64,000 nucleotides of DNA from a virus. Positions within the stretch are counted from its first letter, which is position 1, and each line of letters opens with the position of its first letter. This document shows positions 1-64,000 of this stretch, piece after piece. Position numbers and translations under genes: made by a program. The stretch lies in the IMG/VR virus record IMGVR_UViG_3300025011_000027, positions 1-64,000 of that record; one strand, given 5' to 3'. The notes below the pieces were generated by a model, which searched no databases, was not told where the DNA came from, and was given only the letters and a program-made list of their open reading frames with translations.

Positions 1-363
1 CAAGTAAAGACGCATGTACAAATAATTCTCCCATGACTTTTTAGGAGCAGACGCGATCTGTTCCGATGTCTTTGGCTTTTGATACTCTCCTGGAATAGTA
101 TCTAGTTGAGCGAAACACGTCCATGTAGGATCAGAGTCGTTGATATACTGGATATAATCGTCTTCGCTAATAATCGCATTTTTAGTGTGCGCTGAGAAAG
201 CTCCCGAGTCTAGGAATATAGGTTTCTCCCATGCTCTCCATTTCTTTATTTTACCTTTATCTAAGTGATATGAAAGCAAACGCAGGCTATTTCGATTTTT
301 AATATAATCATCAGAACCTGCCCATCCTGAGCCGGCAAAGTATAGGTTGAAAATAGTTTTCAC
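1..363 (-). CDS. dpdA: DpdA/TGT-like 7-deazaguanine DNA transglycosylase (5' part; runs off window, not in ORF track)
   Basis: Manual translation from GTG at 363: MKTIFNLYFAGSGW...RLLSY...IFLDSGAFSAHTK...FAQLDTIPG...SWENYLYMR. DSGAFS matches the TGT-fold DSG(G/A)F motif. It follows queF and has its own promoter. Confidence 0.7.
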   Translation of the reverse strand, partial: MKTIFNLYFAGSGWAGSDDYIKNRNSLRLLSYHLDKGKIKKWRAWEKPIFLDSGAFSAHTKNAIISEDDYIQYINDSDPTWTCFAQLDTIPGEYQKPKTSEQIASAPKKSWENYLYMRLYL

Positions 364-381
364 TTCCTCTCTCATACTAAG

Positions 382-419
382 ATATATAATAAAAAGCTCC
401 GCATTTTTAAGTGCGGAGC
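382..419 (-). promoter_or_regulatory. Phage-specific promoter CTTAAAAA-N15-TATATAT fused with terminator-like hairpin (copy 1)
   Basis: Minus strand gctccgca-CTTAAAAA-tgcggagc-TTTTT-at-TATATAT. Confidence 0.8.
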
Positions 420-437
420 GCGGTATTTGAGATTTAT

Positions 438-971
438 TTATCTGTTGTCAACCTTTTCTGGATACATGTCGTGAGTGTGTAGTCGATCATCCGCTATGAA
501 CTCCCAACGTGTTCCCTTCTCTCCCCAATTGCAGAACGGGTCAATGCTGATTCCCCCACGTGGCAAAAACTTACCAGTTACTTCGATGTACTTCGGATGC
601 ATTAGCTCTTTCAAATCCCTCAATATAGTAACTACACAATCCTCATGAAACGCTCCATGATTTCTGAAACTGAAAAGGTACAGCTTCAGTGACTTACTCT
701 CTACCATCTTCTCATTAGGTACATAACTAATTGTAATAGTTGCGAAATCTGGTTGTTGTGTCAAAGGACATTGAGAAGTAAATTCTGGGCAGTTAAATTT
801 TACCCAATAGTCAAGATCAATATTGTTATTTTGAAATGTCTCAAGAATACTTGGGTCATACTCAGTTAAATATTTCGTATTCTGGTCACCTAAAAGAGTA
901 AGTCCCGAAAGTGCGTTAAGTTCCCTTTTCTTCATTTCAGCTTCGTGATCTAATTTTTCTTTAAAGTCCAT
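438..971 (-). CDS. queF: NADPH-dependent preQ0 reductase QueF (type I)
   Basis: [15 protein letters not shown] catalytic Cys/Asp, QueF motif [25 protein letters not shown]. Confidence 0.95.
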
Positions 972-980
972 GTTAGATAC

Positions 981-1616
981 CTACTTCCTTATTAAAGATA
1001 AGAATTCTGCTCGTGTTTCAGGCTCTTGAGCAAAGACTCCGCGCACTGAAGATGTTACCGTACTAGATCCAGATTTTTTTACTCCCCTGTGGCACATGCA
1101 GAGGTGTTTTGCTTCAATAACTACCATAGCTCCTTCAGCATCAAGGACTTCCATGAGAGCGTCAGCTATTTGACTAGTAAGACGCTCTTGAACTTGGAAG
1201 CGTTTAGAGTAACCGTCAACCATTCGAGCAATTTTAGATAATCCAGTTAACTTCTTCTTAGGTATATAAGCAACATGCGCTACCCCAAAGAATGGTAATA
1301 AATGATGTTCGCACATGCTCTGGAATTCAATATCTTTTAAAAGTACCAGCTCCTGATGGTCTACGTCGAACGTCTTCTCTAAGTGCTGCTTAGGATCTTC
1401 TCGATAGCCTTCCGTAAGCTCCAAGAAAGCTTTTGTTACTCTGTATGGAGTATCTTGCAAACCATCCCTTTGTGGATCATCTCCACATAACGTGATCAAG
1501 TCTCCTACTCCAATCATAACTTCATCAGCTAGATTCACTAAGTTTTCTTTAAAGGCATATCTTGGATCATTACTAAGTGGTAATAATAGACGTTCCATTT
1601 TTTCTTCGTAAGTCAT
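981..1616 (-). CDS. folE: GTP cyclohydrolase I
   Basis: [41 protein letters not shown]. Confidence 0.97.
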
Positions 1617-1618
1617 AC

Positions 1619-2341
1619 TTACACACCTCTCCTATTTCCCCAAATTAGCGTATGCAGCTGGGGAAGTACTCGCACTTCGTTCATATCTTTGTCAGCTACT
1701 ACTTTGCTCACTAGCCAGTTTAGTCTTCCCAGGACGATGGCACGCATCGCATCAAGGGAACTATCTCCAACAATTACTGGAGTTCCAACTTGTAGATACA
1801 TTACTAAATTCATTTCCTCTTCAAATAATGCATTTACCTGTCTAGCATATTCATAATCCTCATCATCAAAGATAACTACTTTAATACTATACATACTAGG
1901 ATATAGATTGTCTCTAAATGCTTCAAGAGTTTCCCAATTGGTAGTAATACCTGAACTTGGCGGCTTAGGACTGATAACTACATGATTTACTTCGCTCAAC
2001 CAATCCTGCCAAATAGATCCTTGAGTTTCTACTGAAACGTGATAATGTTGATTTTGTAAATACTCGATTAGCTCTTCCATTTCGTCACCAATGATGCAAG
2101 GATTACCACCTGTTATAACAACATGAGAGCAGTTATACAGACCGCTTAAATTGAACACAGCTTGAAATACTTCTTTAGGAGTCATTTCAGTATAAGGATC
2201 ATTACCAGCCCAAGCATACTTAGTATCACACCATTTACATTGATAGTCACATCCAGCAGTACGAATAAAAATTACCTTCTGCCCGATGAAATGACCTTCT
2301 CCTTGAATTGTAGGACCCAGAATTTCACTAATTGGTATCAT
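1619..2341 (-). CDS. queE: 7-carboxy-7-deazaguanine synthase (radical SAM)
   Basis: [24 protein letters not shown] (CxxxCxxC), [19 protein letters not shown]. Confidence 0.97.
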
Positions 2342-2841
2342 TTAGTTCCCCCCAAATCTTTGTATGAAATATTATTTAGTACAGAATAAGACTGAGCGAG
2401 TGATATTCCGTATTCTTCACCAACCGATTTATAAGTTGGAAGCCCTTTCCTCTTACCTTTACCGTTATTACCTAAGAAATACTTACCATATTTTTCTCGT
2501 ATCTCAATAACTTGCTCATTAGTAAGTTTAGCCGAATGATTAAGAACACCATCTTGTTTTCTCCATGTTCCCATACTAACTGCGTCCAAAGCGTTATCTG
2601 AGTATGTTCCTAAAATAAGATGGTCAGGATTAACGCATTTTCTATTATCGCACATATGACGCACGACAAGTCCTTTGGAAATCTCGCCTTTAAAAAGTAG
2701 ATAAGAAGCTTTGTGAGCAGACTCATCTTTACCATTCAACCAAAATACTCCATAACCTTCTGAGTTTGACCCTGCCGCGTTCCACAACCAACACTTGTCA
2801 GTCTTAGTTACTTTTGCTAAGAATCTCTCAATTGTTGTCAC
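2338..2841 (-). CDS. Free-standing HNH homing endonuclease with C-terminal HTH
   Basis: CWLW...YG...AHKASY...VRHMCDNRKCVNPDHL..GT..DN. Confidence 0.9.
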   Translation of the reverse strand: MTTIERFLAKVTKTDKCWLWNAAGSNSEGYGVFWLNGKDESAHKASYLLFKGEISKGLVVRHMCDNRKCVNPDHLILGTYSDNALDAVSMGTWRKQDGVLNHSAKLTNEQVIEIREKYGKYFLGNNGKGKRKGLPTYKSVGEEYGISLAQSYSVLNNISYKDLGGTK

Positions 2842-3739
2842 TGGTTTCTTTCCCCTTCTTCAAGTTTGTCAACAAGTCGCTTTGACTACTCAGAGCTGAC
2901 TTCATATTTCCCTTTCCTTGGGTGAAGTAACTTTTCTTTAACTCAATGCCAATAAACTTTCTACCCATCTTAACTGATATATGACCTTCAGACATAATTC
3001 CCCCAAACGGAGAACATACTGTATCCCCAGGATTAGTCCAAAGTTGAACCGCTCTCTCGATTACTTGAAGCTGAAGGGGACATATATGCCTTTCGTCTTC
3101 ATGTTCTCGCGCTGACGTTCTCTGAAGGGTATCCGAAGGATTTATATCCATCCATATCGGACTTGCGTAGCGTTGCCAAATTTCAACGGGGAATGATTCG
3201 TTAGTATGCACGATGCGCTCGGGATTAACTCCTGGCTTACGCATTGTTACAAGATAGTCTGGTATCCCTTGTCTTGATAATGAAGAATCTTTCTTAAGCT
3301 GCTTATGGAGTAATCCAATAGCCTTTGTACGCTGCATTGCAACCACAGGATCTTTCCATATGCACACTTCAGAATGATAGATAAATCCAGCTTCTTGGAA
3401 CAGTCGAATTAAGTCTCCTCTAAAATCATGTATTCCAATATATCCATCCCTTGTTATAGTTGCAGGTAAGTTCATGCAATGAAAGCTGATAAGCCTTCCT
3501 GGCATTGCAGTTCTGAATATCTCAGAAATCAGGAACTTGAAGTGGGCGTAGAACTCTGAGCTAGTTCGGCAATTTCCCAGATCGCGCTCACTATTTGAGT
3601 AAACATACAAACTAGCGAATGGAGGAGAAAAGATAAAATAATGAATAGAGTTACTTGGTATCCCTTTCATTATCTCGATAGAGTCACCATTATAAATTGC
3701 GTACTTATCAGTTATTACTTGATTCAATACTTTAACCAT
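2828..3739 (-). CDS. N4-C/N6-A DNA methyltransferase (beta-type motif order)
   Basis: YNGDS, FSPPF (motif IV), HICPLQL, VCSPFGGIMSEG (motif I variant), GIELK; probable start ATG at 3739. Confidence 0.9.
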   Translation of the reverse strand: MVKVLNQVITDKYAIYNGDSIEIMKGIPSNSIHYFIFSPPFASLYVYSNSERDLGNCRTSSEFYAHFKFLISEIFRTAMPGRLISFHCMNLPATITRDGYIGIHDFRGDLIRLFQEAGFIYHSEVCIWKDPVVAMQRTKAIGLLHKQLKKDSSLSRQGIPDYLVTMRKPGVNPERIVHTNESFPVEIWQRYASPIWMDINPSDTLQRTSAREHEDERHICPLQLQVIERAVQLWTNPGDTVCSPFGGIMSEGHISVKMGRKFIGIELKKSYFTQGKGNMKSALSSQSDLLTNLKKGKETSDNN

Positions 3740-5126
3740 TAACAACTTCCTCCAGCCATTCAGGTATAATCATGTCAGCACATGCAAGATACTCTAATAT
3801 TTCACGCCTTGTATTGGTAAGATTCTTTTTAGTAATCTCTTGAGTGGAGGCAATCATTCCCTTGAGCATCTTGTTAAATTCCAACTCTTTACGTTCGATA
3901 TTTCTAACAACCGCTCCCTCAGTACGTGCGGTAACAAAGTATACGTCCACTTGATGAGTCTGACCAAATCTCCAGCATCTACGAATTGCCTGATAAACTT
4001 GCTCAAAAGAATCTGAAAGTCCAACAAATATCATCTTTGAACAGTGCTGCCAATTCATCCCGAAACCAAATATTTTAGGTTTGGTAATGAGAATAGGCAC
4101 ATCACCTATTCTCCATGCTTCCTCATAAGCCAGTCGATCATCGTTTGACGTACTACCATCAATCGAAACGCAATTCTTACCAAACTTCTTTTTGAGTGCG
4201 TCCTGCTCTACGTTCAAATCGCACCATATTAACCACTTCTCTTTACAATCAACTAAGTCATTAGCAGCATCAACTCTTGAGGAAGTGGATGACCTACGAG
4301 CGGATTGTCTTTCCTGAAGGGTACGAGCTTCCATTGGAAATAAGAAGTTTTTAGATTTATTCGCTACGGATACTACTTTTGAGTGAAGACATAATGGAGG
4401 CAGATTAAATTGGTCATCTGCATATCCCAAGTCACTTGGTTTTGTTAACATGACCGCCCAAGATGCTACCCACTCCCAAAACTTAACCTTTGCATGTCCC
4501 TTAAGTCTCCATTTGGAAGTATCTCCGCCATCATGAACAAAAAACATTGCCAACATTTCTGTTGAGCTGCATACTCCTAAAAACTCAGCATGGTTACCCA
4601 ATTCCACGTGATCATTAGGAGCAGGAGTAGCTGTGCAAGCTAATCTGAAAGGGACTTCTCCAAACATATCTATGATAAGGTTACGAGTCGCGCCATGATC
4701 TGACTTTAGTATGGAAGATTCGTCAAGAATAATTCCACCAAACTTGTCAGGGTCAAAATGCTTGAGCATATCATAATTGGTAATGTTTATCCCAGACTTA
4801 ACATCGTCTTGAGTTCTGCAAAGATTAACTTCGTAACCAAACATAGCTCCTAAGCTCACAGTCTGTTTTCCTACTGAAAGAGGAGCTACAATTAGTACTG
4901 GTTTTCCTGTGTACTCTGACATTTTACTTGCGGACTCCATTTCGATTAAAGTCTTACCTAAGCCCGTTCCCGCGAATACAGCAGCTTTACCTTTCTGCAA
5001 TACCCACCTTACGATGTCTCTTTGAAAATCAAAAAGTATTTCATTTACACGATCAACCACAAAACCGGAACTGGTCGAAGTTATCAGTTTATCCCTAAGA
5101 AAGTTAGCATACTCCATTATAGCCAC
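3732..5126 (-). CDS. SNF2/SF2 helicase coupled to the methyltransferase
   Basis: GTGLGKT, LDESS, TATPAPND, GFGMNWQ, QAIRRCWRFGQ. Confidence 0.92.
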   Translation of the reverse strand: MAIMEYANFLRDKLITSTSSGFVVDRVNEILFDFQRDIVRWVLQKGKAAVFAGTGLGKTLIEMESASKMSEYTGKPVLIVAPLSVGKQTVSLGAMFGYEVNLCRTQDDVKSGINITNYDMLKHFDPDKFGGIILDESSILKSDHGATRNLIIDMFGEVPFRLACTATPAPNDHVELGNHAEFLGVCSSTEMLAMFFVHDGGDTSKWRLKGHAKVKFWEWVASWAVMLTKPSDLGYADDQFNLPPLCLHSKVVSVANKSKNFLFPMEARTLQERQSARRSSTSSRVDAANDLVDCKEKWLIWCDLNVEQDALKKKFGKNCVSIDGSTSNDDRLAYEEAWRIGDVPILITKPKIFGFGMNWQHCSKMIFVGLSDSFEQVYQAIRRCWRFGQTHQVDVYFVTARTEGAVVRNIERKELEFNKMLKGMIASTQEITKKNLTNTRREILEYLACADMIIPEWLEEVVNG

Positions 5127-5548
5127 TCTCTCCTAAGTTCAGCATAACTAGTTGGAGTTTCATAGAGACGTATAAACTCCATTTGAAGACTTTGGGAAGT
5201 TGCGCCTACTGTATTGTTTATATAATCCGTAAGCTCATATTCGAATCTACGAAACAGCCACAATACCATATTTTCTGCGGTAGTATTCATTTCTGGAAGA
5301 GTCTCATTGAGGTACTGGTGGTCTAAATGATTCTTTATTTTACTTTCCCAGATCATCTTCAGGTCTTTGAAATCAATAACCATTCCCATCCTGTTTGTTA
5401 GTCCGCTCAAACCCACAACTAATTTATAAGTATGACCATGAAGGCGATTGCAGGCGCCCTCATAGTCATTCAATTTGTGAGCTGCATCAAATGTAAATTC
5501 TTTGCTGACAAGTACACGCTTTCTATGGAAAGGATCTTTTATTTTCAT
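5117..5548 (-). CDS. queD: 6-carboxy-5,6,7,8-tetrahydropterin synthase
   Basis: [43 protein letters not shown]. Confidence 0.96.
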
Positions 5549-6222
5549 TGAGAGTTTTCCTCCTCTAATTTTACTTTACTGTCGAGGTAATTCTCCAGTC
5601 CAGCCTGTCTTAACTGACAAGCGGGACATTTCCCACAGCCCTCTCCACGTATTCCATTATAGCAAGTAAGAGTGTCTGATAAGATAATATCATAACAACC
5701 TAACTGGTCTGCGAGTTCCCAAGTCTCAGATTTATTCATCCACATTAGTGGAGTTAGTATCTGAAAGTCATAATCCATTGCTAAGTTTAGCGTAACATTG
5801 AGTGATTTTATGAAAGTATCCCTACAGTCAGGATATCCAGAAAAGTCGGTCTGACAGACTCCGGTCATAATATCAGAGATTCCCTTTTGCTTCGCTACTA
5901 CAGCGGCAAACGTCAGAAAAAGCATGTTTCTACCATCAACGAAGGTATTTGGTAATTCTCCTTCTTCTCCTGCTTTGACTTCGATACTTGCACGAGTCAG
6001 AGCATTAGGAGCAAGTGCATTCAGTAAAGCCATATCCAGTATTGTTTGCTTCACCTGTAACTTATTGCATATGTCAGTCGCGCACTCGATCTCTTTGGCA
6101 TGACGCTGCCCGTAATTGAATGTAATAGCTTCAACTTCTTTGTACATAGTGATAGCTAACATTAAGCAGGTCGTACTATCTTGTCCTCCAGATAGAACGA
6201 CCAAACATTTTTCCTTATTCAT
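5545..6222 (-). CDS. queC: 7-cyano-7-deazaguanine synthase
   Basis: [34 protein letters not shown]...[10 protein letters not shown]; true start likely ATG at 6222 (MNKEK). Confidence 0.97.
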
Positions 6223-6538
6223 GAAAGTCACCAACCCTTTCAAGTGATTCATAAAAAAGAGCTTCTTGATTTGTAGGTTGATCAAGAGCCTCCAGAAGTG
6301 ATAACCACAAAGTGCTATTCTTAATAACATTTGTGAAAAACTCATCTGGATTGTAAGCTTGAATCACTTCCGGAGGAGACTGCATGAGAAAGAACGCTCT
6401 TTTTACGTAAATAAAGTGGAGAGTATTCCTAATATGTGATTCTTCCATTTCTGTCATAGGATCGAGGTCAACACCGTTAGCTGTACGCCAAGTTTTTTTA
6501 CTGAGAATTGCAAATGCAGGGGAAATTGACTGTTTCAT
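6215..6538 (-). CDS. Hypothetical protein, first gene of the que operon
   Basis: AGGAG RBS, overlaps queC start, lies downstream of promoter copy 2. Confidence 0.7.
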
Positions 6539-6593
6539 TTTTACATCTCCTTAGTTTTGATAGCAGGAGGACTCTCGAACTGCTTCTAACGAG

Positions 6594-6631
6594 ATATATA
6601 ACAAAAAGCTCCCGATTTTTAAGTCGAGAGC
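6594..6631 (-). promoter_or_regulatory. Phage promoter/terminator composite (copy 2)
   Basis: gctctcga-CTTAAAAA-tcgggagc-TTTTTG-T-TATATAT. Confidence 0.8.
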
Positions 6632-6642
6632 TTGAAAAGTTT

Positions 6643-6786
6643 TTATTTATTTTTCGTCTTCTTAGGTTCCGGCTCAGAGAAGCCTATTGGGTCAGGATCG
6701 TCCCTCCATCGGTCAACCAGTGGAACTTGCTTTTCTTGTTTAGGATCTTTGCTATCATTAGCAGGTTTTTGATTTTTCTCAGTCAT
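6643..6786 (-). CDS. Small hypothetical protein (47 aa, MTEKNQKP...)
   Basis: Manual translation; GAGGGAG RBS. Confidence 0.5.
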   Translation of the reverse strand: MTEKNQKPANDSKDPKQEKQVPLVDRWRDDPDPIGFSEPEPKKTKNK

Positions 6787-6808
6787 TTTTAATGCACTCC
6801 CTCTTATC

Positions 6809-6997
6809 TTAATTTTTTAGAATATCTTGATTCACAATCACCCAATGTCCAGAAATTTCGTTAAACTCAATTTGGGAAACTGTATGCAACTTAGAACATT
6901 CTTCAGTCAACCATTCTTCGTTATCATTGTCAGCTAGGAATTGAGAAAGGGAACCATTGAAAACTTCATTAGCGTCATTAGTTACTAGTATTTTCAT
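6809..6997 (-). CDS. Hypothetical protein
   Basis: ORF downstream of a sigmaA-like promoter. Confidence 0.6.
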   Translation of the reverse strand: MKILVTNDANEVFNGSLSQFLADNDNEEWLTEECSKLHTVSQIEFNEISGHWVIVNQDILKN

Positions 6998-7035
6998 AGT
7001 GTTTGCTCACTTTCTTTAGTTGGTCTCATTACAGT

Positions 7036-7065
7036 ATACTAACATATAATGAGACCATTTGTCAA
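7036..7065 (-). promoter_or_regulatory. SigmaA-like early promoter with -10 enclosed by an 11-bp inverted repeat
   Basis: TTGACA-N18-TAGTAT with TG extension; IR tggtctcatta (7021-7031) / taatgagacca (7047-7057). Confidence 0.6.
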
Positions 7066-7150
7066 TAGTTGGGAATTACTCGTATTCTATGCCCATGGTC
7101 TCTAAAACTGACTGGACCGCATGAGCTGAAAGGTTGCTCAAGCTATCCAC

Positions 7151-7609
7151 TTATCCCGCTTCGCATCGTTCGCGAAAGTCAAACATAACTTGGACTAATA
7201 TAGGATCTACTTCGTGTCTCTCAAGTTCTTTTCCTCGAAGATTGGCATGCAGAGATTCTATAATAAGTCTCAAACTTTCTTCCAGTGCTTTTTGTACGTC
7301 AGCTCTCATGTCTCCAACTTGTTCTTCGTTTACAGTGTTACTCACATCAAGATTGATTCCAATTGCTGCTTTAATACCGTCTATGATGAATTGGTGATAG
7401 CTGCCTGTCAAGAATGTACCTTCTGACCCGTTATCCGCAATTTCTTGAATGAAGCTCATAAGCTCATCATAGACGTTCTTAGCTTGTGCAAATGTTTTCA
7501 CGTTACTCATGTCAACCGTTTTATGGTAGTTGTCGTGTGTACGATAATTGGCACAAATTTTATCAATGGTCAGTACATTTTGATGAATAGTCTTTCTCAT
7601 TGTATTCAC
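7151..7609 (-). CDS. Hypothetical protein
   Basis: 152-aa ORF behind a sigmaA-like promoter. Confidence 0.7.
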   Translation of the reverse strand: MNTMRKTIHQNVLTIDKICANYRTHDNYHKTVDMSNVKTFAQAKNVYDELMSFIQEIADNGSEGTFLTGSYHQFIIDGIKAAIGINLDVSNTVNEEQVGDMRADVQKALEESLRLIIESLHANLRGKELERHEVDPILVQVMFDFRERCEAG

Positions 7610-7657
7610 TCTCTTTCAGTTTTTGGTAGTTTGTAGCGGTTTTTCTCTTACACGCTA

Positions 7658-7686
7658 ATATTAACATATAATAACACCATTGTCAA
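7658..7686 (-). promoter_or_regulatory. SigmaA-like early promoter
   Basis: TTGACA-N17-TAATAT with TGT extension. Confidence 0.65.
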
Positions 7687-7688
7687 CT

Positions 7689-8594
7689 TTACGCCGCAAG
7701 CTCCTCGTCAGTTATTTTAGGTCCGTACCACATGAGATTGATCTCGAAGTCAACCTTCATTGGAATACTGATCTTGTCAGCGGCTTTCAACATTAAGTCT
7801 CTAATGATAGCTCTAGCCTTAAGAGCATTCTCTCTTGGACATTCTCCAATAACTTCGTCATGTACTGTGATAAGCATCCTGTAGGATAGTTCTCGCAGCT
7901 CTTGACTTCTCCCGATTGCAAGCATAGCACGTTTGGTAATATCAGCACTCGTTCCTTGAATAATGGAGTTTACTGCTTGACGCTCAGCCTCAGAAATCTT
8001 ACCCCCATTGTCTCGTACCTTGATTCCTTTTTTGTATGCTTCGGACTTGATCTTCTTCTTATCTTTTCCCCATGCTTTCTCAAGCTTAGTCCAGTAGTAA
8101 TCTGCAACATGGTCAGGTACTTCTCCCTCTTGTGCAGGTACGTCTTTTCCATCAGCATCTTTAGTCTTTATAAAACTAAATTCATATAAAGGTAATTGAA
8201 TGTCGGGTAATCTACGTTTTCTTCCCCAAACGGTTTCTACAAAACCTATTTCTTTTGCCGAAGCAATAACTTTATCTACCCATGCTTTAACTTTAGGGAA
8301 CATTTCGAAGAACTTGTCAATAATTGCCTGAGCTTCTTTTTTAGTCTTACCAATTTGGTCTGCGATAGCCTGAGCGCCGCGCCCGTACATAATTCCTAAT
8401 ACAATGCTCTTAACTGAATCCCGTCGTTCTTTTCCTGCTGGATTATCAACGCCGTTTTTCTTTTCCATACAGTCTTCATAAGGTAACTGAAAAACTAGAC
8501 TTCCAATTGTAGCATATATGTCTTTTCCTTGTGCGTAAGCTTCAATAAGTCTTTCGTCACCTGATACAAAAGCCAAGACTCTAGGTTCAACTTG
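7689..8594 (-). CDS. polA: DNA polymerase family A, exon 2
   Basis: Begins QVEPRVLAFVSGD (completes motif A DYSQxEPR); motif B RDSVKSIVLGIMYG; motif C TVHDE. Confidence 0.93.
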   Translation of the reverse strand, partial: QVEPRVLAFVSGDERLIEAYAQGKDIYATIGSLVFQLPYEDCMEKKNGVDNPAGKERRDSVKSIVLGIMYGRGAQAIADQIGKTKKEAQAIIDKFFEMFPKVKAWVDKVIASAKEIGFVETVWGRKRRLPDIQLPLYEFSFIKTKDADGKDVPAQEGEVPDHVADYYWTKLEKAWGKDKKKIKSEAYKKGIKVRDNGGKISEAERQAVNSIIQGTSADITKRAMLAIGRSQELRELSYRMLITVHDEVIGECPRENALKARAIIRDLMLKAADKISIPMKVDFEINLMWYGPKITDEELAA

Positions 8595-9663
8595 CGTTTA
8601 CATTATAAGGTTCGCTACACCTTCTCCAATTACTTGGAGTGTCGGACTATATCTTCACTCAGCTCCCGATTTAAAGCTTCATCATGCCTCTAGTTTCGAC
8701 TTCGCTTGAAGCCTACTCTACTCACTTCCACTTTATAGTGTGCTTTCGATAGTCTCTACACTCTATTTATTTTGCTAACTTCCAAATATACCCATATACA
8801 GGTTTACCACTTAACGCATATTTTTTAAGTGTAACGTGTGTACCATGGATATATATGGCTGCTACTGCTAAACTCCTATGAGTCTGAATAAACTTATCAT
8901 CTAAAGTATACTGGTCTATAGGCATACATAGCTTCTCAGAATTCCTTATACTATGCTGTCTGATTACTTCCTTTACTTCGTCGCTATGATTATAACCAGC
9001 TAACGACTTGTCTCTTGCTTCAAAAAGTTTTCTCTTATGATCTTCAGTCAATTTATGCCCTGCAAAGTTTCTATTACCTTTGAGTTTATCAGATATGCGT
9101 TTACGACTTTCGGCGGATAATTCATATTTCGCATGTAGTTCGATCTGAATTTTAGAAGTATTTGCTCTAAATTCTTCGGATTGAACTTTTTCTAGGTGCT
9201 TGGCTTTAACTTCAGGGTGGTGCATTGGATTAGATTTACCTCCCCTAATCATATTATAGCCTTTATTCATTGAGTCATAATAATTAACCCAATAATCCTC
9301 TTTTTCGTTCAATTCTATAAGTGAGCTTGCTAAATCTACAGCTTCCCAAGTAAACGCATCCTTACCATACTTTCTCAGGGCATTATAGAAATGAGTGCTA
9401 TCCCCTTTCTTGCAGGACTGATAATGTCGAGACTTTCTTTTAGCAAGAGTTTCAGTAGTTTGACCAATATATACTTTACCGTTAAGTTTATTAGTAACCT
9501 TATAAATTAACAATCTCGTCACCTTCCCCATATACAACATATGCTATCAGATGACTATTATCAACTAGCAAATAATAAATATAGCTCGGGATTGCCCTCA
9601 GCATAACCTGGTCGGGATTAACCGAATTAAAGAGGTTTTACTACAGCCAAACTACCTTAGTCC
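8595..9663 (-). mobile_element. Group I intron (1069 nt) in polA
   Basis: 5' exon ends in U (TACAGT|); IGS GCTGTAGT pairs with the exon with a U-G wobble; terminal G (TAAACG|CAA); P10 CAAGTT/AGTTTG; Q AATCCCGAGC; R GTAGAGACTA; S AAGATATAGTCC; splicing restores DYS|QVEPR in frame. Confidence 0.93.
8767..9540 (-). CDS. Intron-encoded GIY-YIG homing endonuclease with NUMOD3/NUMOD1-like C-terminal motifs
   Basis: LIYKVTNKLNGKVYIGQT, R (AKRKSRH), E (NEKE), GYN; HxxEx[K/R]xK[I/L] repeats; PIDQYTLD. Confidence 0.93.
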   Translation of the reverse strand: MLYMGKVTRLLIYKVTNKLNGKVYIGQTTETLAKRKSRHYQSCKKGDSTHFYNALRKYGKDAFTWEAVDLASSLIELNEKEDYWVNYYDSMNKGYNMIRGGKSNPMHHPEVKAKHLEKVQSEEFRANTSKIQIELHAKYELSAESRKRISDKLKGNRNFAGHKLTEDHKRKLFEARDKSLAGYNHSDEVKEVIRQHSIRNSEKLCMPIDQYTLDDKFIQTHRSLAVAAIYIHGTHVTLKKYALSGKPVYGYIWKLAK

Positions 9664-11052
9664 ACTGTAATCGCCTGATAGCAGTACCCATCCTGGAGTT
9701 GCTATGAACATCTTTCTAATGTCTTTGTTATGACTAGGAATGTTCTGCAAGTTAGGATCAGAGCTTGAGAACCGCCCTGTCTTGGCTCCGTATTGATTAA
9801 AGCTACCATGTAGTCTACCGGTCTTCTCTTTGACCTCTCTAGGCATCTTGTCAATATAGGTTGAAAGCAGTTTAGCTAATCCCCTATAGTCCAACAAGTC
9901 TTTAAATAATTGAGCGTGGTCTGGATACTCAGTCTTCATTATGTCAAGAAGTTCTTCTCCGGTTCCTCTTGGTTTGTCTGAGTCCGGACTTTTTAACTTA
10001 AACAAGTCATAGAATATAATTGCTAACTGAGGAGGACTGTTCAAATTGATAGGCACTGATAACTTAGATCGTTGTTCCACAGTAAGCTTTGAATAATCAA
10101 GGTCCTTAAAATGAGAAAGAGCTTTAATCTCAGCGTCTTTATAGTATTTAGTATACTGAACGGATAACTTGGAAGCGTATGGTTTATCTATACATACTCC
10201 AGTGTCTTCCATTTCAGAAACGTAACTGATTAAAGGTAATTCTGTATCTCTGAGGAGCATAGAGGCTAAGTAGAGTCCTTTTTCCTTACATAGAACACTC
10301 TCAGGGTCAAGATATTGCATTTGGAATTTCATAAGCTCGAACGTCATACGAGGATCTTTACCAGCGTATAAATGAGCAATATCAAGAGGTACCTTTTGAT
10401 AAGGGACACCTTTAAATAACTCTTGGAACTTAAGTGCATCAGCTTCTTGACCTTTATTGACATACTTATTCCAAAGAGTTTTAAGAGGATGAGGTTCGTT
10501 CTCATTAAGGAAGTTAGATGCAATCAAGGTACACCAGAATACAGGCATGTATAATTTCAAACTCTTTTGAATAACTCGAATATCATACTTTGCATTATGA
10601 TATACAAGCTTCATCGACAAGCATTTTTTCAGCTCAGACCGCATTAGCTCATCTGAGATTTGATTAGGAAGCTCTTTTCCGTTACGGTCTACGTGATGCA
10701 TAGGAACATAAATGGTCCTATCTTCTCCGTAATAAAAACCTATTCCTGCTAAGTTATTCTCGATTGGGTCTAAACTATCTCCCTCAGTGTCGATTACCAT
10801 TATTCCGACTTGTCTAGCTCTGTGCATAAATTCTTTGAAGCGTTCCTCTGAAGTAACTAACTCTATCGTTCCATCATCTATAAGCTTCTGACGGGCCAAA
10901 CTGATAACTGCATCTAGCTTATTACTATTTCCTACTATCGAAATAGTTTTGGACTGTTTTGGTGAATTTGCTTTCTCAACAACCTTTTTATTCATTTCTT
11001 TGGATCCCTTAAGTTGCGGGAGACTTCCAAAGAGTGACGTTTGCTTTGCCAA
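9664..11052 (-). CDS. polA: DNA polymerase family A, exon 1 (3'-5' exonuclease and first part of polymerase)
   Basis: IDTEG, YHNAKYD, YAGKD, NLNSPPQL, TGRFSSSDPNLQNIP, LSGDYS; spliced product about 764 aa. Confidence 0.95.
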
Positions 11053-11082
11053 TTATTTACCTCCTCTATCTTGTACTAACTA

Positions 11083-11121
11083 ATATATAACAAAAAGACA
11101 GCACTTTTTAAGTGTGCTGCC
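11083..11121 (-). promoter_or_regulatory. Phage promoter/terminator composite (copy 3)
   Basis: ggcagcac-aCTTAAAAA-gtgctgtc-TTTTTGT-TATATAT. Confidence 0.8.
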
Positions 11122-11139
11122 TCTTTATTTAAGTATCGT

Positions 11140-11814
11140 TTAAAAAACGTCTTCCGCTGCTCTGCTCGTGCGCTCTCTGCGCTGAACAGGATTATTCTGA
11201 GAAGGAGCTGAATCGCCAGGTGATTGGTCTGTTCCACTATCCTCGGATTTAGGAGGACTGAACTTGCCTTGCATTGCTAAGCGCATGTTGTCACGAGACA
11301 GATTAAGAACTAAACCATTCTTATCCTTTTCTCCCAATAACTTTTGCTTTCTCTCGCACATCTGCTCAAATGTAATTCCGTCCCTGTCGTATCCGTAAAG
11401 CTCATAAAAAGTCTTAGGATCATTAGGAATACCGTTACGCTCAATTTCATAAAGGCGATTGTACAAAGGGCCGTTACTGGTAATTTTGTCATTGATCTTT
11501 GGAATAAAAGTGCGGCCACGTTCCCAAACTGTAATTTCACTAGTTTTAGGATCTTCTAACTGAAGGAATAACTTGATTTGCGGTTTATTTTTTAAGCATC
11601 CCTCACAGTCCTCTTCTTCGGTACACTGAACATATCGCTTCTTACTGTCAACTTGAATCTCGTGAACAACAAACCAGTCCTCTTCGGCAACCAGCGATTC
11701 TCCAACTAAGATACGCATAACCGCGGTATCTTTGTCGTTTACAAGTGAGAAAAATCCTGCTCCCCCACCTTTGTAAGCTTCCAATGCATCGTCAAGATTT
11801 CTTTTCTTTGCCAT
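11140..11814 (-). CDS. Phage single-stranded DNA-binding protein (gp32-like)
   Basis: FFSL..DKD, H..C...CEGC zinc site, VWERG, IERNG; low-complexity tail ending DVF; next to polA. Confidence 0.7.
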   Translation of the reverse strand: MAKKRNLDDALEAYKGGGAGFFSLVNDKDTAVMRILVGESLVAEEDWFVVHEIQVDSKKRYVQCTEEEDCEGCLKNKPQIKLFLQLEDPKTSEITVWERGRTFIPKINDKITSNGPLYNRLYEIERNGIPNDPKTFYELYGYDRDGITFEQMCERKQKLLGEKDKNGLVLNLSRDNMRLAMQGKFSPPKSEDSGTDQSPGDSAPSQNNPVQRRERTSRAAEDVF

Positions 11815-12035
11815 TTAGTGTTTTCCCCCTTAGTTTTTATGATAGATTGCAAGCGGTCTTAAAGAATTCAACCGCGACTTGCCTCTTCTGCTCAGACTTG
11901 GGGAGACATTTGCCCCAATCAACTTCAATACCAGAAGTCTTACTAGATATGATGATAAAATCACCTTGTAAGAATTGCACCAATAGCTTGAGTCGATTCA
12001 ACATTTTGTCTTTTCCCCCTTCGTCTTGATACTAG

Positions 12036-12065
12036 ACATATAATAAAAAGTGACTAATTTTTAAG
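12036..12065 (-). promoter_or_regulatory. Phage promoter (copy 4, no hairpin)
   Basis: CTTAAAAA-N15-TATATGT, same spacing as the other copies. Confidence 0.7.
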
Positions 12066-12084
12066 TAGAAGCGTAAAATATTTT

Positions 12085-12705
12085 TTAGGTGCAAATAGCT
12101 ATGCTAAGTTTTTTACTTAAAGACCTCCTGATATAAGTTATGGCTGCTGAACTGATTCCTAGTATCAGAGCAATATCAGTGTCTTTAATGGTTGTGTACT
12201 TAGTCACGAGCTTGCAATAAGAAAGCTCATTAGGAGTAATATTAAAGGACTTTAAAGTTTCGTACATATCAATTAACCTATATGTTTCATCATTCTCTCC
12301 CTTAAGTATAGGAGTCAGAGGAGTACCATACTCTCCTGGGACAATATCAAGACTCTCAGTGTTATAATTTCCTTTTCTAACTTGATGATGAAGAACCTGA
12401 GTTTCCCACCTAAACCTAGCTTCAACATAACGTATATATAACGTCTGTATCTGCGCTCCTTTATTCTCATCATAAGCAAGCATTGACTTGTTAAGTTCTT
12501 CAACACATATACTGGCTTTATCCTCTCCTGTAAGATTAAAGTATTTATTGGAGTGTAGAACAGATAAGGGAAATAGTTCGCAAAACACGAAGGAAAATAG
12601 TATTGGATCTTGGGATACTTGATACTCTTTAGTGATTTTACAGAGATCAGTCTCCCCGTCGTGTAGTTTAGCTAGGTCGTTAAAAGTTTCATAGGTTTGT
12701 TGCAT
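12085..12705 (-). CDS. Phage-encoded sigma70-family sigma factor
   Basis: Region 2-like EDKASICVEEL..SM..YDENKGAQIQTLYIRYV; region 4 HTH DTDIALILGISSAAITYIR. Confidence 0.7.
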   Translation of the reverse strand: MQQTYETFNDLAKLHDGETDLCKITKEYQVSQDPILFSFVFCELFPLSVLHSNKYFNLTGEDKASICVEELNKSMLAYDENKGAQIQTLYIRYVEARFRWETQVLHHQVRKGNYNTESLDIVPGEYGTPLTPILKGENDETYRLIDMYETLKSFNITPNELSYCKLVTKYTTIKDTDIALILGISSAAITYIRRSLSKKLSIAICT

Positions 12706-12998
12706 GCTTCTTCTCTCTCTTTCGTCTCAATTTTACAAGTTTCGCATTGTGGAGGTGTAATATTACTAATTAATATTATGTAGACATCTTAATAATATTA
12801 CTCGGTAATACTGAACGTAAGCAAAGCTCGTGTACACTGATTTAGACTATAAAAAGATCAGTTATCGACAGAATGGCGTACTTTTTCGCGATTTTTCGCT
12901 ACTTTTTACTAAATTTTAGTTATGGTTGTTAAATATTCTCATAGTTTCATAAAATTGTATAAGTATATAGCGTAATTTGTAAACCATTTGAAATAATG

Positions 12999-13994
12999 TC
13001 AAAATAATGACATTGATAAACTACTAAACTGCTCATCGTCCAGTTGGTTTACGTCTTTAACTCCTTTAGGAAACTGAAGATTGTACAATACCTTATCTCC
13101 TTCGAGAGATTTTCTTAATCTCCTTGCACCTTCTTCCCCAGCCTTATCATTGTCATAAGAACTGACAAACTTTCTTACCGGTACAGCTTTCAGTAGTTTT
13201 AGCTGTGCTTCAGTTGGAATTGATCCTAGTGTTGCTATGCCCGCCTCACCTCTTCCCCACCATGTTAGTGCGTCTATGATGCTCTCAGTAACAAACAGAC
13301 GCTTAATCCAACTTAAATTTTGGTATACTTGATATAGTCCATAGACTGTACTTCCTCTTAAAGATGCTTCAGCGTTCATAAAAAACTTTCCCTCAACTGC
13401 TCTACGCTGAATGAACAAAACTCTATTTTGCAAATCTTTAACAGGGAATGTCAAACAGTTTGTTGCTTGGTCAAATCCTACATCGAAGTACTCAATGACT
13501 CGCTCTGTGAGCTTGCGCTCGGTCATATACGGATGATAGTATCGGTAGCTCTCTAGCTCTTCTTCTGAGACAATCTGTAGCGGCTCAGAGCATTTTTTAG
13601 AGCCTCGGCTCATGTCAAGTTCTATCGAAGTACGTTCCGAGATTGCAAGGTTAACAAAGTTTGATGTCAGCCACTTGAATCCGTAATTACCTCCATCATT
13701 GTGACCGAAACAATCAGAGATAAAATTAGGAAGGTCTGTTGTGTAACCACACACGTAGCAGTGGCAAGTTCCTTCAGGGAATACTTTTCCGTTACGTTTT
13801 ACTACTCTTGTCGAAATACCTAAGGCGGGCTTTTTCTCTACCCCACCTCCGTGCTTAATGCAAGTCAACATAATATTACCATGAGTTGGTTTAACGTCTC
13901 TCAGTAGTTCTATCTGTTTTGATACAAGGTCCATCTTTAGAACACTTATAACTGATTCAATAGATGCAAGGATGGGTACTCCCCAAATCTCCAT
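12999..13994 (-). CDS. DnaG-like primase
   Basis: Zn finger CIKH...CHCYVCG; TOPRIM TESIIDALT, YDNDKAG, KDVN. Confidence 0.9.
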   Translation of the reverse strand: MEIWGVPILASIESVISVLKMDLVSKQIELLRDVKPTHGNIMLTCIKHGGGVEKKPALGISTRVVKRNGKVFPEGTCHCYVCGYTTDLPNFISDCFGHNDGGNYGFKWLTSNFVNLAISERTSIELDMSRGSKKCSEPLQIVSEEELESYRYYHPYMTERKLTERVIEYFDVGFDQATNCLTFPVKDLQNRVLFIQRRAVEGKFFMNAEASLRGSTVYGLYQVYQNLSWIKRLFVTESIIDALTWWGRGEAGIATLGSIPTEAQLKLLKAVPVRKFVSSYDNDKAGEEGARRLRKSLEGDKVLYNLQFPKGVKDVNQLDDEQFSSLSMSLF

Positions 13995-15310
13995 TAAAAA
14001 AGATCCTCCCCATCAGTTATCTTCTTAACGTCTTTAGCTTTCCCTTTCTTATCAGTACTAACATGCAGAAAAGGTTTAACAATACCTTTGTCAATATCCC
14101 ACAATAACATGATTTCTTGATTATCTTTACCGTACCTGTTTTTCTTTACAGCTAACTTCATTGTCGAACCCATTTGTTTAATGGCAATAACTCGCGTGGC
14201 ATTTTGAGGCACACCATCAGACTCACTAATTTCATGTAGCTCAGGAGTCGCTTCGTCTGTCTTATCTTTTGTTTTGTCAGCACTTACTCTGTTTGACTGA
14301 GCTGGAGATAAAATTGGTATACCATATTTTTCTGACGTTAGATAAAGATCCTCTGAAATATGGGTAAACTTAATCCTTTCCATGTCGCCTTTACTAGCTC
14401 GATAGTCGGACATTAAGCTTAACTGATCAACACCTACTATTCCTGGGTTATGCTGCTCAATAAGAGAGTGCAGAATAGGAATAGTCAGTCTAACTCCTCC
14501 TATATCTTTCGGAGTAACTACAATAAAGGGTGAGCAATCTTGCTTAGAAAGGATTGACAAGTATCCAAAATAATCGTCAGGAGATTTAGGAACATCTACT
14601 GTACCTAGATGAGCTAGTCCTCCCATTAATCCGTCATTAGAGAAGTTTGAGTTGATAGTGTCAAATCTAAAACCAACTAGCATCTTACTCATTTCACCAC
14701 TATACAGTAAAACCTTAACTCCCATCTTCCATGCCATGATCAAAAAGAAAAGAAGTACCCAAGTCTTGCCTTCAGAAGTTCTTCCAACAATTACAATAAA
14801 GTCTTCTTTTAACCAACCATGCGTAATAGTATCAAGCTCAGCAATACTTGAAGCTATCCCAAGTAAACCTTCGGCCTCAAGCCTAAACTTATATTCCGCT
14901 GCTCTATCATCTGAATTTTTTACTAAGTCATATCCCACGTTATAGTTTGCCCTTAATTTGGCAATACGTTCAGATTCAAGGAGTACATAACTTGCAGCTT
15001 CTTGAGCGTTCTCAACAACCATATCAGCTACCTTACGAACAAAAGGAACCATCTGAGAATATACATACTGTTCCTGTAGAGTTTCAATTAAGTACTTATC
15101 TGGCTCGTGTACGTCAATCAGATCAAAGTCTGGAAATTCATTTAAGAATGTTTCTTTATCAGGCAAGGAACCATAGTTCGTATAGTGTTCCATGATAAAC
15201 TCGAATTCCTTTTTATATGTAATAAAATAATCAGAGGTTACATTGTTTTGCCTGAGTAAAGATAATGAGCGTTCCTTTAAGATGTGATTTATGCATTGCA
15301 ATTCAATAAT
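13994..15310 (-). CDS. DnaB-like replicative helicase
   Basis: GRTSEGKTW (Walker A), YSGEM, GVDQLSLM, QSNR, ESDGV.Q.A, KNRYG; SD spacing favours an ATT start at 15310 over TTG at 15301. Confidence 0.92.
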   Translation of the reverse strand: MIELQCINHILKERSLSLLRQNNVTSDYFITYKKEFEFIMEHYTNYGSLPDKETFLNEFPDFDLIDVHEPDKYLIETLQEQYVYSQMVPFVRKVADMVVENAQEAASYVLLESERIAKLRANYNVGYDLVKNSDDRAAEYKFRLEAEGLLGIASSIAELDTITHGWLKEDFIVIVGRTSEGKTWVLLFFLIMAWKMGVKVLLYSGEMSKMLVGFRFDTINSNFSNDGLMGGLAHLGTVDVPKSPDDYFGYLSILSKQDCSPFIVVTPKDIGGVRLTIPILHSLIEQHNPGIVGVDQLSLMSDYRASKGDMERIKFTHISEDLYLTSEKYGIPILSPAQSNRVSADKTKDKTDEATPELHEISESDGVPQNATRVIAIKQMGSTMKLAVKKNRYGKDNQEIMLLWDIDKGIVKPFLHVSTDKKGKAKDVKKITDGEDLF

Positions 15311-15328
15311 GGTAAAACAACTCCCCTA

Positions 15329-16009
15329 CTAGTTATTTCTTCTGTCAGCACCAGAAAATTTAACTATACTACATTGCCCTTGTATCCTACTGACAATTCG
15401 ATCTCCTAAATATTCGTCTTTTCTCAGCTTTTCTAAAGGTATATTGCTCGTATATATCTGACTTAGTTCCTCAGCTTCTCGCGTACTGATAAACGAATAT
15501 AATGACTCCCTAACCCAGTCCGAAGGATTCTCTGCTCCTATATCATCCCATATAACTAAGTCAGCTCTTAATATGTTCTTAATCATTCTCTGAGTTACCT
15601 CAGAGGGATTGGAAAAGTTGTCGCGTATATCCTGAAGGAACTTGGGAACATTTACAAATAAACCTCTACACCTCATATTATTTGTCAGTGCTACAGCTCT
15701 TAAGTAAGCGTTCATAATTTTGCATGCCCAACTCGTCTTGCCATTTCCTTTGTATTCGCTATGTATAAATAACCCATCGCCACTCTCAACATGATTAACA
15801 ACATCTTCCATGAAATCTCGTAATGTTATATAAGCTGCCCGATCATCACCAGGATTAGTTAGAGTTATGTCATACCGGTACTTCTTTGGTAAATTGGACA
15901 GCTCATAAATATTTTCCAACTGAACATAGCCAACGCAGAAATCGTGGCATCTGTCTGTGTTTGCTTGCTTGCAGTAGTGCGCGGCATAACATTTTTTCAA
16001 TCTTCTCAC
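15329..16009 (-). CDS. DnaC/IstB-like helicase loader
   Basis: Cys-rich N-terminus, GNGKTSW, IWDDIG, YTSN, RIVSRI, GADRR. Confidence 0.9.
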   Translation of the reverse strand: MRRLKKCYAAHYCKQANTDRCHDFCVGYVQLENIYELSNLPKKYRYDITLTNPGDDRAAYITLRDFMEDVVNHVESGDGLFIHSEYKGNGKTSWACKIMNAYLRAVALTNNMRCRGLFVNVPKFLQDIRDNFSNPSEVTQRMIKNILRADLVIWDDIGAENPSDWVRESLYSFISTREAEELSQIYTSNIPLEKLRKDEYLGDRIVSRIQGQCSIVKFSGADRRNN

Positions 16010-16022
16010 TCCTCATAAACGG

Positions 16023-16059
16023 ATATATAATAAAAAGCGCACTTTTTTTAAGTGCGCTT
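16023..16059 (-). promoter_or_regulatory. Phage promoter/terminator composite (copy 5)
   Basis: aagcgcaCTTAAAAAaagtgcgcttTTTAT-TATATAT. Confidence 0.8.
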
Positions 16060-16123
16060 CGATGTTTAATATATAAAATTAGCCAAAGAAAAAGGTCGGA
16101 AGATTATACCCCCGACCCGTTTA

Positions 16124-16804
16124 CTATTTTATTTCAGCAACTGGAACATTGAAGCTCTTTCCTGCTTTATATCCTTCTAACTTAGCTGCCTGATCATTGG
16201 ATCCTGCAATATAAGTAGTGGTTTTACTTTTCTTCAGTTTCATATTTTCTACGTACTCGTCAACTACTTTGTCCTTAACAATTACTAGTCCCCAGTTATT
16301 ATTTTTTACTTGCTCAGCGTACTTATCTTCTAAACCTTTTAGAAATCCTTTAAAAAAGTTATTCTTAATCCCAGCTCTTCCATCTTTTGCCGGATTTTTT
16401 AGCATAAACATACCAGCCGAATGATCTAAATATTTACTGGCGAACTGATAAACTGACTTCGCAATTTCGGCGTCCTCTTTAAGTCCTATGAATCCAATGC
16501 TTGTTTTCCCTTTAATCTTACGAATGAAACTTATGCATCTAAAGTTGGCACATATTATTCGAGCCAACGCTTTCTTCCACCAAATAGTTGAACCGTATCC
16601 CATTACTAGAGTCTCTATGATCTCTTTAAGTGCTACATCGTCAGATAAGTCTTCCATTGATAAACCGGCTTCGGCAAGCAGACTTTGAGCTTTCAGCATT
16701 GCAGCTTCGCACTCATTCTCATTAGAGTTGTAGGAGCTATCGGCTTTCGTGAGTAATTTCTTTACCTTATCCAGTACCTTTTCATTTTGAGTCATTAAAA
16801 TCAA
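16124..16804 (-). CDS. DUF2786-family protein
   Basis: KVLDKVKKLL.KA...ENECEAAMLKAQSLL; WWKKALA.IICANFRC. Confidence 0.75.
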   Translation of the reverse strand: MILMTQNEKVLDKVKKLLTKADSSYNSNENECEAAMLKAQSLLAEAGLSMEDLSDDVALKEIIETLVMGYGSTIWWKKALARIICANFRCISFIRKIKGKTSIGFIGLKEDAEIAKSVYQFASKYLDHSAGMFMLKNPAKDGRAGIKNNFFKGFLKGLEDKYAEQVKNNNWGLVIVKDKVVDEYVENMKLKKSKTTTYIAGSNDQAAKLEGYKAGKSFNVPVAEIK

Positions 16805-16823
16805 TCCTTTCAGTTTAAGAGTT

Positions 16824-17132
16824 TTACAGGCTTAGATCAAGACCACTAGTTTCTTTGATAGTTCTTTTTAGATCAGTCGCATAAACGTCCTCTTCTTTTT
16901 TGACCTCTTTGAAATTCACTCGCCCCAGTTTGTAATAGGTAATATCGTAAGTGTCTTTCCAGTTAAGCTCTATTTTTATGCAGTTAATTTTTGGGTTCAT
17001 CATAAATCTGAAAGTAATACTTGTCTCGGTCGCGGAAAAGTTTTTTGCTCCAATCATAGCGTGAAGCTTACCCATACCACCAAGTTGTTGAAGAATAGTT
17101 TCTGCCACTTGCGTATTACGTTGATCACTCAT
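16824..17132 (-). CDS. Conserved phage hypothetical protein
   Basis: AETILQQLGG...MIGAKNF...DTYDI...VY..L..I..TSGL; AAGGAG RBS before ATG 17132. Confidence 0.7.
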   Translation of the reverse strand: MSDQRNTQVAETILQQLGGMGKLHAMIGAKNFSATETSITFRFMMNPKINCIKIELNWKDTYDITYYKLGRVNFKEVKKEEDVYATDLKRTIKETSGLDLSL

Positions 17133-17185
17133 AGCTCTGTCTCCTTTAGTTTTCTCTAGTTTGTGAGACTCTTGCTCACAAGATA

Positions 17186-17214
17186 ATAATAACATATTAT
17201 CTGGTAATATGCAA
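17186..17214 (-). promoter_or_regulatory. SigmaA-like early promoter
   Basis: TTGCAT-N17-TATTAT with TGT extension. Confidence 0.55.
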
Positions 17215-17231
17215 TGTTTTACCTCCTAAAA

Positions 17232-17696
17232 TCATAACTGAAGGATAGCTTCGTAAATGGCTTGAGTTGCCAATTCATCGACTCGCTCATTCAGAGGATG
17301 ACCTCTGTGACCTCTAACATGAGTAAACTTTATGTGATTAAACATACGAACCTCAATAAGCAGCTCTTTCCAAATTGGGATATTTTTAACAGGATCGCCA
17401 GAATAAGCTCTCCACCCGTTACGTTCCCAATTTTCATACCACCGCTTATTAAAACAGTTTATCACGTAAGCGGAGTCCGATATTACTTCCACTGAAAGGT
17501 GTTTGCTTTCAATAGCTCTTAGCCCGTTTAAGAGAGCTTTCATCTCCATTTGTTGACTAGTGACCCCATGTTCAGAACCTCGTAGCTCTACTGATGCTCC
17601 TTTATATTGTATAAGTACTCCCCAACCACCAATACTATCAGTTTTTCCATTACGAGGGCATCCGCCATCACACGCTAATATGATATCTGCTTCCAT
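17232..17696 (-). CDS. rnhA: Ribonuclease HI
   Basis: CDGGC, GGWG, TSQQMEM, SDSAYV, W..NGW, VKN..W, HVRGH, NERVDELA. Confidence 0.93.
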   Translation of the reverse strand: MEADIILACDGGCPRNGKTDSIGGWGVLIQYKGASVELRGSEHGVTSQQMEMKALLNGLRAIESKHLSVEVISDSAYVINCFNKRWYENWERNGWRAYSGDPVKNIPIWKELLIEVRMFNHIKFTHVRGHRGHPLNERVDELATQAIYEAILQL

Positions 17697-17798
17697 TATG
17701 TAGACCTCCTATAATTAAGTGATACAAGCTCTTTAAACTGTTGTAACGTATTTGTACGCACTTTAAGTTTAAAGCTGCTAGACATAAGAGTGCATGTC

Positions 17799-17987
17799 TT
17801 ACACTTGATTTTTTAAGTTAGTGACAGAGTGATAATGAACTATACTAGCTTCAAGTGCTTTTGCTCTGTCAGAATCACGTATAGGTACACCTGATAACCA
17901 GAAATATTTACATATCACATCACGAGGAAGAGTCTTACCATATGAGCATTGATCTCGGTTAAGGCAATCTCTTATTACCATTAACAA
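17799..17987 (-). CDS. Small Cys-containing hypothetical protein
   Basis: ORF in operon order with RBS. Confidence 0.5.
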   Translation of the reverse strand: MLMVIRDCLNRDQCSYGKTLPRDVICKYFWLSGVPIRDSDRAKALEASIVHYHSVTNLKNQV

Positions 17988-17996
17988 TTCCTCCCT

Positions 17997-18743
17997 TTAA
18001 AATTTCTCATCCTTGTAAAGTTCGTTGAGTCTAGTTTGCTCAGCTATTTCAGCATCGGTTAAAACCTTTTTATCTGCCGCATAAGAAAACTTAAGCTCTA
18101 TGTTCTTCATGATCTCTTGAACTACTTTATAATTTTGGCCAAGCATTGGAAAGGTCAAACTTTCTTTCTTCCGGTTAGGGTAGTCTGAATAGCGAGAAAG
18201 TAGCTCGTCTATATAACTACATATCATTTCAGGAGGTATTTGGTAATTTTCAATAAACGCTTTCATGTTTGGAACCTGAGAAGACTTTAACTCAACAACT
18301 ATCTTTTCAGGCATTAACTCATTATGTTTGGTAATATAGTAATAGGTGAAGTCGCGCGGCTTTATACTATCCCAACTTAACTTTCCATCCTTAGCATCTG
18401 AAATATCTTGCAAGGCTCTCTTAATCGTATTTGGTTTAGCTTTAGCAACTGAAGGAGCGGGCAACTTAAAAAGAGTAGACTGAGATTTTTTAGTTGTACT
18501 TTTAAGGAGCGTTGACTCGTCAGAGTCTAACTTTACGTTAGTAAAGTTCTCGTTTTCTTTTTGTTTATTAGTGTTAGTATTACTTGGTTGGCAATTTCCG
18601 AAGTCTTGAGTTTGCAAATTGCAATGTCTGTCCGTGACATTTTCACGATCAGAGCACGAATTTTCAGTGCTATTTTTGCCGGAATTGCTCTGATCGTGAC
18701 AATTGCATTGACTGAATGCGGAATTTCCAATGTCTGCTTTCAC
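17997..18743 (-). CDS. C-terminal part or partner of replication initiator (heptad-repeat linker, NTNTN motif)
   Basis: Starts with ~7-aa degenerate repeats then SNTNTNK, typical of initiator linkers; in the -1 frame relative to the RepA_N ORF. Confidence 0.65.
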   Translation of the reverse strand: MKADIGNSAFSQCNCHDQSNSGKNSTENSCSDRENVTDRHCNLQTQDFGNCQPSNTNTNKQKENENFTNVKLDSDESTLLKSTTKKSQSTLFKLPAPSVAKAKPNTIKRALQDISDAKDGKLSWDSIKPRDFTYYYITKHNELMPEKIVVELKSSQVPNMKAFIENYQIPPEMICSYIDELLSRYSDYPNRKKESLTFPMLGQNYKVVQEIMKNIELKFSYAADKKVLTDAEIAEQTRLNELYKDEKF

Positions 18744-18750
18744 GACTTTT
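18590..18750. repeat. Iteron-like degenerate ~21-bp repeats and a 14-bp inverted repeat (candidate origin)
   Basis: tcacgatcagagca 18643-18656 / tgctctgatcgtga 18686-18699; caatgtctg repeated; heptad periodicity in the protein. Confidence 0.55.
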
Positions 18751-19183
18751 TTCCCCCTCCGTCTAAATCCTCAGTTTCTACAGTCTCATGATTGAAATTA
18801 TCTAGTTCATCGGACCAGTTAGACGCATCGACACTCCCAAAATAAATCTTATTTGCTTTACCTAAACCTCGTCTAACTTCATTTACAAGTCCGTATTGGG
18901 TCAATTCTTTGAAATATTTAACGACTGAAGATACATTAACATTCATCAGTTTGGATAATTGGTCTCTCGTAAAGATAACAAATATGCCATCACTATCCCT
19001 GTACCTGTATTTGTTATTCTTAGATAAGTTTCGTTTATTTCTAAGAATAGCGTAAAGTACAATAGCTGAGTGGGATATTTTGTACTTAGGATTCATGATC
19101 AACACTTGTGGAAAAGAAAAGTATAATTCTTTTTTATCTTCCTCATCAGTCATTGGTTTGTATGGTATTACGACCTCTTCCAC
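18740..19183 (-). CDS. RepA_N-family replication initiator N-terminal winged-helix domain
   Basis: YFSFPQVL..NPKY..S..AIVLYAILR.K..LS..N...D.DG.FVIFT...L...M........K..KEL...GL....R.GLGKANKIY. Confidence 0.8.
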   Translation of the reverse strand: MEEVVIPYKPMTDEEDKKELYFSFPQVLIMNPKYKISHSAIVLYAILRNKRNLSKNNKYRYRDSDGIFVIFTRDQLSKLMNVNVSSVVKYFKELTQYGLVNEVRRGLGKANKIYFGSVDASNWSDELDNFNHETVETEDLDGGGKKS

Positions 19184-19231
19184 TATACCACTCCTTAAAA
19201 ATTAGGCTTAGAAAAGGGAGCATGTTGCTCC

Positions 19232-19429
19232 CTAATTTACGTCTCGTGTAATTTCGTCAATCATGTTTTCCACTTCAAGAATGCAGGTGTTTTTGGCAGT
19301 TATGTTTGCCTTCTTAAAATCGTCGGTAGGATCAAGTTCGACAACAACTCTAAAATCTGTCCTGTGCCAAACTTTCTTTCGGTCCTCGAAGCTCACTCCG
19401 TAACTCCGTGAGAACTCCTTTATCCTCAT
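19232..19429 (-). CDS. Hypothetical protein
   Basis: RBS AAGGGGGA; followed by terminator hairpin agggagca/gctccc-tttt at 19212-19233. Confidence 0.6.
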   Translation of the reverse strand: MRIKEFSRSYGVSFEDRKKVWHRTDFRVVVELDPTDDFKKANITAKNTCILEVENMIDEITRDVN

Positions 19430-19832
19430 TACTTTTATCCCCCTTTGGTTTCTTAACTGCTTTAACTGTCAATTTGATAGTATATTTCTTTTCGTTACAA
19501 GGCTCAATATCAAAGGGGTTTAACACTCCATCATAGATAAGCTGCTCAACAACATCTGAGTCAACGACCTCAATAGTCTTGATAGCTTGAGACAGGTTGT
19601 TTTTCTTGAGGATTTCCATTAACATCGTCTGGTTAATAGATACCCCTTCGATGCTCTGATAAATGGCTTGAACGTCTCCCGCATTGACGGTAATACTATC
19701 CCCGTCAGCCACCGCATACACTTCTTTGATTTGAGTTTTAATGCTGTCGTTGATAGGATCTTTCAGTTTCTTCAGACGGTTGCTTTCAGTGTTAAGGGCA
19801 TAGAATTCTTGGATGTCTTTGATTAAATTCAC
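19350..19832 (-). CDS. Conserved phage hypothetical protein
   Basis: AGGAGG RBS; downstream of promoter copy 6. Confidence 0.7.
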   Translation of the reverse strand: MNLIKDIQEFYALNTESNRLKKLKDPINDSIKTQIKEVYAVADGDSITVNAGDVQAIYQSIEGVSINQTMLMEILKKNNLSQAIKTIEVVDSDVVEQLIYDGVLNPFDIEPCNEKKYTIKLTVKAVKKPKGDKSNEDKGVLTELRSELRGPKESLAQDRF

Positions 19833-19868
19833 TTAGTTACCTCCTAGTATTTTAATTCGTAATACTAG

Positions 19869-19906
19869 ATATATAATAAAAAGAGTACGCTTTTTAAGCG
19901 TACTCT
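19869..19906 (-). promoter_or_regulatory. Phage promoter/terminator composite (copy 6)
   Basis: agagtacg-CTTAAAAA-gcgtactc-TTTTTAT-TATATAT. Confidence 0.8.
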
Positions 19907-19926
19907 AGTTCCATTCAATATTTATT

Positions 19927-20337
19927 TTAGCAATCGTCAAAACTACTAGGAAGTTCTTTTACATATCCAGTGTGTTCTTCGCTCTCTCCGCACCTCTCAC
20001 AACAGAGCATAAAAGTAACCTCAGCACCATAATACTTCGTTTGATGCTTCAGCTTCTTACCTGTCTTAGGACTGAAAGCATCTTCATAAATCTCTTGACC
20101 TGTTGCATTAGCGTCTTCAATAGATAACTCATCCAAATGATCTTGACCGCAAGTTGGACATTCAACAGTCTCCTCGTATACTAAGGTAGTTTCTTTAATC
20201 TCTGTGCTGCATTCAGCACATGGTAATACAACTCTTACATCTATGCATACTTCACCACTGATAATATCGTCAGATTCTACCTCCGCCTGAGGTTCGTCAA
20301 AGGATACGAATTTATTACAATCTTCACACCTTGCCAT
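19927..20337 (-). CDS. Acidic zinc-ribbon protein (four CxxC)
   Basis: CEDC, CAEC, CPTC, CERC. Confidence 0.7.
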   Translation of the reverse strand: MARCEDCNKFVSFDEPQAEVESDDIISGEVCIDVRVVLPCAECSTEIKETTLVYEETVECPTCGQDHLDELSIEDANATGQEIYEDAFSPKTGKKLKHQTKYYGAEVTFMLCCERCGESEEHTGYVKELPSSFDDC

Positions 20338-20344
20338 AGTTACA

Positions 20345-20626
20345 TCATCCTCTCTGTCCCCACTTAGTTCTGCTCACAGTTGCCATCTTACCGTACTTTC
20401 TCCCCTCTTTAAATACTTCGAATAACTTTACTTGATCTTCTCTGAAATATCTGGTACCTTTTGCATCAAGGTCATTGTGCATTTCTGGAAGCGGGGCTTT
20501 AGCTCTCTCCGCGCTGTCTTGCAATTCATACCATTCATACCAGTTCTTAATTGTACTTGGAGACCTCCTAATTATCTCAGAAACTTCACCTATAGTTAAA
20601 TAGTTAACACCATTTTCTAATCTCAT
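20345..20626 (-). CDS. MerR-like HTH DNA-binding protein
   Basis: LTIGEVSEII.RS.STIKNWY...G.RYF. Confidence 0.75.
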   Translation of the reverse strand: MRLENGVNYLTIGEVSEIIRRSPSTIKNWYEWYELQDSAERAKAPLPEMHNDLDAKGTRYFREDQVKLFEVFKEGRKYGKMATVSRTKWGQRG

Positions 20627-20661
20627 TTTGATCTTCCTCCCTAAAATTTATAGTAGTCAAT

Positions 20662-20690
20662 ATTATACGCTAATATGCATAAGTTGTCTA
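20662..20690 (-). promoter_or_regulatory. SigmaA-like promoter
   Basis: TAGACA-N17-TATAAT. Confidence 0.6.
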
Positions 20691-20715
20691 GTTTTAACGA
20701 ACCAAGTAGAAAGAC

Positions 20716-22458
20716 TTATCTTAAAAGTCTTTCTACCAGGTCACGTTTATTGAGCTTCTTGAAGTTACCGTCCACGAGAGCTTCAGCTAGGTCACCTTTC
20801 TCGGTTATGATTTCTTCAATACGTTCGTCGATAGTGTCTCGGCAAACTAAGGTTACAACATTGACTGTACCAACTGTACCAATTCTATGTGCGCGGTCTT
20901 CTGCTTGCTCAGTGTTTGCAAGATTCCAAGGCTTATCGAGAAAAATAACGGTTGAAGCGGCAGTCAATGTAAATCCAGTTCCTAACTTACTTATCGTACC
21001 AATGATCAATTTACACTTAGGATCATTCTGGAATTTAACGACTTCAGCTTGACTATCCTTAGTTTCACCAGTTACGACAGCTGGATTATACTGCTTAAGC
21101 TCTTTAACTAAGATATCAGTCATGGAAGTCCAGTTACTGAAGATGATGGCTTTCTGCCCGTTTTCTGCAAGTTCTTCAATGATCTCTTTTAGTCGATCAA
21201 CCTTTGCTGACTCTTGGATTTTTTGACTAAGAATGGAAGTATGTCCCGTAACTTGTCTTAGTCTGATAAGTTCTGCAAGCGGGTTATCAGATAGCACTAT
21301 ATCATTGAGATTAGCTTGTATGGCGTTTTTAATTTCTCCGTAGAGCTGAGCTTGCTTGGCGGTCATTTCTACATATTCTATTGAACGAATCTTAGGAGGT
21401 AAGTTAAGGACTTCTGACTTCTTTCTGCGGAGCATATTCGCATCCACTACATTACGAAGCTGGTCTAAATTCTTGTATCCTACGATTTCGTAATTTTGGA
21501 ATCCACCCATAATGCAGAAATGTTTTTTAAATTGATAGAAGGAGTGTTTTTCTACTCCGATCCATTTTAGAACATTGTGTAAGTCAAGAGGGCTATTCAT
21601 AAGTGGTGTACCAGTCATTGGAAGTTTAAATTTTGAATCTAGATAGTGAATAGCTTTACCTTGCTGACTCTCAGAGTTTTTACATTTGTGGAATTCGTCA
21701 ATGATCACCATTCCAATTGTGCCGTCTTTGCACATGATCTCTAATTCTTCTAGGATGTCTAACTGGAGTTGTTCTTGCTTTGAGTAAGGTTTTTTGTCTC
21801 CTTTGGCTCTCTTAGGCTCTCTAAGGGATTCAATATTTAAGATTAGGAAGAATTCGCTAATGTTCAATCTTTGGAGGTCTTCGAGACGTTCTTTCATTGA
21901 CCCTTCTACGATATGACCTTTTGAATTACGCTTTGACCCGACTATTCGTGCTTTTTCGTTGCTGTGGGTATTAACTTCTCCCATCCAGTTATGCTTCAAA
22001 CTGTTTACTCCGCATACGATGAGGCAATGTTTGAAATGGTTTTGATTTTTACGAGCAATTGCAATGTCGATAGCTTGTTTTGTCTTACCTAGCCCTTGCT
22101 CGTCACCTAGTAGAAAGCTCTGGTGATCTACCGCATAAGACAGACCTTCGATTTGATGATCAAACGGTTTCGTCTTAAAGTTGAAATTATTCACTTCTAA
22201 AGAGATAACTAGCTTCTTCAGAGCTGAGACATTTTGGCTCATTTTGCCTGTCAGGGTTATTTCTTCATCACTGAATAATGCTAACACTTTGTCCAAGTCT
22301 ACTACAGGTACTTCCCAACTCTTGTTGTCAGGTTGATAGTGTCTGATTGGAAGACTCTTTATTTTAGCAACTTTAGCATAGTCATATTGAAAGCTAACGA
22401 ACAGGGACTCTGTGCAGTTTGTCAGCTTTTGTGGTTTACTTAATGCAATGTTCAGCAT
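20716..22458 (-). CDS. SNF2-family helicase with N-terminal HARP-like domain
   Basis: F.YD...V.KIKSLP.R.Y.PD.K.W; DEQGLGKT, DEFH, TGTP, QAEDRAHRIG. Confidence 0.92.
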   Translation of the reverse strand: MLNIALSKPQKLTNCTESLFVSFQYDYAKVAKIKSLPIRHYQPDNKSWEVPVVDLDKVLALFSDEEITLTGKMSQNVSALKKLVISLEVNNFNFKTKPFDHQIEGLSYAVDHQSFLLGDEQGLGKTKQAIDIAIARKNQNHFKHCLIVCGVNSLKHNWMGEVNTHSNEKARIVGSKRNSKGHIVEGSMKERLEDLQRLNISEFFLILNIESLREPKRAKGDKKPYSKQEQLQLDILEELEIMCKDGTIGMVIIDEFHKCKNSESQQGKAIHYLDSKFKLPMTGTPLMNSPLDLHNVLKWIGVEKHSFYQFKKHFCIMGGFQNYEIVGYKNLDQLRNVVDANMLRRKKSEVLNLPPKIRSIEYVEMTAKQAQLYGEIKNAIQANLNDIVLSDNPLAELIRLRQVTGHTSILSQKIQESAKVDRLKEIIEELAENGQKAIIFSNWTSMTDILVKELKQYNPAVVTGETKDSQAEVVKFQNDPKCKLIIGTISKLGTGFTLTAASTVIFLDKPWNLANTEQAEDRAHRIGTVGTVNVVTLVCRDTIDERIEEIITEKGDLAEALVDGNFKKLNKRDLVERLLR

Positions 22459-22495
22459 TTGTGTTGCCTCCTTTTTATTAATTGATCACATATAC

Positions 22496-22524
22496 ATATT
22501 AACACGTAATATGTTATAAGTCAA
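22496..22524 (-). promoter_or_regulatory. SigmaA-like early promoter
   Basis: TTGACT-N17-TAATAT with TGT extension. Confidence 0.6.
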
Positions 22525-22638
22525 CATAAAAAGGAGAAGATTGGAATAAGTTATCGTCTAACTAACAATGTCTATTTCATGATGCTCTCAAAATGTCTTA
22601 AGAGACAAGCAGAATGACGGTTGTGCGGAGTTTGAATG

Positions 22639-23520
22639 TCATTTGTGAGTATTCGTATACAGACGATTTTTGATCGTCTTAAACAAAGATTTTTTCTCTG
22701 AACGTTCGGCAGGTTCAGCGTGTGCAGTATTGACTTCCTCCGAACAAAAGAAGACTTCTTGTACTAATCTCTCATAATCTTGAACTATCAAGTTATTCGG
22801 AGCATAAGCCACGGTGGGTATTCCAGCTCTCTGAGACGCACTAAACCTTACTGAACGATTAATGACGGTATCAAACATCTTTATTTGGCGATCGGCACAA
22901 TACTTCCGCATTTCATGAAGAGCAATCGAACCATCGTTTGTTCTACAGTTTGACATAGTTCCGATAACACCAAGAATATCTAAATAAGGGTTATACTTTT
23001 CTCTAACCTTTGATATTGTGGACATAAGCTCTATCATAGCGTCAGTGGCGAAATATTCACATTGTACAGGGATAAGAACCTCGTCCGCGGCAGTTAGTCC
23101 ATTCCATGTATGATTGTTTAATGAAGGAGGAAGGTCTATAAGTATATAATCATAAACGCATTGTAAAGGCTCCAAAATATCTTTTAGAACCTCTTCACGC
23201 TGAGGAAATATGTGTTTAAAGTCCTCAAGCGTAGCGTCGAGATCAGCAAGTTCAATGTTGGAAGGAATAATGTCCACTCCATATTTAGTCTTAATAATAG
23301 TGTCTGAATAGTTAGTCTCTCCAACGATTAGTCCAAAAATAGTCTTACTACCTAAACTACGTTTGTCAATGTTAAAGCTTAAAGCTACGTTACCTTGTGG
23401 ATCAAAGTCAACAAGGACAACACTTTTAGATAGTCTGGCTAATACTGTCGCAATGTTACAAGCGGTGGTAGTCTTTCCAACTCCGCCCTTTTGCTGAGCT
23501 ATTGCTAGTACGTGACTCAT
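22639..23520 (-). CDS. parA: ParA/Soj-family ATPase
   Basis: QQKGGVGKTTT, VDFDPQGN, IDLPPSL, IPVQCEY. Confidence 0.93.
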   Translation of the reverse strand: MSHVLAIAQQKGGVGKTTTACNIATVLARLSKSVVLVDFDPQGNVALSFNIDKRSLGSKTIFGLIVGETNYSDTIIKTKYGVDIIPSNIELADLDATLEDFKHIFPQREEVLKDILEPLQCVYDYILIDLPPSLNNHTWNGLTAADEVLIPVQCEYFATDAMIELMSTISKVREKYNPYLDILGVIGTMSNCRTNDGSIALHEMRKYCADRQIKMFDTVINRSVRFSASQRAGIPTVAYAPNNLIVQDYERLVQEVFFCSEEVNTAHAEPAERSEKKSLFKTIKNRLYTNTHK

Positions 23521-23661
23521 TTTACCATCCTCCTAGTTTGTTTTTAGTTTTCAAATAGTTTTTTTATTACTCGTTAATATTATAACATAGTAACTTTAGT
23601 TAGTATACAAATTTTTACATTCATATATCGACAAAAAAGAATATCCTCCATTGACGTAATT

Positions 23662-23693
23662 AAGGCTCCTAGCTATAAAAAGCTAAGAGCCTT
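23662..23693. terminator. Hairpin after the lysis cassette
   Basis: aaggctcctagc-tataaaaa-gctaagagcctt. Confidence 0.5.
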
Positions 23694-23707
23694 GCACTTT
23701 AAAAAAA

Positions 23708-23887
23708 CTATTTAATAGTATCATGAGATACTGCAACGCCTGCTACAGTAATCAATGCAGCTATACCATCCGCAATGATATTGACTTGTTCATTCGTAAT
23801 AAAAGTGTAACCTAAAGAATCACTAAAGAGCTTTGCAGCTCCAAGAATAGAAGCCCAAAATAAAGGTTTTTTCATTTTCTCTTTCAC
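23708..23887 (-). CDS. Small holin-like membrane protein (59 aa, not in ORF track)
   Basis: MKEKMKKPLFWASILGAAKLFSDSLGYTFITNEQVNIIADGIAALITVAGVAVSH; two hydrophobic segments; follows the endolysin. Confidence 0.7.
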   Translation of the reverse strand: MKEKMKKPLFWASILGAAKLFSDSLGYTFITNEQVNIIADGIAALITVAGVAVSHDTIK

Positions 23888-23888
23888 T

Positions 23889-24728
23889 TTAATACACTCC
23901 TTTCAATCCAGTTAGTACCGCTTGAGCAGTATCCTCAGCATGGTCTCCTGACCAATAAACTTCATTAGGATGACCAGTTTTAGGCCCGCCAATAACAATA
24001 GGTTTCTTTGCCGCCATTGCATCTGGATGAACTGCTGCACTTCTATTACGATTAAATATAGCACATCCGCCATTTTGATCGGCAGCAATTTTCCCAACCG
24101 AGTAATCATCAGAACTAAAAATAACAACTACAATATTCACTGCTTTATTCTCCTTTTCTGATTTCAACCCTTTGTATGTTATTCCATAAAACCTACAATG
24201 AGCTTTAGCTATAGCCTCTCCTTCGGCGTACTGTTCTGAATACTCATCTATTGCCGTATAGTCAGAAGAATCAATGAAGGCGAATTCCGAAATAATGGCC
24301 GAGGGGTCTGTGCTGCGAATAAATCCATGATAATCATGGATTCCGTCACTACTACGCTTGGTAACAAAGCCGTTCCCGTGTCGATTCTGTCCTAACTTAT
24401 CAAACTCTTCCTCAAGTATTTTTGCGAACTCTGTAGCCTTTCCGTAGAAAACCGAGTGAATGGTTTCTGAGCCGTCCCCGCCGCCAGCGTTATGATGAAT
24501 GGAATGAGCGATATCTACCGGAGTTTGTTTGTGGATTTCATTGACTTTGCGAATTACTTCATTAAGATTAGACCCGCTAATAATAGGAGGAACAATAATT
24601 CCATTATACTCCATTAACCTCTTAGCAATAACAGCCACGCTCATATTTATGTCACGTTCGATCAAACCATTGGCTACTGCTCCAGTATCAATATCTCCAT
24701 GTCCCGCATTCAATACGCTAATTGGCAT
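23889..24728 (-). CDS. Endolysin, N-acetylmuramoyl-L-alanine amidase (Amidase_3) with cell-wall binding tail
   Basis: LNAGHG..D.GA, IERD, SIHHNA, IISEFAFID. Confidence 0.92.
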   Translation of the reverse strand: MPISVLNAGHGDIDTGAVANGLIERDINMSVAVIAKRLMEYNGIIVPPIISGSNLNEVIRKVNEIHKQTPVDIAHSIHHNAGGGDGSETIHSVFYGKATEFAKILEEEFDKLGQNRHGNGFVTKRSSDGIHDYHGFIRSTDPSAIISEFAFIDSSDYTAIDEYSEQYAEGEAIAKAHCRFYGITYKGLKSEKENKAVNIVVVIFSSDDYSVGKIAADQNGGCAIFNRNRSAAVHPDAMAAKKPIVIGGPKTGHPNEVYWSGDHAEDTAQAVLTGLKGVY

Positions 24729-24740
24729 AACTATACCTCC

Positions 24741-24947
24741 TTAAACTAATCTATTAGCAAGGAAACCAATAATAGCTCCACAAGCTGTAAATGCCATAGT
24801 TGCCCATAATGGAAGTCTATTTCTGAGTGCTTCAATTGCATCTTCCATCTTAGCTATCCTTCCCTCCTGAGTATCAATTTTTTCCTCAAGAACTTGAACA
24901 ACTGCACAAGGAATTCCTACCACACATTGACCGTTATTTCCTGACAT
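24741..24947 (-). CDS. XhlA-like or holin-associated membrane protein
   Basis: Coiled coil followed by a C-terminal TM segment; upstream of the endolysin. Confidence 0.65.
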   Translation of the reverse strand: MSGNNGQCVVGIPCAVVQVLEEKIDTQEGRIAKMEDAIEALRNRLPLWATMAFTACGAIIGFLANRLV

Positions 24948-24997
24948 ATGTCTCCCTGCTTTCTGGCTACTCGCCCCTTTCGTTTGAAACCCGTTAA

Positions 24998-25894
24998 TTA
25001 TTGAACTAAGTGTTGCTTATAGGACTGTTTGCATCTTTCATCAGTCATAGAAGCATATATCTGAGTTGTCGAAGGATCAGTATGCCCTAATAACTTCTGT
25101 ACTGCAACTAAGTCAGCACCATTATTTAGCAATAAGGTTGCAAAAGTGTGTCGAAAGATATGAGGATGTACGTTTTTAGTTACCTCTGAACGAGCAGCTA
25201 CTATCTTAACCTCTCTTTGTATGCCCTTATCTGATAATCTCCTATATGGCCTTCGTTCAGTTATAAATAGAGCTTGTTCGTTATCGGAGCGGCGCATAAG
25301 ATATTTCTTAAGATGATACATTGCCTTAAATGAAAAGTAAACAGGTCTTTCTTTATCTCCCTTACCAATTACTAGGACTGACATAGCTTGATAATCAATG
25401 TCTTGTCTGTTCATTCGTTGAATCTCAGAAAGCCTGCCACCTGTTGCATAAAGCATCTCCACTAAGGCACGTTCTCTAGGTGTCCTACATGCTTCCCTAA
25501 TCATTTCCAGTTCTTCGATTGTCAAAGCCTTTCGAACCCTCTGTTCTTGTTTTGGTTGTTTGATGCGGTTGGTAACGTCACAAGCAATTATTTTCTCTCC
25601 TGATAACCAACTAAACATACTTTTAAGTACTGATAACTTTTTCGACACGGACGAGGGTTTTAAATGATCAAATTCTCCTAAAAAGGTACGAATGTCTGAA
25701 GTTGTGATATCGTCCGCAGCTTTTTGAATATGTTCTGAAAAGATCCTTAATTCTAGTTTGTAACTATCAAGGGTTAACTTACTTAGTCCCTCTAATTTTT
25801 TACCTGTTAAAAATAACTTAATCTTTTGTTGTAGATCAGGATGTCCTTCTGGGATTAGAGCTGGTTTTATGTCGTACTGAGAAATGATTCCTGA
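24998..25894 (-). pseudogene. XerD-like tyrosine recombinase with truncated 5' end
   Basis: Catalytic R-K-H-x-x-R-H-Y intact. The frame stays open 82 codons upstream of GTG 25648 (SGIISQYDIKP...KKLEGLS..TL..Y, SAM-like domain) with no ATG/GTG/TTG and is blocked by TGA at 25895-25897. Confidence 0.75.
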
Positions 25895-26145
25895 TCAGGA
25901 TGATCAGGATGGTGATTACCTAAATATTCTTCTGGGGACTTCTTTTTGGCATAGAATCGACCTTCATAGGAAGACTTTGTGAGCCTCGATACTACATCAT
26001 CCTTTTCCTTATCTGTACCGTATCCTGTGAGTCTCTTTATGTCTTGATCCGCAAAGAAAAGTAAATCATTTGCCATCAAACAAGCGAGCCTTACTTCCTC
26101 GTAATCTGGTTTTAATCCATCTTTTAAATCAATAATTATATCCAA
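25867..26145 (-). CDS. Hypothetical protein, 3' end probably truncated at the junction with the recombinase
   Basis: Ends HHPDHPDQ then runs out of frame into recombinase sequence. Confidence 0.55.
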   Translation of the reverse strand: MDIIIDLKDGLKPDYEEVRLACLMANDLLFFADQDIKRLTGYGTDKEKDDVVSRLTKSSYEGRFYAKKKSPEEYLGNHHPDHPDQESFLSTT

Positions 26146-26208
26146 ATAACTTCTCGCGGTAATCCCCTCCCTTTTGTTCCATAAGCAAAGACACCCCGTA
26201 GGGTGCCC

Positions 26209-26385
26209 TTACCTTCTCTTTTTGTTTGCCTCTTTCTCGGCTTCGGCTGCTCGTTCCTCTTCGATAAACTCCTCCATCTTTGCATTAATCCAGGGCGACA
26301 CTCTGATTCCCTTCTTGCCGGCGTACTTGCAAAACTCGGCGTATACCTCCGGATCTAAGGTTATGTTGACCGCTTGCCTCACCAA
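26209..26385 (-). CDS. Ribbon-helix-helix (CopG/Arc-like) protein (58 aa, not in ORF track)
   Basis: MVRQAVNITLDPEVYAEFCKYAGKKGIRVSPWINAKMEEFI; GGGGGTGG RBS; followed by hairpin gggcaccc-tacg-gggtgtcttt. Confidence 0.7.
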   Translation of the reverse strand: MVRQAVNITLDPEVYAEFCKYAGKKGIRVSPWINAKMEEFIEEERAAEAEKEANKKRR

Positions 26386-26500
26386 CTATAACCACCCCCA
26401 ATGAGGTAATTATATACCAAGATATGGGGCTTGGGTTGCTTACAAATATTTATGCGCATAACTGCGTGTTAATGTACATAATTCGTCAAATGTCTACTAA

Positions 26501-26662
26501 CTAGATAACTCCCTCTAACGCCAACAAAGCATTTTCTACTGCGGTTTTATACTCAGAAATAAGGATGTCCTCTGTCTTGAATGTTTCGCCAGTTTTAGGA
26601 TTAATCTCCCGAGTTCTAATTTTCTTTACCAGAATATCCACCAAATATTGTTTAATAAGCAT
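26501..26662 (-). CDS. Small tail-fibre-associated (XkdX-like) protein, 53 aa
   Basis: Manual translation MLIKQYLVDILVKKI...INPKTG...; TAATG coupling to the upstream gene. Confidence 0.55.
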   Translation of the reverse strand: MLIKQYLVDILVKKIRTREINPKTGETFKTEDILISEYKTAVENALLALEGVI

Positions 26663-26937
26663 TAAATCAATCCCTCACTTTCTAATAATATGTTTTCTAA
26701 ATCGACGATCTTTTGCTGATCAGGTGTTAACGGAATAATAATATCCTCGGTAACAAGCGTTCCGTTTGCAACATCTACGCTCAACGCTCTTTTCCCGTTT
26801 AGTTCTCCAAATGCAGTTTCAATATAGGGTAAACCAATGGGTTTTTCATGCGGCAAAACATTACCTTCGGCATCGGGGAAAACTGCCCATATTTTACCGT
26901 TATCATCATAGATTATTAAACTTCCTACTTGTGCCAT
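26662..26937 (-). CDS. Tail fibre assembly/chaperone-like protein
   Basis: Position after the fibre genes; C-terminal QQKIVDLEN.LL coiled coil. Confidence 0.6.
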   Translation of the reverse strand: MAQVGSLIIYDDNGKIWAVFPDAEGNVLPHEKPIGLPYIETAFGELNGKRALSVDVANGTLVTEDIIIPLTPDQQKIVDLENILLESEGLI

Positions 26938-26948
26938 TCTTAGCCCTC

Positions 26949-27458
26949 CTATTCATCTGCGTACCATGTAAAAGATACTGTGTAACTATAATTAGCGAGT
27001 ATTGGGGCATTAAACCTAAATCCATTAGGAATGATACTAATTGAAGTATCGTTTGTATCATAGAATCCGACAAAACCGTCTGAACTCGTATAGCTACCAT
27101 CAGAGGATATAGATGCAGATACCGCACCCTTTGTGGCATACGCAGGGTTTTTTATTGCACTTCCGCTAGTCATAGTTATAAATTCAGATGCGGTAGCCCC
27201 ATTTCCTATATTACTACTCCATCCAAGCATAGTAACCTTACTCGGTGTAAAGTCCAGGTTGTTAATGGTTACCGCAGTATTACCAGCAATAGATGATGTT
27301 ATACCAGTAGCCCATTTTTTCTTCGTGCTTGTCCCTGTTACCTTTACCCCCTTTACATAAGCAGTTACTCCACTCTGAATATCTGCCGCTGTAGCTGTCG
27401 CATCACCTGTGTTAGTGCCACCAGCATCCTTTTTAGGTTTTACAAAACCCTCAAACAT
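26949..27458 (-). CDS. Tail fibre/receptor-binding protein
   Basis: DATATAADI.SG.TAYV.G.KVTGT fibre repeat; KKWATG; LDFTPS. Confidence 0.75.
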   Translation of the reverse strand: MFEGFVKPKKDAGGTNTGDATATAADIQSGVTAYVKGVKVTGTSTKKKWATGITSSIAGNTAVTINNLDFTPSKVTMLGWSSNIGNGATASEFITMTSGSAIKNPAYATKGAVSASISSDGSYTSSDGFVGFYDTNDTSISIIPNGFRFNAPILANYSYTVSFTWYADE

Positions 27459-27895
27459 TAATAATCACCACCATGTGCCGTTACTTGTAATCCCGCTGCA
27501 ACCGTAGTTCCTATTGCAATATTGATTTTGTACCCTGCTGGCAAGTAGGGAATCGGCACTACCGTTTCTGTTGTATTTACCGTAATATTAATATTATTAT
27601 CCAAGAGCATAGCTGTTTCGGACAATGTTGTGGCTGCGATAGTTTGCTCGTGGATAAGCGAATTATTAGCTGCTACAGCATTATCAGAACCATTGTTAAT
27701 AAAGAATCTCAACACGGTTGCCACATTAGTTCCTAATGCTCTTACTTTGATTTGATCTATCCTTGCACCGTTTGCCCCTGACGTAAAGATAGTTACTACC
27801 GTTCCTGTACCATCTTTGGCTGTATTTGCGGTTGTCACGGTTCCCCAACTGACTTTGGGCGTTAATGGGAAAATTGGCGTTGTATTTGCTGGCAT
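27458..27895 (-). CDS. Tail fibre-associated beta-sandwich protein
   Basis: MPANTTPIF...GGDY family motif in the tail region. Confidence 0.65.
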   Translation of the reverse strand: MPANTTPIFPLTPKVSWGTVTTANTAKDGTGTVVTIFTSGANGARIDQIKVRALGTNVATVLRFFINNGSDNAVAANNSLIHEQTIAATTLSETAMLLDNNINITVNTTETVVPIPYLPAGYKINIAIGTTVAAGLQVTAHGGDY

Positions 27896-28860
27896 TATAA
27901 AGCACCTCCAAAGTTTTTATAGGCATATATTTTACTTGCTTGATGAACATAATCCGCCTGATGTTCAGTAAGGGCATCGGCATTCCCCTTCACCGTTTCC
28001 GTCGTTCGCCCTACTCCAGCTAGGTTACTTAAGTCAGTATCGAAGGCATACTGGGAGTGTGGATCTGCTGCTGCTACATGATCAGCATCTTTAGTATCAG
28101 CATATGTTTCAGCAATAACTATTGCTGCCACCGATGCGCCTGCCACATCTGCCCCAATATCTGACGGACTTAAAGTATCAGCCCCTCCTGTGGCATGAGA
28201 AGATTTGTGCGCCGAAGGAGTATACGTTGCTGGCATTGCGTGTCTGTGATCTTCTCTTGCGGCATTTGTACCCGTACCTACTGCTCCAGTCGTTCCTTCT
28301 GTTTCAGAGGTTGGTGTTGTACTTGATAAAGGTGTTACTGGCAGATTGGTGAGTAAGGAGCCATCACCTACTAATTTAGTTCCTGTTGTATTCGTCGAAG
28401 GCATAACAACTGTAATACTCGCGTCAGCTACATTGTCAGTCCATGAAGTCGTTACATTGTCAGCTATTTGTTGAAGGAAATAAAAAGTAGTTCCTCCAGC
28501 TTTAGTTCGATAAAGATTTCTAGCTGTAACTCCTTGAGGTCCGACAGGAATGTTAGTCAGATTAACCTGTTGAGTTGCTGGAGATACAGTCGCACTCGCC
28601 GTCCCGCCGCTTGTGTTTCCTTGATCAGTAACTCCGCCAGATGAATTAGCGTAACCGGTAATAAACGATACTGCATATTGATAGTTTCCATTCAAAACTC
28701 CCGTAATTGCATTAACCGCAACCGAAGGAGCAGTTGGTACAGTTAGAGCTTGAAAGAACACTATCTGACCAACGTCATTTTTACCGGTTAACGCATCTAT
28801 GATTTGGTCTAAGTCTGACGGACGTCCTGTTGTTCCACCTGATACTGTATAAAGACCCAT
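27895..28860 (-). CDS. Tail fibre/baseplate-attached protein
   Basis: G.Y.Y.VSF...ARNLYRT FN3-like domain; AAREDHRH, HKSSHATGGAD, DPHSQY His-rich fibre motifs. Confidence 0.7.
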   Translation of the reverse strand: MGLYTVSGGTTGRPSDLDQIIDALTGKNDVGQIVFFQALTVPTAPSVAVNAITGVLNGNYQYAVSFITGYANSSGGVTDQGNTSGGTASATVSPATQQVNLTNIPVGPQGVTARNLYRTKAGGTTFYFLQQIADNVTTSWTDNVADASITVVMPSTNTTGTKLVGDGSLLTNLPVTPLSSTTPTSETEGTTGAVGTGTNAAREDHRHAMPATYTPSAHKSSHATGGADTLSPSDIGADVAGASVAAIVIAETYADTKDADHVAAADPHSQYAFDTDLSNLAGVGRTTETVKGNADALTEHQADYVHQASKIYAYKNFGGAL

Positions 28861-28872
28861 CTTTGCACCTCC

Positions 28873-29349
28873 TTACGCACTAAAAGTAATGCTCCATTGA
28901 ATTGTGATATTTTCTGTAATAAGTGGAGTAAACGGAACGGGTAGCATCGTATGAAACCACGGATTTGCTGAAGTATCTCTAAACAGTACCTCAGTCACTA
29001 GAGTTGATACGATACCTGAGGGAATTTGGAATATAAAAGTAGTAGTTCCAGAAACAGGCGAATTTTGTTGATTGTAACTGAATGGGAACAATGTACCTGC
29101 TATTGGAGTAAATAAACCAGGGTCAGTTACACTAGGAGTTCCTGACCCTGATCCTAATTGTATCTGAGTTGGGGGAGAAACAGGTTGATAACCTAAATTA
29201 TTCTTCCCGCCTATCCATTGAGCAAAAGCTGAATTTGCATAATTAAGTGCTAAATTATGAGAAGAGAATGCACGCTCTTTACCTGTAATGGAATCAGTAA
29301 GTGTCACAATAACATTATCCGTTATTTTAGTACCAGACCTTACTTTCAT
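28873..29349 (-). CDS. Baseplate/tail-fibre attachment protein
   Basis: HNL...IQLGSG...D..L...TEV...WSITF; synteny. Confidence 0.6.
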   Translation of the reverse strand: MKVRSGTKITDNVIVTLTDSITGKERAFSSHNLALNYANSAFAQWIGGKNNLGYQPVSPPTQIQLGSGSGTPSVTDPGLFTPIAGTLFPFSYNQQNSPVSGTTTFIFQIPSGIVSTLVTEVLFRDTSANPWFHTMLPVPFTPLITENITIQWSITFSA

Positions 29350-29360
29350 TTATACACCTC

Positions 29361-30170
29361 CTACCAATTAAATTCACCCCAAATAAAATCTCCCCAAGTC
29401 CAATACTTTGATTTTAATGTAACGTCTAAAGACTCAGTAACATGAACAGTATCAGACATAATTCCTTGCAGGGTAATTGTAACTCCTACTCCAGAAGCTT
29501 TTAAATTTTGAATCATTGATCTCAGTGTATCAAGTGTATAAATATAACCTTGCGGAGCTGAAGTAGGTAATGTAATAATTACTTTAAATGCTCCTGGGTC
29601 AGTGTCAAGTACGTCACTCGAATAACCCAAATCATAAAGAACCTTTTGAATTGCAATATTATTTAATCTAGGAAATAAAGAGAAGTCGATTATCCTAGTG
29701 GAGTATAATTCATCTGGTTCATTCTGTTGACTTGTTACTCCATAAAATACTCCGATATTCTCAAGCCACTGATCAGTTGCAGTTGAAGGAGTTATTTGAA
29801 ATTGTGACTGAGCTGTATTTTTGTCTATGTCGTTTAACTGTTGTGAAACGGTCATTGATATTTGCCATAAAACTGAGGTAAAAGACTGAAGTAAAACTGG
29901 TGTATGATATGTCCCTTCCATCAGAGATAATGCAGACATCGTAGGATACTGAGTGACTGTACAATTAAATGTCGTGAGAGCGTTCAGAATCGCGGCTAAG
30001 CTGTCTAAAGTGTTACTTGCTAAGTCATATACTCCTATGCCGGATACGATCATCATGCCGCGTTTTATGACGATTGTGGACTCCTCAGTACACGTAATAT
30101 AAAGACTGTTCTCTACCTGAGGATCTTGATTAATTGCGGGAGGTAGATTTTTAAGATAACGTTCAATCAT
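29361..30170 (-). CDS. Baseplate wedge protein (gpI/Mu gp48-like)
   Basis: TAT..WL...G.FYGV.....E.D..Y..RI; LKASGV. Confidence 0.75.
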   Translation of the reverse strand: MIERYLKNLPPAINQDPQVENSLYITCTEESTIVIKRGMMIVSGIGVYDLASNTLDSLAAILNALTTFNCTVTQYPTMSALSLMEGTYHTPVLLQSFTSVLWQISMTVSQQLNDIDKNTAQSQFQITPSTATDQWLENIGVFYGVTSQQNEPDELYSTRIIDFSLFPRLNNIAIQKVLYDLGYSSDVLDTDPGAFKVIITLPTSAPQGYIYTLDTLRSMIQNLKASGVGVTITLQGIMSDTVHVTESLDVTLKSKYWTWGDFIWGEFNW

Positions 30171-30183
30171 ATCTGTCCTCCTA

Positions 30184-31293
30184 TCACAAAAGGGTTATTA
30201 GGGGACTCCCTGATAATTTAAGCAGTATGCCTGTACCTGGAATAACATCAGAAGCAGGCGTAGTTATAACGTAATTTAGAACTCCTGTAATACTTCCTAC
30301 TACCAGACCAATTGATTTCACCAGTAGAGTATCACCTATGTTTAAAGATTGAATCAAGTTTGCTATTGCAGTACTAATTGCAGTACTCAACATTTCTAAA
30401 GTATATCCAGGAGAGGGAGTCACTGATAACGCTACTACTTGTGTTTGGTTTGTGGCTATATAAGCAGTTGAAGGTATTCCTGCGGCTTTGTATCCAATTA
30501 CAAAAGACCCATCTGTATCTACATAACCATTTATTAACTTCTGACATTGCGTTAACAAATTGGATGAGGTATCGTAGGTTCCATTATCCACATAGATAGT
30601 ATTAAATCCACTACCTTCAATTACGAGAGCTTTCATAACACGCTCTATAACGTACCCGTATTCATCGAGTAGTTTAGCTTGTTTTGCTCCGTATTGCAAG
30701 GAATTTATATCACCTCTATGGACCGATGCTAGAAAGTCAGTAAACCTCTCAGCTCTCTCACTTTCAGTTTCTAAGTCTGCTCCACTAATCACAGCTTTTG
30801 TATTTGTGACTAAAACATTAGTCAGTCCACTTATACTAGAGTTGAGTTGGGTTATTGTACCAAGTTGAGTATTTCCAATTTTACCTGGTTGAGTGCATAC
30901 AATACCTAAGTTTGCTGAAGTAGCTCCAGAAGGCCATGTATAACTTCCTGTAGTTTTGTATTGTATTGTAGTTCCTTTCTTTGACACAATAATCCCGGAA
31001 GGAATAGCAACATTGGAAGTCGGAGCAACTGGAACTGAAAGTTGAGCGAGTGTATAAGCTGACTTTGGCTGTAGGAGCTGAAAATCAAACATTGAATATC
31101 CTGCCTCACGCTGCGAAGTAACTACATTTTCAGCTTGGCTACTGTAAAATCTTTTAAGTTCCACGGCAAATGCTGTAAATAGTCCTCTTATCACCGAACC
31201 TCTATTAAGATCGTCCGCGGTCGGAGTCAGAGCTGTATAAGTATTAATCATATTTGCAAGGGTCTGGTTCTCATTAGGTGGAGAATAAGTCAT
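30184..31293 (-). CDS. Baseplate J-like protein
   Basis: D.N.GSV.R, C...G.IGN, GAD.E.....R. Confidence 0.88.
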   Translation of the reverse strand: MTYSPPNENQTLANMINTYTALTPTADDLNRGSVIRGLFTAFAVELKRFYSSQAENVVTSQREAGYSMFDFQLLQPKSAYTLAQLSVPVAPTSNVAIPSGIIVSKKGTTIQYKTTGSYTWPSGATSANLGIVCTQPGKIGNTQLGTITQLNSSISGLTNVLVTNTKAVISGADLETESERAERFTDFLASVHRGDINSLQYGAKQAKLLDEYGYVIERVMKALVIEGSGFNTIYVDNGTYDTSSNLLTQCQKLINGYVDTDGSFVIGYKAAGIPSTAYIATNQTQVVALSVTPSPGYTLEMLSTAISTAIANLIQSLNIGDTLLVKSIGLVVGSITGVLNYVITTPASDVIPGTGILLKLSGSPLITLL

Positions 31294-32174
31294 TAAGATG
31301 TACCTCCTGTTGGTATATTAGCAGAAATGGACATATTTTTGTTAGAGTTAATCACCTTTAACTCCCCAGATAACTCTACAGCATCAAGCTTAGATATAAA
31401 ATTAGGCATTATTATGTCAGCTACTCTAGGGTCAGATAAAGCGGATTGTCTTGCGAATGATAAGGCTAACGTCTGATAATAAGGCTGATTACTTTCTCCG
31501 ATCACTTCAAATACTCTATTACCGTAAGTATTATCTCCAGGGAGTTGACCCATCGGAGTTCTCCACCTCATTGTTACCGCTTGGACTACGTTCTCAATAT
31601 CTGAGATCGTTTTAAGGTCTCCATTTACTCTTTCAAGAAAACCATCCTTGTCCAAATAAATATCTGTTCCATAAATGTTAGAGACAGCTAGATTAGCACT
31701 TACAATATTACCGATGGTTGCGGGAAGATAGATAGTATCACCAGTCTTCAAAACTTTAGTCGTAACCGTTTGCTGATTAACAAATACTGAAGCTATAGCG
31801 GAACGTGTGTAAGATTTCTGTAAAGGTGTCTGAAGCTCTAACGTGATAGTACCATCCAAGTTAATCGTTGACTTCTTAATAATGACAGATTCATAATATC
31901 CAGTTGTGAAGTCTCTTAAAAATAGTGTGTCCAGAGGAATAACTTTTAAGCTTTGAATGTTCCCTAAAGTGACTGAAGAACTACTTATAGTTGAAATAAT
32001 TTGAAGTTTACCTTTTTCAGACGAATATTGATCTATAGGATCATCACTGATAAACGGGTAACGCAAAGTGTTAAGGGATATAATAGCTCTCGAAACATTT
32101 ATCTTCAGTTGTGACTGGGATATTGTTTCAATCGTGTCTCCTTGAGCCACGACATAAGTTAGGTATTGACTCAT
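31293..32174 (-). CDS. LysM plus gp25-like baseplate wedge subunit
   Basis: YVV.QGDTI...N.LRYPFIS; GTDI...GDL....N..QA...R..TP.G....YG; DPRV. Confidence 0.75.
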   Translation of the reverse strand: MSQYLTYVVAQGDTIETISQSQLKINVSRAIISLNTLRYPFISDDPIDQYSSEKGKLQIISTISSSSVTLGNIQSLKVIPLDTLFLRDFTTGYYESVIIKKSTINLDGTITLELQTPLQKSYTRSAIASVFVNQQTVTTKVLKTGDTIYLPATIGNIVSANLAVSNIYGTDIYLDKDGFLERVNGDLKTISDIENVVQAVTMRWRTPMGQLPGDNTYGNRVFEVIGESNQPYYQTLALSFARQSALSDPRVADIIMPNFISKLDAVELSGELKVINSNKNMSISANIPTGGTS

Positions 32175-32557
32175 GCCGACACCCCCAGTAATAAGTTTAA
32201 AAATGAGTCTCCGATATCAGAAAAAGGACTTAGTTGCATAATAGGATCCCAAGAAGAGAAAGTTAATAGAATGTCTCTTGAAGATGCACTAATTGTGAGT
32301 AATTTGGTTCCATTCGTAGTGCTTGCGACTCTATAAAAGGCTACATGACCTTCCCAAAAAGCCTGCCAAAGATTGTTCAATAATAGTTTATCAGATACAG
32401 TAGGAGCATCAATAGTCAATAAGTCACACGTAGTCATACCCGCAGATAGTATCTTGACTATAATATGGCAAGAGGTTGAATCATACAAATAAATACTTTC
32501 CAAAAGACTTGGAAGTAATCTAACTGACTCATAAATGAAAGGGTAGTTATAAAGCAT
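32171..32557 (-). CDS. Baseplate-region hypothetical protein
   Basis: Synteny; overlapping stop/start. Confidence 0.55.
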   Translation of the reverse strand: MLYNYPFIYESVRLLPSLLESIYLYDSTSCHIIVKILSAGMTTCDLLTIDAPTVSDKLLLNNLWQAFWEGHVAFYRVASTTNGTKLLTISASSRDILLTFSSWDPIMQLSPFSDIGDSFLNLLLGVSA

Positions 32558-32568
32558 TATATTACCTC

Positions 32569-33276
32569 CTATCTATAAGGTACTAATATAATCTGACCAG
32601 GATATATAGTATATGGAGAAGAAATATTGTTGAACTGAGCTATTAGGGGATACTGAGAACCGTCATGATAAAACATATCTGCTATTTTCCATAAAGTATT
32701 TCCTGATACCACTGTGTAAGGTATCGGATCTGGTTTAATTGTTTCTGCAACCGCTGCAACTGTTGAAGTACTTTTTGCTACAATTGACGATATTCCCAAA
32801 GCTACCTGTACTGGAATGTCAGGAGAGGGTGCTTTGGGATTACTCATGTCTTGAAGTAAAGTAATGGGAATCGAATACCGGATAATTAACGGTTCAGCTT
32901 TGTTACGAGACGTTTGAAAATCATCCATTGTTATTTTAAAACTATACCCATCAATATCGTCAATAAAAAGAAGTTCAACTTCCGGAGTGGTCACTATTCT
33001 CTTATAATATTCTTCGTAGATTCTCCACAATATCTGAGCGGTTTCTTGACCATTTAACCCTGTAAGTGCGCTCTTTCTCCATCCAGTACTGCCTTGAATA
33101 GTTAATGATCTTACTCCTATACCAAGTATATCTTTGTAAATTCCTCCCATTGTTTGAGTTGTAGTCTGACGAGCTGGAGAAGTTATCTGAATTTGATCAG
33201 GATTAATCGGCATTGTTAAGCTAATCCCTTCTCCGCCACCTGACAATCTGAATGAAACATGATCATTATCTGACAT
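32569..33276 (-). CDS. Tail tube initiator-like protein with C-terminal LysM
   Basis: PINP..I....P.R....QT.GG; YTVVSGNTLWKIA..FY.DG..YP.IA..N. Confidence 0.8.
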   Translation of the reverse strand: MSDNDHVSFRLSGGGEGISLTMPINPDQIQITSPARQTTTQTMGGIYKDILGIGVRSLTIQGSTGWRKSALTGLNGQETAQILWRIYEEYYKRIVTTPEVELLFIDDIDGYSFKITMDDFQTSRNKAEPLIIRYSIPITLLQDMSNPKAPSPDIPVQVALGISSIVAKSTSTVAAVAETIKPDPIPYTVVSGNTLWKIADMFYHDGSQYPLIAQFNNISSPYTIYPGQIILVPYR

Positions 33277-33290
33277 GAAAAACTGCCTCC

Positions 33291-34013
33291 TTACACGATA
33301 ACACCTGGTCCGCTAGGAGTCGATACAGCATCACCAGATACTGCTACTCTCTTACCGTTAAGCGTTAATACACCTTCCTTAGCTTGAATAATAAGCCCTT
33401 GAGCTAGGTTAATCGTTAAAATACCATGCGTAGTTGTCGTTGCCGGTGACCAATTTTTACCTCTACCTTTTATAGCTGTCATATCTTTGGAAGCTTCATT
33501 AGGACCGTAAATGATGTAAGAACCATCAGGATAATGAGTCTCATGGTGACCACCTTTAGTTATCACGGTATATACACCCGATTCGTGGCTATTGACGGAA
33601 AGTCCTGATTCGTCTAAATGTAGCTGAGAATCGAGAGGAAAGTCAAATCCTATTACTCGCGGAGTTTGCCAATTACCATCTAAAAATCCAATAATAGCTA
33701 TTATGTCCGATTCATGGGACAAACTCCCACTATCATCAGTACCTTCTGAAGTATCAACAGGAGCTACATTTTTTATTGACGCTAAATACCTAAAACCTGC
33801 TACTGTACTTGCAGAATTTAATAGTACTCTAACATTTCTCAATACGTCACCACTAAATAACTTAACATCTACTGAGGTTCCGTCTCTAACTCCAATTACT
33901 TTCCCACTATACAAATTACTAGAATTCCTTGTAGAAGTGTGCTTAGTCTTTTGTACTGAAGACTGACGTACTACAGTATTTAGTGGTAGATTAGAGTAAG
34001 GATTATGGAACAT
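33291..34013 (-). CDS. Baseplate spike (gpV/gp5-like OB fold with beta helix)
   Basis: GKVIGV...VDV; IIGFLDG...P.VIG; HESG...HYPDG; VAVSGD. Confidence 0.65.
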   Translation of the reverse strand: MFHNPYSNLPLNTVVRQSSVQKTKHTSTRNSSNLYSGKVIGVRDGTSVDVKLFSGDVLRNVRVLLNSASTVAGFRYLASIKNVAPVDTSEGTDDSGSLSHESDIIAIIGFLDGNWQTPRVIGFDFPLDSQLHLDESGLSVNSHESGVYTVITKGGHHETHYPDGSYIIYGPNEASKDMTAIKGRGKNWSPATTTTHGILTINLAQGLIIQAKEGVLTLNGKRVAVSGDAVSTPSGPGVIV

Positions 34014-34031
34014 ATAATAACACCTTCCTGT

Positions 34032-35696
34032 CTATTTAAGTGGACTTTTAACAACTGGAGGAACATACCCCTTACCTAGTAAGTAGTCTATAAATGATTT
34101 ATCATCGGACGCATCTGGAGAAGTATTAGCAGGACTAGGGCTAATCCAACCATCATTAGTTGGAGAGCTTAATTTATCTGATTGATCAGTGTTAGGATCG
34201 GTATAATCTATTGAGTCAGATTGGTGAGAATCTCCGTAGTTTGAACTATTATTTACTACAGGTAAAGATAAAGAACGACTTAAAGCCGAAGGGTCTAAAG
34301 ATCCCGAAGAAGGATCGGTTGCGTAACGTCCTCTAGTTACACCAACTGTAGTTTCGTAATAAAAAGTACTATCATTACCTTTTGAATCAAGCTGAGACAC
34401 ACTGAAAATATTGTCTACTGACTCAATATAGCTTTCCTCGAGGGAGTCTTGATTAAACAAGTATCTACCTATTGTGATAGATGGGTCACCTTTTAGTCTT
34501 AAAGTACCATTTAGCATATCAGGAGCCCACCCATATGCTTTGTACAGCCACATGTTCATTTTTACTGATAACTGCACTTGTAGAGAATCAACTCCGAAAT
34601 TCAGTACGGGAATTGCAGGAGAAGATTTAGACATTATTTGCAGACCATATCTATAGATATAAGCCTTATTAAACTTTGGGTTAGAGGGGAAACTATCGTC
34701 ACCTTCATTAGCCGTCTTTTCAGCATCAGTACCATTACCAAACATATCACCACCGGAAGTAATAGCTGCTTTATACTCTAAGTCACCTTGAGTAAATAGG
34801 GAGGGATAAGTAAAGAAGTAATCATAAGTTTCTGCATCAGACGAACCCATATCGTCTTCAATAATATCTTCGTTGATAATTGTAACTGAAGGCCACCATT
34901 CAGTACCTAGAGCTGATTCAGCAAAAATGTATTTTCCGTTTTTATCCTTGAAAGGAGTGTTTCTATGCATGATAATAGGGCCATCTTGAGCATCAAATAC
35001 AAACCATTCACACCAAGGAAGGTTAGCATATTGGTCTATGACTGAAGCAATACTTCCTGACATCGACTGAAGAGTGATCCAGCTTAATGCATAATCGTCT
35101 AAAACTTGCACTAAAGGTCTAAGTAGAGGAATATTTGGAGTTTCTGCTTGCATTGCTTTTATCCATGGGGTAATTGTCGATTCGATGATTGAAGGAATTA
35201 ATTTATTCAGAGGAGTTACTGCATCACTCATATTTGGAAGTATTCCTAAGTTAGTCTGCGCTTCAGTTCCTGTAATTTGAGGACCAGGATTAACATCAGA
35301 ACTGGGAGTAAGTTGTCCTGGTATATTAGCAACATAATAGACTTCATATTTTTGTACTAATTTACCATAGTCGTTTCCATTTATAGTAATTGTTCTTCGT
35401 ATTTTACCAGAACGGTCAATGACCTTAGTCCTACGCTTATTAGTCACGAATCCGCGCATTATGAACTTAGGGTCACCAGTACGAGACATCTTTATTTCAA
35501 CGTAATCCATGTTAGATAAAATTCTATGCCACGACTTCTCCATGGTGAGAAGTAACGACCACTGACCCATAGGTTCAGCTAAACTTTTATGAGTGTTAAC
35601 TTGAAGGATATAAGGAGTTAAGTCATAAACAGTGGCCCCATGCCACGCTATAACTGATAGTTTAGGAGCATACGTTTTTACAGTAAACATGGTCAT
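34032..35696 (-). CDS. Baseplate hub protein
   Basis: T.KSL..P.G.W...MRGFV...I.G.DYGK; NG...LKG.P.I.IG; follows tape measure. Confidence 0.7.
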   Translation of the reverse strand: MTMFTVKTYAPKLSVIAWHGATVYDLTPYILQVNTHKSLAEPMGQWSLLLTMEKSWHRILSNMDYVEIKMSRTGDPKFIMRGFVTNKRRTKVIDRSGKIRRTITINGNDYGKLVQKYEVYYVANIPGQLTPSSDVNPGPQITGTEAQTNLGILPNMSDAVTPLNKLIPSIIESTITPWIKAMQAETPNIPLLRPLVQVLDDYALSWITLQSMSGSIASVIDQYANLPWCEWFVFDAQDGPIIMHRNTPFKDKNGKYIFAESALGTEWWPSVTIINEDIIEDDMGSSDAETYDYFFTYPSLFTQGDLEYKAAITSGGDMFGNGTDAEKTANEGDDSFPSNPKFNKAYIYRYGLQIMSKSSPAIPVLNFGVDSLQVQLSVKMNMWLYKAYGWAPDMLNGTLRLKGDPSITIGRYLFNQDSLEESYIESVDNIFSVSQLDSKGNDSTFYYETTVGVTRGRYATDPSSGSLDPSALSRSLSLPVVNNSSNYGDSHQSDSIDYTDPNTDQSDKLSSPTNDGWISPSPANTSPDASDDKSFIDYLLGKGYVPPVVKSPLK

Positions 35697-35709
35697 AGGA
35701 CCTCCTTAA

Positions 35710-38289
35710 TTACTGAGTTTGTAAACCGTTATAAGTTGCTCGGACAGTTAGCGGAATCATGCCACTTCCACGATTATTTCCATTGGAATCTAATAACTGA
35801 ATATTAATTGATTTCGGGACATTAAGCGATACTTGAGCACCTCCACCCGTTCCTCCTAAAGATTGATAGCTATTCCAGACACCATCTGCCCACTTTCTAT
35901 CTCCAGGCTTCCAACTGTTGTTCATAAAGTCGTTCAAACTATCCTTCGTGACAGGTTTACCTTTCATGTAACCAGATATTTGCTTAGCCGCTGATAATGT
36001 TTGATTAGTAAACTCACCTGGAGTGTCTCCATACTTCCATTCTTTGTTATTCGGTCCAGGGCCATAATCACCGTATCCCATTGAGAATCCTGGATAGCTA
36101 TTAGGGTTAGTTCCCCACTGAGTCTCATGCTGACCGATAGCTGCTAATAATATAGGGTCAACTCCTGTTGCATTACCTGCGGCTACTGCTGCATCCCAAA
36201 ACTTAGAAGGAACATTAGTTGGAGCTACTCCACCACTTCTTCCTGTTATACGATTACCCCCACTTGAGCTTCCGCTACTTTTTGAGCTAAGTAATTGAAC
36301 ACCCCTACTTCCTGACATTGAAGCTGCATTACCTAATTGAGTGGGTACTGCAATCACAGGATTTGAGTTTGTAGATGAGGGAGTAGCACCTGAACCACCA
36401 AACCAACCTTGAATCTGATTTGCCCAAGGCCGTAATGACATTAAGATAGCGGCCGTCTGAGTTGCAGCTTTAGCTGAATCAAATGATCCAGAACTACTAC
36501 CAGAATCAGATTCTTCATCGTATGAAGCAGTTAAGGAATTTGAAGGAGCTGACTGAGAGGTTTTACTTTTCTTATATTTATTGTACGCCCATATACCACC
36601 TGCGGTTAATATTGCTCCTCCTATAGTAGCTATTGCTAAAGGTATTCCTATACCAGTAGATGCTTCAGCTCCTGCAAGTGCTGCTCCCCCTGCAAGTACT
36701 CCTCCAGATGTAAGTCCCCCAGCGCCTGCGGCTGCAACTGCTCCGGCCCCTGCTGTAACTACTCCACGTGTTAATAGTCCCCTACCAACTCCTAAAGCTG
36801 CTTTTCCGATTTTACCTGCACTGTATACGCCCAATCCTGCAGCTCCAATGTTACCAACTGCGTTTCCAAAGACCGCATTATTTAATCCTTGGCCTGCATC
36901 AACAACATTGGAAGTAAGTCCCTGTTGCGCTTGAGCTGGATTTACAGTGTTTTGAAGAGTTTTGTCTAAGGGAGAAAGTTGAGATTTTAGACTTTCTTGA
37001 TTCTTACTAAACAACGTGGAATTAAATGTACCATCTTTATTAAGGTACTGCTCTCTCAGTGCTTTCATCATTAAAGGCTTAATTCCTAACATCTGTCCTT
37101 CATACAGGTTCTTAGAATCTTCATCATTCCCAAACATCTTTTCAGCACCGGTCATGACGTTCTCGAAGTTCGTCTTGTTATTATCACCTAAACCGAAAGC
37201 ACCTTGAGACTGAATGATCTTAGCCCGAGCATAAGAAGCTCCAGGAGCAATTAATCTAAACATTGCCGCTTGGCCCATAGCACCGAATCCAGGACTTTGT
37301 ATTCCTTGATCAAACTGGGCCATAGTTTGTGGTAGTTGGTTAATAAGAGCTTGATTACCGCCCTTTGTTGCAGTGGCGTATAATCCACCTAACATATTTT
37401 GATCTGGAGCATTAACCATATTTTGTTGAGCAATCGCAGTTAAGCTCTGAAGTGCTTCGACAACTTGACCGTTCTTACCTTGCATATTTCCAGCATTAAC
37501 GGTATTAGCAACTAATACCGCGTATTGTTGCCAATTCATTTGGGAAGTTGATCCGCCTGTAACACCTGATTTATACGAACCACTAAAGTAGTTTGCAGCT
37601 TGTCCGTAATCAAATCCATTTGATCTTCCAAACTGAGCTACACCTTTAATCTGATTGAAGAAATCTTTAGACTTACCTGCGGCTCCTTGTATTGTTTGAG
37701 CGCCACTTAATATTTCAGGATTTGTATATCCATATCCTTGACCTGATCTAAGCATACTCTGTGCCCAGTTCATATCTCCGCCACCACGAGTCATTGTTTT
37801 ACCCATATTAGCGAATGCAGGTAGTTGCTGTACGTTAGCATTGTAACCATTATACATTCCTGATATACCCTTGAGTCCAATAGCTGCGACAGCACTTGCT
37901 CCAGCCATCTGTGCTATCTCTCTAAGCTGATCATTTCGATTCGGTGAACTTGCACCCCGGACCGCGCTTACATCGCCGTACGACTGCCGAATATCGTTTC
38001 TCACGCCAGACATTTGAGCTTGAACAGTGGGATTTCCCGCAAGTCGTGCCTGACGCTCAGTAAGTCTAGCCATGCGCTCTACTAAACCTAACTGGTCTCT
38101 AAGTTGACGAGTATATTGCTCACTTCCCCAACCTCTAGATGTCATAGTCCTAGAAGCTTGGTCAAGTTCCCGGAACCTTTCAGTTATTCTTTGAGCTGAA
38201 GAAGCTACGCCTTGAAAGTCTCTTTGAAGGCGGTCCACTGCTTGTCCCTGTCTAACGTCTAAACTAATTCCTATACGGTGATCGGGCAA
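35710..38289 (-). CDS. Tape measure protein with C-terminal lysozyme/lytic transglycosylase-like domain
   Basis: Ala/Gly-rich helical body, TM segment, GVDP.LLAAIGQHETQWG, W...V. Confidence 0.85.
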   Translation of the reverse strand: MPDHRIGISLDVRQGQAVDRLQRDFQGVASSAQRITERFRELDQASRTMTSRGWGSEQYTRQLRDQLGLVERMARLTERQARLAGNPTVQAQMSGVRNDIRQSYGDVSAVRGASSPNRNDQLREIAQMAGASAVAAIGLKGISGMYNGYNANVQQLPAFANMGKTMTRGGGDMNWAQSMLRSGQGYGYTNPEILSGAQTIQGAAGKSKDFFNQIKGVAQFGRSNGFDYGQAANYFSGSYKSGVTGGSTSQMNWQQYAVLVANTVNAGNMQGKNGQVVEALQSLTAIAQQNMVNAPDQNMLGGLYATATKGGNQALINQLPQTMAQFDQGIQSPGFGAMGQAAMFRLIAPGASYARAKIIQSQGAFGLGDNNKTNFENVMTGAEKMFGNDEDSKNLYEGQMLGIKPLMMKALREQYLNKDGTFNSTLFSKNQESLKSQLSPLDKTLQNTVNPAQAQQGLTSNVVDAGQGLNNAVFGNAVGNIGAAGLGVYSAGKIGKAALGVGRGLLTRGVVTAGAGAVAAAGAGGLTSGGVLAGGAALAGAEASTGIGIPLAIATIGGAILTAGGIWAYNKYKKSKTSQSAPSNSLTASYDEESDSGSSSGSFDSAKAATQTAAILMSLRPWANQIQGWFGGSGATPSSTNSNPVIAVPTQLGNAASMSGSRGVQLLSSKSSGSSSGGNRITGRSGGVAPTNVPSKFWDAAVAAGNATGVDPILLAAIGQHETQWGTNPNSYPGFSMGYGDYGPGPNNKEWKYGDTPGEFTNQTLSAAKQISGYMKGKPVTKDSLNDFMNNSWKPGDRKWADGVWNSYQSLGGTGGGAQVSLNVPKSINIQLLDSNGNNRGSGMIPLTVRATYNGLQTQ

Positions 38290-38291
38290 GT

Positions 38292-39039
38292 TTATCCACC
38301 CCCAAACATTCTACCAAAAACGTCTTTAGGATTAACTATTTCAAAATCTGATTCTTGAGTTGGTTCTTGTTTAACTGCATACCGCATTGAGTATCTTGGG
38401 GCATTTGAATCATCTGGTAAAGTAATGTGCATTTCCTCACCCGATTCAATTCTTTTCTTCATATCCGCGTATAGTTTTGGATCAGTACGCATATTCCTTT
38501 CAAATGATCCTTTATCAAGATCGATAGAATCATCAGATGTCATGTCATTTAAGAATTCAGCATGCTCTTTTCTGAGAATTAACTCGTATTCAAGCTCGTA
38601 CTCAGTTAAGTTTTCAAATTCGTTTAATGGCCCTCTAGGAATATTATACTGAAGTCGATAAGCATATTGAACGCTTCGACAGTCATCATACGCCCACTGG
38701 ATCTTGTTCTCCTCGTACTGGCTTTCGAAAAGAGTCTAACCATTTTCTAACCTCTTGTCCAAGAGAAATAAGAGCTTCAAGGTCAAATAACTTGTCATAA
38801 TCCCATCCGTTAGTACTCTTGTCCTTTATAAACTCTTTGGGAGCTGCACTAACTACAACATCTAAAAGGGCCATAACTTCTATTAAATCCCAATCATTAA
38901 TCGAGAGATTCAACGATTCAGAGTACCGCTGCATTCTTTTTGAAACATCTAAGCGTTGTTTAAGACTCGGAATTTTGCAAGTTACTTTACCGAAAGCACT
39001 ATCAAACTCTTTTTCTTGGGACTGTGTTAAATGATCCAC
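38292..39039 (-). CDS. Tail assembly chaperone pair (117 aa plus ~248-aa +1 frameshift product)
   Basis: Lies between tube and tape measure genes; TCT TTT CGA at 38733-38725; +1 frame open without a start codon for 62 codons into ORF 38292-38543. Confidence 0.8.
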
Positions 39040-39065
39040 TTAATATACCCTCTCTCCGTTTAAAA

Positions 39066-39092
39066 TAAACGGACGGTGTTAACCGCCCGTTG
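39066..39092 (-). terminator. Terminator after tail tube gene
   Basis: aacgggcggt-taac-accgtccgtt-tatttt. Confidence 0.6.
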
Positions 39093-39097
39093 TTTGA

Positions 39098-39544
39098 TTA
39101 ACCTAATAAATCTCCCGCTAAATCTAAAGCTACAAAACTATGATCGTATTTCATAGCTTGACCAGTATCCACTGAATAACCCATACTGCTTGGCATACAT
39201 GATAGCGCCTTAATCAATAAGGAATCGGGCGTGTTAGTTCCTGCAATTGAGCTATATACTCCCACATCAAAGACGTTACCTTCTAAAATATCTCTAACTG
39301 AGGTGCTAGGGAGAATTCCCTGTGCAGCGAGGTTAGTAGAAATAAGTAAGATACCTGATAAGCTTACAGTAATTCGAGCAATTCCAGGAACATACTCTAC
39401 TACTACATTATCTCCAATACCTGCTTGATCCTGCAAAGCGAAATCGGCGGCGATTCTTAAAGAACTAGCAATACCAATGACTTTATTTTTGATAACAATT
39501 AGAACTTGATTGGCAGACCTAACTTTTTTGTTTACTCCGTTCAT
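39098..39544 (-). CDS. Tail tube protein
   Basis: SAN.V.I.I....IG...S....DF.....GIG.....E.VPG; follows sheath. Confidence 0.85.
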   Translation of the reverse strand: MNGVNKKVRSANQVLIVIKNKVIGIASSLRIAADFALQDQAGIGDNVVVEYVPGIARITVSLSGILLISTNLAAQGILPSTSVRDILEGNVFDVGVYSSIAGTNTPDSLLIKALSCMPSSMGYSVDTGQAMKYDHSFVALDLAGDLLG

Positions 39545-39559
39545 TAGTCAATCGCCCCC

Positions 39560-41281
39560 TTACGCTGTTTTACTGTAAACTGTGAAGTTTGCTGATATTC
39601 CCGCGAAGTTCATTGGAGCTGGTATAGTCGCTTTGTACGTGGTAGTGATTGCATTACCTGTCAGTACTGAAACAACATCACTATAGGCAGGAGTGTCTTT
39701 GTCTCCAACAATTGCTCCTTCGTCACGCAATAACCGAAGAGTCGAATCAGCCGCGGACTGCATCATACCAGCACCTGATGGACTTCCATCTTTACCAATA
39801 AGCTCATCTTGTGCATCTCCGACCTTCATCATTACATAGTCTTCGTTACACACCATTGATAACTCAATATTGTCGAGATCATTGTCCACTTGCCAAGTAG
39901 TCAAGCTTCGAACTATTCCGAAATAGCTACCTTGCTCACTTGAGAAAAATTTAATTGCCATAACTCCGAGGTCACTCAAACTGTCATAGTCTGATTTTTG
40001 GAGGGTACTCTGTAGAGTTCCCTCTAGTCCTTTAGCTGTGACTGGCTTACGAGTTAAAGCTGAGGTTATTGTTAAACTAGATAACAATGCTGCAATTTGA
40101 CCCGTAATGAGGTAGGGATCATATGCGGTAAGCAGTCCTGTTAGATAGTCTAAATCCTGTATACCTGGATAAATGATAGACACACGGCGAGAGTTAAGAT
40201 TAGAGCTTCTAACTCCAACTTGAGTAACCGTTTCTCCTTTAACCCCTCCTACGATGCTAATACGGTTATGTCTGATAGTTGGATCTGACATATAAGCATT
40301 ATGAGTTGCAGCCATCGCATGAACGGAAGCATCTGCGGTAACGGGCACAATGATCCTAGCTTGGGGAACATTCTGAAGAGCTGTGAACACATTAGCCCAA
40401 TCAGTATTAGTCGTAATACCATCCGATCCCCCAGCTAAGTAAGCAGGTGCGGTCATTGCAGTTGGCAAAGCTCCAATTAGTGAAGGCCTAGTTGCGGTTA
40501 CGATTGAAGTCGTATTGTACCAGTCTATCAAAGCTTGAAGATTTGCAGTAACGATTACTGGACTAGCTTTTGCAGGAGCATTTGCAACGGAGTCAAGGAA
40601 ATTTAAAGTCGAAGCTGAGGGATTTGACCCTGTGACTGTTGCAGTCCATCCAGCCGTTGAATTGATCAAGTTTACTACTTGCTGAATCGTTTGGTAAGTA
40701 GAGAAAGGAGCAGTCCAAACAACTGATTCTGACCCTAAAGTACCTGCCGAACCACTTATTGTACCTGCTGCATTGTCTACGTTAAGTAAAGCTGAAGCAC
40801 TTGCTCCGGTGTACTGAACGCTTAACACGGCTTGATACAAGTTATCTTTAGTATATGAGAACCCATCTTGGGTAACCGTTCCTTTAAGACCTTGAATGGT
40901 ACCTGCGGCAACTTGGGTAGAAATTAAGTTAGTGAATACCCCGTAGTCAACAGACTTCAAGTTAACAACTGGAGCGGAACTGGAAAGAACGTCATAAGTT
41001 GCTTGAAGAGCAGGGTTTACTCTCATATAAGCAAGATATGGAGCACTTGCGTCAATGTACGAACGTCCAGCCGCTATTTGTAGATCACCACTCCGCAGCT
41101 TAGTAAAAGCGTCTTGTTGCCCGTTGAGCATTTGAAGGGTTTTTGGCTGTCCACCACCACCTGATATTCCGAGAAGTACAACCATTCGTTGAGAGCTTGA
41201 AGGGCTAGACATCCCTGACGAAGACCTAGTTGCAATTACTCCGGGTTGTATAATTGTGGATCCTTGAAACGAAAAAGGCAC
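39560..41281 (-). CDS. Tail sheath protein
   Basis: F.G..I..PGV, LRSGDL, LAGGSDG, LT.K, GV, P.NF; 573 aa. Confidence 0.9.
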   Translation of the reverse strand: MPFSFQGSTIIQPGVIATRSSSGMSSPSSSQRMVVLLGISGGGGQPKTLQMLNGQQDAFTKLRSGDLQIAAGRSYIDASAPYLAYMRVNPALQATYDVLSSSAPVVNLKSVDYGVFTNLISTQVAAGTIQGLKGTVTQDGFSYTKDNLYQAVLSVQYTGASASALLNVDNAAGTISGSAGTLGSESVVWTAPFSTYQTIQQVVNLINSTAGWTATVTGSNPSASTLNFLDSVANAPAKASPVIVTANLQALIDWYNTTSIVTATRPSLIGALPTAMTAPAYLAGGSDGITTNTDWANVFTALQNVPQARIIVPVTADASVHAMAATHNAYMSDPTIRHNRISIVGGVKGETVTQVGVRSSNLNSRRVSIIYPGIQDLDYLTGLLTAYDPYLITGQIAALLSSLTITSALTRKPVTAKGLEGTLQSTLQKSDYDSLSDLGVMAIKFFSSEQGSYFGIVRSLTTWQVDNDLDNIELSMVCNEDYVMMKVGDAQDELIGKDGSPSGAGMMQSAADSTLRLLRDEGAIVGDKDTPAYSDVVSVLTGNAITTTYKATIPAPMNFAGISANFTVYSKTA

Positions 41282-41282
41282 T

Positions 41283-41489
41283 CTACTTCACCTCCTGTTT
41301 AGAATATTTTTCAATGAGCTTATGCCAATTCTCGTCAGTATCAGCAAAGTGGAATTCTCTTTCCTGTGTATGATAGAATCCACCCATTAGCTCGACTCCA
41401 TACTTCAATGCATTAGCTTGAGCAAAAGAGCTTAAAGGAACTAAAACTACATCAGCCTCTGGTGGCAGTACTTCTTTGTCGACATCCAC
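41283..41489 (-). CDS. Small tail-region protein (68 aa)
   Basis: GTG at 41489 with AAGGAGG RBS. Confidence 0.6.
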   Translation of the reverse strand: MDVDKEVLPPEADVVLVPLSSFAQANALKYGVELMGGFYHTQEREFHFADTDENWHKLIEKYSKQEVK

Positions 41490-41505
41490 GTTCTGTTCCT
41501 CCTTT

Positions 41506-42126
41506 CTAAGGTAATTGCGAAAATACTGAGAAAGTTCCTGAAGAATAAGCATTCGTAACAACGGTCGGAGTAGCTGTGAAAGTCTTATCATATTCAGCAC
41601 TCATTATTATTCCTCGTGCGAATGTGAATACTGGTAGCCACTGAGGGGATGGTTCAAAATCCCCTAATCCTGTTGTTAAGTTTCCTAATCCCTCTTCGTT
41701 AAAATAACTGTAATGAGTCAACAATGCCCAAGAACATATTGCAGATAACCAAATAACTACATCAGCATTTGGGGAGTAGATAGTGGCTTTTAAAGTACCT
41801 TTAAACCTAGCTCCTTTAATATCTGTGAATGTCCCGTCACCATTATTAATTGTTTCATAAACTAACCCAATAGGAGTCTGTTCAGTTATTTGACCCTCAT
41901 TTGCTATTGTGACGCCAATAAAGGGCATATGACCCGACTCCATAGGAAATCCTGGAGCCAAGTTTATTTTTGTCTTAACATTCCCAAAGTATGACTTTGC
42001 AGCGGCAAGTTCAGAATCACTTAAAGCGTCCAGTATATCCTCTAACAACGACGGATTTTGCTGAACGCTCTTGATACCGTTTGCTAAAGCATTTAGCATA
42101 TAGGTTTCGGTCATCATCCCTGCCAT
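41506..42126 (-). CDS. Tail terminator/completion protein
   Basis: Position before sheath; GFP....P.I.V...E. Confidence 0.6.
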   Translation of the reverse strand: MAGMMTETYMLNALANGIKSVQQNPSLLEDILDALSDSELAAAKSYFGNVKTKINLAPGFPMESGHMPFIGVTIANEGQITEQTPIGLVYETINNGDGTFTDIKGARFKGTLKATIYSPNADVVIWLSAICSWALLTHYSYFNEEGLGNLTTGLGDFEPSPQWLPVFTFARGIIMSAEYDKTFTATPTVVTNAYSSGTFSVFSQLP

Positions 42127-42128
42127 AT

Positions 42129-42527
42129 TTAAGACCTCTGAGAGATAGCTGTAACGGTTACTGCTCCACTAACATAAGTAGGTATTGTTGCTCTTATAGA
42201 TTGATATAATCCTACATACTGTGTTATTCCGGGAGTAGTCACAGACGCTAGAGTTAACCAGTTCACTCCGTCAAGCGTAGCTTCCAAAAGAACAGTTGCG
42301 TCGAATGTACCAGTTACCGCAATTGCGTGTAAATTCCTACCTAGAACATGAATTTCAGGAGTAGTTGTTCCTAAAACTTTGGCTGCCGACACTGCATCAA
42401 ACAATTTGAACTGAAGGGGATATGATGTCATAAAGAATAATGGTTGTGCGCTTCTTAATGATACATTTGGGAGATAGGGGAGGACATTACTCTCTCCCCT
42501 AATTACGTTACCTGGTTGAATTATCAT
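42129..42527 (-). CDS. Virion beta-sandwich protein
   Basis: GTF.ATV.LE.TLDG.NW; after capsid gene. Confidence 0.6.
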   Translation of the reverse strand: MIIQPGNVIRGESNVLPYLPNVSLRSAQPLFFMTSYPLQFKLFDAVSAAKVLGTTTPEIHVLGRNLHAIAVTGTFDATVLLEATLDGVNWLTLASVTTPGITQYVGLYQSIRATIPTYVSGAVTVTAISQRS

Positions 42528-42759
42528 TTTCTACCGCCGCCTTTTTCAAATCCAGTTTTACCTTTTTCTCGGCGTTTGATTCTCCGGTCTTGTCAGTAGT
42601 ATCTTCACCAGTATATGCTGAAAGTTCAGCCGCTCCGACTTCCATTAAGAAGTTCCCAACTTCTTCGTCAACCTCAGCAAGTCCATCTTCGAAAGCTACC
42701 GTAACTGGTGTCGCATTAACAAAACAGGTTAGTTCCTTATGAGTTGATTCAATAAACAA
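42508..42759 (-). CDS. Small head-associated protein
   Basis: V.F.DG.AEV; directly after capsid gene. Confidence 0.55.
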   Translation of the reverse strand: MFIESTHKELTCFVNATPVTVAFEDGLAEVDEEVGNFLMEVGAAELSAYTGEDTTDKTGESNAEKKVKLDLKKAAVENDNSTR

Positions 42760-42782
42760 TAGAGCCTACTCCTCTCTAAATC

Positions 42783-44231
42783 TTAGTACCCAGATTTGCC
42801 GATGTTTACAACCATAAACTGTCGCTCAGGAGCTTTTACGGCAAGAGTGTGCAGATACAACAGACCGAAAGGAATAGTGGTATTTTGGATGGCCAGAGGC
42901 AATTTTAGCAGCGGAGCCATTTGAGCCATTACCATATTCATTGGATTCTTGTTCATAAAGCAAGCAACATCTGTTCCAGGCATAATGCTATTGTCATCTA
43001 CGAACAGAGCATTTGCAGTTGCAGTACGAGCAACATCTCCGATCCATTGAGCGTCAGAACCTGTTGAGATAAGACCACGATACACACGATAACCCCAAGC
43101 ACCCGTTACATTAGGAATAGTGACTGTAACAACTTGACCGGCCGCGGTAACTGTTCCTGCGGATACAGTAGTTCCGAGAGATTCACCCTGAGCATTAAAA
43201 GCAGATACGGTGTAGTAATTCGTTGCAGCATCGGCAGTCTTGAAGTTAGACACTTCAGTACCGGTTACTGAACGAGCAGCGGCAGTTGGTCCAGAAGGAG
43301 CTGCACAAGCACCACTATCCGCAGAAGTTAAAGGCGCTCTTCCACCATCAAACGGATCCAAGAAAACGTCTTGAGTGAAAGGCATAAATCCGATTTGAGT
43401 TCTGTATCCTTCGATAGGAGTACCAGCTGCAAATCCACCGTCACGAGCTGTCAAGTTCATATTACGCTCAGACTCGGTCTTCATGAGCTGAAGAGTGGCA
43501 AGCGTGTCAGGAGACAAGAAAGATCCAATGTCCCGAGTGGTCGTTACGAAAGCTTTAGCCATCTTAGCAGCAATTCCACTGATAACATCAAATGTCATTG
43601 GCTGACCATGCATGTCGATAACGTTTAAAGGAGCGTTCGCTTTCAGGTTACGATAAAGGCCATCATAGAAAATATCCGATCCGCCATTGTCTTTGATCGT
43701 GCTATTTCCCCAAACTAGAGCATGCTCAACGGATCCGAGCAATTGCATGGTACCATCATATTCTTCTTCGTCAACTGGGTTGGTGAACATTCCTCCGAGT
43801 GCTCCAGCTAAGTTAGAAATGACAGTTGTACCACGTTGTACCCCGAAGAACCGAACAGGCTCAGTGTTGCGGCTCCAAGAACCGAGTCCAACCGGCCCGA
43901 TCGCGCCCTCAGCAAAAGCATTAGCTCCGCGAGACGTACCGTACTGATTACGACGATTCCATTGGTAAATCGGGTTGATGCTAGGCACACGCTCAATAAA
44001 ACGTTGCTTAACGAGTTGTTCTTCACTGAAAAGTACAGAGGTCATAATGCTGTCCAAGTTTTGGAGCAATAAGTTTGTACCATCAGCCATCCCTGTAATA
44101 CTACCGGTTGCAAGTGCTTTGACAAGAGGAGCGGAAAGTTGATTCACAAACTGATCTACCCCGACCCAGCCGGCTCCAAGAGCGTTTTTAGCTAATTGGT
44201 TAAAGGATTTTACTAAGAACTTTTCAGCCAT
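42783..44231 (-). CDS. Major capsid protein (Herelleviridae/SPO1-like, with FN3-like insertion)
   Basis: KAL.TG...L..QNLD, FAEG, E.AL.WG, YDGL, VIDM.G; follows scaffold. Confidence 0.9.
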   Translation of the reverse strand: MAEKFLVKSFNQLAKNALGAGWVGVDQFVNQLSAPLVKALATGSITGMADGTNLLLQNLDSIMTSVLFSEEQLVKQRFIERVPSINPIYQWNRRNQYGTSRGANAFAEGAIGPVGLGSWSRNTEPVRFFGVQRGTTVISNLAGALGGMFTNPVDEEEYDGTMQLLGSVEHALVWGNSTIKDNGGSDIFYDGLYRNLKANAPLNVIDMHGQPMTFDVISGIAAKMAKAFVTTTRDIGSFLSPDTLATLQLMKTESERNMNLTARDGGFAAGTPIEGYRTQIGFMPFTQDVFLDPFDGGRAPLTSADSGACAAPSGPTAAARSVTGTEVSNFKTADAATNYYTVSAFNAQGESLGTTVSAGTVTAAGQVVTVTIPNVTGAWGYRVYRGLISTGSDAQWIGDVARTATANALFVDDNSIMPGTDVACFMNKNPMNMVMAQMAPLLKLPLAIQNTTIPFGLLYLHTLAVKAPERQFMVVNIGKSGY

Positions 44232-44277
44232 TGTGTTTAATTCCTCCTAAAAATGTTATTTTGTTAGCTTTTAAGTA

Positions 44278-45126
44278 TTATAGTTGAGCTTGTACTGACT
44301 CCGGAAGTGATTCGACATAAGCTTTTAAGTCAGCTTGATTTCTTACTTTTCCCAGACGAGCTAAGTCCATAGGCTCAATTTCACCTTTATTCAAGGCATC
44401 GGTTACAACATCTTGAATGTCTGATTTGCTCAAGGTTCTTGAACCACCAGTAGCGGCTGCGTCACGCTTTTCCATTACTACGAATCCAGTTGCGGGAGAA
44501 GTAACAGGTTGACTCTTAATTAACTCAATATCAGCGGCAAGAGCAACTTGACCTTTTAAGCTTGCTTCCAAACTCTTTGCAAGAACCATTACGGTTCCTT
44601 GAAGAGCTGCAATATTAGCGTTGGTCTGAACTGACATTGCTTGAACATTTTTAGCAAGGGCTCCTAGTACTTCTGAAGCTTCAAGTACTTCTTCGTACTC
44701 ATCGTTAAAGTTCTTGAAAAGAGGTTCTTCTTCCTCAACAGGTGCATTCTTACTTACAGCACCCTTTGGAGTTACTTTCTTACCATGATTGGTGATAAGT
44801 GTACCTTGAGAACCTTTGTGCGGCTCATCAGGATCCTCATCCTCTTCAGTAACTGGCCCGCCGTTTGCTTTACCGTTCTTGTCGGTACCTTCCTTATTCT
44901 TCTTAACTTTTTCTTCTGGCTCTTCTTCTCCGCCGCCCATTTCATTTTCTTCATCTTTGGGTTTTTCTTCGCCTTCTTCTTCCTCACCAGTTCCCTTGCC
45001 CTTTGCGCTTTTGAACAAGTCTCTGAGGAAGTTAAGACCTTTTCCACTGAATGTAATCGCATCATGTGCGCCACCGGAAGTAGACTTTTTAAGTTCGTTC
45101 ATGTGGTCTTCAAATTCTTTAGTCAA
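44278..45126 (-). CDS. Scaffolding protein
   Basis: Acidic disordered region then coiled coil; many L-x-K-S/N sites; TTG start after AAGGAG. Confidence 0.75.
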   Translation of the reverse strand: MTKEFEDHMNELKKSTSGGAHDAITFSGKGLNFLRDLFKSAKGKGTGEEEEGEEKPKDEENEMGGGEEEPEEKVKKNKEGTDKNGKANGGPVTEEDEDPDEPHKGSQGTLITNHGKKVTPKGAVSKNAPVEEEEPLFKNFNDEYEEVLEASEVLGALAKNVQAMSVQTNANIAALQGTVMVLAKSLEASLKGQVALAADIELIKSQPVTSPATGFVVMEKRDAAATGGSRTLSKSDIQDVVTDALNKGEIEPMDLARLGKVRNQADLKAYVESLPESVQAQL

Positions 45127-45142
45127 TTTGTTACCGCTCCTT

Positions 45143-45907
45143 TTATTTAAGATAGCCCGCAAATTGCAGACGCTTGACCAACCTATAAGCTTCGTTTTCT
45201 TTTACTCCCTTACACTTAACAAGGTGGAAGTAGGCACTCTCTGATCCTTTTCTAAATCGTCCCTTTTCGTCGTAACAATTGTGGTCACATTTACCCCAAA
45301 GAACATCTTCGATTGGAAATCCAGTTAGGGCTTTACTCGCTTCTTCAGTAACATGACCATCATCCAAGTTTTGATTGAGAAGAGGAACTCCGTTACCTGT
45401 AGTTAGTGACTTAGCTAAAAACTCAGCGAACGTATCAGTGTTAGCGGGCTTAGGAGTAAGTGCTACATCGTCCACCCTCGTCTTAGTGAGTCGATTCGCC
45501 TCCGTCTCTAGTATCGCCCCCTCTACTGAAAACCCGTGATTCCTTTCGGGGTCGTCTTTTTCGGCTTGCAGTAGGTCCCAAGCTGCTCTTCCTGGCTCAC
45601 TATCATATAGCTCAACCAAGTGATAAAAAGCAGGACCTCTTATGCCTTTCTTGAGAGTACTTCCATCAGAGACAATTTTAGCTTCTAATGGTTTACCCAG
45701 AACGTATTGCGGTCCTTTTAGATGATCGTAATTCAAATGACCTTTTGTCAAATAAGAACTAAATTCCATTCCAGGAACTACTAATTCTTCGCCATGTTTG
45801 TCTTTAGTTTCAGTACTCGCGACACCCCTAAGCAATCTCTTACGTTCGCCCTTTATTAGCTCTTCGTCACGTTCACAGATAACAAAAAAGCTAAAATCTG
45901 CCGGCAT
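45143..45907 (-). CDS. Prohead maturation protease
   Basis: GVASTE..D..GE, NYDH, GFSVEG, VALT..PAN..T. Confidence 0.88.
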   Translation of the reverse strand: MPADFSFFVICERDEELIKGERKRLLRGVASTETKDKHGEELVVPGMEFSSYLTKGHLNYDHLKGPQYVLGKPLEAKIVSDGSTLKKGIRGPAFYHLVELYDSEPGRAAWDLLQAEKDDPERNHGFSVEGAILETEANRLTKTRVDDVALTPKPANTDTFAEFLAKSLTTGNGVPLLNQNLDDGHVTEEASKALTGFPIEDVLWGKCDHNCYDEKGRFRKGSESAYFHLVKCKGVKENEAYRLVKRLQFAGYLK

Positions 45908-45921
45908 TCACGTAACCTCCC

Positions 45922-45951
45922 ACAAAAAATAACGCATCTAGTGTGCGTTAG
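45922..45951 (-). terminator. Terminator upstream of protease gene
   Basis: taacgca-cactaga-tgcgtta-ttttt. Confidence 0.55.
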
Positions 45952-45979
45952 TTTTGTATTTAGTGTTTTAGTGTTTTTC

Positions 45980-46708
45980 TTAAAATAAGAGAAGAGTAAG
46001 GGTATCCGATGCCACGGTACATTTTAATGAGAGAGTGGTTGAGGTACTTGTGATTAGAGTAGTTGTCCCATCAGTGTCAACTGCTGCATTAACTGATCCA
46101 ATATTAAGCGCCGCGGCTACGTCATTTTCAGCACCTGCGGCTATTCTAACTTTAGATGCACTACCAGTGGTACCTGAAGTAATAACATAGACGTTGTTCG
46201 TAAAGGTTACTGTCACCGCAGCGTAAATTCCGCCGAGTGCGCGAATGTCTGTTTGCATTGCGGCAGCTATTCCTGCTCCTGTGGTCAATCCCGCAAGGGT
46301 TAAGGTTACGCTTTGATATGTGGGAGTTGCTGAAACATCGCTATCAACGGCAATCTTGAAGGTCGTTGCAGAACCTGCACTAATATCAGTACTCGGACTT
46401 GCAGCTCCCGTTTCATAACCTGCTGCAACTGTGCCACCATGGAATGGTCTTCCGCCCTTTTGACTATTTACGAGTACATACCCTACTGGAGCCCTGCCTA
46501 ATGCGTGTGTTACTGTATCAGCGGTGTTTGCCGTTGCATTTGTTGCATAAGTAACATATACACCATCAATATCACCTGGTACTGCTCCAGAAACACCTGT
46601 CCCTAAACTTCTTTGAGCCGCTAGTGCTTTCAGTAATGCACCAGCTTTAACTCCCGGAATAGCTACATTAATCGCCCTTACCTGTTTATCAGTGAGTTGA
46701 ACCAACAT
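45980..46708 (-). CDS. Virion decoration/neck protein (Ala/Thr/Gly-rich)
   Basis: H.LGR.P; IAAAMQ..I....VTV......ITS.TTG..S domain. Confidence 0.6.
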   Translation of the reverse strand: MLVQLTDKQVRAINVAIPGVKAGALLKALAAQRSLGTGVSGAVPGDIDGVYVTYATNATANTADTVTHALGRAPVGYVLVNSQKGGRPFHGGTVAAGYETGAASPSTDISAGSATTFKIAVDSDVSATPTYQSVTLTLAGLTTGAGIAAAMQTDIRALGGIYAAVTVTFTNNVYVITSGTTGSASKVRIAAGAENDVAAALNIGSVNAAVDTDGTTTLITSTSTTLSLKCTVASDTLTLLLF

Positions 46709-46878
46709 TGACACCTCCGACCTTTTTAATAAGTATCTTTGAAATTATTTGACTACAAGTTTAGAATAGTTAAGTCTTTCTCCATTAACTGCGCTCATTT
46801 TAGCACCGATCCAGTGATAATACAAGGTATATTAATAGTCTTTCATAAATAATTGTTCCTCATAGACCACCCCCTTCA

Positions 46879-47685
46879 TCATAAAGCACGTTCTACCAAC
46901 TTAAGCAAATTCTCAGTAACCTTCGGGATACAAAAAGAATAAACTGCTTGAATGATAGGATTAGGTTCGATACTAGGATGCCACCAACTTAATGGGTCAC
47001 TACCAACCTGTTTTCCATTAACTACTCTAGGAGTTGAAACTCTTCTAAAGGTCACATAGTTTGTATGGCCTGGATTCCCTGTTTTATACATTCCGTGATA
47101 GACACTGGATTGATGAGTGTATCCCTTGAAGCTAGTTTCAGAAGGAGCGTCCCAAGTGAGTGGAGCCTCCCACTTTATACCCCCAGTTCCGTGTGAAACG
47201 CTCCTAGTAAGCTGCTTAGCTTGTTTGTATACTTCATCAGGCATGCTCATTTTAATTGATATTGCGCTTGCCCCAGAACTTGGTGAAGTTGGAGTATAAT
47301 GTCTGAAAGGGATAGTATTGTACTTCCCTGACCCATCTTTGGTTGTTCTAGCTTTAGGACCGCTAAGTAAGTCTGGTTTCATGTCCCAAGCTTCTTTTCC
47401 ACCTTCAATCTCTAGTACTTCTTTAGCATACCCAACTGGAGATACAATAGCTTTAAATTGGGAAGGGAAATTCAATGAGTCACCAGTCGAGAGTGCTTTT
47501 GCATATTCATCATCAGTAAGACTTTTTGACATTCCAGGAAGTACGTTTCCTTGAACTGCGGAACGCCACACATCACGAACATAAATGGCAGCGTTCTCCA
47601 AACCTCTCTGAAGTAGTTCTCCATTTATTCTAACGTCATTCAGAGCATCACCTAACTGAGATAAATCAACATCTATTTCGTACAT
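46879..47685 (-). CDS. Neck/tail-completion protein
   Basis: E.G...WDMKP.LL.GPK, IPFRH, Y.TFRRVS...S.P.SW.HP. Confidence 0.7.
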   Translation of the reverse strand: MYEIDVDLSQLGDALNDVRINGELLQRGLENAAIYVRDVWRSAVQGNVLPGMSKSLTDDEYAKALSTGDSLNFPSQFKAIVSPVGYAKEVLEIEGGKEAWDMKPDLLSGPKARTTKDGSGKYNTIPFRHYTPTSPSSGASAISIKMSMPDEVYKQAKQLTRSVSHGTGGIKWEAPLTWDAPSETSFKGYTHQSSVYHGMYKTGNPGHTNYVTFRRVSTPRVVNGKQVGSDPLSWWHPSIEPNPIIQAVYSFCIPKVTENLLKLVERAL

Positions 47686-47687
47686 AC

Positions 47688-48374
47688 TTACACCCCATTA
47701 AAAACCACATGTTTTTTTCTTAGCAAGACCTTTTGCCCCAAGTTAGTTCCGCGCTCTCTTCTAGGTTGCGGAGGCGCGAATACTATCCAATCTACGAGTG
47801 CGGAGTACTTAATACTGTATGGTGTACCAGGATCGGGTTCAGAACCTCCTACCACATCCCAGGTTATACTTCTTCCTTCAATCGTAAAATCTGTATCCTT
47901 GACATAATAAGCAACATCACCAGTCACAGGATCAACGGTGATACACTCAGAAACGTCAAGAATAGAATAGTTAGCTGTATCAGTATCCGAAGTATCAGAT
48001 CGTGTTATAAGCTCTCCTTCATAAGGAATACCTTCTTTCCAAGTAAGTTGTATCCTGTCATAATCACTCAAAGTCTGAGGGATATTTGGAGAGAATACAA
48101 GATCACCTGGAGAAGCTATTCCTGATTGAAGCAGTTCTTTATGCTGAGATATGTTGGTTACCATACCAATTATCTTTCCCTTGTCTAACCATACCCACCC
48201 TAATCCATTACAAGCTTTACAATTTGGATTAGCTCTATTAGGATCGAGTACATATCCGGTTTGGGAGAGTGTGCAAGTACATTTCATCCCTTGACTGTAT
48301 TTTACACTCTCTCCGTGTCTCTTAATAAATTCACTTTGTCTATTAACACTTACTTTTGAGTTGTTTAAAGGCAT
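47688..48374 (-). CDS. Head closure (neck) protein
   Basis: C.C...C..C.G.G; YDRI; YS..Y. Confidence 0.7.
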   Translation of the reverse strand: MPLNNSKVSVNRQSEFIKRHGESVKYSQGMKCTCTLSQTGYVLDPNRANPNCKACNGLGWVWLDKGKIIGMVTNISQHKELLQSGIASPGDLVFSPNIPQTLSDYDRIQLTWKEGIPYEGELITRSDTSDTDTANYSILDVSECITVDPVTGDVAYYVKDTDFTIEGRSITWDVVGGSEPDPGTPYSIKYSALVDWIVFAPPQPRRERGTNLGQKVLLRKKHVVFNGV

Positions 48375-48388
48375 ATTTTCTCACTCCC

Positions 48389-49747
48389 TTATATGGTCGT
48401 GTATTGAATACCACAAAAGCGAATTCTCATCTTTGGAACTTCTTTAGCTAACCACTCTTTGTAGCTTGTGAAGTGGCCACCATAAGTTCCATACGTTGCG
48501 CTTGCAGTATACCCCTCTGACTGACTAACACCATCACGACTGGTTGATTGACTTGCGTAACCTGCACGATAAGCAGAACCTGCACTATTCAGTAATTCGT
48601 ACGAGGCTTTTTTTGCGATAGCTTCACGTACAATAGAACGATCGGCTTTCAAGTCTCTCAATCCTACGGTTGCTCGATAATGCCAGAAACTTGGAATAGA
48701 CGCATAATTGTAAAGATACGCCATTACAAATATTCCACCATAAAAGTTCCACATTACTTGAGCTGAAGTGGTAGGAACTAATTCGCATATTCCAGAACGC
48801 TCATTCCACACTAGCCACGTTCTAGGTACTTGAACTGATTTACTCGTATTAAAATATCCTGTAAGTTCTAAGTCCAAAATATTAGGATAGGGAATCTTAA
48901 AGCTCAACCACTTGTTAAAGTTTCTTGGTTTGTAGTACGTCTCAGGAATAGCTACTTCATCGAAGAACAGACCATTCTTGAAACCATCAGTATCAACGAT
49001 AGTTGGCTCAAGTTTGGTTACTATACGCTCCTCCACCCAATTTGTAGCTGCACGTATTTGTCTTATAAATGCGCTATCTTTAAGTCGGCCGTTATCAATA
49101 TAAAGCATTTCTGACTTATCGACTGAAGGAAGTAGGTTAGGACTTACAGTAACCATAATATAATCTTCATTGTCACCGTCGAGTAATAACAATGAATAGG
49201 GAACGTCACCTACTACAGGTACGCCAGTTCCCGCTTTCCAAGACAGCTCTTTAGTAGTCTCAGTATACGTCAGAGTAAACGGGCCTTTATAGTGATTCTC
49301 ACTGACCTCAGTAACAATTACTCCCGTTATCTTTTGGGGCTGGATTCGTGGTTCTAGGATTTCATAGTCGTAGAAAGTAACACCTTTTGTCCATTCTTCT
49401 TTAAGCTCTTTCACAGGAACTATGGAAATGGCAAACATCTTCGACTCCACGACATTATTCTGACTGTCAGTGACTACAATGGTATAATCTCCCTGCTTCG
49501 CACGATAAATTCCAAGTTCGTCCATTGCGTCTCTATTCAAGTCAAACGCCACGTTATACCTCGTTTCAGTTGTCAAGGTAAGATTCTTCACGACTATATT
49601 CCCACCACCGTCAGACCGGCAAAGTGCGGCACTGATAACGTCTGACGGTACCGGGGACGTTACTATAATAGTAGATCTAATTACCGATAAGTCTGAGTGA
49701 TATCGGCTGTACTCTGAAAGGTCGGTAAATACTGAAGATATAGTCAA
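48389..49747 (-). CDS. Head-tail adaptor protein
   Basis: AIAKKA...L...G.A...G.AS.S.S.DGVSQS...TASA.YG.Y. Confidence 0.75.
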   Translation of the reverse strand: MTISSVFTDLSEYSRYHSDLSVIRSTIIVTSPVPSDVISAALCRSDGGGNIVVKNLTLTTETRYNVAFDLNRDAMDELGIYRAKQGDYTIVVTDSQNNVVESKMFAISIVPVKELKEEWTKGVTFYDYEILEPRIQPQKITGVIVTEVSENHYKGPFTLTYTETTKELSWKAGTGVPVVGDVPYSLLLLDGDNEDYIMVTVSPNLLPSVDKSEMLYIDNGRLKDSAFIRQIRAATNWVEERIVTKLEPTIVDTDGFKNGLFFDEVAIPETYYKPRNFNKWLSFKIPYPNILDLELTGYFNTSKSVQVPRTWLVWNERSGICELVPTTSAQVMWNFYGGIFVMAYLYNYASIPSFWHYRATVGLRDLKADRSIVREAIAKKASYELLNSAGSAYRAGYASQSTSRDGVSQSEGYTASATYGTYGGHFTSYKEWLAKEVPKMRIRFCGIQYTTI

Positions 49748-49763
49748 CTTAATGACCTCCCTA

Positions 49764-52115
49764 TTAATGTTCTAGATTATAGTGGATTGTTTCCAGTGTG
49801 TCCGTTTCAGCATCTTCCAATTGCTTCTTAGAATACTCGTTATCAGGATGGGCTAAAATTTTAGTAACAAGGTTGCTATGAGGATCAAAACCTTCATTAT
49901 TAACCGACGATGGTCCTAACTTCTTAGCATAGTTTATAATTTCCATAATAGGCTTACTATTAAGGCTCTCTGCACTGACTTTGTTACCAGGATGAGTTAA
50001 AACTTTTTCAGCTAGCTTGCTTTTTAAAATAAAACCTACATGCTCCTCAGACGTGTTAGCATAATTGGACCACTCTCCTGCCCATTTACCAAGTTGAGAT
50101 AAAGATGCAGTTTCAAGAGTTTGATTATCATATTTATACGGATGATCTTTCTTTATCTTGTCAATAAAACCTTGAGTAAGTTCATCCTTCATCTGTTCAA
50201 GTATAGTTGAGCTTCCTTTAGTAGTTTTTGGAGAGGAGATTACCGATTCTACTGTCTTTGTCTTCTGACTCGTAGTGACAGTAATTTTAGGTTGTTTAGT
50301 ACCTTTAGACTTATTAGGCACATATTCAGCATATAAACTATCTGCGGCTTCTTTCATGCTGCTCATACCCATACTGTAATACTTATCATAAGCTTTACTA
50401 CCATATTCCTTACCAGATAACAATTCTGCCAATTTACGCTTTGTATCAGTATGTGAGGACTTATTATTGTCGTAATCCTTCATAATTGATTTGTAAGCAG
50501 CTTGCTTTACTTTCCACTTCTCTTTGTCAGCTTTTTGTTCTGGAGTTAGTTTCGGAGCTTTCTTTTCAGGTAAGTTCTCCACTTCGTCCAAGTTTACTTC
50601 AGCATACTTTGTTTTCTGCTTTACGGTGAAATGATGTTTACCATCTTTCTTTTTGTATCCTACAATGGTGTATCGTGCTTCCATTGACATTAGAACTTCG
50701 TCCTCACCAGAATGAGAGCTTAAATGTTTAATACTAGCTGCGTATTTACTTCCACCTTCTAAAGTAAATATACAACTATTTCCACCACTTCCGTGACCTG
50801 AAAAACCATTTGCAGTACTCTTGCTACTTGACCAACTACTGGTTCCACGCATATCAATAATAAGATTTGATCCTGTTGACTTTATGAGCTTATCAAGTAA
50901 TTCGTCGTTTACTGATATACCTCTATACAGAGGAGCAGTACCTGCCCATTTAGGCATTACTTTTAAAGCTTTTTCAATGTCAACACTTCTCTTATAATAT
51001 TCTTGGTATGTGTAATTATTAGGATCCATTTTCTTAGTTTGAACTGATCTTATTCCAGAAGAACCAGAACCTGAGAATGAAGTAATAGCACTTGCATAAT
51101 GGTCAGCCGCTTCATCTGAAACACCTAGACCCTTAAAATAGTCAATCTTTTCAGATTTACTTACTTCATAACCTTTATGACCTTCTTTTCCATAACGATG
51201 TGTAACGCCGACTCTGCCTCGTGTCTCTTGACTACCTCCAACCTCTCCAGGTCTTCCAGCGTGATTGAAGTCTCCTGAACCGGGGCCACCCTTTCTTAAT
51301 ACAAGCAACATGTCAGCACCCCTTTTACTTAATATTCTCCCTAGTCCTAGAAATATTGATTTACTAAATTTGGGTTTTATCGACTTAACTTCTTTCAGAT
51401 AAATCATAGTATGAGTTGCCGCAGTTCCTGAGGAAGTTGTCCCTGCAACATCGTCTATCCTAGAAATTTTGAATCTTGACCCAGCGGACATTAAGACTTC
51501 TTCTTCCTCTTTAAATTCACTGATAGACCTAATGCTTGCTCCATGCATGCTTCCCTTTTCTAAAATAAGCATGACCGATCCATGATGACCATATGCTTTT
51601 GGACCTTTACTGCCAAAACTTAGTGCAACCTTTTCTGAGCTTGACCAACTACTTACTCCCAACATGTCGATAGAATCTCCGCTTTTATGTGAGTCTCTTA
51701 GCGACTGAAGATTACTTGGTTCAATTCGTATTCCTCGATAGATGGCTCCTGACTTCCATTTTGGAAGCTTCTTAATGAGTGCTTCCAAGTTCTTAGCATG
51801 ATTAACAAGTCGATCTTCTTCCTCTTTATTGTCTCCCTTATAAGTTCCACTACCAACTTGTCTAATTTCAGTATAGTCAATACCAGTAAAGTCAGTTATT
51901 GCCTTTGCGTATGCTTTAGCATGCTGCTCATCAACTCCAGTTTCTTCCATTATATAAGCAGCTTTTTTAGATAGTCCATTGTATGTTGAAGGATGATGCT
52001 CACTGGTTCTTCGACTTGTTCCACCTTTTCCTTCACTACCACCCACTTGACCAGGTCTCCCTGAATGTCCAAAATCCCCTGATCCTACGCTACCCTTACT
52101 GAGTACTATTTGCAT
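49764..52115 (-). CDS. Tandem ADP-ribosyltransferase protein (two R-S-E ART domains, each with a GSGxFxHxGRPGxVGGS leader; C-terminal repeats)
   Basis: IYRGI/SSWSSS/EEEEVL and LYRGI/SSWSSS/GEDEVL; internal SD plus ATG at 51311. Confidence 0.85.
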   Translation of the reverse strand: MQIVLSKGSVGSGDFGHSGRPGQVGGSEGKGGTSRRTSEHHPSTYNGLSKKAAYIMEETGVDEQHAKAYAKAITDFTGIDYTEIRQVGSGTYKGDNKEEEDRLVNHAKNLEALIKKLPKWKSGAIYRGIRIEPSNLQSLRDSHKSGDSIDMLGVSSWSSSEKVALSFGSKGPKAYGHHGSVMLILEKGSMHGASIRSISEFKEEEEVLMSAGSRFKISRIDDVAGTTSSGTAATHTMIYLKEVKSIKPKFSKSIFLGLGRILSKRGADMLLVLRKGGPGSGDFNHAGRPGEVGGSQETRGRVGVTHRYGKEGHKGYEVSKSEKIDYFKGLGVSDEAADHYASAITSFSGSGSSGIRSVQTKKMDPNNYTYQEYYKRSVDIEKALKVMPKWAGTAPLYRGISVNDELLDKLIKSTGSNLIIDMRGTSSWSSSKSTANGFSGHGSGGNSCIFTLEGGSKYAASIKHLSSHSGEDEVLMSMEARYTIVGYKKKDGKHHFTVKQKTKYAEVNLDEVENLPEKKAPKLTPEQKADKEKWKVKQAAYKSIMKDYDNNKSSHTDTKRKLAELLSGKEYGSKAYDKYYSMGMSSMKEAADSLYAEYVPNKSKGTKQPKITVTTSQKTKTVESVISSPKTTKGSSTILEQMKDELTQGFIDKIKKDHPYKYDNQTLETASLSQLGKWAGEWSNYANTSEEHVGFILKSKLAEKVLTHPGNKVSAESLNSKPIMEIINYAKKLGPSSVNNEGFDPHSNLVTKILAHPDNEYSKKQLEDAETDTLETIHYNLEH

Positions 52116-52221
52116 GCTGTCACTTCCTCCTAATAGCTAAAAGAATGCGCTTATGATCTTTCTCATCAGCTTGGATTTCTTTAAGCTTATCCGCCGATTC
52201 TTCGTCCCCTGCTTCTTCAAA

Positions 52222-53559
52222 CTATTTGATTCTTTCACCATAGTCCTTAATAGCTTTTTCTTCTCCTTTAAGGTCATTGGTTAGAGAGATTCTTTTAGCT
52301 AATAATTCACTTAATCCGATCATGGAATATTCACCTGACTTCTTAAAGGAGGTAACTACGAAACGAGCTTTACCTGATATAAGTACCTCTTCCTGTTCAT
52401 CAAATGCGCTAAAGTCTTTAATGCTTGCTCCTAACCTTGTACCATTTTTAAGAACAAATATAACCTTATTAGCATAATTTCCTTCACTAAACTTCTTAGC
52501 GACATCTAACCCGCTGCTCCAGCTACTAACACCTAACATACTGAAATCTTCTCCAGTATATAGACCATTTAAGTATTTTTTAAGAATTGCATTACTGAAA
52601 GATACTCCCCTGTAAAGTGTGCCTGTCTTACCCCACTTAGGAAGTATTTCGATAGATCTTTCCAAGTCACTACCCATCAATGCATACTTACGTTCTTCCT
52701 CTTTACTATTGAAGTTCTCTGAATTACCCATCTGAGCTGCGCGAATATCAGAGACGCTAGGTCCTGTAAAAAGAAGGATTGTCTCGACCAGCCGCTTAGC
52801 GTACTCAATCTCTACCCCTCTTCTATAAAAGACCCTATACTTTTCATCAAGCTCTCCAAGTTCTCTATGACCTGAGGTACTTGAATTCTTCTTAAGTTGA
52901 TACGCTACCCACTTATCCACTGTCTCTTGCCATATACGATGCGGAGCAAGCTCACCATCCCACTTCTTGTCAACGTCACTGAATACGTGCATCCTATTGT
53001 TCTTATATTTCCCTTCCTCTATCATGCCATCCGAAACTGCAATTAAACGTGGTTTATCGCTCTTACTATCTACCATATACCAGTAACAATTCCAGTCCAT
53101 TCCAATAGACCAAATTTGTGCCCATACTTCTGAACTATGAAGGGCGCCAACAACAAAGTCAGGACCGTTTTCATATGAATCATTTGGTTTATGAGCTTCA
53201 ATAATTAGTTTTTTCACGTATAGACCTTTATCACTATTCTCTCTTTTCCATAAAGCTCTGTATCTACGCTCAGCGGCAATTACTCTTGTGCTATTCAGTC
53301 CCCCGACAACACATGGAACATGCGTATGTCCAGATTCTATAGCTGCAAGTAGTTTGTGGTGTCCATCGTGAAGGTCATAGTCATACCCAACAACTAAAGC
53401 TGGAGTAGGTTTACCTTCTTTAAAGTCTCGAACATATTGAGCAACCTTATCACGATTGATGCTCTTAGTAGTCTGATAAGGAGTATTAATTCTATTCGTT
53501 GGTATGTATATTGGGTTAGGTGCAGTGGTCTTATATGCAAACCTATTAGCATTGCCCAT
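52222..53559 (-). CDS. ParB/Srx-like domain plus ADP-ribosyltransferase; ferritin-like tail interrupted by TAG
   Basis: PALVV...DGHHKL.AA...G...VP; LYRGV/SSWSS/EQEEVL; frame continues past TAG to TGA at 52120. Confidence 0.82.
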   Translation of the reverse strand: MGNANRFAYKTTAPNPIYIPTNRINTPYQTTKSINRDKVAQYVRDFKEGKPTPALVVGYDYDLHDGHHKLLAAIESGHTHVPCVVGGLNSTRVIAAERRYRALWKRENSDKGLYVKKLIIEAHKPNDSYENGPDFVVGALHSSEVWAQIWSIGMDWNCYWYMVDSKSDKPRLIAVSDGMIEEGKYKNNRMHVFSDVDKKWDGELAPHRIWQETVDKWVAYQLKKNSSTSGHRELGELDEKYRVFYRRGVEIEYAKRLVETILLFTGPSVSDIRAAQMGNSENFNSKEEERKYALMGSDLERSIEILPKWGKTGTLYRGVSFSNAILKKYLNGLYTGEDFSMLGVSSWSSGLDVAKKFSEGNYANKVIFVLKNGTRLGASIKDFSAFDEQEEVLISGKARFVVTSFKKSGEYSMIGLSELLAKRISLTNDLKGEEKAIKDYGERIK

Positions 53560-53593
53560 TAAAGTTTCACCTACTTATAATTATTAGCCGAAT

Positions 53594-53623
53594 AAAAAAG
53601 ACTAGCGCATAATGGCTAGCCTT
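53594..53623 (-). terminator. Terminator after kinase gene
   Basis: aaggctagc-cattatgc-gctagtc-tttttt. Confidence 0.6.
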
Positions 53624-53637
53624 AGTTTAGCACGGAT

Positions 53638-54819
53638 TTACTTTTTTAGCACTACTTTAATGTCCTTGTCGGTCTGAGCGTTCTTCTTTACTTTTTGGGT
53701 GCCTCGACGTTGCTCTGTAAGCTTCGCAAAGAAGCTCTTGAACTCATTCCCGGCATTGTTTTTCCGCTCAATTGCTTGAGTGTAGAATGATTCAGGTAAC
53801 TTTAGGGAATCTGCATAGGGCTTAAGCATTTTACGATATTCTTGGTCAGGGATAGCTTTGAGCTTATCAAGCGCACTATCTACCGCGGTAAGGTCAAGAT
53901 CAACTTTTCCCTTTGCGTACTCACGATACATGGTATTATAAAGAGGTTCTTGCTCTCCATACTGAGCGTTAGGATGATAGTCCAAACTCATATGATGAGA
54001 ACCTTTGTCCTTTGAATATCTGAAAGCTTGCTCTTTATCGACACCTAATACCTTTCCTTGTTCAGTCAATATGAAGTTTCCTGCATGAGAATCGAAGTTC
54101 CCAACTGTCCAATCCAGTACGTGTTCGCGCTGAATATCTTGAATCTGTTGAGGTGTAAGTGACTTCCAGTTAAGCTCTTTCAAATTACCCATTACACCTG
54201 GCACAAGAGGTTGAACTGATCCTAGTTTGCCTCCCTTGATTCTATCAGTATGAACTGGAATATGATCACCGTATTTGAAGATTCGAGACGCTATATTTGA
54301 AACCGCTGTCTGAACATGCGCCCTAAATTCTTCTCTTTGTCCGCCCTTTGACTCCGCAGGTTTAAATATATATTGGCGACCTTTATCGTCAGTAAAGATA
54401 TCCTTCTTCCCTGCTCCCCCTAGATGAGAACCGCTGCCTTGATTCTTCATTTCTGATATCTTTGGAAGAGTCTCTTTTGCTATCTGACCATCTTTAGTCA
54501 AATAGATATGCTGCCCGTTCATGGTTACCCAACGCCCGCCTGGATACTTCTTGTCCATACTTTCTCCAAATGACTTTTGTAACGTATGTCTTACTGCCCA
54601 CTGTGCGGCTTGCTCACTGGTCCAACGAACGGTCGGAGTGTTATCACCAAGCTCATTCTTTTTCAGTCCTTCAAAGACTTGAGTTACAAGTCCGTAAAAA
54701 GCTGCTCCTTCTTCTCCTTGATCTCCGTATTCACTTTTGACTATTTGCTTTGCTCTTGACCAGTGGTTCTCATTATTAAGATCCGCTAGACTTCTCTGGA
54801 TTTGATCGACTTCACTCAT
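53638..54819 (-). CDS. HipA/PI3K-PI4K-like atypical kinase with short N-terminal head-associated domains
   Basis: LGGAG Gly loop, YIFKP, GSVQP, LDW.VGNFDSHAGNF catalytic loop, GVDKEQAF. Confidence 0.82.
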   Translation of the reverse strand: MSEVDQIQRSLADLNNENHWSRAKQIVKSEYGDQGEEGAAFYGLVTQVFEGLKKNELGDNTPTVRWTSEQAAQWAVRHTLQKSFGESMDKKYPGGRWVTMNGQHIYLTKDGQIAKETLPKISEMKNQGSGSHLGGAGKKDIFTDDKGRQYIFKPAESKGGQREEFRAHVQTAVSNIASRIFKYGDHIPVHTDRIKGGKLGSVQPLVPGVMGNLKELNWKSLTPQQIQDIQREHVLDWTVGNFDSHAGNFILTEQGKVLGVDKEQAFRYSKDKGSHHMSLDYHPNAQYGEQEPLYNTMYREYAKGKVDLDLTAVDSALDKLKAIPDQEYRKMLKPYADSLKLPESFYTQAIERKNNAGNEFKSFFAKLTEQRRGTQKVKKNAQTDKDIKVVLKK

Positions 54820-54878
54820 TAACTTATCCCCCTCTTATTAATGTAATGCTATAATATTACTACATAATGAGAGGACTG

Positions 54879-55103
54879 TCAAATTACTGACAGTCCCTTT
54901 GGTTTGAAGTAATGCTTTTCAAGTACCCCTTTATAATTCGTGATCTCGACGGCGTCCAATTTACCTTCGCGCTCTAACTTTCTTAAATCCTGACGAGTAA
55001 TGCCAGCAGCTCTTTTTAGAATAGCTGCGCGAACTGGTTTACCTGTTTCTCCTTCAAAGTGATCACAAATGGCATGAATATTAGCTAACCAGATAGGCTT
55101 CAT
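54879..55103 (-). CDS. Small winged-helix-like hypothetical protein
   Basis: GITRQDLRKLEREGKL. Confidence 0.5.
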   Translation of the reverse strand: MKPIWLANIHAICDHFEGETGKPVRAAILKRAAGITRQDLRKLEREGKLDAVEITNYKGVLEKHYFKPKGLSVI

Positions 55104-55258
55104 TTGTTCATACCCCAGTTAGATCGTGTGCCGCATTTTGGACAAGTAGCTGAATACTTATCATTCTCTACTGAGAAAACTTCTCCGCACTTCTTACAAG
55201 TTACTTCTTGGTTCTCGCCCTTGCATAGTACCCTAGTTGGTCTTTGTTCTTCTTGCAT
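55100..55258 (-). CDS. Small zinc-ribbon protein (52 aa, not in ORF track)
   Basis: CKKCG...CPKCG; GGAGG RBS; ATGA coupling. Confidence 0.55.
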   Translation of the reverse strand: MQEEQRPTRVLCKGENQEVTCKKCGEVFSVENDKYSATCPKCGTRSNWGMNK

Positions 55259-55516
55259 TTACTTTTCCTCCATTAATTCATATTTTATAGACATTTCGCG
55301 GATCTCCATGAACTTTAGTTCTTTGTCGTATCCGTCGAATTCTTCCCAAAACTTTTTGGCCTGTTTCCAACTATCAAATCTTTTTGCTTTATTAAGCTTA
55401 ATAGTACAGTCGGTATGATGTTTAATGGTAAGATGATTCTTTGCAATGTACTTAAACTCTTGACCACGTTGAACGATGATAACAAATTTACCTTCAACTT
55501 TTGCTTCAGTTTGCAT
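55259..55516 (-). CDS. Hypothetical protein
   Basis: Operon order, RBS. Confidence 0.55.
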   Translation of the reverse strand: MQTEAKVEGKFVIIVQRGQEFKYIAKNHLTIKHHTDCTIKLNKAKRFDSWKQAKKFWEEFDGYDKELKFMEIREMSIKYELMEEK

Positions 55517-55531
55517 GGTTTTAGTCCCCTT

Positions 55532-55765
55532 TTAGTTTTTAGTTAGTTTTTCATACTCCGCAACCGTCATATCCTCTTCAGTTACGTCCTCAGCTCTTAA
55601 GATAAGATAGTTTCCCTCATGGATTACGGTATATTCATTTGCCATAATACTGAATTTGAGTGCGCTAAACTTCTGACCAATTTTATCTTTATACCAGTTT
55701 CCATACAAGTGAGCCTTAGAAGCTCTAACGACAGTTAGCACCCGTACTCCTTTTCTTAGACTCAT
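55532..55765 (-). CDS. Hypothetical protein (SH3-like)
   Basis: WYKDKIGQKF motif. Confidence 0.55.
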   Translation of the reverse strand: MSLRKGVRVLTVVRASKAHLYGNWYKDKIGQKFSALKFSIMANEYTVIHEGNYLILRAEDVTEEDMTVAEYEKLTKN

Positions 55766-55766
55766 G

Positions 55767-56156
55767 TTAGTATACCCTTTCTTCTGACAGGTTTACGGCG
55801 TGTACATTCTCTAAGGTATAGAAACAAGGTTGCTGATCATGAGCTTTAACCCATTCGTCGAAGACTTCTTGGAATTTACGGGTAAGCTCTGCTTCTGCTT
55901 CGTGGGAGATACTATCCAAATACCCATCTGAAGATTCTCCGCATTCTTCTCCAGCGTCACATCTTAGCTGCTCAAGGATAGTTTCAGCATCAATAGTTGG
56001 CCTGAACCATTTAACTTGACCAACATAGATATCGCGTCTCTCACCACAATCAAATGCGTCCCGAAGTGCTTCCTTCTTAGTTTCACAGGTTCCATTACCC
56101 CAAACACCGTCTTCAGTTGCATTCCAAGACCACAGTCCTTCTCTAATCTCTGACAT
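55767..56156 (-). CDS. Conserved acidic phage hypothetical protein
   Basis: W....CETK.EA...IYVGQ...IDAE.ILE...P.FY. Confidence 0.7.
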   Translation of the reverse strand: MSEIREGLWSWNATEDGVWGNGTCETKKEALRDAFDCGERRDIYVGQVKWFRPTIDAETILEQLRCDAGEECGESSDGYLDSISHEAEAELTRKFQEVFDEWVKAHDQQPCFYTLENVHAVNLSEERVY

Positions 56157-56187
56157 TAAAAAACACTCCTTTCATCATACATACTAG

Positions 56188-56217
56188 ATATATAACAAAA
56201 GAAGCGTATTTTTTAAG
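56188..56217 (-). promoter_or_regulatory. Phage promoter (copy 7)
   Basis: CTTAAAAA-N15-TATATAT. Confidence 0.75.
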
Positions 56218-57403
56218 TGACTGTTCCATATTCTCTCATATACTGTATGGGGTAACAATGACAGTGCGGGTGGGTGGAAGCGTTTGGTAACCATCCTCCT
56301 TCTTTGCCGATCTTCGAAGCAGTTAGTCCTACATTCATCCCGCCTGTTCTTGCGACATTATGAAGAATCTCACTAAGCTTGAATATCTTTGGTGTTCCAT
56401 CTGGATTTAGGTATAGCTTCTTACACGATGCACACGCGATGGGCTGAACGTGATAATATACTTCAATCTCGTCAGCGTCTCCCCCACCTTCGTGTTGTAT
56501 GCTTGCTAGTTTGCCCAAGTTAGTGGAATACCTGATTTCAGTTTGAGCTATTCTATCCCAATCCCTACTTATGTCTTCTTGCTTAAATCGTGACCTTAAC
56601 TCTGAACTAAGCTCTTGCCATCCTTTGACGCTTCTATCTGACTCTAGGATACTCATTTCTTCTCTGCTTAGTCCTTCTTCATTGTATTTTGTGATCTTAA
56701 GGTCTCCAGAGAAATAGGACTGAATAATAAGGTTTAAGTTCTTCTTTTCATTGGCTAATATAATGTCCTCTGCTTTGTCGGCAAGCTTTCTTCCAAACCC
56801 TGTTACAAACCTTGCCGCGTTCTGCTTTGCTTGCATTAGTATTAGCTCATCTACGCGGTTCAGAGGTATCTTAGCGACTAGTTTAACCATGTCCGCATAC
56901 GTATCTCCGTTGGCTAGTACAAACGATAGTCTACCAGCTACATACGACTGATTAATCCAGGTCTCCAAGTCCTGCTCAGGAGGTACTATGCCGTATTTAT
57001 TCCACTGACGTTGCAGCGAACTTGGTACTTTATAGCCTAATCCTATCGCGGATCTGAAATGAGATTCGATTAATAATCTAAGTTCTGCAACTTGTGCTTC
57101 AGTCAATGTAGGAGGTACTCCAGACCGTTTACTGAGAATGTTCTTTTTAAACGTGCTTTTCCCTTTAAACCACTTCTCTATGTTCTGAACGAGTGTAGTC
57201 ATTAGAGAACGTGTCGTTATATTGAGCTTCTTCTCTATCTGTCTGAGATACCTCTCTGGTATTTCTTCTCCTACATGGTTATGCTCTTTCTTCGATAGAA
57301 GCTCTACCACTTTACTAGTTAAGTGTTCATTCGATATATAGGAGGAGAGTGCTTTTGCAAGTTCTTCATCTGTGATGTTCTCACGAGTTACCCTTACTTG
57401 CAT
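56213..57403 (-). CDS. MuF (SPP1 gp7-like) minor head protein
   Basis: RDWDRIAQTE...N.G, AC.SC..LY, HPHCHC; follows portal. Confidence 0.88.
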   Translation of the reverse strand: MQVRVTRENITDEELAKALSSYISNEHLTSKVVELLSKKEHNHVGEEIPERYLRQIEKKLNITTRSLMTTLVQNIEKWFKGKSTFKKNILSKRSGVPPTLTEAQVAELRLLIESHFRSAIGLGYKVPSSLQRQWNKYGIVPPEQDLETWINQSYVAGRLSFVLANGDTYADMVKLVAKIPLNRVDELILMQAKQNAARFVTGFGRKLADKAEDIILANEKKNLNLIIQSYFSGDLKITKYNEEGLSREEMSILESDRSVKGWQELSSELRSRFKQEDISRDWDRIAQTEIRYSTNLGKLASIQHEGGGDADEIEVYYHVQPIACASCKKLYLNPDGTPKIFKLSEILHNVARTGGMNVGLTASKIGKEGGWLPNASTHPHCHCYPIQYMREYGTVT

Positions 57404-57546
57404 TGCGCTGCCTCCTTTTTTCTTAACATTGAATCATATATCTTTTGGAGCTTTACAGCTTTGTCCATGCTCCCGAATCTTGCTTCATCATATACCCAAA
57501 TAGCTAAGTCGGTTAGTGACTTTGACAGTTTGCTTTGGCATTCCAT
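57394..57546 (-). CDS. Small protein between portal and MuF (50 aa)
   Basis: MECQSKLSKSLTD...; GAGGTG RBS. Confidence 0.5.
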   Translation of the reverse strand: MECQSKLSKSLTDLAIWVYDEARFGSMDKAVKLQKIYDSMLRKKEAAQCK

Positions 57547-57554
57547 AAGGCACC

Positions 57555-59225
57555 TCATTCATCGTCTAGTATCTCAAACAGTAGTATCTTAGCACCTTCA
57601 TTCTTCTTCAGTGCGTTATCACTTGGTTTCTTTTCTGGAGTTGCAGCTTTCTTTTTGTCTTGAGCAGTAGGCTTAGAGTCTTTCCCCTCTTTGCCTACCG
57701 CCTTCGACGCACCATCTTTTCCTTGTCCCTTAGAAGACTTAGGATCACCGCCTCCCGCGTCTTGCTCGGCCGTAGCCTGTTCTTGAGCTAGTGACGCTGA
57801 CATTGCTGACATATACACGGTGCTATCTGGAACGTCTCCGAACTCTAGATCTCCTTCTAATCCCATGGAGCGTCGAGATTCGTTAAACGTCATACCAGCT
57901 TTAAGTTGTTTACTAATCAATTCTATTCGTCGATCTTCGTCGGCAAGGTCTGTATCATATATCATAACTAAATCGTCATAACGAGGTTTAATGACTACTT
58001 TAGTTAACCAACTAGCATGTCCAAATATAATGCTCTCTAATCCCTCTTGCTTAGCGTCAGAAAGGATTTCATCTTCATTAGCTCCATTACCTATGCTCAT
58101 CCCACCGCTGGATCCTTTGTCAATTGTAAAGTTAACTATTGACGGGTGCGCTCTGAATGCTGCGGTCTTTAACTGAATAATAATCCTCAAGAATTCAGCA
58201 AATTGAACGTCTTTTGGAAGCTCTCTGATCTTAATTAACTCAGCTTTGAAATTCTCATCCGCAGGGATAACTGGCACACGTTGATAGTCTCCAGAACCAC
58301 TTTGGTCAAGTACTTGTCTTTGAAATGCTCCAAGTCCGATAGGGTCAACGTCACCATATAGAAATAGCATACTTTCAGGACTGTCTTGATTGAATAGTCC
58401 ATCATTATATGCCCAAGCATTCAACCACGTTTGTGTAGCCATAATAGACTGCTCTAGTGCCGACCCTGCTCCATATGCCCATCGGTCAATCTCGACACTT
58501 GGGTTGGTAATGTTTACGCTCATTTCTTCAGCGGTCCAGCATGCTACAGGTAAAGCGTCAATCACTTGAACATATGCGGCGTTAGTAACATCCAATCCAT
58601 AGGTCTTAAATATTCCTTCATACGATGCGCTTCTGGTGGTTTTGTTCTTCTTAGCAAAGTCCATCAGAACTTCGATAACAGGACGAATCGTAGTACCGTC
58701 CACAAGATGATAAGAGCAAGGTGCTCCAGTACGATCTTTAGTAATGACCATAGCCTTTCGATCATATGTAAGCTCTTGGTCTGTGCATACCGCGGCGAAG
58801 TCGATAAACCCATTTGGATGAATCATAGGATTGACGTTCTCTATGATCTTCTCAACCTCTTTACAACGGCGTATAACGTCCTCTGTGGGGCTATAGTTAG
58901 GGTCGGCGTGATTCTCGTTCACCACTCTATATCCGACCTGCTTACCAGGCACTACGACCTTCTTAGAGAGGTATTTAACTTGTGCTACTCTTGCCATAAT
59001 GATGATCTTATCTATTAGCGATTTCTCGCGTGATAATCTTAGTAAGTCGAACTGAATAGAGCTATTTGGTTTGTGGTATCCTGTTCCCGCCATGTCTCGT
59101 GCTTGTGAATACTGAGAGAAGAACTTACCTCTAGCTGCTTGCTTTTGAGCTTCTTCTTCCATTTTCTTGGCGAGCGTTACCCGCTCCGGAACGATTAGCC
59201 CATTGTATTGTGCCCACTCAGCCAT
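57555..59225 (-). CDS. Portal protein
   Basis: D.LTYD, VDGTTI, YVQVI, YG.S.LE, YN...F.Q, D.QF, TFNE.R. Confidence 0.9.
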   Translation of the reverse strand: MAEWAQYNGLIVPERVTLAKKMEEEAQKQAARGKFFSQYSQARDMAGTGYHKPNSSIQFDLLRLSREKSLIDKIIIMARVAQVKYLSKKVVVPGKQVGYRVVNENHADPNYSPTEDVIRRCKEVEKIIENVNPMIHPNGFIDFAAVCTDQELTYDRKAMVITKDRTGAPCSYHLVDGTTIRPVIEVLMDFAKKNKTTRSASYEGIFKTYGLDVTNAAYVQVIDALPVACWTAEEMSVNITNPSVEIDRWAYGAGSALEQSIMATQTWLNAWAYNDGLFNQDSPESMLFLYGDVDPIGLGAFQRQVLDQSGSGDYQRVPVIPADENFKAELIKIRELPKDVQFAEFLRIIIQLKTAAFRAHPSIVNFTIDKGSSGGMSIGNGANEDEILSDAKQEGLESIIFGHASWLTKVVIKPRYDDLVMIYDTDLADEDRRIELISKQLKAGMTFNESRRSMGLEGDLEFGDVPDSTVYMSAMSASLAQEQATAEQDAGGGDPKSSKGQGKDGASKAVGKEGKDSKPTAQDKKKAATPEKKPSDNALKKNEGAKILLFEILDDE

Positions 59226-59280
59226 AACGCTACGCCTCCTAAATTAAATATGTCTTATAAATGATATCAGAACTATGTAT

Positions 59281-59308
59281 AGTATAGCGGGTTTTCCCCA
59301 AGAGTCAA
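59281..59308 (-). promoter_or_regulatory. SigmaA-like promoter upstream of portal
   Basis: TTGACT-N16-TATACT, immediately after the ncRNA terminator. Confidence 0.45.
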
Positions 59309-59309
59309 C

Positions 59310-59351
59310 AAAAAGAGAACGCGGAGAGGGACCAACCAATCGCGTTCTCTT
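59310..59351 (-). terminator. Terminator closing the large ncRNA
   Basis: agagaacgcg-N18-cgcgttctct-tttt. Confidence 0.65.
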
Positions 59352-59968
59352 ATTTGGTATGATGTGTTGTTGAAGGCATCATACTATTTGTGCCAGAGCA
59401 GGTCGCCTACTACCCCTCTGACTTGCATCATACGTTTTGCTTCCTAAAAATACACTATATGTTGAGGGATAAAGAGTGCATAGACCTTCACTGTCGGGAA
59501 TTCTGCGGAAACTCCCACCCAATGTCTCTCAAAGTCTCTACACGAACTGAAAGATACATGCTAGTCCAACATTCAGTATACCACCTTCGTAGGTCTGATA
59601 GTCAGAGCTATGCAACATGATAACACACCACCTTATGATTCAATTAGTGTAAGCAATGCCACCTATACTTACGTACTCCCTCGAAGTGTCTTTATCACAC
59701 TTCTACACTAATGCTTTTCAGCATCCCAAAATTAACTATTTTTAAGAGATAAGCGAACCTGGATTCAGTTCCCAATTAGATTGGGCACCTCCATAGAGTT
59801 CGCTTCTATTTCTCTTGAATGCTTCTTACCCTCCCAGAATAAGCATTCGACACACTGCCCTCACTTTCAGATTCTTACTTGCAGTGCTTCCCTAGTTACT
59901 TAATCCTGGCTGTTAGTTCATCAGCGTACTCATTTACTCGCGGGCAATATTATCCGCCGCCACCAAGA
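59352..59968 (-). ncRNA. Large ornate structured RNA, ROOL-like (ROOL/GOLLD class)
   Basis: About 620 nt with no credible ORF and more than ten nested helices on the minus strand (gcactgc/gcagtgt, gaatgctt/aagcattc, aagcgaac/gttcgctt, gatgct-GAAA-agcatt, ttagtgtag/ttacactaa, agacct/aggtct, atgttg/caacat, gtcagag/ctctggc). Family name is from recalled motifs and size; boundaries approximate. Confidence 0.65.
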
Positions 59969-59970
59969 TG

Positions 59971-60225
59971 TTAGTCCAAACTCGTTCTGCGCTCACTGAG
60001 CTTCGGTTGTTTCTTACGGTGTACATTCTTACCGTCTTTACAATCGGGACACAAGCATGCTACCGCTCTGTGGCTGTGAGTGACTAATGAAGAGCCAAGG
60101 AAACGTAGTCCTTGGAGCGTTCGTTTACATTGATCGCACTGAAAGGGAAATAAAGTATCACACTCTTGCCAAACAATGTTTTGCTTTATTGGTGAACCTT
60201 TAAACCCATCAAACGCTCTAGCCAT
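59971..60225 (-). CDS. Small zinc-finger protein
   Basis: CDQC...CLCPDC. Confidence 0.55.
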   Translation of the reverse strand: MARAFDGFKGSPIKQNIVWQECDTLFPFQCDQCKRTLQGLRFLGSSLVTHSHRAVACLCPDCKDGKNVHRKKQPKLSERRTSLD

Positions 60226-60530
60226 CAGTTTTTACTTGGATCAAGCTTAGCGTTATCAAGCTCAATAAGAATAGCTCTTACCTGAGGATTAGTTTCTGCG
60301 GTTTTAATAAGGAGTGCATTCTGGTCAGCCATAAACTCAGCTTTAGCTTTTCGAACGTCTTCCTCAGTAACTACACCTGCCGACAATAAGAGGGTTAGAA
60401 TAAACTCCGATCCATCCCTCGATAGCATTTCTTCAGTGTAGTACATTTTGTTAGGATCTAACTGCTTAAGCTCTATGACTGCCGCGGCTGGTTTGTTTCT
60501 GAACTGACTTAAATCAGGAATTTTGCTCAT
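60225..60530 (-). CDS. Hypothetical protein
   Basis: RBS; coupled stop/start. Confidence 0.6.
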   Translation of the reverse strand: MSKIPDLSQFRNKPAAAVIELKQLDPNKMYYTEEMLSRDGSEFILTLLLSAGVVTEEDVRKAKAEFMADQNALLIKTAETNPQVRAILIELDNAKLDPSKN

Positions 60531-60659
60531 TTGAGTTCCTCTTCTCTAACTAAACGTCATAAAATCTTCTGAGAGCTTACGTGCGGCGCTGTGCGGCATT
60601 TTGATGTTCTTTATGTGCAAATACTTCCCGCGCATGCGCTGACTCGTTACGGGCTAAAT

Positions 60660-60890
60660 CTACATGATCCTATTTCTACTTTTGTACTGCATATATAGAA
60701 ATTCAATGATAGCGTAACCAAATCCACCTAATATCACTAAAATTAAGAGTGGGATAGCTACTTGGATTCCCATACTGAAAGTTAAACAGACAAATGATAC
60801 GACTAGCCAAAATAAGAATTTAAGTGCTTTCATAGTGTTGCGCCTTCCTTCTTTAGTTTTACATATTATAACATAAGGAAAGCGCACCAT
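60660..60890 (-). CDS. Small membrane protein (likely start MKALK)
   Basis: Two hydrophobic segments. Confidence 0.55.
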   Translation of the reverse strand: MVRFPYVIICKTKEGRRNTMKALKFLFWLVVSFVCLTFSMGIQVAIPLLILVILGGFGYAIIEFLYMQYKSRNRIM

Positions 60891-61077
60891 ACTATCCTTA
60901 GTTTTTAACGATTACGCTTCCGTGATGCTTTGGCAACTTTGTTCGCGCGGTTACGTTTTGCACGATACCTAAATAGTTTGAAATCCTCTTCATTTAGAGG
61001 AAAGTCTCTGCGCTCTTGACTTGGCATCATAGCTGCTAGAATCTCATCTGGTAAACCACTTCCGTACGACAAATTGA

Positions 61078-61344
61078 TCACTCTCTTTCTAATCTTTTTA
61101 AGAACTTATCACGAACTAAGATCATTCCCATAGCCATTTGGGGATTAACTTTTCTCGCATATTGAAGCTCTTCATTTATGTCCGCAAGAAAAGCCTTTAT
61201 TCGTTGATCATCAGACAGTCGTGATGGTTCTTCGTTTCCGCATACGGAACAGACATGTACCATGATAATCGAATCAGGCATATTATCCCCTCCTTGACTG
61301 AATGACTTTATCTGTAACCCGTTGAGCTGCAATCTTGAATGCAA
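61078..61344 (-). CDS. Hypothetical protein (likely start MPDS)
   Basis: AGGAGGGG RBS before the internal ATG; CSVC. Confidence 0.55.
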   Translation of the reverse strand: MHSRLQLNGLQIKSFSQGGDNMPDSIIMVHVCSVCGNEEPSRLSDDQRIKAFLADINEELQYARKVNPQMAMGMILVRDKFLKRLERE

Positions 61345-61380
61345 AGAATAGGATAAGATATCCCAGTGTTGCCATAATAC

Positions 61381-61776
61381 TTACCTCCCCGCATTAGAAT
61401 TTTTACGACCATTGGGAGATTTAACTATGTACACGCAACCGCACTCTAAGCATGTTACGCTTACTAGGTCATGGTCTTGACTAAGGTTTTCCTTTTCTGT
61501 TCGTAAATATCTTGCCGCAGATGTTTCAGCATAACAAGTAGGACAGCTTGAAGTAATTTGAGAGGATTCGATACTGATAATTGGTAAGTCGCCATGATAG
61601 GAAAGGATACGCACTGAGTAACTAAATATCTGAAGTCTCTCGACATTGTACTTCTTGATGATATGAGCTATCCAGTGCATTAAATCGTTTCTGCTACACT
61701 TTCCATGAGCGTAATAGCTGATTAGGTTATGGATGTGAGTACGATCTTCGAGGGTAGGGAATTGAAGAACTGGCAT
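61381..61776 (-). CDS. Zinc-ribbon protein
   Basis: CPTC...CLECG; AGGAGG RBS. Confidence 0.65.
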   Translation of the reverse strand: MPVLQFPTLEDRTHIHNLISYYAHGKCSRNDLMHWIAHIIKKYNVERLQIFSYSVRILSYHGDLPIISIESSQITSSCPTCYAETSAARYLRTEKENLSQDHDLVSVTCLECGCVYIVKSPNGRKNSNAGR

Positions 61777-61803
61777 GTTATCACACCTCCTAACCTTATT
61801 TAG

Positions 61804-62541
61804 TTACTCGATTATACCGATGCTCTTGAACTTACCTTCATTGTCAAAACTATAGTAAGTCGCGTAACCCACTAAACCGACAGTTTTTGGCTCCTTGTTA
61901 ACAATGTTAATGAAGATGACTGGTTCTTTAACATCATTGAGGTCTTCACCGAAAGGCACTTCGAATTCACTGAACATGGTTTTAACTCTCACATAGTCTG
62001 TATCCGCTGCGAACTCAGGAGCAACATAAGCTGGAGCGTCTTCTTTCTCCTCAGCGTCAGTGGTATTGAATAGCCCGCACTCGCTTTTCTTATCGCATGT
62101 ATCGCAACCTTTGGCCTCTTGCATGAGCTTAAACGCTCTACCGGCAACATCATACAGAACGCAGTGGATAACATTGTCGCCGCCTTCAGCTAACCCATAT
62201 CCAACATCTTCAATCTTGACTTCGCACGTTGCAACATCATAACCGCAAGTGTCACAAAGGTTGGTCCTGTAAGCGTCAACTTCATAATCCTGCAGGAGAA
62301 CTTCGCTGAGCTTCAATTCTTCGCCACGCTCAAGCTTTAAGACTTTCCACATTATGCCTATTGGATGATTGAGCACCTCAGCGGTTAGGTCATGCATAAC
62401 GCAACCAATCACGTTCTCACTTGGGCCATAAGTTACATCTTCAGGCTTCACGATGCAGTTTAACCCCTTAACCATTGTACAGGAATCACAAAGGTGGATG
62501 GGTTTCTCACCAGCGGTATCTTTCTCAGTTTTCTCGTTCAT
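61804..62541 (-). CDS. Cys-rich protein with duplicated LCD[ST]C...YG...NVIxC motif
   Basis: HLCDSC..EDVTYG..ENVIGC and NLCDTC..EDVGYG..DNVIHC. Confidence 0.7.
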   Translation of the reverse strand: MNEKTEKDTAGEKPIHLCDSCTMVKGLNCIVKPEDVTYGPSENVIGCVMHDLTAEVLNHPIGIMWKVLKLERGEELKLSEVLLQDYEVDAYRTNLCDTCGYDVATCEVKIEDVGYGLAEGGDNVIHCVLYDVAGRAFKLMQEAKGCDTCDKKSECGLFNTTDAEEKEDAPAYVAPEFAADTDYVRVKTMFSEFEVPFGEDLNDVKEPVIFINIVNKEPKTVGLVGYATYYSFDNEGKFKSIGIIE

Positions 62542-62576
62542 TTAGTGGTCAACTCGCTTTCTTTCTTAGATGCTTA

Positions 62577-62606
62577 ATATATAACAAGATCATCGAATTT
62601 TTTAAG
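62577..62606 (-). promoter_or_regulatory. Phage promoter (copy 8)
   Basis: CTTAAAAA-N15-TATATAT. Confidence 0.75.
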
Positions 62607-62609
62607 TGA

Positions 62610-63110
62610 CTAAAAGTTTGTTTTAATGAAGTCGATTAAGGACTGAATATCTTCATTAAGACGCTTGTTTCGTGACGCTATCACCATCGCATACCCGTCT
62701 TCTGACTCATCTTTGCTACAATTGATGGTATAGTTATATCCTTCAATCTGGTGTCCAATGGTATCAAGCAACTTAAACAGAGGAGCATTAAGTGTATGAT
62801 CTGTCAGTAAGGGAACATCTTTAACCAGTTCGACTTTGCTTCTGTCTTCAGCAATAGCCCTACCTAACTTCTTGTTAAGCTCTTGCTGGATTAAAGGGCT
62901 TGGGCAAGATAGTAAATTAACTACGTGGCGACAACCCTCATTCATAATTTTACCTATGATAGCATCTTTCATATCATGAGTATAGAATGCAGGATCAGTA
63001 AACACTTTGTCCATTGCAGGACACTTAGCGCACCTTCTCAATTTCTCATCTTGCGCGGTTATTTCAGAATAAGTTTTAAGACCAAACTTCCAAGCATTTT
63101 TCTCTTTCAT
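62610..63110 (-). CDS. Hypothetical protein, paralogue of 63154-63498
   Basis: CAKC...II.K...GC......CPS.L. Confidence 0.65.
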   Translation of the reverse strand: MKEKNAWKFGLKTYSEITAQDEKLRRCAKCPAMDKVFTDPAFYTHDMKDAIIGKIMNEGCRHVVNLLSCPSPLIQQELNKKLGRAIAEDRSKVELVKDVPLLTDHTLNAPLFKLLDTIGHQIEGYNYTINCSKDESEDGYAMVIASRNKRLNEDIQSLIDFIKTNF

Positions 63111-63153
63111 TAGTTTAATAGCCTCCTTTAGTTTTTAAAGTTATTCACCCTCT

Positions 63154-63498
63154 TTAGGCAGGTTCCCAGCAACTCATTTCTTCTTCCATTGTTGAAATAA
63201 GATCGTCGATAGTTTCAATAGGTTCGTCGTTGCCTGTAAAGGCTTCGAACTCTTGACGCAATACACCAACTTGGTTGTACATTTCAAGTAGATCAAGTAA
63301 GCGCATGAGCTTCGTATTGTCTACCTTAGGAGGCAATAGATCTTCTTTTGCAAGAGTGCTTGGACATATCTCCATCCCGTATCCTTTGTAGCAACCAGTC
63401 TTCCGTAGCTTGTCGATGATGATTACTTTATGCTCTTCAGTGTGGTCCTCTTTCAGTGCTATGCACTTTGCACAACCTACTTTGATTTCATTCTCCAT
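63154..63498 (-). CDS. Hypothetical protein, paralogue of 62610-63110
   Basis: CAKC...IIDK...GC......CPS.L. Confidence 0.65.
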   Translation of the reverse strand: MENEIKVGCAKCIALKEDHTEEHKVIIIDKLRKTGCYKGYGMEICPSTLAKEDLLPPKVDNTKLMRLLDLLEMYNQVGVLRQEFEAFTGNDEPIETIDDLISTMEEEMSCWEPA

Positions 63499-63636
63499 TA
63501 ACCATCACTCGCTTTCTTTCTTAACTCCATGTGGTCTAGTATTCCCACATATGCAACCGCGGCTGTGAATGCAATTAAAAATGATACAATGACTATCGTT
63601 AACATAAAAAACTCCCTTCATTTGCTATCTGAATAG

Positions 63637-63666
63637 ATATATAACAAATGAGGAGAATTTTTTAAG
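63637..63666 (-). promoter_or_regulatory. Phage promoter (copy 9)
   Basis: CTTAAAAA-N15-TATATAT. Confidence 0.75.
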
Positions 63667-63668
63667 TG

Positions 63669-63890
63669 CTATTTGATATAGCCTAACTCATCCACTAACC
63701 CGCGCTTATCCAATTCATCATAAATTGCTCTACTCTCTATGCCTGTGTACTCGTTAGACATCCCACAACTTTGATCCATCTGTAACGCATCATGACCAGT
63801 TTTAAGGAACTCATTAGTGGCGGTTGGTATCATCTTCAGTATGTTCTCGTGTCGTTGCTTTCTACGCTTCTTAAATCCAAATAGATCCAC
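63669..63890 (-). CDS. Hypothetical protein
   Basis: ORF with RBS. Confidence 0.5.
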   Translation of the reverse strand: MDLFGFKKRRKQRHENILKMIPTATNEFLKTGHDALQMDQSCGMSNEYTGIESRAIYDELDKRGLVDELGYIK

Positions 63891-64000
63891 TATCCTCTAT
63901 AACTCCCTTCATTATCAAATATAGGTAGAAAAGAAGTCTCTCTTACAAATTCGGGATACTCTCTCATGGTAAACCTGCATCCTGGATCGTAGAACCAACC

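Follow-up and report, generated by a model that had tools for sequence, protein, structure and literature searches.

In the head gene block of an uncultured phage (a record of ~92 kb, of which the 64,000-nt stretch analysed here is called the window), three minus-strand ORFs at 49764-52115 (783 aa), 52222-53559 (445 aa) and 53638-54819 (393 aa) code for three ADP-ribosyltransferases (ARTs), a kinase and a ParB-like domain. We favour, with moderate confidence, the explanation that these genes encode polyvalent effectors of the kind that tailed phages deliver with the virion, here split over several genes. The capsid probably carries the enzymes and delivers them when the DNA is injected; packing is probable because the leader peptide found ahead of two of the ARTs recurs between the enzyme modules of portal- and MuF-linked phage proteins.

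In the proposed mechanism, the enzymes would be made together with the head proteins and would enter the prohead, the two ART units by means of a disordered N-terminal leader consisting of a short hydrophobic strand and then K↓G-x-x-G-S-G-D-F-x-H-x-G-R-P-G-x-V-G-G-S (the arrow marks the predicted cut). An SPO1-type prohead protease would trim them after Lys, at sites of the form hydrophobic-L-x-K↓[G/R/S] that are abundant in the scaffold, and the enzymes would exit the capsid with the DNA. The two ExE ARTs would then ADP-ribosylate host proteins, the ParB-linked QxE ART may have another, possibly nucleic-acid-associated target, and the PI4K/HipA-like kinase would phosphorylate host components for takeover or counter-defence. 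Our comparisons lend partial support to this cargo reading, which an earlier note on this DNA had put forward, and support the narrower point that the enzymes appear to be of a kind that phages attach to virion proteins.

Enzyme genes within the head block

The three genes are flanked by portal and MuF-like genes on one side and by protease, scaffold and major capsid protein (MCP) genes on the other, on a single strand throughout; all features given here lie on the minus strand. PHROGs profiles uphold the identities of the portal protein (57555..59225; five PHROG portal families, best E 7e-11), the prohead maturation protease (45143..45907; phrog_1028, E 2.5e-26) and the MCP (42783..44231; phrog_752, E 1.6e-47), with the scaffolding protein (44278..45162) placed between the latter two. 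The flanking gene that had been called MuF (56213..57403) is better described as MuF-like: its product has a visible CxxC...HPxCxC signature and aligns with the MuF parts of kinase polyproteins (hhalign 78%, E 1.7e-5), but its profile support is weak (phrog_4728, E 0.004) and a Pfam search gave no match. From this gene to the kinase gene lie four small ORFs of 129, 77, 85 and 74 aa (54879..56156); the 129-aa ORF matches phrog_1672, a family of unknown function, and profile searches with the other three gave nothing significant. A consensus scan placed a sigma-70-like promoter-like site upstream of the kinase gene (54854-54882) and a terminator-like hairpin downstream of it (53598-53623), so that this gene could be a separate transcription unit. 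These signals are graded weak because promoter and terminator counts across the region are no higher than in shuffles.

Identity between the MCP and the capsid proteins of SP-10, CP-51 and other SPO1-like phages does not exceed ~25%. Membership in Herelleviridae was considered and rejected on this identity, on a DNA-level search that found no match for the window, and on gene order: portal, protease, scaffold and MCP are contiguous in SP-10, whereas ~11.6 kb separates portal from protease in the window. What the window does share with this group is confined to the protease PHROG and to the Lys motif described below.

Pfam ART domains above cut-offs (PF03496 37.6 bits, PF01129 about 35 bits) were found at residues 66-228 and 426-503 of the 783-aa protein and at residues 299-418 of the 445-aa protein. 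ART1 (residues 31-245; 51381..52025; PF03496, E 1.9e-9) and ART2 (residues 322-532; 50520..51152; PF01129, E 1e-8; phrog_16619, E 7e-25) are ExE enzymes, while ART3 (residues 239-439 of the 445-aa protein; 52243..52845; PF01129, E 1.4e-8) is a QxE variant with a D-E-Q-E-E-V-L motif. The three are paralogues, 31-36% identical, and phrog_16619, annotated 'minor head protein', matches both ART2 and ART3. They belong to the R-S-E ARTs (C3/VIP2/iota/Alt-like), with R127, S156 and E206 invariant across an alignment of 51 sequences. The AF2 model of unit 1 (pLDDT 84 overall, >90 in the ART1 core) matches Vis (Z 16.2) as well as C3, VIP2 and iota (Z 13-14.6), with a Tre1-type toxin, HopU1 and C2 as further matches in the Z 16-13 range; ART1 also resembles 6drh (Z 15.1), the structure of a T6SS ART toxin together with its immunity protein. 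The 783-aa protein ends in a Lys-rich helical C-terminal region (residues 533-783; 49767..50519), which had no family match and no usable Atlas match.

The N-terminal part of the 445-aa protein is a ParB-like domain (residues 4-110; 53230..53550) that was absent from the earlier domain list. It matches the PHROG ParB-like nuclease families phrog_26754 (E 4e-26) and phrog_26588 (E 3e-23), yet Pfam ParB_N was not reported, and it reads D-G-H-H-K at a position where Arg is usual. As a separate observation on this gene, translation of the 33 in-frame codons past its TAG stop (52123..52221) together with the residues preceding the stop gives a complete ferritin-like helix pair; with the TAG read through, Pfam Ferritin matches at E 3.4e-5 and 24.2 bits against a cut-off of 24.5.

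The 393-aa protein (53638..54819; AF2 model pLDDT 84) consists of a helical N-region (residues 1-95; 54535-54819) and a core resembling atypical protein kinases (residues 104-368; 53716-54510). In VIA its model matches PI4K-II alpha (Z 14.8 over 236 residues), CtkA (Z 13.0) and HipA (Z 10.2), and Foldseek matches it to PI3K/VPS34. The conserved motifs are G-G-x-G, K153, D-S-H-x-G-N and D261-K-E-Q, with G134, G135, K153 and D261 invariant and H245 and N248 nearly so. Fold and catalytic motifs place the protein among the PI3K/PI4K/HipA-like atypical kinases. By sequence we found only a sub-threshold PI3_PI4 match (PF00454, E 0.033, 14.5 bits against a cut-off of 27.1) and, in one distant homologue, a weak match to HipA_C (PF07804); assignment to either Pfam family was rejected, as the scores lie below the curated cut-off. 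From its model, the domain is predicted to work like the PI3_PI4/HipA_C kinases though it stands outside those sequence families. ORFs, Pfam and PHROG matches and AF2 matches all agree with the earlier description of three head-block genes carrying a kinase and three R-S-E ARTs.

Fused relatives, the GRPG leader and the Lys motif

Pfam matched no MuF domain in any of the three enzyme proteins, and the earlier description of them as stand-alone rather than MuF-fused holds. Relatives of their domains are fused to head proteins. At 70 or more of 80 IMG/VR loci, the kinase relative follows directly on a MuF domain (PF04233 or PF06152) and precedes Rho_N in an ORF of ~1140 aa. ART relatives include two MuF-ART fusions (P0036, P0041), a portal fusion (P0051) and a fusion with NUDIX and multiple ARTs. 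Relatives in another genome, G001, have terminal Zeta toxin, glutamine deamidase and CdiA_C-like toxin domains, and this genome also has arrays of stand-alone leader-bearing genes adjoining MuF.

ART1 and ART2 are each preceded by a conserved leader that is predicted to be disordered and is itself preceded by a scaffold-type Lys site, in the pattern …V-L-x-K↓G-x-x-G-S-G-D-F-x-H-x-G-R-P-G-x-V-G-G-S. Leader 1 (residues 1-27; 52035..52115) reads M-Q-I-V-L-S-K↓G-S-V-G-S-G-D-F-G-H-S-G-R-P-G-Q-V-G-G-S; leader 2, which follows a linker with K252, K264 and K275 (51231..51380 for linker and leader), reads M-L-L-V-L-R-K↓G-G-P-G-S-G-D-F-N-H-A-G-R-P-G-E-V-G-G-S. Leader 1 and linker residues 253-267 have pLDDT <50 and are predicted to be disordered. 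We define a GRPG-leader module family as x↓G-G-x-G-S-G-[NH]-[FH]-G-H-x-G-R-P-G-x-V-G-G-S where a module or a protein begins; both leaders fit it with D-F in place of N-F, and copy 1 further deviates in having G-S-V in place of G-G-P. The leader is absent from the kinase and ParB-ART proteins.

Elsewhere, the ~22-residue GRPG peptide is a module separator in hundreds of uncultured-phage proteins and occurs in at least 119 IMG/VR stretches; a search of cultured phages did not find it. It repeats 4-9 times per protein at internal junctions of 800-2500-aa proteins, whose modules include ParB_N, Zeta toxin, 2H, PI3_PI4-like kinase, GNAT, ART, DRAT and MuF, and many proteins begin with it. Of 75 database proteins bearing the motif, 22 have a portal or MuF domain in the same chain. 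Within a locus, 85% of pairs agree in the residue preceding G-G; between loci 16% do, while upstream positions P2-P5 are identical in just 12-31%. Identical leader residues share a codon in only 31-44% of cases, and the two leaders of the 783-aa protein use differing codons; this low codon sharing points to selection on the leader peptide, which these comparisons show to be widely used as a module delimiter. For the window (K) and G004 (R), the junction residue agrees with the motif that is enriched among the other head genes; in four other genomes (D, E, N and L types) it does not. Searches of ten further leader-bearing contigs turned up no protease homologue.

The Lys motif is a real signal of the head module. 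Against composition-preserving shuffles, it is most enriched genome-wide in the scaffold (11 observed, 1.3 expected) and is also enriched in the protease (6 versus 1.1), and the MCP has K sites at residues 8 and 15 with a further L-V-K↓A at 38. Neither the portal (1 versus 1.6) nor the MuF-like protein (2 versus 1.4), to both of which the earlier note had extended the pattern, is enriched for this loose form of the motif, nor is the non-head proteome (64 versus 67). In Bacillus phage SP-10, a cultured herellevirus, Lys is the top outlier in the scaffold (9 versus 1.9) and protease (8 versus 1.8) and in none of the remaining genes among eight virion genes. Among 27,573 residues there are five matches to the strict form [ILV]-L-[SNR]-K-[RG]-[SG], and these are confined to the scaffold (A-I-L-N-K-R-S-G at residues 3-10), the MuF-like protein (N-I-L-S-K-R-S-G at residues 88-95, 57119-57142) and the ART-ART protein.

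The cargo proteins together contain 15 matches to the general motif versus 7.0 expected (Poisson 0.006), a ~2-fold enrichment made up of 5 versus 2.0 in ParB-ART, 7 versus 3.5 in ART-ART and 3 versus 1.6 in the kinase. The earlier note quoted eight of these sites, all of which are present, and took them to delimit the domains. Seven more matches exist, however, and four to five lie within ART cores (e.g. 187, 371, 412). Six of the 15 lie no more than 15 residues from a domain border, an association with p 0.03 against residue share that loses significance (p 0.17) against Lys share, the control for a Lys-rich proteome that the note itself had named, and delimitation of domains by these sites was not borne out.

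Comparison with known systems

T4 Alt and IPI-III carry a short N-terminal peptide, the capsid-targeting sequence, with which they are loaded into the prohead, trimmed by gp21 and injected, the T4 head protease site being hydrophobic-x-Glu. The window likewise has stand-alone enzymes, with an N-terminal leader that would serve in the same way; its leader differs in sequence, is much longer and more conserved and has Lys as predicted P1, and the protease and capsid lineages are unrelated. In phiKZ-like giant phages (SPN3US gp245 protease; PMC7411985, PMC10052503), many proteins inside the head are reported to undergo cleavage by the prohead protease at a short motif and ejection into the host cell, with proof from proteomics. 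The phage group and the motif are separate ones, and for the window both steps are predicted.

MuF toxins, among them the Enterococcus EFV ART toxin, were described by Jamet et al. 2017 (PMC5576092) and were found only in temperate phages and prophages. As in the window, an R-S-E ART is tied to a MuF head protein and delivery on DNA injection is proposed. Assignment to this class, with N-terminal MuF and C-terminal toxin, was rejected, the MuF-like gene being separate in the window.

Polyvalent proteins of phages and conjugative elements (Iyer, Burroughs, Anand, de Souza, Aravind 2017; PMC5512222) have ART, protein-kinase and ParB-type domains that adjoin virion genes and are predicted to be injected with the DNA; they span 2-15 domains, embedded zincin peptidases are proposed for their processing, and stand-alone versions and clusters of small ORFs with such domains are also noted. 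The string GRPG and the words 'linker' and 'glycine' are absent from that text. The window has the same kinds of domain, likewise encoded among virion and packaging genes, and relatives of its domains occur in true multi-domain chains. Its own set is split across three genes with one or two enzyme domains each, ParB+ART and ART+ART being two-domain chains and the kinase standing alone. Polyvalent ARTs are typically of the H-Y-D clade, whereas those of the window are of the R-S-E (C3/VIP2/Alt-like) clade, to which Alt is assigned (PMC5512222). The kinases differ too, as Pfam kinase models give the window kinase only a weak PI3_PI4 match.

Alternative explanations

There are other possible explanations for enzymes in this position. 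They may act inside the infected cell after synthesis there, as T4 ModA/ModB and the T7 protein kinase do, and only happen to lie among the head genes, perhaps having been inserted as moron-like cassettes, with a leader that serves another purpose such as regulation, localisation or partner binding. We consider this unlikely. The promoter- and terminator-like sites directly around the kinase gene would fit such cassettes, as would the position of the block within a portal-protease stretch whose ends are adjacent in SP-10 and the lack of a GRPG leader in two of the three proteins; regional promoter and terminator counts do not exceed shuffles, however, and homologous kinase and ART domains are covalently joined to MuF or portal in many phages, the leader is common to portal- and MuF-containing chains, and the strict Lys site is otherwise confined to the scaffold and MuF-like protein. 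Far less probable, in our judgement, is that the proteins are polymorphic toxins of a MuF system, directed against competing bacteria or serving superinfection exclusion, and that some of the small ORFs nearby are their immunity genes (modelled on PMC5576092). The toxin-like ends of G001 relatives and the resemblance of ART1 to the T6SS toxin agree with it, and four small ORFs adjoin the kinase gene upstream; yet the ART genes have no small ORF behind them, the three proteins have no fused MuF domain, and the distant SPO1-like head module may set this phage apart from the temperate phages to which such toxins are tied.

The proteins could also be packaged with the GRPG peptide acting as a docking or tether motif rather than a cleavage signal, so that chains stay intact in the capsid. 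The peptide would then bind the scaffold, the portal, MuF or the inside of the capsid wall, and the residue before G-G would belong to a co-evolving binding epitope. We find this explanation doubtful, and a little less probable than action within the infected cell. Unprocessed packaging is known for polyvalent proteins of the N4 vRNAP type (PMC5512222). A protease site could be far shorter and less conserved than this core of ~22 residues, the motif also stands at extreme N-termini where there is nothing to separate, and four of the six genomes show no agreement between the junction residue and their other head genes. Cleavage, as in the split-effector explanation that we prefer, is suggested by K, R, D and E being typical P1 residues of capsid proteases (HK97, T4, phiKZ) and by the residue before the motif here being a Lys in the hydrophobic-L-x-K context that fills the scaffold. 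Uncut portal-enzyme chains would, moreover, be hard to assemble as a dodecamer.

Composition and setting of the candidate cargo genes

The head genes of the phage all lie on the minus strand, beginning with the portal gene (57555-59225) and followed by a MuF-like gene (56213-57403), four small ORFs, the three candidate cargo genes, four virion-type genes (45980-49747), the protease (45143-45907), the scaffold (44278-45162) and the capsid gene (42783-44231). Profile support for the MuF-like gene is weak, yet the domain's CxxC...HPxCxC signature is present. Portal, protease, scaffold and capsid genes directly adjoin one another in SP-10, a cultured herellevirus of Bacillus, and the window therefore carries ~11.6 kb of extra genes separating portal from protease. 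Set against SP-10 (L343), this extra stretch (45980-57403) includes matches to 'tail fiber' (phrog_772) and 'virion structural' (phrog_1004) products, which are annotated after the capsid gene in SP-10 and found before the protease in the window. The source record (91,966 bp), whose first 64 kb make up the window, is rated complete by CheckV. Megablast found no DNA relative of the locus among cultured phages, a portal-seeded scan found no close relatives of the window in IMG/VR, and the major capsid protein is at most ~25% identical to those of SPO1-like Bacillus phages. No Rfam families were found in 40000-64000, and the non-coding interval ahead of the portal gene (59226-59970) gave no Rfam match at gathering thresholds.

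Two ADP-ribosyltransferase (ART) domains are found in the 783-aa protein (ART-ART, 49764-52115) and one in the 445-aa protein (ParB-ART, 52222-53559); all three exceed Pfam cut-offs and are paralogues with 31-36% identity. When ART unit 1 is aligned with 50 database relatives, the only invariant positions are the start Met and R127, S156 and E206, the R-S-E triad. The AF2 model of this unit (pLDDT 84, confident core residues 31-245) matches Vis (Z 16.2) and a T6SS ART toxin (Z 15.1), with further structural matches to HopU1, iota-like toxin, C2-I, VIP2 and C3. The catalytic motif is E-x-E in both units of ART-ART (ART1 and ART2) and Q-x-E in the ART of ParB-ART (ART3), and PHROG 16619 'minor head protein' matches ART2 and ART3. 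The 445-aa protein opens with a ParB-like domain (phrog_26754, E 4e-26) that was absent from the list in the earlier note. Residues 533-783 of ART-ART and 100-245 of ParB-ART had no usable ESM Atlas match, and an NCBIfam search of the uncharacterised regions of the cargo proteins gave nothing useful. An in-frame TAG closes the ParB-ART gene (52123-52290, minus strand, covers this region); with readthrough, the flanking residues make a helix pair of the ferritin/rubrerythrin type (Pfam Ferritin E 3.4e-5, 24.2 bits where the cut-off is 24.5), and the extension runs to a TGA lying 4 nt short of the ART-ART start codon. A nonsense mutation, a readthrough site and chance are all conceivable.

The 393-aa protein (53638-54819) had been called a HipA/PI3K-like kinase, a description that is right for fold and motifs and does not hold as family membership by Pfam scores, where there is no significant match (best PI3_PI4_kinase, E 0.033). 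Its AF2 model (pLDDT 84) matches PI4K-II alpha (Z 14.8, 236 residues), CtkA (13.0) and HipA (10.2), as well as Fam20-type kinases and MavQ, and a Gly-rich loop, K153, a D-S-H-x-G-N loop and D261 are conserved across the family. The kinase ATG is closely preceded by a promoter-like site (TTGACA-17-TAATAT, 54854-54882, minus strand) and the stop closely followed by a terminator-like hairpin with a 9-bp stem (53598-53623, minus strand), so placed that the kinase gene may be its own transcription unit, with counts of such sites in the region not above shuffles.

The strongest evidence for reading these proteins as cargo is domain fusion in other phages. Scanning IMG/VR with the kinase alignment gave 125 loci, and in nearly all of the 80 that were fetched the kinase domain is the middle part of a ~1140-aa ORF. 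Phage_Mu_F or Phage_min_cap2 stands directly N-terminal of the kinase in seven of eight such ORFs, and Rho_N follows it in six of eight. This unnamed protein (L002-L081, e.g. L017:4003-7422) occurs on at least 70 IMG/VR contigs, in the order MuF, PI4K/HipA-like kinase, Rho_N/SAP and ~500 residues without a family match. The kinase homologues P0004-P0014 are 55-78% identical to the window protein. Close homologues of the kinase conserve an N-terminal region, K-Y-P-G-G-R-W-V-T-M-N-G, that is absent from the MuF-kinase fusions. The kinase family recurs widely in the MuF proteins of uncultured phages and stays below the thresholds of Pfam, PHROG and NCBIfam. Relatives of the ARTs are likewise fused to MuF (P0036, P0041), to a portal domain (P0051) and to NUDIX with further ARTs.

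By these fusions, the three genes join an already described theme, that of phage effectors linked to MuF or portal and presumably injected (PMC5512222, PMC5576092), of which the enzymes of the window are the unfused form; the system amounts to a split version of the polyvalent effectors linked to MuF. What the earlier note had observed, namely three ARTs and a kinase within the head block, is largely borne out. Its interpretation, that they are loaded into the prohead, cut by the protease and injected, is plausible given the fusions and a replicated head-specific motif, and we infer packaging, cleavage and injection of the three proteins on that basis.

A lysine motif in the head genes

For each gene of the 92-kb genome, the number of [LVF]-x-K-[SGNR] matches was compared with that in shuffles that preserve composition. 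The null is sound because the non-head proteome holds 64 matches where 67.3 are expected. The head block holds 43 against an expected 17.3, with the scaffold (11 against 1.3) and protease (6 against 1.1) as the top two genes of the whole genome and ParB-ART (5 against 2.0) and ART-ART (7 against 3.5) ranked fifth and sixth. The kinase has 3 against 1.6, the MuF-like protein (2 against 1.4) and the portal (1 against 1.6) are not enriched, and the capsid has two strict matches, at residues 8 and 15. Pooled, the three cargo proteins carry 15 matches against 7.0 expected (Poisson 0.006). A stricter form defined after seeing the data, [ILV]-L-[SNR]-K-[RG]-[SG], has five occurrences among 27,573 residues: at the scaffold N-terminus, at 89-94 of the MuF-like protein and at 4-9, 261-266 and 272-277 of ART-ART.

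SP-10 serves as an independent replicate: for hydrophobic-x-K-[GSNAR], its scaffold (9 against 1.9) and protease (8 against 1.8) have Lys as the strongest outlier among residue types, and Lys is an outlier in none of eight other virion genes. The Lys motif thus looks like the recognition code of this protease/scaffold lineage. Hydrophobic-x-K sites followed by S, G, N or A are 4-5 times over-represented at L343:4557-5981 of SP-10, in scaffold and protease only, which amounts to a prediction of the specificity of that protease. No published source for Lys cleavage of herelleviral capsids was found in the accessible literature.

The narrower claim that such sites delimit the cargo domains is weak. 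Matches at 187, 371 and 412 sit in ART cores, and 6 of the 15 fall within 15 residues of independently defined domain borders, a proportion with p 0.03 relative to residue share and p 0.17 relative to lysine share. The convincing sites are K7, K252, K264 and K275 of ART-ART, all within segments that the AF2 model leaves disordered. Replicated in a cultured Bacillus phage, the head-module motif offers concrete candidate cleavage sites.

The GRPG leader and its junction residue

Both ART units of the 783-aa protein are preceded by M-x-[IL]-V-L-x-K and then G-x-x-G-S-G-D-F-x-H-x-G-R-P-G-x-V-G-G-S, a leader that the kinase and ParB-ART proteins do not have. Exhaustive phmmer gave 1269 relatives of ART unit 1, and residues ~5-35 of the unit match 4-9 separate stretches in dozens of relatives of 800-2500 aa, with one copy of the peptide per 150-300 residues. 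Between the copies lie, among others, ParB_N, Zeta toxin, 2H, PI3_PI4-like kinase, GNAT, ART, DRAT and MuF modules. Stand-alone leader-ART proteins of ~250 aa are also common among database relatives, and many leader loci are arrays of separate genes with one leader at each start. In one such genome (G001, L205:5418-16749), five consecutive genes of 600-830 aa directly follow the MuF gene, each with one leader near its N-terminus, Asp as the residue just before G-G (the junction residue) and variable C-termini (Zeta toxin, glutamine deamidase, CdiA_C-like domain), a layout that resembles a polymorphic-toxin array.

A back-translated DNA pattern of the leader found at least 119 IMG/VR stretches. 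The 75 database proteins retrieved by the motif are nearly all metagenomic and none has an informative name; a portal domain is in the same chain in 15 of them and a MuF domain in 7. A MuF-profile match was present in 22 of 80 leader loci, which is not clearly above expectation for short random phage stretches, and therefore same-chain fusions alone were used as evidence. As a conserved leader/delimiter, the peptide connects effector genes that stand alone with polyproteins linked to portal or MuF. In 596 Gb of genomes, the DNA pattern gave mostly chance matches in high-GC actinobacteria, with the true motif in ~4 of the 80 loci inspected. Tblastn gave no match in cultured phages, where the low-complexity filter may hide matches, and the motif is absent from gp030 of Cyanophage PSS2, a Zeta-toxin 'head morphogenesis' protein. 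Of the whole system, the leader/delimiter has the best claim to novelty; no mention of it was found in the limited set of literature searched, which is not proof of novelty.

Over 155 junctions at 74 loci the leader core is almost invariant, and the junction residue varies by genome (K, R, D, L, N, E and others), being identical in 85% of within-locus pairs versus 16% of between-locus pairs. At the four preceding positions, only 12-31% of within-locus pairs agree. Such uniformity could in principle come from DNA-level homogenisation or a recombination word, an explanation ruled out by the codons: residues identical between leader copies share the same codon in 31-44% only. Peptide-level selection, rather than recent duplication or a DNA recombination word, therefore keeps the junctions uniform. 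A genome-specific residue beside a conserved, disordered peptide is what the P1 position of a phage-specific protease would be expected to look like.

We then asked whether the junction residue is also the enriched residue X of 'hydrophobic-x-X-[GSNA]' in the other head genes. Agreement is clear in the window, where the junction residue is Lys within a scaffold-type context, and in G004 (R, 14 against 4.4), and absent in G001 (D), G002 (E), G003 (N) and G005 (L); with this mixed outcome we do not claim generality for the match. Ten leader-bearing contigs had no phrog_1028, Peptidase_S78 or window-protease homologue, a result that carries no information because the controls were equally empty.

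It is quite possible, though somewhat less likely than not, that the ~22-residue G-G-x-G-S-G-N-F-G-H-x-G-R-P-G-x-V-G-G-S with its genome-specific residue serves uncultured tailed phages as a portable cargo tag not described before, which would mark any enzyme module, in a long portal/MuF chain or as a stand-alone gene, for prohead loading and release by the phage's own maturation protease. The residue before G-G would then be P1 of that protease. Phage proteins injected with the DNA act before any phage gene expression, in transcription takeover and in escape from restriction and other defences, and decide the first minutes of infection. To our knowledge, those beyond T4, P1, N4 and the phiKZ group are known almost only through domain fusions. 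If the proposal is true, the tag would be a readable code by which injected proteomes of uncultured and metagenomic phages are predicted from sequence, and a leader acting as loading and cutting signal would give a handle for packing foreign proteins into phage capsids.

A group of 1600-2100-aa proteins (P0196, P0200, P0203, P0208-P0214, P0229; clusters up to 67 members) has precomputed Pfam portal, NUDIX and mostly Zeta toxin domains; among five inspected, P0203 has no GRPG junction and the other four have one copy at residue ~740-760. At the GRPG position, the ART relatives P0040, P0042, P0069 and P0145 have N-P-Y-H-D-x-x-G-R-F or E-H-P-R-x-x-x-G-K-F, leader types for which no naming paper was found. 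These NPYHD- and EHPR-type leaders and GRPG may be variants of one H...G-[RK]-[PF] signal.

Follow-up and report, generated by a model that had tools for sequence, protein, structure and literature searches.

A conserved 20-residue peptide behind phage-specific leaders marks putative capsid-borne cargo enzymes in otherwise unrelated phages

Results

Two leader-tag-ART units in a single open reading frame

The window, that is, the whole stretch of 64,000 nucleotides analyzed here (positions 1 to 64,000 of IMG/VR virus record IMGVR_UViG_3300025011_000027), carries a 783-aa open reading frame (ORF) with two tandem units, each composed of a short leader, a 20-residue glycine-rich peptide (hereafter the tag) and an ART domain (Table 1). 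A repeated leader peptide ahead of each ART unit had been claimed in an earlier note on this DNA, and it is indeed present at residues 1–27 and 269–295, where both copies share the pattern M-x-[IL]-V-L-x-K followed by G[GS]xGSGDFxHxGRPGxVGGS. These two are the only leader-tag copies in the whole window. The ART assignments exceed the Pfam cut-offs for both PF03496 and PF01129, and the R-S-E ART motifs (YRG, SSWSS and EEEE/EDE) are found in both units; by paralogy with unit 1, the second ART domain would span approximately residues 330–485. The closest relative of solved structure is the Vis arginine ART (E = 7.5e-5). No peptidase domain was detected in the ORF by Pfam, PHROGs or NCBIfam, and MuF (PF04233) was matched by Pfam neither in the ORF nor elsewhere in the genome. 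DNA of the window is present in groundwater metagenome runs of one study; no RNA runs are listed.

Table 1. Features of the 783-aa ORF and of neighboring head genes in the window.
Feature	Position (nt)	Strand	Residues	Remarks
783-aa ORF	49764..52115	(-)		two tandem leader-tag-ART units, then C-terminal ~240 aa without a family match
Leader 1 (MQIVLSK)	52095..52115	(-)	1–7	proposed propeptide; putative protease site K|G at its end
Tag copy 1 (GSVGSGDFGHSGRPGQVGGS)	52035..52094	(-)	8–27	fits the family consensus GGxGSGxxGHxGRPGxxGGS; position 2 is S, a variant seen in 2% of family copies
ART domain 1	51432..51920	(-)	66–228	Pfam ADPrib_exo_Tox PF03496, E 1.9e-9; phrog_832, RNA polymerase ADP-ribosylase
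SD-like sequence (AAGGGGTG)	51317..51324	(-)		5 nt upstream of the internal ATG at 51311
Leader 2 (MLLVLRK)	51291..51311	(-)	269–275	proposed inter-unit cleavage site and possible internal start
Tag copy 2 (GGPGSGDFNHAGRPGEVGGS)	51231..51290	(-)	276–295	
ART domain 2, core	50607..50840	(-)	426–503	Pfam ART PF01129 match
Portal protein	57555..59225	(-)		several portal PHROGs; upstream limit of the cargo block
MuF-like gene	56213–57403			separate ORF; C-terminal H-x-x-C-x-C motif
Head maturation protease	45143..45907	(-)		phrog_1028, E 2.5e-26; predicted to cut after K7 and K275
Major capsid protein	42783..44231	(-)		phrog_752; N-terminus MAEKFLVK|S resembles the cargo leaders

The two units are collinear from M1/M269 over 222 residues, with 38% identity (E = 4e-27), which supports the view that the two halves are duplicates of a complete start-leader-tag-ART unit. 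Within the first 29 residues 19 are identical; conservation is therefore higher in the leader and tag than in the ART domain that follows. Ten of these 19 residues are encoded by different codons and the nucleotide identity is 64%, in agreement with the claim that the peptide is conserved while the codons differ and that selection acts on the protein. The earlier note had also interpreted the ORF as two cargo units fused by loss of a stop codon. The two units are indeed duplicates, but multi-unit ORFs are the norm in the tagged family (see below), and a stop-codon loss need not be invoked for this one.

A strong internal start signal ahead of the second unit

In both copies a Met stands exactly seven residues ahead of the tag, and the second of these (ATG at 51311) has its own SD. 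This SD pairs with the anti-SD at −10.2 kcal/mol, the same value as for the start of the 783-aa gene itself, and its strength lies in the top 0.6% (rank 0.006) of the 473 internal in-frame ATGs in the genome. Such a signal, together with the Met spacing and the collinearity of the paralogous units from M1/M269, would fit a reading in which unit 2 is translated alone from this ATG, owing either to a recent fusion of tandem genes or to a functional internal start. The leaders would then be the N-termini of separate products, and proteolysis would be unnecessary. We regard this reading as unlikely, since an ATG lies within 20 codons of only 13 of the 51 internal tags in 19 whole genomes, and the one in the window is alone in having a strong SD. 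Moreover, internal tags show no enrichment of Met upstream (38% vs. ~32% expected), a search for split relatives of the ORF gave only one contig-end fragment, and an internal start leaves the phage-specific residue in front of the tag, described below, unexplained. The earlier suggestion of a start at 51311 thus stands for the unusual SD in this genome but not as a feature of the family. An internal start and leader cleavage are nevertheless compatible, and both may operate.

The tag is a portable and nearly invariant module

A profile search with the 20-residue tag retrieved 6,458 protein clusters at E ≤ 1e-3; at the stricter E ≤ 1e-10 there were 1,016. A single protein carries up to 9–10 tag copies. 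A 42-aa query found 47 metagenome proteins in which one to five copies precede unrelated domains, and a degenerate DNA pattern matched at least 115 IMG/VR loci. The leader and GRPG peptide thus form a portable module that stands ahead of very different domains in thousands of proteins, as had been proposed. Among the domains behind the tag are ART, ART-PolyVal, GNAT, ParB, 2H phosphoesterase, HD, CCA-adding enzyme (PolyA_pol), MuF, ChaB, DUF2958 and LPD1. The placement of the tag is fixed: it always lies ahead of a domain-sized unit, is followed by a flexible G/S/P linker, and is never C-terminal (between the last tag and the protein end there are 130 aa at the fifth percentile, and the median tag spacing is 221 aa). 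In 81 of 139 proteins the first tag begins within 40 aa of the N-terminus, and its opening GG always has at least five residues ahead of it.

The consensus is GGxGSGxxGHxGRPGxxGGS. In the DNA search pattern the GG ahead and the S behind were left free, and they are nearly invariant all the same. In the profile-based set, G1, S5, G6, H10, G12, G15, G18, G19 and S20 are conserved in ~100% of copies, R13 in 93% and P14 in 87%, and position 16 is Glu in 49%. Tag copies within one locus share 70% DNA identity, and 61% of their identical residues use different codons, a pattern that points to selection on the tag at the peptide level. Because synonymous sites are near saturation, gene conversion among the copies was rejected as an explanation. 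Origin from a chance or low-complexity repeat was rejected as well.

True matches to the tag occur in Clostridia, Dehalococcoidia, Omnitrophota, Mycoplasmatales and others. Pfam and NCBIfam have no entry for it, no description of it turned up in the searched literature, and no copy was detected by tblastn in 50,697 cultured-phage records or 72,556 plasmids; a related-locus search for two tagged proteins with Glu ahead of the tag was likewise empty. In AF2, the tag alone (101-row alignment) was modeled at a pLDDT of 55.6 with no secondary structure, and the model therefore provides no structural lead.

A peptide this strongly conserved among phages with widely different hosts should have a universal partner, and many of the cargo domains act on RNA, transcription or translation. 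Both observations could be taken to mean that the tag acts after injection by binding a conserved host component, such as the ribosome, RNA polymerase, the nucleoid or a chaperone, thereby gathering diverse enzymes at one hub or protecting their N-termini. However, we saw no similar motif in any host protein family, and where homologues of one cargo domain stand alone, as on a plasmid and in another phage, they have no tag, which suggests that the tag is tied to the virion route. We therefore consider a role after injection quite improbable.

The residue ahead of the tag is uniform within a phage and is associated with the protease family

The residue before the GG (hereafter the pre-GG residue) is uniform in each phage and varies from one phage to the next (K, R, D, N, L/A, E, F or H). 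Pairs of copies from the same source share it in 87.6% of cases vs. 20% expected, and in an independent set 84.3% of 1,246 same-source pairs are identical vs. 25% expected; 57% of the identical pairs use different codons. Genome-wide uniformity is exemplified by K in eight copies, N in 11, L in 14 and R in 16. Each pre-GG class also has its own P4–P2 pattern, for example L-R-[AT]-[LA], L-[VI]-E-R or [ILM]-x-E. By these patterns, the pre-GG residue behaves like the P1 residue of a protease site.

The leaders are 7–22 residues long and similar within a genome in 13 of the 19 whole genomes. Short M-x-hydrophobic-x-K leaders of 7–10 aa, as in the window, recur in other K-class phages. In another phage, G041, the leaders have 20 residues and are conserved within the phage, and one gene there has the leader without the tag; leader and tag are hence separable parts.

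T4-type Peptidase_S77 cuts after Glu (PMC9026906). We set the corresponding prediction for the Glu class before the first S77 search, and a T4-type S77 protease was found in three of 20 contigs with tags after Glu vs. none of 62 others (Fisher one-sided p ~0.013). With the contigs restricted to those of ≥50 kb, S77 was found in 3/7 vs. 0/32 (p ~0.004). T4-type proteases thus occur only with Glu-class tags, and the pre-GG residue is associated with the protease family. The phage-specific, uniform pre-GG residue and this association are newly recognized here. In most tag-bearing contigs Pfam detects no S77, S78 or ClpP protease, so few positives underlie the protease link: S78 and ClpP were matched by Pfam in none of 16 near-complete tag-bearing contigs, and a complete contig with L-x-E sites (G074) gave no S77 match. 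For the K class, to which the window belongs, the association with a protease is weak. An S78 protease was found in two K-class contigs. The protease family of the window (phrog_1028) had one further, weak match, in another K-class contig, among the 40 contigs searched, and the window protease itself has no Pfam or PDB sequence match. A complex prediction for this protease with residues 255–300 of the 783-aa protein scored 0.00 and is informative neither for nor against binding.

Covariation of the pre-GG residue and the protease family indirectly supports cleavage after the hydrophobic leader. Alternatively, the uniformity could reflect another lineage-specific partner, or the cut could fall after the GG instead of before it. 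A tag that acts on itself, by autoproteolysis at an invariant Gly-Ser bond or by a ribosome-directed effect of the nascent chain, would make use of the invariant His, Arg and two Gly-Ser pairs, and the ribosome, as a universal partner, would explain the conservation. Yet the isolated peptide is predicted to lack structure, it is not joined to any known self-cleaving fold, and it is present at N-termini with only 5–10 residues ahead, where there is nothing to separate. Because the phage-specific pre-GG residue and the S77-Glu link also point to an external protease, self-action seems highly improbable.

Tagged genes lie in head modules with dissimilar head proteins

The gene order in the window is portal, MuF-like gene, cargo genes, protease, scaffold and capsid. 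The head-module link proposed for the motif recurs elsewhere: tagged genes lie between the portal and capsid genes in the window, in G009 (a terminase and a portal gene followed by 30 kb of arrayed tagged genes) and in G041 (portal, five tagged genes, S77 protease, capsid), and the tag is fused behind the portal in L158, a locus of the Oscillibacter ruminantium GH1 prophage. Within the cargo block of the window, however, a kinase and a ParB-ART gene lack the tag. The kinase does end in DIKVVLKK, as had been pointed out, but the simple strand-plus-K pattern occurs at ~0.0016 per residue in this proteome and also fits a conserved ART beta-strand (MLILEK, VIFVLK), so a single match in the kinase is not significant. 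The major capsid protein of the window has such a pattern in its N-terminus (MAEKFLVK|S), but within the first 12 residues the pattern is only weakly enriched, at 4 of 130 ORFs of the window genome vs. ~1.7 expected. A PSSM scan of other head proteins for leader-like sites picked out EVLLE|N at residue 38 of the G041 capsid and a tagless LFE| site, both suggestive only.

Could the GRPG tag itself be a capsid-targeting signal that binds the inner capsid surface, scaffold, portal or MuF and loads each unit? Its constant position N-terminal to the cargo units with a flexible linker behind, like a tethered ligand, is consistent with this, as are the location in head modules, the frequency of MuF in tag-bearing contigs (25/40) and the fact that no tag was seen on plasmids encoding one of these cargo domains. 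Known capsid addresses are, however, phage-specific, as is the T4 CTS (PMC9026906), and the tag is unchanged in phages with head proteins of no detectable similarity to those of the window phage. Indeed, phmmer with the window head proteins gave no match in the 18 other whole genomes, the tagged proteins were the only family present in all 19 whole genomes by all-against-all BLAST, and no receptor candidate emerged from these comparisons. The long, phage-specific leader of G041, which also occurs without the tag, is a better candidate for an address. Being identical across unrelated heads while the variable leader tracks the phage, the GRPG peptide is unlikely to be a phage-specific capsid address, and we hold a targeting role to be doubtful, if still somewhat more plausible than independent translation of unit 2.

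A phage-specific propeptide may precede a universal tag

We favor, at a probability of roughly 0.55, a two-part module that marks capsid-borne cargo enzymes: a propeptide with a protease site, followed by a tag that is retained. The module is portable, stands at a fixed place before domain-sized units, lies in head modules and has a phage-specific pre-GG residue; from these patterns we infer cleavage, packaging and the fate of the tag. The first part would be the short, strand-like, phage-specific leader, ending in the site of the phage's own head-maturation protease and working like the 7–10-residue propeptides of T4 Alt and the T4 internal proteins. The second part would be the invariant 20-residue glycine-rich tag with its flexible G/S/P linker, which stays at the new N-terminus of each released enzyme after cleavage. 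In the window, the 783-aa protein would enter the procapsid as a single chain, and its head maturation protease would cut after K7 and K275 to yield two ARTs, each starting with the tag.

The propeptide and its protease do not account for the invariance of 20 residues on the prime side. Our best guess is that the tag is a handle for retention in, or exit from, the head rather than a capsid address, with candidate partners common to tailed phages, namely DNA, the portal channel or other tag copies. More speculatively, and with the odds clearly against it, the tag may be a partner-independent universal connector that holds and expels enzymes in the heads of unrelated phages. As a disordered chain in which every third residue is Gly (G-N-F-G-H-A-G-R-P-G-E-V-G), its copies could bundle by polyglycine-II or collagen-like packing, or the tag could ride the DNA or the portal channel; only the short leader would then be retuned to the protease of each phage.

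Phages deliver proteins together with their DNA but, to our knowledge, how they choose, process and release this cargo is not known outside T4, P1, N4 and a few giant phages. A single 20-residue tag on thousands of cargo modules of otherwise unrelated phages would allow cargo enzymes, for anti-defense and takeover, to be spotted directly in metagenomes, would mark domain boundaries in giant polyvalent proteins, and would let the residue ahead of it reveal the specificity of uncharacterized head proteases. If the tag suffices for loading or ejection, it could be used for phage-based protein delivery; if it is a universal connector, it would be a plug-and-play tag for capsid loading and injection into bacteria. 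It also raises the question of what unchanging partner could hold 20 residues constant when the virion proteins around them are no longer recognizably similar.

Comparison with known cargo and effector systems

Encapsulin cargo-loading peptides (GSLxIGSLK type) mostly occur once per protein, at the C-terminus, and bind the cognate shell protein. They resemble the tag as short glycine-containing peptides on flexible linkers that label diverse enzymes, in the case of the tag putatively, as cargo of an HK97-fold shell. An encapsulin-type peptide was nonetheless rejected, since the sequence differs and the tag is N-terminal to each unit and never C-terminal, repeats internally and is invariant across unrelated shells. 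An AT-hook was rejected as well: there is no Pfam match even at E ≤ 1, and the flanks (H-A-G and G-E-V) are not basic.

The T4 CTS/propeptides of IPI–III and Alt are closer. In T4, a short N-terminal propeptide of 7–10 residues on head-packed, injected enzymes, an ART among them, is cut by the head protease gp21 at a short consensus site and is portable to foreign proteins. Alt, the ART, loses a seven-residue propeptide to gp21 (PMC9026906), and the leaders in the window have the same length. Tagged phages that encode a T4-type protease have the T4-type site, [IL]-x-E, directly ahead of the tag. By contrast, T4 cargo has no conserved peptide after the cut, whereas in tagged phages the invariant 20-mer follows every putative site; unlike in T4, the module also repeats inside long multi-unit proteins and comes with several putative protease specificities (K/R, D, N, L/A, E, F, H).

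Phage polyvalent proteins combine many effector domains in one polypeptide and are predicted to be delivered with the DNA (Iyer, Burroughs, Anand, de Souza and Aravind, 2017, PMC5512222). Their repertoire is that of the tagged proteins (ART, ART-PolyVal, MuF, ParB, 2H phosphoesterase, GNAT, RadC and LPD domains), and the 783-aa ORF, with its two ART domains, resembles them in this respect; its place between portal and capsid genes would fit delivery with the virion. Processing of polyvalent proteins by zincin-like metallopeptidase domains has been proposed (PMC5512222); such a self-processing domain, common but not universal among them, is absent from the 783-aa ORF. The units of tagged proteins are instead bounded by a conserved tag and a phage-specific site, and the text of PMC5512222 names no such tag or linker motif.

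MuF polymorphic toxins of temperate phages carry variable toxin domains on a head-associated anchor (Jamet et al., 2017, PMC5576092), in a paper that mentions no motif, linker or cleavage. The protein in the window differs from these toxins in having no MuF domain. Some tagged proteins do resemble them and begin with MuF (P0008) or with a portal (L158).

The ART-ART gene lies within the head module and carries two tagged units

The window belongs to a single virus record of 91,966 bp and occurs in groundwater metagenome runs, all from one study. On the minus strand, the portal gene is followed by a MuF-like gene, small ORFs, a kinase-like gene, a ParB-ART gene and the ART-ART gene, then by four structural genes, a head maturation protease, a scaffold-like gene and the major capsid protein. 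This order (portal, cargo, protease, capsid) places the ART-ART gene inside the head module. The window has just two copies of a 20-residue glycine-rich peptide, hereafter the tag; both are in this ORF, each behind a 7-residue, strand-like leader that ends in Lys, as in other phages with Lys before the tag (K-class). The earlier note had described a repeated leader-GRPG peptide whose codons differ, and we confirmed it: 19 of the first 29 residues are identical between the units, 10 of these 19 are encoded by different codons, and nucleotide identity is 64%. Since the two halves align from M1 and M269 (222 residues, 38% identity, E = 4e-27) and are thus paralogous, a start, leader, tag and ART domain together form a complete unit that was tandemly duplicated. 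Pfam places the ART domains at residues 66-228 and 426-503; the nearest solved relative is Vis, an arginine ART.

Features of the ART-ART gene and the surrounding head module
Feature	Position	Strand	Remark
Portal	57555-59225	minus	
ART-ART ORF, 783 residues	49764-52115	minus	two leader-tag-ART units
Leader 1 + tag 1	N-terminus of the 783-residue ORF	minus	MQIVLSK-GSVGSGDFGHSGRPGQVGGS
Leader 2 + tag 2	residues 269-295, ATG at 51311	minus	MLLVLRK-GGPGSGDFNHAGRPGEVGGS
Head maturation protease	45143-45907	minus	phrog_1028
Major capsid protein	42783-44231	minus	phrog_752

The C-terminal 240 residues of the ORF (residues 545-783, window 49767-50483) matched no family and have no tag in front; in this region are a Lys-rich linker and a sequence, K[VI]L[TA]HP[GD]N…, that is repeated near residues 700 and 750. 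Neither the kinase nor the ParB-ART protein of the block is tagged, and the C-terminal DIKVVLKK of the kinase, previously proposed as a similar strand, was not a significant match. The capsid and scaffold-like proteins begin MAEKFLVK-S and MRAILNK-R, respectively. Such a leader-like N-terminus occurs in 4 of 130 window ORFs against about 1.7 expected, a weak enrichment by a pattern that also matches an internal ART strand. The ParB-ART ORF itself stops at a TAG, beyond which 33 further in-frame codons (window 52120-52296, minus strand) run to a TGA 4 nt before the ATG at 52115 and continue a helix pair (E-x-x-A-I-x-x-Y ... D-E-x-x-H); the TAG could reflect a nonsense mutation, readthrough or recoding.

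The tag precedes many unrelated domains

A 42-residue query matched 47 metagenome proteins with one to five copies each, either N-terminal or between ART, ART-PolyVal, MuF, ParB, 2H phosphoesterase, GNAT, HD, PolyA_pol and zeta toxin domains, which bears out the proposal of a portable module. A degenerate DNA pattern recovered at least 115 IMG/VR loci and, in bacterial genomes, about 27 true sites among the first 120 loci listed, mostly in MAGs and Clostridia genomes; the GG preceding and the S following, which the pattern left unconstrained, were nearly invariant. A profile built from 101 copies and searched against 1.84 billion cluster representatives found 6,458 proteins at E ≤ 1e-3, 1,016 at ≤ 1e-10 and 196 at ≤ 1e-30; a single protein can have as many as 9-10 copies. 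The consensus derived from 633 tags in the 139 best new proteins reads GGxGSGxxGHxGRPGxxGGS, in which G1, S5, G6, H10, G12, G15, G18, G19 and S20 are about 100% conserved, R13 93% and P14 87%, position 8 is aromatic or His, and every third position from G6 to G18 is Gly.

Pfam and NCBIfam hold no model for the tag, none of twelve variants of its sequence occurred in the literature searched, and the text of the polyvalent-protein paper (PMC5512222) lacks 'GRPG', linker, glycine, spacer or similar terms. By tblastn, the tag is absent from 50,697 cultured-phage records and 72,556 plasmids, among which a cargo domain found between tags has untagged stand-alone homologues. One metagenome protein (P0001, 1,522 aa) carries a CCA-adding tRNA nucleotidyltransferase with an HD domain between tags, which suggests an injected tRNA-repair cargo.

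We also assembled 18 further whole or large contigs, with 1-16 tags each, from fetched regions. Phmmer detected no relative of the window's head proteins in them, and tagged proteins are the only family common to all 19 genomes at BLAST level; judged by these comparisons, the tag appears to outlast its context. In G009 (L236-L238, IMGVR_UViG_3300037339_000150), 11 tagged genes (ART, GNAT, ChaB, DUF2958, LPD1 and 2H domains) span about 30 kb directly behind the terminase and portal genes (about 7.9-37.5 kb of a 55.8-kb contig), with 16 strict copies, each after Arg; an unusually large share of this genome is given to putative cargo. In another contig, G041, terminase and portal genes are followed by the tagged genes, then by the S77 protease and the capsid protein. 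One of the sites in bacterial genomes is in an Oscillibacter ruminantium GH1 prophage (L158, 2171-4102), whose 643-aa portal protein continues after …PTAD with one tag, a poly-Gly linker and, at the C-terminus, a further domain of about 150 residues; since this strain is available in culture, the prophage could offer an experimental handle on the tag.

The residue before the tag is uniform within a phage and differs between phages

No tag is C-terminal: a median of 259 residues (5th percentile 130) separates the last one from the protein end, and successive tags lie a median of 221 residues apart. In 81 of 139 proteins the first tag falls within 40 residues of the start, and at least 5 residues always stand ahead of GG. 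A G/S/P-rich stretch follows the tag. Copies within a locus share 70% DNA identity and use different codons at 61% of identical residues, which indicates selection on the peptide and excludes gene conversion.

Tags from one source share the residue directly before GG, and different sources have different residues there. Within-source pairs were identical in 87.6% of 355 cases (20% expected) among the IMG/VR loci and first protein set, and in 84.3% of 1,246 (25% expected) in an independent profile-based set. This uniformity is genome-wide (eight K in G003, 11 N in G012, 14 L in G018, 16 R in G009, five E in G041), and since 57% of same-residue pairs within a locus use different codons, it is selected rather than inherited as DNA. 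Upstream patterns are class-specific (L-[RK]-[AT]-[LA], L-[VI]-E-R, [ILM]-x-E), and N-terminal leaders are alike within a genome: MKLIIVRK, MKLKIVTK and MATISIRFK in G003, and 20 residues of the form ...IKDISSEVLTxLFE in G041. Together, the residue and its upstream pattern look like the cleavage site of a phage-specific protease. One tagged G003 gene (L244-L247, 26721-27401) begins MKIRLKIRLKIRLK directly before GG, with the IRLK site three times in tandem, reminiscent of giant-phage propeptides, for which redundant cleavage sites are described. Leader and tag are separable, because a G041 gene (L241, 6249-7571) has the leader (…FLIKDISSEIL…) without a tag; the G041 portal N-terminus (…PLIKKISSIIS…) is also leader-like.

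The S77 protease was found only in contigs with Glu-class tags

T4-type prohead proteases cut after Glu behind a short motif; the T4 ART Alt is shortened by a 7-residue propeptide, and head targeting needs no more than 10 residues of IPIII (PMC9026906). We therefore predicted beforehand that [IL]-x-E tags would accompany Peptidase_S77. The first search found S77 in one of 40 contigs, G041, whose five tags follow ILFE, FLLE, ALFE, MLFE and DIFE. A second, after a targeted Glu-class scan, brought in two more, G072 and G079, whose sites are [IL]-[LF]-E, and a third found none in 27 further non-Glu contigs. In total, S77 occurs in 3 of 20 Glu-class contigs versus 0 of 62 others (one-sided Fisher p about 0.013), and in 3 of 7 versus 0 of 32 among contigs of at least 50 kb (p about 0.004). 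G074, a complete contig with L-x-E sites, had no S77 match. Other protease families were rarely detected: S78 appeared in two K-class contigs only and ClpP in a single D-class contig, and phrog_1028 was confined to the window and a weak match in one K-class contig; these are consistent with the protease reading but too few to count. Among 54 tag-bearing viral contigs almost none has a Pfam-detectable S77, S78 or ClpP (S78/ClpP in 0 of 16 near-complete contigs); their maturation proteases are either very divergent or of another type.

A possible processing scheme and candidate roles for the tag

We infer that the 783-residue protein is a two-unit precursor that the head protease would cut after K7 and K275, each released ART keeping the tag at its N-terminus. 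Portability, position in the head module and the putative protease site before GG largely bear out and extend the earlier proposal of a portable, cleavable cargo module; its other element, the GRPG peptide as a capsid address, is not supported, since it is the variable side that follows the phage, not the invariant one, and the leader also occurs without the tag in G041. Given this contrast between the two sides, the tag is unlikely to be read by a diverging protease or by phage-specific head proteins. Candidate roles are a handle on a component that every tailed phage has (DNA or the portal channel), action in the host after injection, and self-association of many copies, for which Gly at every third position would permit polyglycine-II-like packing. 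Structure prediction gives a disordered peptide for the tag on its own. It is not basic, which makes an AT-hook-like role unlikely.

Among known systems, the T4 propeptide/CTS cargo system and Aravind's polyvalent proteins come closest to this predicted scheme. An invariant tag behind a retunable, putative protease site is a combination without a described counterpart in the literature searched.

The internal start at 51311

The earlier note had also read the ORF as two cargo units fused by loss of a stop, or as one translated from two starts. The second Met does have its own SD-like sequence: AAGGGGTG, upstream of ATG 51311, has an anti-SD pairing energy of -10.2 kcal/mol, the same as the gene's own start, which puts it among the top 0.6% when the 473 in-frame internal ATGs of the 92-kb genome are ranked. 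The signal is thus real and unusual for this genome. As a general mechanism, two starts are not supported, and the signal is not typical of the family: across 19 genomes an ATG lies within 20 codons of 13 of 51 internal tags, a strong SD occurs at the window's alone, and Met shows no enrichment ahead of internal tags in the larger locus set (38% versus about 32% expected). We found no split relatives of the 783-residue ORF. The simplest reading is that the internal start is a relic of a tandem gene pair merged into one ORF; the start at 51311 may nevertheless be used, which would be compatible with cleavage.
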